Shown: positions 1-39,358, counted from the first letter of the stretch. The stretch is DNA of 39,358 nt from an uncultured Bdellovibrionales bacterium (GCA_964650155.1 CAZYRE010000007.1:1-39358), one strand, 5' to 3'. The notes: generated by a model from the letters alone, not told the origin. A program made the numbers and translations.

Positions 1-581
1 AAATCAGGTGCGACGGCATCATCGTAAATAAACTTCGCAGCTTCTTCAGCGAGATCTATTAAGGCTTCCTGCTCCTGTCCGCGGCTTAATTCAACATCAG
101 AAAGAGAAGCTAAGGTTGCAGCATCAAGTCCACTTTGTGCAAAATCAGCAGATGAAGTAACGACAGTGGAACTAGTGGTGCCGAACCCTTTGGCTACACG
201 CATAATTGGATTACGCCATAGAACAGCACCATTCTTCCGTCTTAGCTCACCCCAAAGTTGAGCCACAGTTTCATATTGCAGGACTGTATCACTACCACTT
301 GTTACGCTGCGAGCTTCTCTATCAACAGAGATAACTTCAACACTTAAAACTGCATCTGATGTTTTTGCTTCTTCTACAATTGAGAGAACGCCAAATCTCT
401 CAAATCTTTCGCGAAGGGCTTCGGTAAGGAGATTAGTAAATCTGTTTTCAGAAGTTTGATTTTCAACAGTTGGGATGTAAACAGTTTTTACATCCTGTGG
501 CAGGACGCTGCCACTACCTTGAAAAGTGTAGCCACATCCAGAAAGAAGCATAAGGCAACTGATGAGAAGGTGAATTTTCAT
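1..581 (-). CDS. lptE: LptE-like outer-membrane lipoprotein (LPS-assembly lipoprotein); C-terminal end runs off the window start
   Basis: The minus-strand frame is open from ATG (579-581) to position 1. I checked it triplet by triplet and found no stop. It is missing from the ORF track because no stop lies in the window. The N-terminus MKIHLLISCLMLLSGC is a lipoprotein signal peptide with a lipobox (LSG|C). The mature start CGYTFQGSGSVLPQDVKTVYIPTVENQTS resembles the LptE/RlpB family. The family call comes from pattern memory only. Confidence 0.5.
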   Translation of the reverse strand, partial: MKIHLLISCLMLLSGCGYTFQGSGSVLPQDVKTVYIPTVENQTSENRFTNLLTEALRERFERFGVLSIVEEAKTSDAVLSVEVISVDREARSVTSGSDTVLQYETVAQLWGELRRKNGAVLWRNPIMRVAKGFGTTSSTVVTSSADFAQSGLDAATLASLSDVELSRGQEQEALIDLAEEAAKFIYDDAVAPD

Positions 582-583
582 TT

Positions 584-925
584 TTATCCTTTCTTATCCT
601 TCATTCGGCTAATTCTATCAGGCAAGGTATTGGCATATGCTAAAATGGCGCGACCCCTACTTTCAAGCCCTTTCAAATCTTCTACTGTTTGACCTTTTAA
701 TCCGTCAACTAGACCCAAAACAGCAGAATGCTTTTCTGCTAGATCTGTAAGCTGTTCTCGCGAAAAAATCTTATTCTGTATTAACCCCTGCTCCCCACCT
801 TGTGCGGCAAGCCAAGCTTCAAAAGCCTTTGTGTAATCTTCAATTTGAGAAAGTTTAACTTGCGTGGGTGATGACGTATCTCTAAGAACTGAATCTGCTA
901 TCGATAGTAGTTGGTCTATATCCAC
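584..925 (-). CDS. hypothetical small protein (113 aa), predicted helical, no recognisable motif
   Basis: Complete ORF with a GTG start that overlaps the fabI TAG by 1 nt. Its stop lies 2 nt before the lptE-like ATG, so it is tightly packed between two real genes. I recognise no family. Confidence 0.5.
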   Translation of the reverse strand: MDIDQLLSIADSVLRDTSSPTQVKLSQIEDYTKAFEAWLAAQGGEQGLIQNKIFSREQLTDLAEKHSAVLGLVDGLKGQTVEDLKGLESRGRAILAYANTLPDRISRMKDKKG

Positions 926-1695
926 TACACACCAGTAACATTATATCCACAATCAACAAATGTGGTTTCTCCAGTGATACCGGAGCTAAGATCACTCAAG
1001 TAGAATAAAGCAGAGCCTGCGACATCCTCCTGCGTAACGTTGCGTCGTAGAGGAGAACGAGACTCAAACATACTTAAAAGTTCTCTAAAGTGAGGGATTC
1101 CTGAAGCAGCAAGAGTTTTAAGCGGGCCAGCAGAGATAGCATTAACTCTGATTTTGTCTGGTCCAAGATCTGTCGCTAAATAACGGACTGCGGATTCTAG
1201 AGCTGCCTTGGCCACACCCATTACATTGTAATATGGAATTGTGCGCTGTGCCCCGAGATATGAAAGGGTAATTATAGAACCACCCTTCTCTTTCATTAAA
1301 GGAAAAGCTCCTTTAGAGACAGCAATCAAAGAATACGCTGAGACATCGAGAGCCATAGAGAATCCAGCTCTACTGGTCTCATGGAAACGCCCTTTCAAAT
1401 CATCACCATTAGCAAAGGCTACTGAGTGCACTACCGCATCTAATGTCCCCCACTTAGAAGCAACTTCGCTGTAGAGATTTGCGATCTCTGCATCTGACTG
1501 AACATCACAAGGGAAAACATTATTGCACCCGAGACTTTCAGCTAATGGACGTACCCGTCTCTCGATAGCAGAATTTACATAAGTAAAGGCGAGCTCGGCA
1601 CCATGTTCATGAAGCTTCTGGGCAATACCCCAAGCGATACTCTTCTCGTTTGCAACACCGAAGATTAACGCCTTCTTCCCAGCAAATAGCTTCAT
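925..1695 (-). CDS. fabI: enoyl-[acyl-carrier-protein] reductase (NADH), FabI
   Basis: 256 aa. Has the N-terminal dinucleotide fold GKKALIFGVANEKSIAWGIA and the Tyr-x6-Lys active-site segment YNVMGVAKAALE. It aligns along its full length to the FabI SDR pattern. Confidence 0.93.
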   Translation of the reverse strand: MKLFAGKKALIFGVANEKSIAWGIAQKLHEHGAELAFTYVNSAIERRVRPLAESLGCNNVFPCDVQSDAEIANLYSEVASKWGTLDAVVHSVAFANGDDLKGRFHETSRAGFSMALDVSAYSLIAVSKGAFPLMKEKGGSIITLSYLGAQRTIPYYNVMGVAKAALESAVRYLATDLGPDKIRVNAISAGPLKTLAASGIPHFRELLSMFESRSPLRRNVTQEDVAGSALFYLSDLSSGITGETTFVDCGYNVTGV

Positions 1696-1700
1696 CGATC

Positions 1701-2207
1701 CTACTCTTCCTTTGCAGATTTCTTTGTAGATTTTTTAGCAGTTGTCTTCTTCGTTGGAGCATCATCTGACTTAGCAGCAGCCTTCTTTGCTGTTGCTTTC
1801 TTAGCTGGTTTCTCAGCCGCAGAATCTGTTGAGGCAGAAGCATTAACTGCTCCCTTCTCTACGAACTCAATAACTGCCATCTCTGTAGCATCGCCAGGTC
1901 TTACAGAAGAGCGAACGATACGTGTATACCCACCACTTCGGCTCTTAAAGCGTGGTCCCAAATCGGTAAACAATTTCGATACAGCAGCACCATCAAGCAT
2001 GTAAGAATCGGCCAGTCTTCTGTTGTGAACAGTATCAACTCGACCAAGTGTTACATACTTCTCAACAAGAGGACGTAACTCTTTTGCCTTAGCAACTGTA
2101 GTAGTAATTTTCTCTTTAAGAACAAGAGATGTCACAAGGTTACGTAACAAAGCACGACGATGTGACTTTGTGCGTCCTAGGGCTCTTAATGATAATTGGT
2201 GTCGCAT
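1701..2207 (-). CDS. rplQ: 50S ribosomal protein L17 with Lys/Ala-rich C-terminal tail
   Basis: MRHQLSLRALGRTKSHRRALLRNL is the L17 signature. It follows rpoA as in the alpha operon. About 40 extra C-terminal residues are AKK-rich. Confidence 0.95.
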   Translation of the reverse strand: MRHQLSLRALGRTKSHRRALLRNLVTSLVLKEKITTTVAKAKELRPLVEKYVTLGRVDTVHNRRLADSYMLDGAAVSKLFTDLGPRFKSRSGGYTRIVRSSVRPGDATEMAVIEFVEKGAVNASASTDSAAEKPAKKATAKKAAAKSDDAPTKKTTAKKSTKKSAKEE

Positions 2208-2255
2208 ACATCTATCCTAAATAATTCATTCAAGGCCATGTTACTGGCCTTTTCA

Positions 2256-3284
2256 TTAAAGAGCTGGATCTGAAGCTACTTCACGCGCACGAGCTTCAAG
2301 ATCAGATCTTGGTGGGAAATCATCGAGCTTCATTCCCAATGTAAGTCCCATAACAGTTAAGATCTCTTTGATCTCGTTTAACGACTTCCGGCCAAAGTTC
2401 TTAGTTCTGAGCATCTCTGCTTCAGATCTCTGAACTAGCTCACCGATAAACTTAATGTCAGCGTTCTCTAAGCAATTTGCACTTCTTACGCTTAACTCAA
2501 GTTCATCAATGCGTCGGAAAAGATTTGGGTTAAAGGCCTCACGAGGAGACTCTTGAACTTCACTCTTAACTTCCTCAACTACGTAGTCACCTACGAACAA
2601 TGAGAGCTGATCACGAAGGATGTGTGCTGCTTCGGCAACAGCAGTTCTTGGATCAACGCTACCGTTGGTCCAAATTTCCATCGTTAATTTGTCATAGTCA
2701 GTGCGTTGACCTACGCGAGCCTGAGTAATGACATGATTTACCTTCCGTATCGGAGAGTAAATTGAATCAAGATAAATTGTTCCAATTGGAGATTCATCGG
2801 CACGGTTACGATCAGCTGGCACATATCCACGACCTTTCTTGACGATGATGTTTACGCTTAACTTGGCACCTTCAGCCAAAGTAGCAATGTGCGCCTGAGG
2901 ATTTACTACTATTACGTTTGGATCCCCGCTGATCATTCCAGCTGTAACTACACATGGACCCTGAGCTTCAATGCGAACATTGGCTTCATTCTTCTCGTCC
3001 ATTCGTAGGACAACTTCTTTGAAGTTAAGAACTATCTCTGTAACGTCCTCTTTTACTCCGGCGATAGTGGAGAACTCGTGTTGAACACCTTCAATCGAGA
3101 TCTGAGTAATGGCACTTCCCTGTAAGGACGAGAGGAGAATTCTGCGGATAGCATTACCAAGGGTAATACCAAGTCCACGTTCAAGTGGCTCAGCAACGAA
3201 TTTGCCATACCGCTCATCGAGAGTTTTTGATTCGATCTCTACACGACGTGGCTTAATGATATCGATGAGACTTGTTCGGCGCAT
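2256..3284 (-). CDS. rpoA: DNA-directed RNA polymerase subunit alpha
   Basis: 342 aa. Contains [27 protein letters not shown] and the C-terminal-domain segment [11 protein letters not shown]. Confidence 0.97.
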
Positions 3285-3327
3285 ACGGTTTCTCTCCCTA
3301 AAAACTATTTATAACTCAAACTTTTAA

Positions 3328-3954
3328 TTACCGAGAGAAGAGCTCAACTACTAATTGCTCATTCATCGGTTGCGTAATCTGATCACGTGTTGGTAAGGCC
3401 TCAATTGTTGCTTTCTTTGTATCGCGATCTAAATTAATCCAAGTTGGAACACTTCTGCTCTGTGAAAGAGTAAGTGCGCCAACAATAGCAACACCATCTT
3501 TGCTCTTTTGTTGCACTTCAATCACATCGCCGATTGATGTTTGATACGACGGAATATCAACACGTTTTCCATTAACAAGTATCAAGCCATGGCGAACTAG
3601 TTGTCGAGCATGACGACGAGAGAAAGCGAAACCTGAACGGAAGACCATATTATCAAGACGCTTCTCTAATCTTAAGATAAGCTCTGTACCTGTCATTCCC
3701 TTACTTCTGGTAGCACGCTCAAAGAACCCACGGAACTGCTTCTCGAGTAGGCCGTAAATTCTCTTCATCTTCTGCTTCTCACGAAGCTGAAGTTTGAAAC
3801 CGGATCCTTTGCTTCTTCTCTTTCCGTGTTGACCTGGACCGCCTTCACGACGTTCAACAGAACACTTTGGACCAAAGCAACGCTCGCCCTTTAAGAAAAG
3901 CTTCTCGCCTTCGGCGCGACACAAACGACAAACTGAACCACAATACTTGCCCAT
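3328..3954 (-). CDS. rpsD: 30S ribosomal protein S4
   Basis: MGKYCGSVCRLCRAEGEKLFLKGERC is the S4 N-terminus. It sits between rpsK and rpoA. Confidence 0.97.
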   Translation of the reverse strand: MGKYCGSVCRLCRAEGEKLFLKGERCFGPKCSVERREGGPGQHGKRRSKGSGFKLQLREKQKMKRIYGLLEKQFRGFFERATRSKGMTGTELILRLEKRLDNMVFRSGFAFSRRHARQLVRHGLILVNGKRVDIPSYQTSIGDVIEVQQKSKDGVAIVGALTLSQSRSVPTWINLDRDTKKATIEALPTRDQITQPMNEQLVVELFSR

Positions 3955-3987
3955 TTTCTTTACGAGCTCCTCAAAATTATCAAAAAC

Positions 3988-4401
3988 TTAAATACGACGA
4001 CGTTTTGGCGGACGACATCCGTTATGCGGAACGGATGTGATATCCCGAATTGTTGAAATGTTTAGCCCACTCTGCGCAAGCGCTCTAAGAGCAGACTCAC
4101 GACCTGCTCCAGGACCACGAACAAAAACATTCACTGTACGAAGACCATGCTCCATCGCCTTACGAGCAGCTGTTTCAGCAGCAACTTGGGCAGCGAATGG
4201 GGTTGATTTACGAGATCCCTTGAAGCCACCACATCCAGCACTTGACCAGGACAGAACCTGACCAACTACATCGGTGATAGTAACAATTGTATTATTAAAC
4301 GTTGCATTGATGTGAGCTACACCAACTGGAACATTCTTTCTGGCAGTTTTTTTCTTCTTGCCAGTATCTTTGGTAGCCTCTGTTTGTTGCGTCTCAGCCA
4401 C
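3988..4401 (-). CDS. rpsK: 30S ribosomal protein S11
   Basis: [18 protein letters not shown]...[14 protein letters not shown] is the S11 signature. The track start at 4410 overlaps the AGGAG Shine-Dalgarno (SD) site. The GTG at 4399-4401 lies 8 nt after AGGAG and is preferred. Confidence 0.94.
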
Positions 4402-4437
4402 TTGTAACACTCCTAAGTAAATTCAAATTAGATTAAA

Positions 4438-4812
4438 TTAAACCACTTTCTTCTTAACTACAGCTGCCTTACGAGGACCCTTTCGAGTACGCGCATTAGT
4501 CTGAGTTCTTTGTCCACGAACAGGCAAGCCACGACGATGACGAAGACCACGATAGCAACCAAGATCCATAAGGCGCTTGATGCTCATCGTAACTTCACGA
4601 CGAAGATCGCCTTCCACCTTCTCACGACTTTCAATAATCGATCGAATTTTTGAAACCTGTTCATCGGTCAGATCGTCGGTGCGGAGATCGAAACTGATTC
4701 CCGCCTCCTTCAAAATTCTTTGAGACATCGAACGACCGATGCCGTAAATGTAAGTAAGTCCGATAACAACTCTTTTGTTACGAGGAAGAATGACGCCGGC
4801 TATTCGAGCCAT
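4438..4812 (-). CDS. rpsM: 30S ribosomal protein S13
   Basis: [28 protein letters not shown] is the S13 signature. Confidence 0.97.
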
Positions 4813-4835
4813 AATTTTACACCGCTCCTAAAAAT

Positions 4836-4952
4836 TTATCCTTGACGCTGCTTATGCTTTGGTGTTCTGCTACAAATAACGTAGACAACACCTTTACGAC
4901 GAACGACTTTGCAATAGTCACAAATTGGTTTGACTGAGGCTCTAACTTTCAC
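4836..4952 (-). CDS. rpmJ: 50S ribosomal protein L36 (zinc-ribbon type)
   Basis: Not in the ORF track because it is shorter than 60 aa. Hand translation from the GTG start gives [38 protein letters not shown], the classic L36. GGAG lies upstream. It sits 23 nt before rpsM. Confidence 0.9.
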
Positions 4953-5226
4953 GAACTAACACTCCAAAAAGTGCACTTTTTTAAAAGCACAAATAAAAAT
5001 ACGCGCAGAACTCTTCCACTAATCTTTTCAGCAGCACCAAATATTTGCTGCAAAAAAGATCGGATTCTGACGATCACAACCGGGAAATATCACCGGAAGT
5101 TACCGAAGAAACTGCAAGTTTCCGCCTAAATACTCGGGATCACTGGCGCCGAGAGTGGCAGATAATACACACTTGCCAAAACAATCTCAAGGTACCCAGC
5201 ACAAAAAAAGCTGCGAAATTAGCTTA

Positions 5227-5817
5227 TTAAGAAGCTGGAGTTGGTCCAAGAATGGCGCAAATATCTGTAAAAATGGCCTTAATTGAAGCAGTCCCTTTAA
5301 CCTTAGTTAACCTATTAGAATTACTATAAAAATTAGCTACAGGGGCCGTTTGAGCATAATAAGTTTTTAAACGCTCTTCTATGACCTCCTTGGTGTCATC
5401 ACTACGGCCAGAGGCTTTGCCTCGATTAACCAGTCTTTCGATCAAAACACCGTCAGGAACAGCCAACTCAATTACATATTGGAGAGGCTTTTCGAGTCTG
5501 GCCAGTAACGCATCCAAGGCTTCTGCTTGAGCCACCGTACGCGGAAATCCATCTAGCAAGAACCCATTCTGGCAATCAGGTTGAGTCAATCTAGAATTTA
5601 TAATCTCGATAACCAGGGTATCTGGGACTAATTTTCCAGCATCGAGAAAACCCTTAGCTTGTTTTCCAAGCTCAGTGCCATCTGCAACTGCTTTCCGCAT
5701 GATATCACCTGTAGATATATGAGGAATTTTGTACGATTTAGATATTTGCTCGGCTTGTGTCCCCTTCCCTGCACCAGGAGCGCCCAACAAAACTAATCTC
5801 ACTGCTGCAGCGCCCAT
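5227..5817 (-). CDS. adk: adenylate kinase
   Basis: P-loop LLGAPGAGKGTQ, then HISTGDIMR and DGFPRTVAQAEAL. GGAG lies 9 nt before the ATG. It follows secY as in spc operons. Confidence 0.95.
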   Translation of the reverse strand: MGAAAVRLVLLGAPGAGKGTQAEQISKSYKIPHISTGDIMRKAVADGTELGKQAKGFLDAGKLVPDTLVIEIINSRLTQPDCQNGFLLDGFPRTVAQAEALDALLARLEKPLQYVIELAVPDGVLIERLVNRGKASGRSDDTKEVIEERLKTYYAQTAPVANFYSNSNRLTKVKGTASIKAIFTDICAILGPTPAS

Positions 5818-5832
5818 CTAATCTAACTCCGA

Positions 5833-7173
5833 TTAACGACGAAGTAATCTTGCTCGAGAATGTGAAACAGATCCGATGCCACCTCGTTGCTTAGAAGTTT
5901 TGCCCATGAACTCTTCATAGTTTCTAGCAACAACATGAGATTCGATCTGTGAAACTGTATCTAGAATAACACCAACAGCAATCAAAACTGATGTGCCGCC
6001 AAATATATAAGCAAACCCGCGAACACCAAGTTCTAAGTAAACCAACTGTGGAACTATACAAATTAATGAAATATAAATTGCACCCCAAAGAGTCAATCTA
6101 TTCAACACGCCATAAAGAAAATCAGCTGTCTGCTTGCCAGGACGAACAGTGGGAATAAAGCCACCATTCTTTTTTAAATTCTCTGCCACCTCTGGTGGAT
6201 TAAAAATCATCGCAGTGTAAAAGAATGCGAAGAAAATTATTAATCCAGTAAAAACTAATGAGTATACCAGAGATCCCGGTGTTAAGTGGGACATAAAATC
6301 AGCAAGCGTTTCGTTCGTACTTATTGAAGCAATAGTTGCTGGCAAAACTAGAAATGCAGATGCAAAGATTGGAGGAATAACGCCAGACATATTGACCTTC
6401 AAAGGCATGTACTGAGTCTGAGCCTGAGTGACCTTATTCCCGATCATCCTTCGTGGATACTGAATTGGAATTCGTCTATGAGACCGCTCAACAAAAACTA
6501 TTCCAGCTATGGTTATAAAACTCATAGCTAAAACTATTAGAATAGTAATTGGGGCAACTTCTTGATTTCGAGCTAACACTAATGTTGAAAATAATGTTTC
6601 TGGCATTCGTGCGACTATACCAGCAAACACTACTATACTAGTGCCGTTGCCAATTCCACGCTCATTAATCTGCTCGCCCAGCCACATGATGAAGGCAGTC
6701 CCAGCAGATAAAGTTAATGCAGTAGTAATACGAAATTGCCAACCAGGAGTGAGGACCACGCCTTGTCCTTCAAGACCGATAGCGATCATAGTTCCTTGGA
6801 AGAGAGCCAAAAGAACAGTGAATTGCCGTGTGTATCTGGTGATTACTCTTTGTCCTTGCTCGCCATCTTTCTTCAATCTTTCAAGCGCTGGAATACTTGA
6901 AGTAAGGAGCTGCATGATAATGGAAACTGAAATGTACGGCATGATGCCGAGAGTGAAGATGGAGAATTGCTCCAATGCTCCACCTGAGAACATGTTAACT
7001 AGACCAAAGAGCGTGCCATCTCCTGTGTCGAACATTCGACGGAGTGCTTCAACATCGATACCTGGGGTCGAAACGAAGATGCCGAATCTATAGACGGCTA
7101 ACATTCCCAACGTGAATAGAACTCGTTTCCGTAATTCTGGAATCTTTGAGATTCCTTGCATCCCTACTGCCAT
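5833..7173 (-). CDS. secY: preprotein translocase subunit SecY
   Basis: 446 aa, multi-pass membrane protein. Contains LFGLVNMFSGGALEQFSIFTLGIMPYI and the GEQINERGIGNG motif. Confidence 0.97.
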   Translation of the reverse strand: MAVGMQGISKIPELRKRVLFTLGMLAVYRFGIFVSTPGIDVEALRRMFDTGDGTLFGLVNMFSGGALEQFSIFTLGIMPYISVSIIMQLLTSSIPALERLKKDGEQGQRVITRYTRQFTVLLALFQGTMIAIGLEGQGVVLTPGWQFRITTALTLSAGTAFIMWLGEQINERGIGNGTSIVVFAGIVARMPETLFSTLVLARNQEVAPITILIVLAMSFITIAGIVFVERSHRRIPIQYPRRMIGNKVTQAQTQYMPLKVNMSGVIPPIFASAFLVLPATIASISTNETLADFMSHLTPGSLVYSLVFTGLIIFFAFFYTAMIFNPPEVAENLKKNGGFIPTVRPGKQTADFLYGVLNRLTLWGAIYISLICIVPQLVYLELGVRGFAYIFGGTSVLIAVGVILDTVSQIESHVVARNYEEFMGKTSKQRGGIGSVSHSRARLLRR

Positions 7174-7234
7174 GGGTCTTCTTCCCTCCGAAGAAACTCA
7201 AAATATCTAGAGACCTGGAAACACGTTCTGAAGA

Positions 7235-7717
7235 TTAAGCTGTAGGCTTTTCAGAAAGTGGTACGATCTCAACCGAACCACCAATCTTCTCTACTGCAGC
7301 CTTAGCACCCTCAGAGATCGCTTGGACAGTAAGTTTTAACTTCTTCGTTAATCCAGGAGAAGAAAGAATCTTCACCCCGATTCCAAAGTTAGTATTCTTA
7401 ACTAGACCACGATTCTTTAGTGCCTCAAGATCAACTGTTGCACCAGCGTCAAATACTTCTAAAGCACCTAGCTTAACAATGTGGTAATGATTCCTACCAG
7501 TCACGCTCACGTGAGATGTAAAGCCGATTTTTGGCAATCGTCTGTAAAGAGGCATCTGACCACCCTCAAATCCAGGACGAATCGATCCACCAGATCTAGC
7601 GGTCTGACCTTTTCCACCACGACCAGATGTTTTACCAGCCCCAGATCCCTCTCCACGGCCAACTCTACGTCTTACTTTTCTTGAGCCATGTGCTGGGGTT
7701 AATTTTGAAAGTTCCAT
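7235..7717 (-). CDS. rplO: 50S ribosomal protein L15
   Basis: GRGEGSGAGKTSGRGGKGQTARSG...GFEGGQMPLYRRLPK is the L15 signature. Confidence 0.96.
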   Translation of the reverse strand: MELSKLTPAHGSRKVRRRVGRGEGSGAGKTSGRGGKGQTARSGGSIRPGFEGGQMPLYRRLPKIGFTSHVSVTGRNHYHIVKLGALEVFDAGATVDLEALKNRGLVKNTNFGIGVKILSSPGLTKKLKLTVQAISEGAKAAVEKIGGSVEIVPLSEKPTA

Positions 7718-7774
7718 GTGTTTCTCCTACGCAGCGAAATTGTATGCGAAATTTATAATCGCCAAATAAAAAAA

Positions 7775-7969
7775 TTATCCTTTTGCTTCTTCTACAGTCA
7801 CAAGGTGACGGATAGTTCTAACCATTCCTTCAACTGCTGGATTAAGTGTAACCACAACACTCTTGCCAACGCGTCCAAGACCAAGCGCTTTTAGCTGATT
7901 GTCAACCTTCGTAGCTCTGCAAGCTGTGCTACGAATCTGCTTGAGTAACAATTTTTGTCCAGTTTTCAT
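7775..7969 (-). CDS. rpmD: 50S ribosomal protein L30
   Basis: KLLLKQIRSTACRATKVDNQLKALGLGRVGKSV fits the L30 pattern. The ATG at 7967-7969 (MKTGQK...) is a more plausible start than the track start at 7984. Confidence 0.9.
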   Translation of the reverse strand: MKTGQKLLLKQIRSTACRATKVDNQLKALGLGRVGKSVVVTLNPAVEGMVRTIRHLVTVEEAKG

Positions 7970-7993
7970 AAACACAAAATCCAAAAAATTTAA

Positions 7994-8530
7994 TTATGCG
8001 CTTTGATAGCCAACTTCAGCTAACTGCAAGCCACGTCCCCGAGCTACGGATTCAGCAGTTCTAAGTCTTAGAAGGCCTTCTATCGCCGCTGAGAGAACAT
8101 TATTGGGATTATTAGAACCTATTACCTTAGTTCTAATGTCTTTAATGCCTGCAGCTTCGGCAACTGCGCGAACAGCGGCTCCTGCGATAACACCAGTTCC
8201 TGGCTTACCAGGAAGAAGTACTACCTTAGTAGGTCCAAACTTTCCGACTACATCATGCGGAATCGTTGTTCCATGAAGAGGGACTCTGATGACTGCTTTT
8301 CTGGCTTGCTCCCCACCCTTAGTGATAGCAACTGGAACCTCACCTGACTTTCCAAGGCCGTAACCTACATGTCCAGCACCATCTCCTGTAACAACTAGAG
8401 CTGTGAAACCGAAGCGTCGACCACCTTTTACTACCTTTGCAGTACGGTTGATAAACACCACTGTTTCTTTCATCTCAGCACCCTGTGGGAGCTGTACTCG
8501 GCGGGAGGTGAAACTACTCTTAAACGACAT
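7994..8530 (-). CDS. rpsE: 30S ribosomal protein S5
   Basis: [39 protein letters not shown] is the S5 signature. Confidence 0.96.
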
Positions 8531-8560
8531 ATCTCTGTCCTATTCCTAAAATTCAACTAA

Positions 8561-8971
8561 CTAAAAATTTAGTCCTTGCTCACGAGCACCATCGGCCACA
8601 GCCTTGATGCGTCCATGATAGAGGTTACCATTTCTATCAAAAACAACTTTATCAACTTTTTTGTCCATCGCTCGCTTGGCCAATACCATACCAACAGCCA
8701 TTGCAGCGCGAACGCTCTTTGAGCTTTTAGCATCATTGTGAATAGCTTCGGACTTAACTGCGTCCAAGCTTTTCATAACATCTGCTTCTTGCGTAGAAGC
8801 AGTAACAATCACTCTACCAGTATCATCGTTGATTATCTGTGCTGAGGTATGTTTGCCACTTCTAAAGACACAGAGACGTGGCCTTAACTCATCGCCATGA
8901 ACTCTCTTACGGATAGCTACCTTCCGGCGCTCCCTTAATGTCAAATCACTTCTTTTCTGCCTAGTACTCAT
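8561..8971 (-). CDS. rplR: 50S ribosomal protein L18
   Basis: RKRVHGDELRPRLCVFRSGKHTSAQII...FDRNGNLYHGRIKAVADGAREQGL is the L18 signature. The ATG at 8969-8971 lies 6 nt after GGAG. The track TTG at 8977 abuts the SD. Confidence 0.95.
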   Translation of the reverse strand: MSTRQKRSDLTLRERRKVAIRKRVHGDELRPRLCVFRSGKHTSAQIINDDTGRVIVTASTQEADVMKSLDAVKSEAIHNDAKSSKSVRAAMAVGMVLAKRAMDKKVDKVVFDRNGNLYHGRIKAVADGAREQGLNF

Positions 8972-9010
8972 ATCCAACTCCGCAAAACTTACTTTGCAAT
9001 ATTTACAAGT

Positions 9011-9553
9011 CTACTTCTTACCTGCTTTACCAGCCTTACGACGTACGTACTGACCAACGATCCTAATGCCCTTACCAAGATAAGGCTCTGGTGGTCGTAC
9101 TTTTCTAATGTTGGCTGTAAAATTCCCTAAAACTTGTCGATCTGCAGATTCAAGGATAACGATGGTATTTTTATCTACCTTAGCTGTTACACCTGCTGGA
9201 ATCGGCATTAAAACTTCGTGAGAAAATCCAACAATCAACTTCAAAGAATTCTTAGCAATTGAAGCGTTGAATCCAACTCCTTGAAGCTCAAGGCTCTTAG
9301 TCCAAGTCTGATTCACACCTTTAACCATGTTGTTGATATTGGCTCTGGCACTACCCCAGTTAGCGCTGATCTGTGAATCATTTCCGGCTGTAGCAGATAG
9401 CACGATGGTTGAACCTTCTACCTTAGCGGAAATCCCACGGCCAAGTTGATACTGCAACTTTCCTTTTGGTCCCTGAATGGCGACGGTATTACCAGATACG
9501 CTAGCCTGAACCCCTTTTGGGATCTCAATTGGCCTTTTTCCTACTCGTGACAT
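9011..9553 (-). CDS. rplF: 50S ribosomal protein L6
   Basis: MSRVGKRPIEIPKGV...PPEPYLGKGIRIVGQYVRRKAGK is the L6 signature. Confidence 0.96.
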   Translation of the reverse strand: MSRVGKRPIEIPKGVQASVSGNTVAIQGPKGKLQYQLGRGISAKVEGSTIVLSATAGNDSQISANWGSARANINNMVKGVNQTWTKSLELQGVGFNASIAKNSLKLIVGFSHEVLMPIPAGVTAKVDKNTIVILESADRQVLGNFTANIRKVRPPEPYLGKGIRIVGQYVRRKAGKAGKK

Positions 9554-9602
9554 ACTCAGCTATCCTCTCAAACTTCTCTAATTCTTCATTCCTAAAATAT
9601 TT

Positions 9603-9998
9603 TTAGAATACGGTGGCTAAAACTTCTCCACCAATACCCAATCTTCTAGCTTCACGATCTGTCATTACGCCCTGTGATGTTGAAACAAGACATACTCCTA
9701 GACCGGAATTAATCTTTGGAAGTTTTGCAGATCTAGAATACTGACGACGCCCTGGTGAGCTAATACGACGGAGGCTGGAGATTAATGGCTCACCCTCTTC
9801 ATCATACTTTAGAAATACTTTGTATTCTTCAAATGAACCGACTTGCTCTTTATCAAAGGAATCAATGTATCCTTCCTTCTTAAGAGTATCCAATACCGCA
9901 GTGGCCATACGAGACACTGGAACCATCGTTGTACGATGATATGCCTTCTGGGCATTTCTAATTCTTGTTAACAAATCAGCTAAACTATCATTTACCAT
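9603..9998 (-). CDS. rpsH: 30S ribosomal protein S8
   Basis: DSLADLLTRIRNAQKAYH...GLGVCLVSTSQGVMTDREARRLGIGGEVL is the S8 signature. Confidence 0.96.
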   Translation of the reverse strand: MVNDSLADLLTRIRNAQKAYHRTTMVPVSRMATAVLDTLKKEGYIDSFDKEQVGSFEEYKVFLKYDEEGEPLISSLRRISSPGRRQYSRSAKLPKINSGLGVCLVSTSQGVMTDREARRLGIGGEVLATVF

Positions 9999-10031
9999 AT
10001 CGTCTCCTAAGTCCTAATAAGTGCTTGTGCA

Positions 10032-10217
10032 CTACCAACTCGCCTTAATCAATCCGGGAATGAGTCCTTGATGAGCAAACTTTCGTAAGCACAAACGGCA
10101 GAGAAGAAACTTGCGAAACACTGCTCGGGAACGCCCACAGTGTTGGCAACGGGTATAAGCCCTTACCGGAAACTTCGGTTTCATCTGCTGCTTTAGAACT
10201 AAACACTTCTTTGCCAC
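10032..10217 (-). CDS. rpsN: 30S ribosomal protein S14, short zinc-binding (type Z) form
   Basis: 61 aa. [22 protein letters not shown] carries the two CxxC pairs. It ends in ...GLIKASW and sits between rplE and rpsH. Confidence 0.95.
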
Positions 10218-10237
10218 TCTAATTCTCCCAAAAAATA

Positions 10238-10798
10238 TTAAGCGTTACCCGGTGCGCCTGGTTTACGGAAAGGAAGCCCCATCTCAGTAAGAAGGGCGCG
10301 GCTCTCCTCGTCATTCTTTGCTGAGGTAACAAAAGTAACGTTCATTCCACGATCTCTATCGATCTTTTCAATTTCGATCTCTGGGAACACTGACTGTTCT
10401 TTAATTCCAAGAGTGTAGTTACCACGACCATCAAATCCCTTTGTTGGTATGCCCTTGAAGTCACGTACACGTGGTAGCGTAACGGAGATCAAACGATCCA
10501 AGAACTCATACATCTGCTTTCCGCGAAGGGTAACCATACAGCCGATTGGAAGCCCCTTTCGCAATTTGTAGGAAGCGATTGCTTTCTTTGCGCGAGTAAC
10601 GACAGCTTTCTGACCAGAGATCTGAGTCAACGCATATTCTGCATACTCAATGACCTTCTGATTACCTAAAGCCTCACCAAGTCCCATGTTAAGGACGATC
10701 CTCTTTAATTTAGGGATCTCCATAGCGGAACCAAAGTTGAACTGCTTTTTAAGCGCGCCAACTACTTCCTTCGTGTAATGGTCTTCTAATCTTGCCAT
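10238..10798 (-). CDS. rplE: 50S ribosomal protein L5
   Basis: [15 protein letters not shown]...[20 protein letters not shown] is the L5 signature. Confidence 0.97.
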
Positions 10799-10810
10799 AT
10801 CAATTCTCTC

Positions 10811-11194
10811 TTACGACTCAATCTGAACAAATTTTTCGCTCTTTGGATCGATATATCCACGAGTCTTCTTTCCATCAGATAACTTCTGAAAAACTACCTT
10901 TACTGGAGCCTTAACTTTCTCTGCGTAGTACATCACGTTAGAGATGTGGATCGGTGATTCCATTGGTGTTTTCCCACCAAGTTTATCTGGACCCTGAGCC
11001 TTCCGATGTCGGGTTACCATGTTCAACCCTTCAACAACTACTCTATCAGCGCCAACAAATCGTACCAACTTACCGGTCTTGCCTTTGTTCTCTCGCTTCT
11101 TGTTGTTACCGCCAGCAATGACCATGACGATATCGCCAACCTTAAGATCACTTCGAACTCGTCGTCTTCCAGCTTTTAATTCAATCGCTTTCAT
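10811..11194 (-). CDS. rplX: 50S ribosomal protein L24
   Basis: [27 protein letters not shown] matches a KOW motif. It sits between rplN and rplE. Confidence 0.94.
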
Positions 11195-11224
11195 AATCGT
11201 CTCTCAAAAACGTAATTCAATGCC

Positions 11225-11593
11225 CTACAAAACTTCAGGAGCCAATGAAACAATCTTCATAAAGTTCTTAGACCGAAGCTCTCTGGCTACTGGCCCAAAT
11301 ATACGGGTTCCAACTGGCTCATCTTGAGCATTGATCAAAACTGCACTGTTCTCATCAAAACGGATGTAAGAGCCATCATTTCTCTTAACCTGCTTTGAAG
11401 TACGAACGATCACCGCCTTGTGAACTGTCCCCTTCTTTACCTTGGAGTTAGGAATTGCGTCCTTAACTGCCACAACGATCACATCACCCACCGTTGCATA
11501 ACGACGTCGGGATCCACCCAACACCTTAACGCACTGAACCTTCCTGGCTCCGGAGTTGTCTGCGACTTCAAGTACTGACTTCAACTGAATCAT
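11225..11593 (-). CDS. rplN: 50S ribosomal protein L14
   Basis: [28 protein letters not shown] is the L14 signature. Confidence 0.97.
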
Positions 11594-11617
11594 AGTTCGC
11601 TCTCTTTAACTTACTCT

Positions 11618-11917
11618 CTACACGAGTTGGTTTGGATCCTCTGTAACAACAGCCTTCTCCACTATCTCGATCACTCTCCATCGCTTTGTGCGACTAAGAG
11701 GGCGTGTCTCCATGATGTCCACAGTGTCTCCAACTCCACACTCATTTTTCTCATCATGCGCGACAAACTTTCTTGTACGTGTGACGTACTTGCCGTAGAA
11801 GGCGTGTGGCTTACGAGTAGTAACACCTATCACGACGGTCTTATCCATCTTGTTGCTAAGAACCACGCCCTGTTGGACTTTTGGTCTTCCTCTTTCACTA
11901 GCTTCTTTTTGAATCAT
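11618..11917 (-). CDS. rpsQ: 30S ribosomal protein S17
   Basis: [30 protein letters not shown]...[18 protein letters not shown] is the S17 signature. Confidence 0.95.
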
Positions 11918-11938
11918 AACTTTTCCTCAAACTTTTTA

Positions 11939-12154
11939 TTAAGCTCGTCCTGTCTTAACTACGGTTGCGCTTAACAGAGTCTTTATTCGGGCCAATTCCC
12001 TTCTTAGCTCTCCCAAACGATGAGTCTGCTTCAACTGTCCAGTGGAACGTTGAAACCTTAGCTTCATTAGCTCCTCAGCTACCTTTACTCCACGGGACTT
12101 TAGTTCCTGTGGGGAAAGTGCCTTTAAATCTTTTACTAAATTAGTCGATTTCAT
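11939..12154 (-). CDS. rpmC: 50S ribosomal protein L29
   Basis: LKALSPQELKSRGVKVAEELMKLRFQRSTGQL fits the L29 pattern. It sits between rplP and rpsQ. Confidence 0.93.
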   Translation of the reverse strand: MKSTNLVKDLKALSPQELKSRGVKVAEELMKLRFQRSTGQLKQTHRLGELRRELARIKTLLSATVVKTGRA

Positions 12155-12164
12155 ATTTCCTCGC

Positions 12165-12590
12165 TTAGAGCAGACCCTCAGTTCGTATGACTATTTCTGT
12201 CTTGATTGGTAGTTTAGCTCCGGCAGAGTGCAATGCCTCCAACGCGGTTTCCTTAGTAACACCAGTCAATTCAAACATGATTCTTCCAGCTCTGACGTTA
12301 GCAACCCACTTATCAGGAGCGCCCTTTCCTTTACCCATTCTGACCTCGGCAGGTTTTGATGTAAGCGGATGATCAGGGAAAATCCTAATCCACATTTTTC
12401 CGCCCTTCTTCATACCACGAGATACTGCGATACGACTTGCTTCGATCTGACGATTTGTAACCCAACCTGCCTCAACAGCACGGAGACCAAAATCTCCAAA
12501 ATCAAGCTCACAAGCACGATTCTCAGCACCACGGAGCTGGCGCAGTCTCTTCATCTGCTTTCGAAATTTTGTTCGCTTTGGGGTCAACAT
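12165..12590 (-). CDS. rplP: 50S ribosomal protein L16
   Basis: [14 protein letters not shown]...[16 protein letters not shown] is the L16 signature. Confidence 0.97.
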
Positions 12591-12630
12591 AATCTTCTCT
12601 CTAAAACTTCTATCTTCTTACTCTACGCTC

Positions 12631-13293
12631 TTAAAGTTGCATTGCCTCAACTGGTACTTCCTCACCTGGCGAAAACTTCTCGCCCTTGAAGATCCACACC
12701 TTAATGCCGATCACTCCATAAGTAGTGGCCGCTTCGGATAGTGCGTAATCAATATCTGCACGAAGCGTGTGAGCAGGAATTCTTCCCTCTCTGAATGTTT
12801 CGCAACGAGCAATCTCAGCGCCATTTAATCGGCCAGATATTCTCACTTTCACACCCTCTGCACCCATTCTCATACAACGTCCCATCGCATCCTTAACGGC
12901 ACGACGATAGTTGATACGACGCTCAAGTTGGAAAGCTACGTTTTCACCAACCAATTTGGCATCAAGATCAGGCTTACGAACTTCGATAATATTCAGACCG
13001 ACATCTCGCTTGACCAAATTCTTAAGGTCCTTACGAAGATCTTCGATATCCTTTCCCTTCTTACCGATAACTAGACCAGGCTTAGCGCTGAATATATTGA
13101 TCTTAACTCTAGCAGCAGCACGCTCGATTTCAACGCGAGCAATACCAGCAGCTTTCAGCCTATCAGTAATGTAACGACGGATCTTAACGTCTTCTCCGAT
13201 GTAGCGAGCAAAATCTTTGCTGCCAAACCATCGAGAACGCCACCCTTCAGTGATTCCAATTCGTAACCCGGTTGGACTTATCTTTTGTCCCAT
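12631..13293 (-). CDS. rpsC: 30S ribosomal protein S3
   Basis: MGQKISPTGLRIGI...KPGLVIGKKGKDIEDL (KH domain) is the S3 signature. Confidence 0.97.
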   Translation of the reverse strand: MGQKISPTGLRIGITEGWRSRWFGSKDFARYIGEDVKIRRYITDRLKAAGIARVEIERAAARVKINIFSAKPGLVIGKKGKDIEDLRKDLKNLVKRDVGLNIIEVRKPDLDAKLVGENVAFQLERRINYRRAVKDAMGRCMRMGAEGVKVRISGRLNGAEIARCETFREGRIPAHTLRADIDYALSEAATTYGVIGIKVWIFKGEKFSPGEEVPVEAMQL

Positions 13294-13316
13294 GAATTCT
13301 TCCTCTTACTTTTGAC

Positions 13317-13751
13317 TTATTTCTGATCCAATAAAATCGTTATATGTGAAGACCGTTTACGAACCGGTGTGGCACGACCATGCGCAGCTGGCATGTAACG
13401 CATCATCACTGGACCGTCAGTAACGGATCCACCTGAAACCCACAGCCGATCTACGTCCGCACTCTGACGCTCTTTAGCGTTAGAGATGGCTGATCTTAAA
13501 AGCTTAGCAACAATCGCTGAGCCTTTACGTGGATTGAACTGCAACATTTGCAAAGCTTGATCGACCTGCTGTCCTTTGACCATGTCTAGAGACAATCGCA
13601 ATTTACGAGGGGAAATTCTTACGTGCCTCAACACAGCTTTTGCTAAGAAACCTTCCTTATTCTCCCTAGGATTAAGTCTGCCCTTAGTTCTGCGTGAGGA
13701 GGTTTTCTTTCCCTCACCCTTACTCTGTCTTTTAGTAACTTTCTTACTCAT
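13317..13751 (-). CDS. rplV: 50S ribosomal protein L22 with basic N-terminal extension
   Basis: AKAVLRHVRISPRKLRLSLDMVKG fits the L22 core. The ATG at 13749-13751 follows GGTGA by 5 nt. The track TTG at 13763 is less likely. Confidence 0.94.
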   Translation of the reverse strand: MSKKVTKRQSKGEGKKTSSRRTKGRLNPRENKEGFLAKAVLRHVRISPRKLRLSLDMVKGQQVDQALQMLQFNPRKGSAIVAKLLRSAISNAKERQSADVDRLWVSGGSVTDGPVMMRYMPAAHGRATPVRKRSSHITILLDQK

Positions 13752-13776
13752 GGTATTCACCAATCAAAATTTATTT

Positions 13777-14082
13777 CTACTTACTTCCACCTGATGGCGC
13801 GCTTGGAGCAGGAGCTGCGGCAACGCTTCTGGCGTGAGCAATAAACGTACGAGTTGCTGAAAACTCTCCGAGCTTATGTCCAACCATATTCTCAGTAACG
13901 AAAACTGGAACAAACTTTCGTCCATTATGTACAGCGAAAGTAACACCAATCATCTCTGGCAATATCGTCGAACGGCGTGACCAAGTTTTGATAGGGCCCT
14001 TGTGAGCACCGTTCTTCACGCGCTCAACCCACTTCATCAAACTAGGATCAACTATCGGTCCCTTTTTAACTGAACGTGCCAT
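13777..14082 (-). CDS. rpsS: 30S ribosomal protein S19
   Basis: [16 protein letters not shown]...[27 protein letters not shown] is the S19 signature. It has a short Ala/Pro-rich C-terminal tail. Confidence 0.96.
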
Positions 14083-14116
14083 AACTCTTTTCCCTAACTC
14101 AAACTAAACGTTCTTC

Positions 14117-14956
14117 CTAAGCATTCTTCTTTCTGTTCCGACTCTCAACAATGAACTTCTTAGTTCTCTTGTTAGTCCTTGTCTTAAGACCTTTGGCCAA
14201 CTGTCCAGTTGGAGAACAAGGATGACGACCACCCTTACTCTTACCTTCTCCACCACCCATTGGATGATCGACTGGATTCTTGGTCACGCCTCTATTGTGA
14301 GGACGAATACCGAGCCAACGACTACGGCCAGCTTTACCAACCTTGATGTTTTGGTGATCAGGATTGCTAACTGCGCCAATGGTCGCAAAGCACTCAATGA
14401 AGATTTTTCTAACTTCACCAGACGGCATAAGGATCTGAGCATACTCACCTTCCTTAGCTCTAAGCTGTGCTGAAGTACCAGCCGAACGAATTAGTTGTCC
14501 GCCACCACCACGATAAAGTTCTAAGTTATGAATAACTGTACCAGTTGGAATATTCTTAAGTGGCAAAGAGTTGCCAGGCTTAATATCAGCGGTCTCACTC
14601 GCAAGTACCATCTGACCAACAGTTAACCCTTGTGGCGCAATGATGTAACGCTTCTCCCCGTCTGCGTAGCAGATGAGTGCAATACGAGCGGTACGATTTG
14701 GATCGTATTCAATGGTTATAACTTTGGCTGGTATGTTCAGCTTATCGTGACGTCGGAAATCGATCTTACGATAACGCTTCTTGTGACCACCACCAATATT
14801 AATATTTGTTGTACGACCTTGATTGTTACGACCACCGGAACGGGACTTAGGAGCCAATAATGATTTCTCTGGAGCAACCTTGCTCAAGGTAGAATAATCA
14901 CTGCCGTCATAGTGACGTCTGGATGGTGTGATTGGTCTATAATTTCTTAACGCCAT
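14117..14956 (-). CDS. rplB: 50S ribosomal protein L2
   Basis: [14 protein letters not shown]...GGGHKKRYR...[17 protein letters not shown] is the L2 signature. The ATG at 14954-14956 lies 4 nt after the rplW stop. The track start at 14977 would overlap rplW. Confidence 0.97.
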
Positions 14957-14960
14957 AATA

Positions 14961-15281
14961 TTATAATCCTTCAACAACGCTGATTGACTGTCCTTCAGCG
15001 AGAGTTACGTACGCCTTCTTTGAATCCTGCCTCTTGCTAGATCCGCGAGCTGTCCTCTTGGATTTACCCATCATATTTACTGTATTAACGGATTTCACTT
15101 TCACATTAAAAATGCGCTCAATGGCTCCGCGAATATCTGTCTTTGTAGCCTCTGTTGGGACACGGAAAACTACACGATTTCCTGCTTGACCGAATCTTGT
15201 CGATTTCTCAGTAACTACAGGCTCACGCAAGATGCTGTAATCGCTATTTCCTGCCAGTGTTCTTGCCTTTTCTTTTGCCAT
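14961..15281 (-). CDS. rplW: 50S ribosomal protein L23
   Basis: [11 protein letters not shown]...[31 protein letters not shown] is the L23 signature. Confidence 0.94.
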
Positions 15282-15300
15282 AAAACTTCTCTCCTAAAGG

Positions 15301-15954
15301 CTAAACTTCCGCTTTGCCTAAGCCTCTTTCTTCAATTGCTTTCAAGGAATCTTTACCAACGATGACGTATTTATGTTTCATCACGTCGTATACATTAATT
15401 CCTGCGACTGGCATGCTTGTAACTCTCTCAAGATTGCTGAGTGCACGAATTGTATTCTCGCCAGCATTATCAGGAAGAATTACCAACACTGAACCATCAA
15501 TCTTAAGGGAGCTCATCATCTTAGCCATGCCCTTAGTCTTACCGTCCTTGGAGTTGACATCGTCGATAACGATCAAACGCTCAGCTTTAACTTTGGAAGT
15601 AAGCGCTGAACAGAGTGCTTTGCGACGAATACCCTTGGGAACTTTAAACTCATAACTTCTCGGTGTTGGACCATGTACTACCGCACCGCCAACCCATAGT
15701 GGGGAGACGCTACTTCCAGCTCTGGCGCGACCTGTACCCTTCTGCTTGAAAGGTTTTTTCTTGCCACCCTTCATCTCACTTCGTGTCAAAACGTCATGAG
15801 TACCAGCTCTACGCTTAGCCAACTGCCACCTGACAACTTGATGAACGAGGTGTGCATAAACTGGGGCGCCAAAGACTTCTGGGCTTAGATCGATAGTGCC
15901 AGCATCGCCGCCACTACTCTTTCTCACGCTTGTTTGTACTGTTTTTGCTTTCAC
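15301..15954 (-). CDS. rplD: 50S ribosomal protein L4
   Basis: HQVVRWQLAKRRAGTHDVLTRSEMKGGKKKPFKQKGTGRARAGS is the L4 signature. Confidence 0.95.
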   Translation of the reverse strand: MKAKTVQTSVRKSSGGDAGTIDLSPEVFGAPVYAHLVHQVVRWQLAKRRAGTHDVLTRSEMKGGKKKPFKQKGTGRARAGSSVSPLWVGGAVVHGPTPRSYEFKVPKGIRRKALCSALTSKVKAERLIVIDDVNSKDGKTKGMAKMMSSLKIDGSVLVILPDNAGENTIRALSNLERVTSMPVAGINVYDVMKHKYVIVGKDSLKAIEERGLGKAEV

Positions 15955-15979
15955 AGCAAATCCTTCACTAAACTAAAAT

Positions 15980-16669
15980 CTACGCTGCTGCCTGTGCTGG
16001 AGCCTGAGCACCAGTATAGGTTTGCACAGCTTTACGAATTACCACGACTCCACCACGAGCACCTGGAATTCCTCCCTTAATGAGGAGAACATTATCTTCA
16101 GGTCTGACTGCTACGATTTCTAAATTTTGAACCGTAACTTGGGCATTACCCATTAGACCTGGCATTCTTTTGCCTTTATGAATTTTTCCAGGAAACTTAC
16201 GACAACCAACGGATCCAACGTGCCTACGAACTTCGTGTGTACCACGAGTAGATGGCTGTCCCTTAATATGGTGGCGGCGAACTACACCGGAGAATCCTCT
16301 ACCGATACTAGTGCCTGTAACGTCAACTAACTGACCTGGGGTGAATACGTCTGTGACTTTCAATTCTTTCCCAGCACTCCAGCCAAGTGTCTGAACATCG
16401 CAGCGAATCTCTTGGATATGCGTGAACGCACCCTGACCTGCCTTATTGAAGAACCCATTCTCTGACTTAGAGAGACGTTGACTCTTCTTAGGAGTAAATC
16501 CTATCTGTGCAGCACTGTAGCCACTCAGATCTTCACCCTTAATATTAAGGATCATATTAGGACCCGCCTCGACGATGGTCACTGGTACGCACTCGCCATC
16601 GGCGTTGAATACCTGTGTCATCCCCAATTTACGTCCCACTAATCCTTCGGGGTATTTTTTTGAAGCCAT
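15980..16669 (-). CDS. rplC: 50S ribosomal protein L3
   Basis: GLVGRKLGMTQVF...VTGTSIGRGFSGVVRRH is the L3 signature. Confidence 0.96.
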   Translation of the reverse strand: MASKKYPEGLVGRKLGMTQVFNADGECVPVTIVEAGPNMILNIKGEDLSGYSAAQIGFTPKKSQRLSKSENGFFNKAGQGAFTHIQEIRCDVQTLGWSAGKELKVTDVFTPGQLVDVTGTSIGRGFSGVVRRHHIKGQPSTRGTHEVRRHVGSVGCRKFPGKIHKGKRMPGLMGNAQVTVQNLEIVAVRPEDNVLLIKGGIPGARGGVVVIRKAVQTYTGAQAPAQAAA

Positions 16670-16725
16670 AAACTCTTCCCGTTAAACTTCCAATTCGTAC
16701 TTCTCGTACGCGTCTTCCTCAGTAA

Positions 16726-17040
16726 TTACTGAAGCTTGATCTCGACATCTATACCTGTCGAGAGCTCAAGTTTCCCAAGATCATCAATCGTCTGCTGGGT
16801 CGGCTCAAGAATATCAAGAAGCCGCTTATGTGTTCGGATCTCAAAGTGCTCACGTGATTTTTTATCAACGTGAGGTGAGCGATTCACAGTAAATCGTTCA
16901 ATCCGAGTTGGCAGAGGCAATGGCCCTGCTACCCTTCCACCAGTCCGACGCACAATCTGGACAATCTCACCGACCGCCGAGTCCAGCAGCTTGTGATCGT
17001 ATCCCTTAAGTCTTATGCGAATTCTTTGCCCGCCTAGCAT
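16726..17040 (-). CDS. rpsJ: 30S ribosomal protein S10
   Basis: [14 protein letters not shown]...[35 protein letters not shown] is the S10 signature. Confidence 0.97.
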
Positions 17041-17108
17041 TTAAAACTCCTCAATTTGTCCCAGGATGAACCGATTACTTGTCGATTCACCCTGGGGCTA
17101 CTTTTTAC

Positions 17109-18305
17109 TTAGGCAATAATCTCAGTAACAACTCCAGCGCCTACTGTCTTACCACCCTCACGGATAGCAAAACGGCTCTGTTTCTCCATAGCGATTGGTT
17201 GAATCAACTCAATCTCAACAGTGATATTGTCGCCTGGCATAGCCATCTCAACACCTTCAGGCAATTTTACATTGCCAGTAACGTCTGTAGTTCTGAAATA
17301 GAACTGTGGACGATATCCATTGAAGAAAGGCTTATGACGTCCACCCTCAGCTTGTGTAAGGATGTAAGTCTCTGCCTTAAACTTTGTGTGTGGAGTAATG
17401 GAACCAGGAGCAGCAAGCACCTGACCACGCTCTACGTCTTCTCTCTTCAAACCACGGAGAAGTGCGCCTGCGTTATCACCAGCATGTCCTTCGTCAAGTG
17501 ACTTACGGAACATTTCGATACCGGTAACAACAGTCTTCTGAGTTGCACGGAGACCAACGATCTCGATTTCATCGCCAACCTTGACCTTACCACGCTCGAT
17601 ACGACCAGTTGCTACTGTACCACGACCTTGGATCGAGAATACGTCTTCAACTGACATAAGGAATGGCTTGTTAACTTCACGCTCTGGAACTGGGATGTAC
17701 TCATCAAGAGTTGCAAGCAACTTCTCAATTGACTTCATACCTAGCTCATCATCGTCTCCCTTCAGAGCCTTTAGAGCGGATCCACGGATAATTGGAGTTG
17801 TATCACCAGGGAACTTGTAAGTCTTAAGAAGGTCTCTTAATTCCATCTCAACTAACTCGAGAAGTTCCTGATCATCAACGAGATCAACTTTGTTCAAGAA
17901 ACATACGATGTATGGAACACCTACTTGGCGAGCCAAGAGAATGTGCTCTCTGGTCTGAGGCATCGGACCATCAGCGGCTGAACAAACTAGGATTGCTCCA
18001 TCCATTTGCGCAGCACCAGTAATCATGTTCTTTACGTAGTCGGCGTGTCCTGGACAGTCAACGTGGGCATAGTGACGATTTGCTGTCTCGTACTCAACGT
18101 GCGCAGATGCGATCGTTACAGTCTTTGACTCGTCACGGACAGTACCACCTTTAGCGATATCGCTATAGGCCTTAGCGGTAGCAAGTCCTCTTTTTGCCTG
18201 TGTATTGACCAGGGCAGCTGTCAACGTAGTTTTACCGTGGTCGACGTGGCCGATAGTACCAACGTTGATGTGCGGCTTGGTACGTTCGAACTTTGCTTTT
18301 GACAT
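17109..18305 (-). CDS. tuf: translation elongation factor Tu (atypical effector-loop sequence)
   Basis: 398 aa. Contains [10 protein letters not shown] (G1), DCPGHADY (G3) and NKVD (G4), and aligns along its full length to the EF-Tu pattern. The switch-I segment reads [16 protein letters not shown] where [14 protein letters not shown] is expected (see findings). Confidence 0.97.
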
Positions 18306-18354
18306 TTTGTCTGCTCCCTTAATTAAATAAATCCAACACTAAAAATTACTATCA

Positions 18355-20448
18355 CTACTTCTTCGCTAATGTTTCCTGAATGTTGTTCGGCACTGGCGCG
18401 TAGTGGTGATATTCCATGGTGAAGCTTGCCCTTCCCTGTGACATCGATCGCAGATCAGTTGCATAGCCGAACATCTCAGCAAGTGGCACATGAGCTTTTA
18501 CAGCTTGAGCACCTGCGCGAGGCTCCATGCCTAACACCTGACCACGGCGACGATTGATGTCACCTACCACGTTGCTGACAAAGTCATCCGGTGTAACAAC
18601 TTCAAGCGCCATGACGGGCTCAAGGAGTAGCAAGCCAGCTTTGCGACAAGCCTCCTTAACGCACATCGAGCCGGCAATCTTGAAAGCCATTTCACTCGAG
18701 TCAACTTCGTGGAAACTTCCGTAGTAAAGGGCTACCCTGATGTCGATAACTGGGTACCCGGCAAGAACACCTCCTGCTAGAGCCTCAACGACTCCATCTT
18801 CAACAGCAGGAATGTATTCACGTGGAATAACTCCGCCCTTGATCTCATCAACGAATTCAAAGCCTTTAGCAGCCTCAAGAGGCTCAACACGTAACAATAC
18901 ATGTCCAAATTGACCACGACCGCCTGTTTGCTTGGCGTACTTAACTTCGTGCTCAACAGTTTGTTTGATAGTTTCTCTGTAAGCTACCTGTGGTTTACCA
19001 GTGTTAGTAGCAACACCAAACTCACGAAACAATCTCTGTTGTACGATATCAAGGTGAAGCTCACCCATTCCAGAAATGATCGTCTGGCCAGATTCATGAT
19101 CAGAGGAGAGTCTTAGAGAAGGATCTTCCTTGGCTAACTTAGATAGGGAGAGTCCCATCTTCTGCTCATCTGCCTTAGTCTTTGGTTCAATCGCCACTGA
19201 GATAACTGGTGGAGGAGCAAAGATGCTTTCAAGAAGAATTGGCTTCTCAACATCACAGAGAGTGTCGCCAGTGATTGTTTCTTTAAGTGAAACGATAGCA
19301 CCGATATCACCTGCGCAGATTTCTTTAATATCCTCACGTTTATCAGCATGCATCTTCACTAACCGACCAACTCGCTCTTTCTTGCCACGAGTTGCATTGA
19401 GAATTGTCATACCTGTCTCAAGCTTTCCTGAATAAACACGAACGAAAGTGAGCACTCCAACGAATGGATCGGTTACGATCTTGAAAGCGATTGCGGAAAG
19501 CGGCTGATCGTCTTTAGGTTCACGGATAACTTCCTTAGTCTCATCATCAGGATCTAATCCTTTGGTAGGAGGAAGATCTAAAGGTGATGGCAAGAATTGA
19601 ACAACTGCATCAAGAAGCGGCTGAACACCTTTATTCTTAAAGGAAGCTCCGCAAAGAACAAGGAACCCTTCCATGTTCAAGCAGATCTTACGTAGCCCAC
19701 GAATTAATTCTTCTTCAGTGAACTCCTTGCCTTCAAGGTATTTATTAAGGAGATCTTCATTTGCTTCTGCTACACACTCAACCATGTAGTCGCGTGCTTT
19801 CTTGGCATCAGCCATCATGTCGGCTGGAATATCTCTATATTCGTACTTGGCGCCTAAAGCGTCATCCAAATAGAAAATTCCGCGCATTTTAACTAGATCT
19901 ATTACGCCTTGGAATGTGCTCTCTTTACCGATCGGAATCTGAATTGGAATCGGCTTTGCGTTCAATCTTTCTTTGATTGTCTGAACGCAAAATTCAAAAC
20001 TTGCTCCAGCTCTATCCATCTTATTGATGAAACAGATTCTTGGAACTTTAAACTTAGTTGCTTGACGCCAAACAGTTTCAGACTGAGGCTCGACTCCACT
20101 TACGCCGTCAAAGCAAACGATACCACCGTCAAGAACGCGAAGGCTTCGCTCTACTTCGATTGTGAAGTCTACGTGTCCAGGTGTGTCGATAATGTTGACG
20201 CGATGTCTTGGGAACTGTTGATCGGAACCGGACCAGAAACAGGTAGTAGCCGCAGAGGTAATGGTAATACCACGCTCTTGCTCCAACTCCATGTAGTCCA
20301 TGGTAGCAGCGCCGTCATGAACCTCACCGATCTTATAGTTAACACCGGTGTAGTAAAGAATACGCTCAGTCGTCGTCGTTTTACCGGCGTCGATATGGGC
20401 CATGATTCCGATGTTTCTAGTTTTGGTAAGATCAACTTTCTCAGACAC
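18355..20448 (-). CDS. fusA: translation elongation factor G
   Basis: 697 aa. Contains [32 protein letters not shown] and NKMD. Confidence 0.98.
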
Positions 20449-20475
20449 TTTGCAAACTCATTAACTAAAAAATTT

Positions 20476-20946
20476 TTACCATTTAAAGTGAGCGAATGCC
20501 TTATTAGCATCAGCCATCTTATGGGTATCTTCACGTTTCTTAACTGCATTTCCACGATTCTGCGCCGCATCTAACATCTCTGCAGCAAGTCTCTCTGAAA
20601 TACGTCTCTCTCCGCGGGAGTTCGAGGCTTCTATCAACCAACGAAGAGCCAAAGTTTCTTGACGACGAGGACGAACTTCGCTTGGAACCTGATAAGTTGC
20701 TCCACCAACACGGCGGGAACGAACTTCGACTACTGGACGAATATTGCTCATGGCCTTCATGAAGAGACCAACTGGATCTTCGCCGCCTTTCTCAGCCATG
20801 ATCTCGAAAGCGCCGTAAACAGCACCTTCTGCCACGCCTTTCTTACCAGATAGCATCACACGATTGATGAATCTTGATACAAGCACCTTGCCGTACTTTG
20901 GATCAGGGAGAACTTCTCTTGTATAATCTCTTTTCTTACGCGACAT
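20476..20946 (-). CDS. rpsG: 30S ribosomal protein S7
   Basis: [19 protein letters not shown]...[16 protein letters not shown] is the S7 signature. Confidence 0.97.
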
Positions 20947-20980
20947 AGTATTCCTACTTAGCCTTCTCTTGTTTCAAATC

Positions 20981-21352
20981 TTACTTAGGTCTCTTAGTTC
21001 CATAACGTGAACGGCTCTTCTTACGATCCGTAACGCCATGAGTTTCCAATTTTCCTCTGATTGTGTGGTAACGAACACCAGGAAGGTCCTTAACACGGCC
21101 GCCCTGAATCAACACAACTGAGTGCTCTTGAAGATTGTGACCTTCGCCTGGGATGTAGCTCGTCACTTCCATTCCCGTGGTCAAACGAACACGAGCCACC
21201 TTTCGAAGAGCCGAGTTAGGCTTCTTAGGTGTCTGTGTGAATACGCGAGTACAAACTCCCCGCTTTTGCGGACAGCTCTCGAGCGCTGGGGCCTTGGTCT
21301 TACGAACCTTGACCTTACGTCTCATTCGAACAAGCTGGTTAATGGTTGGCAT
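20981..21352 (-). CDS. rpsL: 30S ribosomal protein S12
   Basis: MPTINQLVR...[17 protein letters not shown]...[13 protein letters not shown] is the S12 signature. AAGGAG SD lies upstream. Confidence 0.98.
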
Positions 21353-21913
21353 AGTGCCTTACTCCTTCCCTTACTTCGGTCGTACTACTGAAACAAATTC
21401 TTCCCTCGACTTATCATCCCAAGAAAGTTTCCTTTCTTAAAATGTGCGCGAAAAATATGCTCACCTAAATTTTATACCTACCTTGGCTGAGAGAAATGGC
21501 CCCGCCGACTTGCGGTTGCTTTCGTGGCTCTTCTCTTTGCAACGCTTACGGAGTCGAGGACCGAGAAACAAATTTTGAATCCAAAATTTATCTTCTGTCG
21601 TCTTACCAACGGAGATGATGCTTCCCCAAGTAGAGCCTTGCATCTCCTCGCAGCTGCGCGCATTTACAATAAAAAACCCCTGCTCGACCCGCATCTCTTT
21701 GTTATAGCTTTCGTAGCGATCGAAAACTTAGTAATGAGTGCGCTCGGTTAGCTAGGTTTATACTTGCCTATATGCGTCCCTTTCGGGAGACGGACAACTA
21801 TCACGCATGAGTAATAAAAGTCAAACAAATGCACGGTTTAAATTTACTTCTACATAATGGATAAAATCAGTGATGCCTTAAGATACAAAAGTCTTATTTT
21901 AATTGACTATTAG

Positions 21914-22480
21914 ATGTTTAACTATCTGATATCGCTAACTATATTTCTCGGTCATAGCCAGGGTGCTTTCGTTCTTTCTTACCTTAGTAAGCAGGCAGAA
22001 GCAGGAGAATCTTTCGCAAAAGACCTCCCTTGGGATCGGGTTAAAAGGGTAATCTCGTTTGATCTGCCGTTTAAGGTTGTTGAAGGGTACGAGGGGCCAC
22101 TAGAGTTACCTGTAGATCTAACATTTTTTATCGCACGTCATGACCCATTTATCTTTCCTCTTTTGAGTGGAATTTTTTATCCTGCCGGAAATGATTACCT
22201 TGGAAATACCGATGCGTATAAAGTAGTACAAAAAGCCGGGGCAAAAGAATTTAGAATTCAAAGAACGATGTCAGATGAGTCTCCGGTTAATCCAACAGTC
22301 CCAGGAAGTGCCGTCGATAATGCTGATAATCAATTTGAACATGATCCTTTTCTAGTCTCTTACTTCTTACCTCTATGCCAATCTAGAGACGAAAACAGGC
22401 TTGCCAGGGAGAGTTTTCTAACTTTAATTCTTGAGACTTTGCCGCTAGGTGTTCCTACTACCTTAGCCCGAGATGAATGA
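21914..22480 (+). CDS. alpha/beta-hydrolase-like fragment (GHSQG nucleophile-elbow motif 13 aa from the start); possibly an N-terminally truncated gene remnant
   Basis: 188-aa ORF and, apart from the Fic ORF at the far end, the only credible plus-strand gene. GHSQG lies at 21950-21964, preceded by a hydrophobic strand (LISLTIFL). Later segments TFFIARHDPF and FEHDPF could supply the Asp and His of a triad. A TAG lies immediately upstream (21911-21913). There is no SD, and there is no room for the N-terminal strands or oxyanion region of a complete fold. Confidence 0.4.
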   Translation: MFNYLISLTIFLGHSQGAFVLSYLSKQAEAGESFAKDLPWDRVKRVISFDLPFKVVEGYEGPLELPVDLTFFIARHDPFIFPLLSGIFYPAGNDYLGNTDAYKVVQKAGAKEFRIQRTMSDESPVNPTVPGSAVDNADNQFEHDPFLVSYFLPLCQSRDENRLARESFLTLILETLPLGVPTTLARDE

Positions 22481-22486
22481 TGGTGA

Positions 22487-23338
22487 TTATAAATTAAACT
22501 TTGATAAATCTAAGGGGCTGGCAACTTTCGCCTCAAACCAAGTTAGTAAAAGACGATTAAATACAAACTCACAAGCTTTAACTTCCAACAACGGCATTTG
22601 AACTCGCTTCGAATTTATAACCTCATTAATTGAAGTAAATCTTCCCTCTAAATCAAATTCAGCGACAAAGTTCCGATCAGTTCCATAGGTAGGATCAACG
22701 GAAGTATACCTCATCGTAAATCCAGAATTATGCTCTGTAAAGCTAATCCATTTAAGATCAGGATCCTGAGAGTTGTACTCTTGCGATGCTCCTGTCCTGA
22801 TATAACCCAAAAGGGACTTACGTTCATTATCGCCTAGAATAGGTGCAAGTAACTGCTTACTATTAGCCGATACTAACCCTTCTCCATTTTTCTCCTCTCT
22901 GATAACGGAGAGACTGGTTAATGTCGCAGTCGTCACAATCTCACCTAATATATCTTGGCCGCGTTTTATAGTGGCAGGGTTATCAGTTTTATATCTAAGT
23001 CTGTTTTCATCGACAATTGGATCAAATTGAAAATGGCCGGTTAAAATTCCGTGCTTAAAATGCAGATGAAGAGTGCCGTCTCTTTCCCGTGTCAACTGAA
23101 AAGTCTCGCCTCGATTTTGATACTGGTTACTCTGAAAAGTAAAAACGCGGATTGCAAAATCATCCCCTGGCATTAATCTAGAGAAAGCATCTTGGATCTG
23201 TAATCCAACTTTTTCATCTTTATTTTGTTCGATTGGTCTTTCCATATTCGTCAGTGACGTTATGGGATTTTTTGAGGGTCTTGTATCACTTAGATTCTGA
23301 GAGTCTATTTTTTGCCCTTCGGCTAAAAACATCAACAA
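22487..23338 (-). CDS. hypothetical protein (up to 283 aa), no recognisable family
   Basis: Complete ORF in the same orientation as the flanking core genes. The start is ambiguous: TTG 23338, ATG 23332, or ATG 23245 (MERPIEQ...). None has an SD. It overlaps the upstream ORF by 53 nt if the longest form is used. I saw no signal peptide or catalytic motif. Confidence 0.5.
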   Translation of the reverse strand: MLMFLAEGQKIDSQNLSDTRPSKNPITSLTNMERPIEQNKDEKVGLQIQDAFSRLMPGDDFAIRVFTFQSNQYQNRGETFQLTRERDGTLHLHFKHGILTGHFQFDPIVDENRLRYKTDNPATIKRGQDILGEIVTTATLTSLSVIREEKNGEGLVSANSKQLLAPILGDNERKSLLGYIRTGASQEYNSQDPDLKWISFTEHNSGFTMRYTSVDPTYGTDRNFVAEFDLEGRFTSINEVINSKRVQMPLLEVKACEFVFNRLLLTWFEAKVASPLDLSKFNL

Positions 23339-24542
23339 TTATAGGGTTTTTGCCGCGACTTGCTTGAACAATTAGCCACTGCTCAAAAGAGGCAACTACA
23401 TGGCCTTTTCTATAGCGAGGAGAGAGAAATGCTGAGACTTTACCGATATCAATTTGCTCAGCTAACTGTAGGACATTAATAAATGGCTCAACAAAGGTGC
23501 GAATGGTTTTTACGCCCTTTGGTTCTTTGATTAGTGCGGGAGCATCCAGTGCCTCCTTAACAAAATGTGTTAAGGCTTTTCCGTGAATCATTTTGGTCCG
23601 ACCACGTATGATTAATGAGCCCATGAACTTATGAGTACGTTTGAAAATTTCAAAACTTCCTACATGGCCTCTAGCTTCACGAGCCAAAGAAAACGCCACT
23701 TCCTCACGAACCCAAGAGTACAGATTCCTACCAAAAGCATGGTAAAGACCCACTACTCGGTGTTGCTGATTGATATAAATATAAAATCCCATCCGAGTAA
23801 TACACTTGATCCGATCTCCATCTTTAGCAAAACGGAGCGGCCGAAGAGGTTCTTCTTCTGGCTTAATAAGTTTTGCTTTCCGGATGATAGTGATAAGGGC
23901 AAGGGCTGCATCACTTAAGCTCTGATTAATATTTGGGAATCGTCCCATTACTTTCTTTGAGTTTGGAGCAAGTCTTGTGAATGTGCGAACAAATTCAATT
24001 GGCAGGATTACATCCTTATCCCCAACGGATACGCCAAGTTCGATGCCACCTTTCCCAGGAATAGAATGAACATCATTATTTCCAGTAAAAAGAGGATCTG
24101 AAGGATGAATAGTATCACTTGCCGGAGAGGGTGAGCCCAGGTAATAAGCCTTCCGATATCTCATCGGATCTTTAATTGGACAATCAACAAAGATTCCAGT
24201 TAAACATTTTTTTCCTTCTGCCAGGTAAAACCTTGGTGGCGTATCAGAACCAAAAAGTCGTTTAAATAATTTATCTTCTTTAATATCCTGAACACCACGA
24301 CCTACTAGCCATTCTTTATAAAGATCTACTGCGCGTTGAGTGTGAGAAAGTTCAACAAATAATCCATTTGGGGTGATTCGAAAGGCCTGATTAAATTCAA
24401 CAACAGGAACTTTTTTTGCTACCTCTTCAATGTAGGGAAGAAAATGAGGCGGTTCCGCTGGGACTACTTCTTTAGGAGACGAACCCTCTATCGGAGGTGT
24501 CGAGGGTTGTGTCGTTTCTGAAGAAGGCTGAGTGTCATCCAT
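23286..24542 (-). CDS. hypothetical protein (418 aa) with Pro/Ser/Thr-rich N-terminus, no recognisable family
   Basis: Long complete ORF starting 38 nt downstream of the rpoC terminator hairpin. The N-terminal 30 aa are low complexity (DDTQPSSETTQPSTPPIEGSSP). No SD precedes the ATG. I recognise no motif. Confidence 0.6.
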   Translation of the reverse strand: MDDTQPSSETTQPSTPPIEGSSPKEVVPAEPPHFLPYIEEVAKKVPVVEFNQAFRITPNGLFVELSHTQRAVDLYKEWLVGRGVQDIKEDKLFKRLFGSDTPPRFYLAEGKKCLTGIFVDCPIKDPMRYRKAYYLGSPSPASDTIHPSDPLFTGNNDVHSIPGKGGIELGVSVGDKDVILPIEFVRTFTRLAPNSKKVMGRFPNINQSLSDAALALITIIRKAKLIKPEEEPLRPLRFAKDGDRIKCITRMGFYIYINQQHRVVGLYHAFGRNLYSWVREEVAFSLAREARGHVGSFEIFKRTHKFMGSLIIRGRTKMIHGKALTHFVKEALDAPALIKEPKGVKTIRTFVEPFINVLQLAEQIDIGKVSAFLSPRYRKGHVVASFEQWLIVQASRGKNPIIVDVFSRRAKNRLSESK

Positions 24543-24570
24543 ACGGGATGCACAGTATCAAGAAGAGCCC

Positions 24571-24610
24571 ATAAATTCAAAGGGCGGTGAGAGTTACCCC
24601 TCACCGCCCT
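24571..24610 (-). terminator. intrinsic terminator-like hairpin downstream of rpoC
   Basis: On the minus strand, AGGGCGGTGAG-(8 nt loop)-CTCACCGCCCT forms an 11-bp GC-rich stem (24581-24610), followed by TTGAATTTAT. It lies 33 nt after the rpoC stop. Confidence 0.6.
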
Positions 24611-24643
24611 TAATAAAAATTCGGGGCAAACCCAGAATTTCTC

Positions 24644-27600
24644 TTAAATCAAGCCAGCCAAAGATTCTAGTGAAGACTGGCCAATTCGGAACTTACTGTC
24701 ATCGGCAACTGGCTCCTCACCTTCAGCTTTGATACGACGATTGTTGTATTCGTCCATACCAGAACCTGCAGGGATGAGTCGGCCCATGATTACGTTCTCT
24801 TTCAAACCACGGAGGTGGTCGACCTTGCCGCTAATGGAGGCTTCAGTCAGCACCTTTGTAGTTTCTTGGAAGCTAGCTGCCGAGATGAAAGAATCCGTTG
24901 TTAAGGATGCCTTAGTTATACCAAGTAGAAGCGGCTCGTACTGAGCTGGCTTTCCTTTCTTGGCCACAACATCTTGGTTTGCCCTATGGACACGATTTCT
25001 CTCTACGTGATCTCCAACTAATAGATCGGAATCACCAGAATCAGAAACTCTGACTCTCTTTAGCATCTGCCGAACGATAACTTCCATGTGCTTATCGTTG
25101 ATACGCACACCTTGGAGTCGGTAAATTTCCTGAATTTCGTTCACTAAGAACGCAGCCAACTTGTAGACACCTTCAATTCTTAAGATGTCATGTGGGTTGC
25201 TTGCACCATCTGTAAGAGCTTCACCAGCCTTCACAACGTCGCCAGCAGCCACAGCAATATGCTTATTCTTTGGAACGAGATACTCAACTGGCTCACCAAC
25301 TTCAGGAGTTACAAGTACTCTACGTTTACCGCGGAAGTCCTCACCGAAGCTAACGACACCATCAACCTCAGCTACAATGCTTGGATCTTTTGGTTTTCTA
25401 GCTTCAAAAAGTTCAACTACTCGTGGCAGACCACCGGTAATATCCTTAGTCTTGGTAGTAGCTCTTTCACGTTTAGCAATCGTATCACCAGCATCGATAT
25501 CAGCGTTATGCTCAACTGATACGCGTACGCCAACAGGCAGATTGTAAACACGTGTCTCACCGTTCTCACCGTGAACAACTACGCGAGGACGAAGATCGGT
25601 GCTCTTGTCCTTAGAAGGAACAATTTCGTTCTCAACGAAACCTGTTCTCTCGTCGGTACGCTCTTCGATCGTCAATTCATTAATATCCTGCCACTCAATG
25701 CGGCCAGCGATATCTGAAAGAATTGGAATCGTAAACGGATCCCATTCAGAGATCATTGCACCGGCTTCAACGTCTTGGCCTTCCTTGACCTTAACTCTTG
25801 CGCCGTAAACTATCGGATGACGTTCACGCTCACGTTGATCGTTTGGATCGATAATTACAACTTCGGCCTTACGGCTCATTGCAACCTGGGTTCCATCACG
25901 ACGAGCTACTAGTTTGCAGTTTTCAAACTTCACACGACCTGGGAAACGAGCTTCCAATGAGGTCTGTTCAGCTCTACCAGATACCGCACCACCGATGTGG
26001 AAGGTTCTCATGGTTAACTGAGTTCCTGGTTCACCGATTGACTGAGCAGCGATAACACCGACAGCTTCACCGATATTGACCAAGTGTCCACGTGCTAAGT
26101 CACGACCGTAACAGAGGCAGCAAACGCCGCGCTCACTGTCACAAGTTAGAGCGGATCTAATAATTACTCTATCTAATCCTGACTCAGTAATAACTGCGCA
26201 CTTCTCTTCATTGATCTCTTCGTTACGACGAACGAGGATCTCGTTGGTGATAGGATCATGGATATCCTCAAGAGCAACGCGTCCAAGGATACGGTTTGCC
26301 AATGATTCAATCTCTTCACCACCCTCTGTAAGTGCGGTTACCTCTAAGCCCTCAGATGTTCCACAATCTACTTCGGTAACGATTACGTCTTGAGAAACGT
26401 CAACAAGACGTCGAGTCAAGTAACCAGAGTTAGCGGTCTTAAGAGCGGTATCAGCTAGACCCTTACGAGCACCGTGGGTTGATACGAAATACTGAAGAAC
26501 GGTCAATCCTTCACGGAAGTTCGCCTTAATTGGGTTTTCAATGATCGATCCGTCTGGCTTAGCCATAAGACCTCTCATACCAGCTAGCTGTCTCATCTGC
26601 TGAATAGATCCTCGAGCACCGGAATCGGCCATCATGTAAACGGAGTTAAATGATGGGCCTTTCTTCTTCTCATTAGTCTCAGGATTTTTGAACTCATCAG
26701 TAGAGATGTGGTTCATCATGTCTTCAGCGATCTTGTCAGCTACGTCAGACCAGATGTCGATGACCTTATTGTACCGCTCACCGGCAGTAATAAGACCTTC
26801 TTGATACTGAGTCTCGATCTCGCCTGCCTTAGCTTCTGCTTTACGTAGAAGTTCAGGTTTAGAGTTCGGTATAATCATGTCCTTAATGGCGATGGAAGCG
26901 CCAGAAAGCATGGCGAATCTGTATCCAACGTCTTTTAGCCTATCAGCTAAGATAACTGTGGCCTTGTTGCCAGCTTCACGGAAAGCTTCGTCGATCAATT
27001 GACCAACTTCCTTCTTCTTCATGAGCTTATTGTAACGCTCAAATGGCAGAGCCTTCGGCATTGTCTCATACAACAAGATACGGCCAACTGTTGTCTGATG
27101 AACTTTTCCTTCAACACGACACTTGATGCCTGCTTGAAGTGCAACTTCTTGGAGTTCCCAAGCAAGACGAACTTCATCGGCACCACTGAATGTTTTCCCT
27201 TCACCCTTAGCAAACGGACGCTCTCTGGTCATGTAATACAGACCCAAGATTATGTCCTGAGAAGGAACGATAATTGGTTTTCCATGCGCTGGTCCCAAGA
27301 TGTTGTTTGTGGACATCATGAGTACACGAGTCTCGATCTGTGCTTCGACAGAGAGAGGTACGTGAACAGCCATCTGGTCACCGTCGAAGTCAGCGTTGAA
27401 TGCTGTACATACAAGCGGATGTAATTGAATAGCTTTACCTTCAATTAGAAGTGGCTCAAAAGCCTGGAATCCTAATCTATGAAGGGTTGGAGCTCTGTTC
27501 AAGAGAACTGGATGCTCTTTAATAACCTCATCCAAGATATCCCAAACGATTGGTTTACCCTTTTCTACCATCTTCTTGGCGCTCTTGATGGTGGTAACGT

Positions 27601-28768
27601 AACCACGCTCTTCAAGTTTGTTGTAGATAAATGGCTTGAATAATTCGAGAGCCATCTTCTTTGGAAGACCGCACTGATGGAGCCTTAACTCAGGACCAAC
27701 GACGATAACGGAACGACCAGAGTAGTCGACACGTTTTCCAAGGAGGTTCTGACGGAAACGTCCACTCTTTCCTTTGAGCATGTCGGAGAGAGATTTGAGA
27801 GGTCTCTTGTTCGGACCAGTTATGGTTCGACCACGACGACCGTTATCAAACAAGGCATCAACTGCCTCCTGCAACATTCTCTTTTCATTTCTTATAATGA
27901 TATCAGGAGAATTAAGCTCAATAAGTCTCTTTAATCGGTTGTTACGGTTAATAACACGACGATAGAGATCGTTAAGATCGCTAGTTGCAAAACGTCCACC
28001 ATCAAGTGGAACAAGTGGTCTTAGATCTGGAGGAATAACTGGAACTACAGTCAAAATCATCCATTCAGGACGATTGTTAGATGCCAAGAAAGATTTAAGA
28101 ACTTTAAGTCTCTTTATTAATTTCTTTCTCTTTGCATCAGAGGAAGTTTCCTTCAAGTCTGCAGCCAATTCGTCATGTAACTTCTGGCAATCAATACCAG
28201 TAAGCATGTTACGAACTGTTTCAGCGCCCATACCAGCATCGAAACGAGATCCAAAAGTATCTCTGGCTGTACGGTACTCTTTCTCAGTCAACAATTGACC
28301 GACTTCAAGCTCGCTCTCGCCAGCATTAGTTACAATGTAGCTTTCGAAATAGAGAACTTTTTCGAGATCTCTTAGGGATATATCAAGGATTGTTCCGATA
28401 CGGCTTGGTAAGCTCTTTAGATACCAAATGTGCGCTACTGGGCAAGCAAGCTCAATGTGCCCCATTCTCTCACGGCGAACTTTGGATTGAATAACCTCAA
28501 CGCCGCATTTTTCGCAGACTACTCCGCGATGTCTCATGCGTTTGTACTTTCCGCAGTTGCACTCATAGTCTTTGGTCGGTCCAAAGATCTTTGCGCAAAA
28601 GAGACCGTCACGCTCAGTTTTGAAAGTCCTATAGTTAATAGTCTCAGGTTTGGTTACTTCACCATGAGACCAACTCCGAATCTTCTCTGGGCTCGCAACA
28701 GATACTTTGAGCGCATTGAATTTGACCGGATTTTTGGGCTTCTCAAATAAGCTAAACAGGTCATCCAT
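24644..28768 (-). CDS. rpoC: DNA-directed RNA polymerase subunit beta'
   Basis: 1374 aa. Contains the zinc-finger [23 protein letters not shown], the catalytic NADFDGDQM, and trigger-loop and bridge-helix segments. Confidence 0.98.
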
Positions 28769-28792
28769 AAGGTCCTCTCCGAAAATTTGTAA

Positions 28793-28818
28793 GGTGGGAA
28801 GTTTTTAAACTTCCCACC
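28793..28818 (-). promoter_or_regulatory. perfect 12+12-nt inverted repeat (stem-loop) in the rpoB-rpoC spacer; function unknown
   Basis: GGTGGGAAGTTT-tt-AAACTTCCCACC, read directly from the sequence. On the minus strand it is followed by TTACAAATTTTC, then the GGAGAGG SD and the rpoC ATG. Confidence 0.4.
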
Positions 28819-28831
28819 CAATAATCTATAA

Positions 28832-31800
28832 TTAAGAATTAGCAGCCGTTGATGCATCAGAAGTTGAGTTGGTTCCCTCTTCTCCTTCAGCTTCCTCACC
28901 ACTCTTGTCCTCAACGAGTTCAACATCGAGGCCCAACGCCATAAGTTCTTTCATCATAACGTTGAATGACTCAGGCAACCCAGGCTCAAGCACATGCTCG
29001 CCCTTAACAATTGCCTCGTACATTCTAGTGCGGCCCTGTACGTCGTCAGATTTTACAGTTAGGAACTCCTGTAAGGTGTAAGCAGCACCGTATGCTTCGA
29101 GTGCCCAAACCTCCATTTCTCCTAATCTCTGACCACCGAACTGAGCTTTACCTCCGAGCGGTTGCTGCGTAACAAGACTGTATGGCCCAATTGATCGTGC
29201 ATGTATCTTATCATCAACCAAGTGGTCGAGTTTCAGCATGTACATGACACCGACTGTCACCTTCTCTTGGAAGGCATCACCTGTACGACCATCATAGAGC
29301 ACAGCCTGACCATCGTGTGGTAAGCCAGTGTACTTAAGAAGGTCATAGATCTCTGGTTCAGATGCAGAGTCAAACACTGGGCAAGCTACGTGGAGACCAC
29401 TCATCTGCTTGCGAGCAAGCTTGAATGTATCCTCATCAGTAAGTCCATTGATCATCTTCACAATGGATTCTTTCTGATATGCGCCAGCGATGAACTCACG
29501 AAGCTTGGCTGCTGCCTCTTTCTTCTGTTCAGCAGTAGTACCGAGTCTGTCAGCACCTGTTCTGGAATCAATGACCTCTTCCAACATCTCACGAACTTTG
29601 GCACCGACCTTCCATGATCCCCATCCAAGATGGGTTTCAAGAATTTGTCCAACGTTCATTCGAGAAGGTACGCCGAGTGGATTTAGAACGATATCAACTG
29701 GTGTTCCGTCTTCCATGTAAGGCATGTCCTCTTCAGGAACTACCTTGGAAAGAACACCCTTATTACCGTGACGTCCGGCCATCTTGTCGCCAACTTGAAT
29801 CTTTCTCTTGATGGCGATGAAGACCTTAACCATCTTGATAACGCCAGGAGCTAACTCATCACCTTCTTTCAAACGTTTGATCTTCTCTTGAAGAGCAGCG
29901 CGCTTATTGTTGATGAGCTGTCCGGTACGAACAACGATCTCGTTAACTTTCTCTTGAATCTTCTCGTTACCGATCTGGATATCACGGAGGTACTCAAAAG
30001 GAACCTCATTGATATGTTGCTCGGTTAAGATATCGCCCTTAGCGATTAACTGCTTACGCTTATCATCTATAAGTTTAGCAGCGATCTCTTTACCTGTGAG
30101 AAGCTCCTTGATCTGCTTGAGAGCGGCATCACGGAGGATGTTCATCTCATCACGTTGATCTTGCTCGATTCTCTCGATTTCACGCTTCTCAAGAGCCAAG
30201 GTTCTTTCATCCTTCTCAGTTCCCTTACGAGAGAAAACTTGAGCAGAGATGATTGTACCTTCAACGCCTGGAGGCAATCGTAAGCTGGTATCACGAACTT
30301 CACCGGCCTTCTCACCGAAGATAGCTCTTAGGAGTTTCTCTTCAGGACTAAGTTGAGTTTCGCTCTTCGGTGTAATCTTACCAACTAAGATATCGCCAGG
30401 CTGAACTTCAGCACCAACGCGGATAATTCCAGACTCATCAAGATTTACAAGCGCTTCCTCACCTACGTTTGGAATATCGCGAGTAATCTCCTCTTTGCCT
30501 AGCTTAGTATCACGAGCAATACACTCGAACTCTTCAATATGGATTGAAGTGAAGATGTCTTGCTGTACTAGACGCTCATTAATAAGGATTGAGTCTTCGA
30601 AGTTGTAACCGTTCCAAGGCATGAACGCGACGAGAACGTTTTGTCCAAGTGCTAATTCCGCCATATCAGTTGATGGACCGTCAGCGATCACTTCATTAGC
30701 AGAAACTTTTTCTCCAGGTGACACAATTGGTCTCTGGTTAATACAAGTGTTCTGGTTAGTACGGCGATACTTAACTAGGTTGTAAATATCTACGCCGGTA
30801 TCTAGTGGATCATCTGTAGTTTCATCTGACTTGATAACGATTCTATCTGCATCAACAGAAACGATAGTTCCTGCTCTCTTGGCAACCATGGTGGCACCAG
30901 AGTCACGAGCTACGTTTGACTCAAGTCCAGTTCCTACAAGCGGAGCCATAGTACGTAAGCAAGGCACGGCCTGACGTTGCATGTTTGATCCCATGAGGGC
31001 GCGGTTAGCGTCATCGTTCTCAAGGAACGGAATCAAAGCTGCAGCAACTGAAACTAGCTGCTTAGGACTTACGTCCATCTTGGTTACTTCTTCAGAAGCA
31101 GCCATCACGTACTCGTTGCTCTTTCTGGCTGGGATAGAGTTCTCAACGAACTTACCCTTCCCATCAAGTTTCACCTGACACTGAGCAATTACCTCTCTCT
31201 CTTCTTCAAGTGCAGAGAGATAGATAACGTCATCAGTAGCCTTGTGGTTCTGATCAACGATGCGGTACGGAGTTTCGATGAAACCGTAATCATTGATACG
31301 AGCATGGGTTGCTAGTGATGAGATAAGACCGATATTCGGACCTTCAGGGGTCTCAATCGGGCATATTCTACCGTAGTGGGTAGGATGCACGTCACGAACT
31401 TCGAAACCTGCGCGGTCTCTGGTTAAACCACCAGGTCCCAAGGCAGAAAGTCTCCGCTTGTGTGTAACCTCTGATAATGGATTTGTTTGATCCATGAACT
31501 GAGATAGCTGAGAAGATCCGAAGAACTCCTTCACTACTGCAGCGACAGATTTGTAATTGATCAAGTCTTGAGGAACGAGGGTATCAATATCCTGCATCCC
31601 CATGCGCTCTTTAACAGCACGCTCGAGTCTTACAAGACCAATACGGAATTGATTCTCAATCAACTCACCAACAGCTCTAACACGACGATTACCAAGATGA
31701 TCGATATCATCGATAGTGTAGTGAAGTGGATCGTTTGCACTCTTAAGTTCAAGGAGGTAACGAACTGTTTCCTTGATATCTTCTACTGTGAGTGTTCCAG

Positions 31801-39358: not shown

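Follow-up and report, generated by a model that had tools for sequence, protein, structure and literature searches.

The rpoC-rpsL gap of an uncultured Bdellovibrionales bacterium: a probably old, repeatedly remodeled region with an unannotated protein family and a predicted structured rpsL leader

We analyzed a stretch of 39,358 nucleotides from an uncultured Bdellovibrionales bacterium (hereafter the window), in which rpoC and rpsL are separated by a gap of 3.3 kb (positions 21353-24643). The gap holds three ORFs and 561 nt without an assigned gene (Table 1), and the coordinates, the three ORFs, and the ORF-free stretch of about 560 nt given in the original prediction all match this gene layout. 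According to the ORF list, the surrounding array is on the minus strand throughout, from about 36.98 kb to 0.58 kb, as had been claimed, and ORF188 is the sole real plus-strand ORF within it. The convergent stops of ORF188 and the 283-aa ORF do lie 6 nt apart. Codon bias is in frame and host-gene-like in ORF418, ORF252 (the 283-aa ORF with a corrected start, see below), and ORF188, and is absent from the 561-nt stretch. The GC content of the gap genes (0.39-0.42) is slightly below that of the flanking core genes (0.44-0.50), and inspection of the sequence revealed no clear Shine-Dalgarno motif before any of the three ORFs. As expected, none of the three proteins belongs to a recognized family (no match in Pfam, NCBIfam, PHROGs, or PADLOC). 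The absence of mobile-element hallmarks was also confirmed: neither the ORF list nor the family scans of every gap ORF showed an integrase, transposase, or recombinase in the gap, no tRNA was found in the whole window, no repeats bracket the region (only chance-level repeats of 14-20 nt were seen), and plasmid and phage searches with the gap genes gave no matches.

Table 1. Position and strand of the features at the rpoC-rpsL gap, counted from the first nucleotide of the window.
Feature	Position	Strand	Remarks
rpoC	24644-28768	-	Gene at one end of the gap
GC-rich hairpin, 14-bp stem	24580-24611	-	After the rpoC stop, 38 nt before the ORF418 ATG
418-aa ORF (ORF418)	23286-24542	-	
283-aa ORF as first called	22487-23338	-	TTG start, 53-nt overlap with ORF418
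ORF252 (283-aa ORF with corrected ATG)	22487-23245	-	252 aa
Cassette (ORF252 and hydrolase remnant)	21847-23307	.	About 1.46 kb, history unlike that of the flanks
188-aa ORF (ORF188)	21914-22480	+	GHSQG nucleophile elbow
Stretch without convincing ORF	21353-21913		561 nt
Putative deletion scar	21825-21913	.	89 nt, AT-rich, without counterpart in relatives
Predicted sigma-70-like rpsL (str) operon promoter	21797-21824	-	TTGACT, 16 nt, (TG)ATAGT; promoter scan
rpsL leader core	21465-21795	-	About 330 nt; conserved, apparently structured
Predicted leader hairpins	21777-21790, 21706-21728, 21611-21649, 21570-21589, 21490-21536	-	
GGGGUUUUUU run in the leader	21668-21680	-	
Variable 3' leader part	21353-21464	-	Poorly conserved among loci
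Strong rpsL Shine-Dalgarno AAGGGAAGGAG	21361-21372	-	End of the leader
rpsL	20981-21352	-	Gene at the other end of the gap

The junction was compared with related loci on metagenome contigs (L001, L003, L006, L007, L008, L009, L013, L019, and L020), across which rpoC is 81-100% identical. The relatives include a metagenome-assembled genome labeled "uncultured Bdellovibrionales". The gap is filled in every recovered relative showing both genes and spans 4.2-13.4 kb, the 3.3 kb of the window being the shortest. A homologue of ORF418 lies between rpoC and rpsL in L001, L003, L007 (on the opposite strand), L009, and L019, and directly after rpoC in L006 and L008 (9 nt from rpoC) and in L013 (64 nt). 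In L020, and likewise in L001 and L003, it follows valS at 14-24 nt. Gap contents in the clade, over lengths of 3.3-13.4 kb, also include valS, Fic, ATP-grasp, and hydrolase genes. Our results showed that, wherever both rpoC and rpsL are visible in a clade member, an ORF418-family gene separates them, which contradicts the earlier description of the gap as an insertion splitting the junction. For ORF418, the same gene was found at the junction lineage-wide, but a known housekeeping annotation was not. The view that the gap genes are lineage-specific and unannotated was borne out by the family scans and by the relatives' loci. A site empty in relatives, the mark of a genomic island, was not observed among these loci; only the inner ORF252-hydrolase cassette differs.

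Compared with its L019 homologue, ORF418 is 96.4% identical (dN 0.022, dS 0.17, dN/dS 0.125) and is under purifying selection. Its dS is in step with the 0.02-0.14 of the flanks. We consider it very unlikely that the whole 3.3 kb is a recent foreign islet which split a formerly tight rpoC-rpsL junction. The slightly lower GC content and the unannotated genes would fit such an origin, and the inner 1.5 kb does carry a foreign or divergent history. However, a recent insertion is largely refuted by the synteny of ORF418 at the junction in relatives with rpoC identity down to 81%, by its flank-like divergence, and by the lack of mobile signs (integrase, transposase, tRNA, or flanking repeat). Host-like codon usage, the lack of plasmid or phage matches, and the fact that 472 nt of the gap are the conserved promoter and leader of rpsL (see below) also argue against it.

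Close homologues of ORF418 are 35-56% identical, and the family comprises 157 representative clusters at 50% identity (E<=1e-3). An AF2 model built from 76 sequences reached a pLDDT of 92.6 and a pTM of 0.86. The protein is cytoplasmic. About 30 disordered residues at its N-terminus precede a globular body, in which a module of about 90 aa (alpha-alpha-beta-beta-beta) is duplicated at residues 182-270 and 321-410 (hhalign probability 98.3%, E 1.7e-14). D149 is invariant in the family, and E281, G60, F62, Y106, G110, G116, G166, P235, and W389 are near-invariant. None of the 76 family members matched Pfam or NCBIfam, and the model had no match at E<=1e-3 in the PDB and BFVD structure libraries. 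The family is thus far unannotated and large.

ORF418 might be a dedicated transcription or translation factor that acts with RNA polymerase or the ribosome and is hence co-expressed with rpoBC, an identity that we find rather unlikely. Its tight coupling behind rpoC (L006/L008, L013) or valS (L001, L003, L020) speaks for this role, as does a weak partial fold likeness to the ribosome/EF-Tu-dependent RNase fold: the best Foldseek matches of the model are RelE, YafQ, HigB, and CdiA-CT proteins. These matches are not significant (E 0.3-1.6), however, the L007 gene is on the opposite strand, and family members of <=35% identity are found in unrelated neighborhoods, with no recurring partner and not near rpoC or rpsL. 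Because these distant members lie elsewhere, the linkage to rpoC and rpsL says little about the function of ORF418. As a low-confidence guess, it could be a housekeeping RNA- or ribosome-associated protein made of duplicated RelE-like alpha/beta modules.

The 283-aa ORF corresponds to a real gene, but its TTG start is probably not the right one. The start is most likely the ATG at 23245, giving 252 aa, because the alignment with the L019 homologue begins exactly at that residue. In L019, the equivalent position holds a gene of 248 aa to which ORF252 is 39% identical over the full length, with small indels only. In L013, a partial ORF after the ORF418 homologue shares 39% identity with ORF252 across 71 aa (E 3e-14). 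Homologues were found in these two other contigs only, each directly downstream of an ORF418 homologue. No further match was obtained among 5.8 billion proteins, Pfam, PDB sequences, and plasmids, and the protein showed no signal peptide and no known immunity fold. By its codon bias and these alignments, ORF252 is a real accessory gene, very divergent and of narrow distribution.

That the three ORFs are decaying or spurious frames without function is hardly credible. The truncation of ORF188 described below, the lack of a clear Shine-Dalgarno motif, and the lack of family annotation are compatible with decay, but in-frame codon bias is present in all three ORFs. For ORF418 and ORF252, decay is refuted by selection, family, and kept frames: ORF418 combines its dN/dS of 0.125 with 157 family clusters and the pLDDT of 92.6, and ORF252 has kept a full-length frame at 39% identity with small indels only.

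The opposite-strand ORF188 had been called hydrolase-like. Hydrolase motifs are indeed present, but the gene is not complete, its 5' part being lost. In a tblastn search, residues 267-430 of the 434-aa L001 protein matched window positions 21944-22456 (55.6%), and residues 1-266 had no counterpart anywhere in the window. ORF188 begins about 13 residues before the GHSQG elbow, with a stop codon immediately upstream of its Met; about 255 N-terminal residues of the relatives are missing, and the central beta-sheet is incomplete, without the strands before the elbow and the oxyanion-hole region. With the C-terminus of the full-length, lipobox-bearing protein of L019, ORF188 shares 72% identity. 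It corresponds to the last 40% (3' end) of a gene for a lipoprotein alpha/beta-hydrolase of about 430 aa. ORF188 has no Pfam match; its full-length relatives remain sub-threshold (Abhydrolase, 16 bits vs a cut-off of 23, at the elbow) and have no PDB sequence match.

In the pairwise alignment with L019, about 1.0 kb is missing from the window at 21825-21913, whereas in L001 and L003 the hydrolase gene is complete and is separated from the rpsL promoter by about 180-260 nt. The 89-nt segment is best read as the scar of a deletion that took the 5' part of the hydrolase gene and the region upstream. Because the gene is intact in relatives and only its last 40% is found here, ORF188 is probably a pseudogene, that is, a non-functional remnant. 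It may keep residual function, since its frame is intact and the family-invariant Ser, Asp, and His positions are kept (GHSQG, ARHD, and FEHDPF fall in columns that are invariant among full-length relatives). The truncation may also be an assembly error.

Blastn of the window against L019 gave 94.9% identity on the ORF418 side (24900-23308), 90% on the leader side (21846-21465), and 99.5% for rpsL, vs no or weak (72.7%) similarity inside the cassette, whose borders rest on this one close relative. At four-fold sites, the fraction of third bases identical to L019 is 0.86-0.99 in six flanking genes, 0.28 in ORF252, and 0.35 in the hydrolase gene, and NG86 dS inside the cassette is saturated. As its synonymous sites are saturated and the flanks are 95-99.5% identical, the divergence of the cassette points to allelic replacement by recombination; alternatively, it could reflect an ancient polymorphism.

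ORF252 and the lipoprotein hydrolase could instead form a functionally coupled, fast-diversifying pair that strains exchange as a unit and whose effector is inactivated in the window. The hydrolase might, for example, be a secreted or predatory lipase-like effector, and ORF252 its partner in the cytoplasm for self-protection or as a chaperone. Between the window and L019, both genes have one divergent history with common breakpoints; in each of these genomes they meet 3'-to-3', their stops 5-6 nt apart, and neither frame has been broken although divergence is saturated. A lipobox and the Ser-Asp-His pattern are found in the hydrolase. We judge such a pair unlikely: a shared history is equally expected for any neighbors swapped in one recombination event, the pairing is seen in two genomes only, the hydrolase occurs without ORF252 in L001, L003, and L020, and for ORF252 neither a family nor a signal peptide nor a known immunity fold could be detected. 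The suggestion that the trio is a functional module was not supported, as ORF418, ORF252, and the hydrolase do not co-occur (L001, L003, L007, and L009 have ORF418 homologues without ORF252) and ORF188 is a 5'-truncated remnant.

The hairpin 38 nt ahead of ORF418 was found at the predicted position and is very stable, the 108-nt rpoC-ORF418 spacer folding at -42.1 kcal/mol (z = -4.8). It is followed by a weak U-tract (UUUGAAUUUAU), which is too poor in T for the terminator scan (threshold, 5 or more T in 8). L019 has the identical hairpin, and L001 and L003 retain it with compensatory changes and a better U-tract. It likely serves the rpoBC unit as an attenuator or as an intrinsic terminator that leaks. 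Expression of ORF418 and ORF252 by read-through from rpoC, as originally proposed, is plausible because both lie directly behind this hairpin.

In the stretch previously left unassigned, we found a conserved predicted promoter and, behind it, a leader that is conserved and apparently structured. The TTGACw-16/17-TGATA pattern of the predicted promoter is kept 443-803 nt upstream of the rpsL ATG in L001, L003, L007, L009, and L019. Up to the start codon, the leader measures about 440 nt in all. Its core is 90% identical to L019 and clearly alignable with L001, L003, and L009, with indels that are not multiples of 3. RNAalifold of four sequences gave 84 pairs, 14 of them with compensatory changes, and a second prediction gave compensatory changes in 15 of 57 pairs, in each case over about three independent lineages (window/L019, L001/L003, and L009; five or six sequences in all). 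The consensus energy was -53.4 vs -27.4 +/- 3.6 for 100 column shuffles (z = -7.2), in which dinucleotides and phylogeny were not preserved; the forward strand folds better than the reverse strand (-44.2). In the Rfam scan, the leader strand matched nothing at E<=1, and the window as a whole had no gathering-level match. About 85-110 nt of the 3' leader part, including the Shine-Dalgarno, are missing in L019. The leader, a candidate cis-regulatory RNA, lies in the predicted 5' UTR of a ribosomal-protein operon, downstream of the predicted promoter. Because a conserved promoter and an apparently structured leader precede rpsL, this gene would not depend on read-through transcription, which had been thought to run on into it.

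We regard it as probable that the rpoC-rpsL gap is an old, lineage-typical, and repeatedly remodeled inter-operon region and not a recently inserted module. ORF418 and ORF252 would be transcribed at a low level via read-through of the leaky rpoC hairpin, and the str operon would be driven by its own promoter and controlled via its long leader, by attenuation or ribosomal-protein autoregulation. The cassette would have been exchanged by homologous recombination, with ORF418 and the rpsL promoter and leader as flanking homology, and the truncated hydrolase would be a non-functional remnant. With somewhat less than even confidence, we propose that the leader core (about 330 nt) may represent a new cis-regulatory RNA of unusual length that controls the str operon, either as an attenuator or by binding a ribosomal protein. 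It would be restricted to this Bdellovibrionales-like clade and unrelated to all Rfam families. Next to it, ORF418 would be the founder of an unannotated family, with a confidently predicted structure that matched nothing in PDB and BFVD.

Several known systems resemble parts of this locus. The relatives of ORF188 share with alpha/beta-hydrolase lipases and esterases (AB_hydrolase clan: Abhydrolase_1/2, Lipase, DUF676) the GHSQG elbow followed by Asp (ARxD) and His (FEHxPF) in the usual order, but they are sub-threshold in Pfam and without a PDB match, and the window copy has neither the N-terminal half of the fold nor a lipoprotein signal. The RelE/ParE/YafQ/HigB and CdiA-CT toxins (BECR fold, about 90-110 aa) are the best, though weak, Foldseek matches of ORF418 (best E 0.3, probability 0.4-0.72, target-normalized TM 0.45-0.54 over 90-130 columns), and ORF418 has no sequence match to RelE/ParE-type toxins. 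Unlike them, it is four times larger, conserved, single-copy, and under purifying selection. No antitoxin-like small partner is conserved beside it across the compared loci or in the neighborhoods of distant members; a small toxin paired with an antitoxin was rejected on this ground and on that of its size (418 aa).

Exchange of cassettes by homologous recombination occurs at capsule or O-antigen loci. Like these mosaic loci, the cassette shows a sharp switch from flanks of about 95-99% identity to saturation inside, with the same gene order in both alleles. It differs in being tiny (two genes), in lying between core information-processing operons, and in having no known surface-structure role.

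In Candidatus Pelagibacter ubique, the "rpsL motif" is a conserved structured RNA located 3' of rpoC and 5' of rpsL, before a long series of ribosomal-protein genes; a role in controlling the expression of ribosomal proteins has been proposed for it (Meyer et al. 2009, PMC2704228). The leader of the window is likewise a predicted structured RNA between rpoC and rpsL, ahead of ribosomal-protein genes as in ribosomal-protein leaders in general. Its length is far greater, however, with a core of about 330 nt and 443-803 nt between promoter and ATG; it also has its own conserved promoter and no match at E<=1 among the Rfam families scanned.

The rpoBC-str junction varies among bacteria. B. subtilis has a small L7Ae-like gene between rpoC and rpsL, and in E. 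coli the rpoBC and str operons are completely separate. As in the window, the junction in other bacteria is not fixed and takes up lineage-specific genes; rpoC is followed by a terminator (a likely one in the window), and the str operon has a promoter of its own (a predicted one in the window). What sets the present locus apart is that an unannotated family supplies the occupant, a gene of about 410 aa, and that the gap ranges from 3.3 to 13.4 kb within one clade.

The ORF map reproduced the layout that the original prediction had given for the rpoC-rpsL gap, with the same coordinates, three ORFs and unassigned nucleotides (see the table). The gap lies in a minus-strand unidirectional array running from about 36.98 kb to 0.58 kb; there are no tRNA genes in the window and no meaningful repeats around the gap. 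Codon log-likelihoods marked all three ORFs as coding, with an evident in-frame signal and host-like usage, and gave no such signal for the 561-nt stretch; the GC content of the region (0.39-0.42) is slightly below that of the neighbouring core genes. Scans of ORF418, ORF283 and ORF188 against Pfam, NCBIfam, PHROGs and PADLOC yielded no accepted match, a PADLOC CARF_PDDEXK match in a disordered N-terminus (E 0.004, 14 bits) being dismissed as noise. A literature search combining Bdellovibrio with rpoC and rpsL gave no relevant result. Divergent from secE, a frame of at least 722 codons without stops (36984-39358, +) contains the Fic-type motif HPLVDGNGRTVR; as it runs past the end of the window, the ORF listing omits it.

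Features of the window at the rpoC-rpsL junction, identity of its segments to a very close relative (L019), and gene order at comparator loci
Locus	Feature or gene order	Position	Strand	Basis or identity to L019
Window	rpoC	24644-28768	-	ORF map
Window	418-aa ORF (ORF418)	23286-24542	-	ORF map
Window	283-aa ORF, TTG start (ORF283)	22487-23338	-	ORF map
Window	188-aa ORF with GHSQG (ORF188)	21914-22480	+	ORF map
Window	no convincing ORF, 561 nt	21353-21913		ORF map
Window	rpsL	20981-21352	-	ORF map
Window	rpoC 3' end and ORF418	24900-23308		94.9%
Window	ORF252 (ORF283 after start correction)	23307-22366		no blastn match
Window	part of hydrolase	22365-21945		72.7%
Window	rpsL promoter and leader	21846-21465		90%
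Window	rpsL	21354-20981		99.5%
L001, L003, L020	rpoC, valS, ORF418 homologue, convergent 434/436-aa gene, rpsL			
L006, L008	rpoC, 9 nt, ORF418 homologue			
L013	rpoC, 64 nt, ORF418 homologue, ORF252-like			
L007	ORF418 homologue on opposite strand, in a rpoC-rpsL gap with further genes			
L009	gap of 13.4 kb: ORF418 homologue plus Fic, ATP-grasp, asparaginase and DsrE-like genes			

This gap had been taken for a non-core insertion carrying a possible three-gene module. Scans of metagenome and genome contigs recovered few loci, mostly duplicates, and L019 was recovered by looking up the exact S12 protein of the window. All contigs with close ORF418 homologues carry the gene at the same junction, and their rpoC is 81-93% identical to that of the window; more remote members of the family (at most 35% identity) lie away from rpoC and rpsL and share no recurring neighbours. 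This synteny in relatives speaks against a recent insertion. The gap spans 4.2-13.4 kb in relatives, that of the window being the shortest (3.3 kb). Rather than a recent insertion, it is ancestral inter-operon DNA that has been remodelled and holds unannotated genes specific to the lineage; this is ordinary in kind, and its ORFs do not form a three-gene module. A gap between core operons may look inserted though it is ancestral, which calls for caution in genome scans; here, what is truly foreign in signal is an allelic swap of 1.5 kb concealed within the gap.

Several loci showed further rearrangements. One sub-clade has valS (937 aa) between rpoC and the ORF418 homologue (L001, 7163-9976; L003, 7170-9983; L020, 773-3586), its stop lying 14-24 nt from the start of the homologue, which means that the gene for an essential tRNA synthetase has entered or left the junction. 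The ORF418 homologue of L005/L015 (3479-5708) has 459 aa, 28 of them in an insertion. It comes after rpoC and is itself followed not by rpsL but by recA and lexA on the other strand, meaning that the rpoBC and str operons are separated in that genome. L009, from a metagenome-assembled genome labelled 'uncultured Bdellovibrionales bacterium', carries Fic, GARS-like ATP-grasp, glutathione-synthetase-like ATP-grasp, further ATP-grasp, asparaginase_2 and DsrE-like genes around its ORF418 homologue (7318-19128); this Fic gene, recalling the Fic-type frame of the window, lies directly after rpoC.

ORF418 is 96.4% identical to its L019 homologue (dN 0.022, dS 0.17, dN/dS 0.125); these rates show a functional gene whose divergence keeps pace with that of its flanks. 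Homologues share 35-56% identity, and a profile search of 1.84 billion representatives delineated a family of 157 clusters at 50% identity, nearly all of about 400 aa; a profile search of a word-indexed protein database added only one member. Every named member is a 'hypothetical protein', and 76 members gave zero matches to Pfam and NCBIfam models. D149, within an LHPxDP motif, is invariant in the family, and E281, together with several Gly, aromatic and Pro residues, is close to invariant. Sub-blocks of the family alignment compared with hhalign revealed homology between residues 182-270 and 321-410 (probability 98.3%, E 1.7e-14): the family contains an internal duplication of an approximately 90-aa alpha-alpha-beta-beta-beta module, to which the N-terminal half (residues 33-181) has no significant similarity. 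An earlier AlphaFold2 model, built from 8 sequences (pLDDT 70), gave no useful information, and neither did its Foldseek search. A model from a 76-sequence alignment reached pLDDT 92.6 and pTM 0.86, and Foldseek of this model against PDB and BFVD returned nothing at E<=1e-3. Its top matches are weak (E 0.3-1.6) and fall repeatedly on proteins of about 90-110 aa with the RelE/ParE/YafQ/CdiA-CT fold, a possible resemblance that we treat as a lead only. PDB sequence profile searches with ORF418 and its repeat module gave noise, mostly designed helical proteins. ORF418 thus leads to a large uncharacterised protein family with a high-confidence model unmatched in PDB or BFVD.

Nucleotide comparison with L019 showed that identity switches abruptly along the junction. 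At four-fold degenerate sites where the residue is unchanged, the third base is the same in 86-99% of cases for rpoC, ORF418, rpsG, fusA and tuf; for ORF252 and the hydrolase the figures are only 28% and 35%, no better than random. NG86 dS is saturated within this cassette. Since fast protein evolution cannot saturate synonymous sites, 21847-23307 (about 1.46 kb) has a different history from its surroundings. An ancient polymorphism is an alternative source of such divergence. Homologous replacement by a distant allele, between the flanks ORF418 and the rpsL promoter/leader, is the most likely explanation, and the cassette is a clear, small allelic-replacement unit, a useful by-product of the analysis alongside the ORF418 family and the candidate rpsL leader RNA. 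As a lead, it represents a small hot spot of recombination, placed between two operons that are among the most conserved in the cell.

Within the cassette, a search of 5.8 billion proteins with ORF283 returned the query itself only. A six-frame search of the fetched loci detected a partial homologue directly after the ORF418 homologue of L013 (39% over 71 aa, E 3e-14), and L019 has at this position a 248-aa gene, 39% identical over its full length. Because the latter aligns from ORF283 residue 32, we set the start at ATG 23245 (252 aa, ORF252). An intact frame at such divergence, together with codon bias, speaks for a maintained protein-coding gene: ORF252 is a real gene with very divergent alleles. 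No family was detectable among Pfam, PDB sequences or plasmids, the PDB profile search again giving only noise, mostly designed helical proteins. We also compared it with the 286-aa and 583-aa genes at the L007 junction and, on the idea of an inversion, with the missing N-terminal part of the hydrolase; neither relationship was retained, as there was no similarity on either strand.

The convergent ORF188 is what remains of the 3' part of a lipoprotein alpha/beta-hydrolase gene. Window positions 21944-22456 match the 434/436-aa proteins of L001 and L003 via residues 267-430 only (55.6% and 50.6%), residues 1-266 of these proteins have no match on either strand of the window, and a stop codon lies directly upstream of the ORF188 Met. 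The L019 hydrolase, called as 374 aa, actually extends upstream to a lipobox (AFGGAC) and is full length; ORF188 is 72% identical to it. ORF188 retains the Ser (GHSQG), Asp (ARHD) and His (FEHDPF) positions and lacks the signal/lipobox and all sequence before the nucleophile elbow, where the full-length relatives give sub-threshold matches to Abhydrolase; a PDB profile search with the hydrolase gave noise, mostly designed helical proteins. Compared to L019, about 1.0 kb is missing (the hydrolase 5' part and its upstream region), with an unalignable 89-nt scar (21825-21913) left at the site. ORF188 is very probably a pseudogene.

The hairpin after rpoC (24580-24611) is very stable, yet has a poor U-tract, and is kept with compensatory changes in L001 and L003. 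A Termite-leu Rfam match overlaps it (24576-24654, +; E 2e-4; 32 bits, below the gathering score of 51); this is most likely a generic match to the rpoC hairpin read on the opposite strand. ORF418 and ORF252 lack obvious promoters and Shine-Dalgarno sequences, and in relatives the ORF418 homologue is coupled to rpoC or valS, 9-25 nt downstream of it. Between the convergent stops of ORF252 and the hydrolase remnant no terminator was found, and the 5-6 nt arrangement recurs in L019, L001 and L003. The hairpin would probably end most rpoBC transcripts, a fraction reading on into ORF418 and ORF252 and converging on the hydrolase remnant, while the str operon would be transcribed from its own promoter and probably regulated via its long leader.

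Where the original prediction had seen unassigned DNA with possible read-through onward into rpsL, alignment of upstream regions revealed a conserved promoter, TTGACw-16/17-(TG)ATAgT (window 21797-21824). With its own promoter, rpsL has no need to depend on read-through from rpoC. Strong conservation continues to about 21465. A small ORF was rejected for this leader, as indels among loci are not multiples of three and codon statistics are non-coding. RNAalifold predicted several hairpins with compensatory changes (e.g. 21611-21649), one of them (21706-21728) remodelled in L001, L003 and L009. The consensus energy is -53.4 compared to -27.4 +/- 3.6 for 100 column shuffles (z = -7.2), and -44.2 for the reverse strand. 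These data are suggestive of a structured leader RNA before rpsL, not proof, since only about three independent lineages were compared. The leader strand has no Rfam match at E<=1; an S4-Flavobacteria match in the Rfam scan (E 0.32) was rejected as weak. No match in the whole ribosomal-protein-dense window reached an Rfam gathering score, whether to L10, L1, S10 or any other leader; if this lineage has ribosomal-protein leaders, they are absent from Rfam. In L019 (5973-6001; window 21353-21464), about 85-110 nt are missing from the 3' leader, and with them the strong Shine-Dalgarno sequence that precedes rpsL in the window, L001 and L003; either a real deletion or a Logan assembly artefact accounts for this.

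The protein family, the hot spot and the leader are ordinary kinds of feature from an under-sampled clade, and none changes a major concept. The last is a candidate new structured leader; it would control the S12/S7/EF-G/EF-Tu operon of a lineage that has received little study and is probably predatory. The 'rpsL motif' of Pelagibacter (PMC2704228) sets a precedent for a structured, lineage-specific RNA located between rpoC and rpsL.
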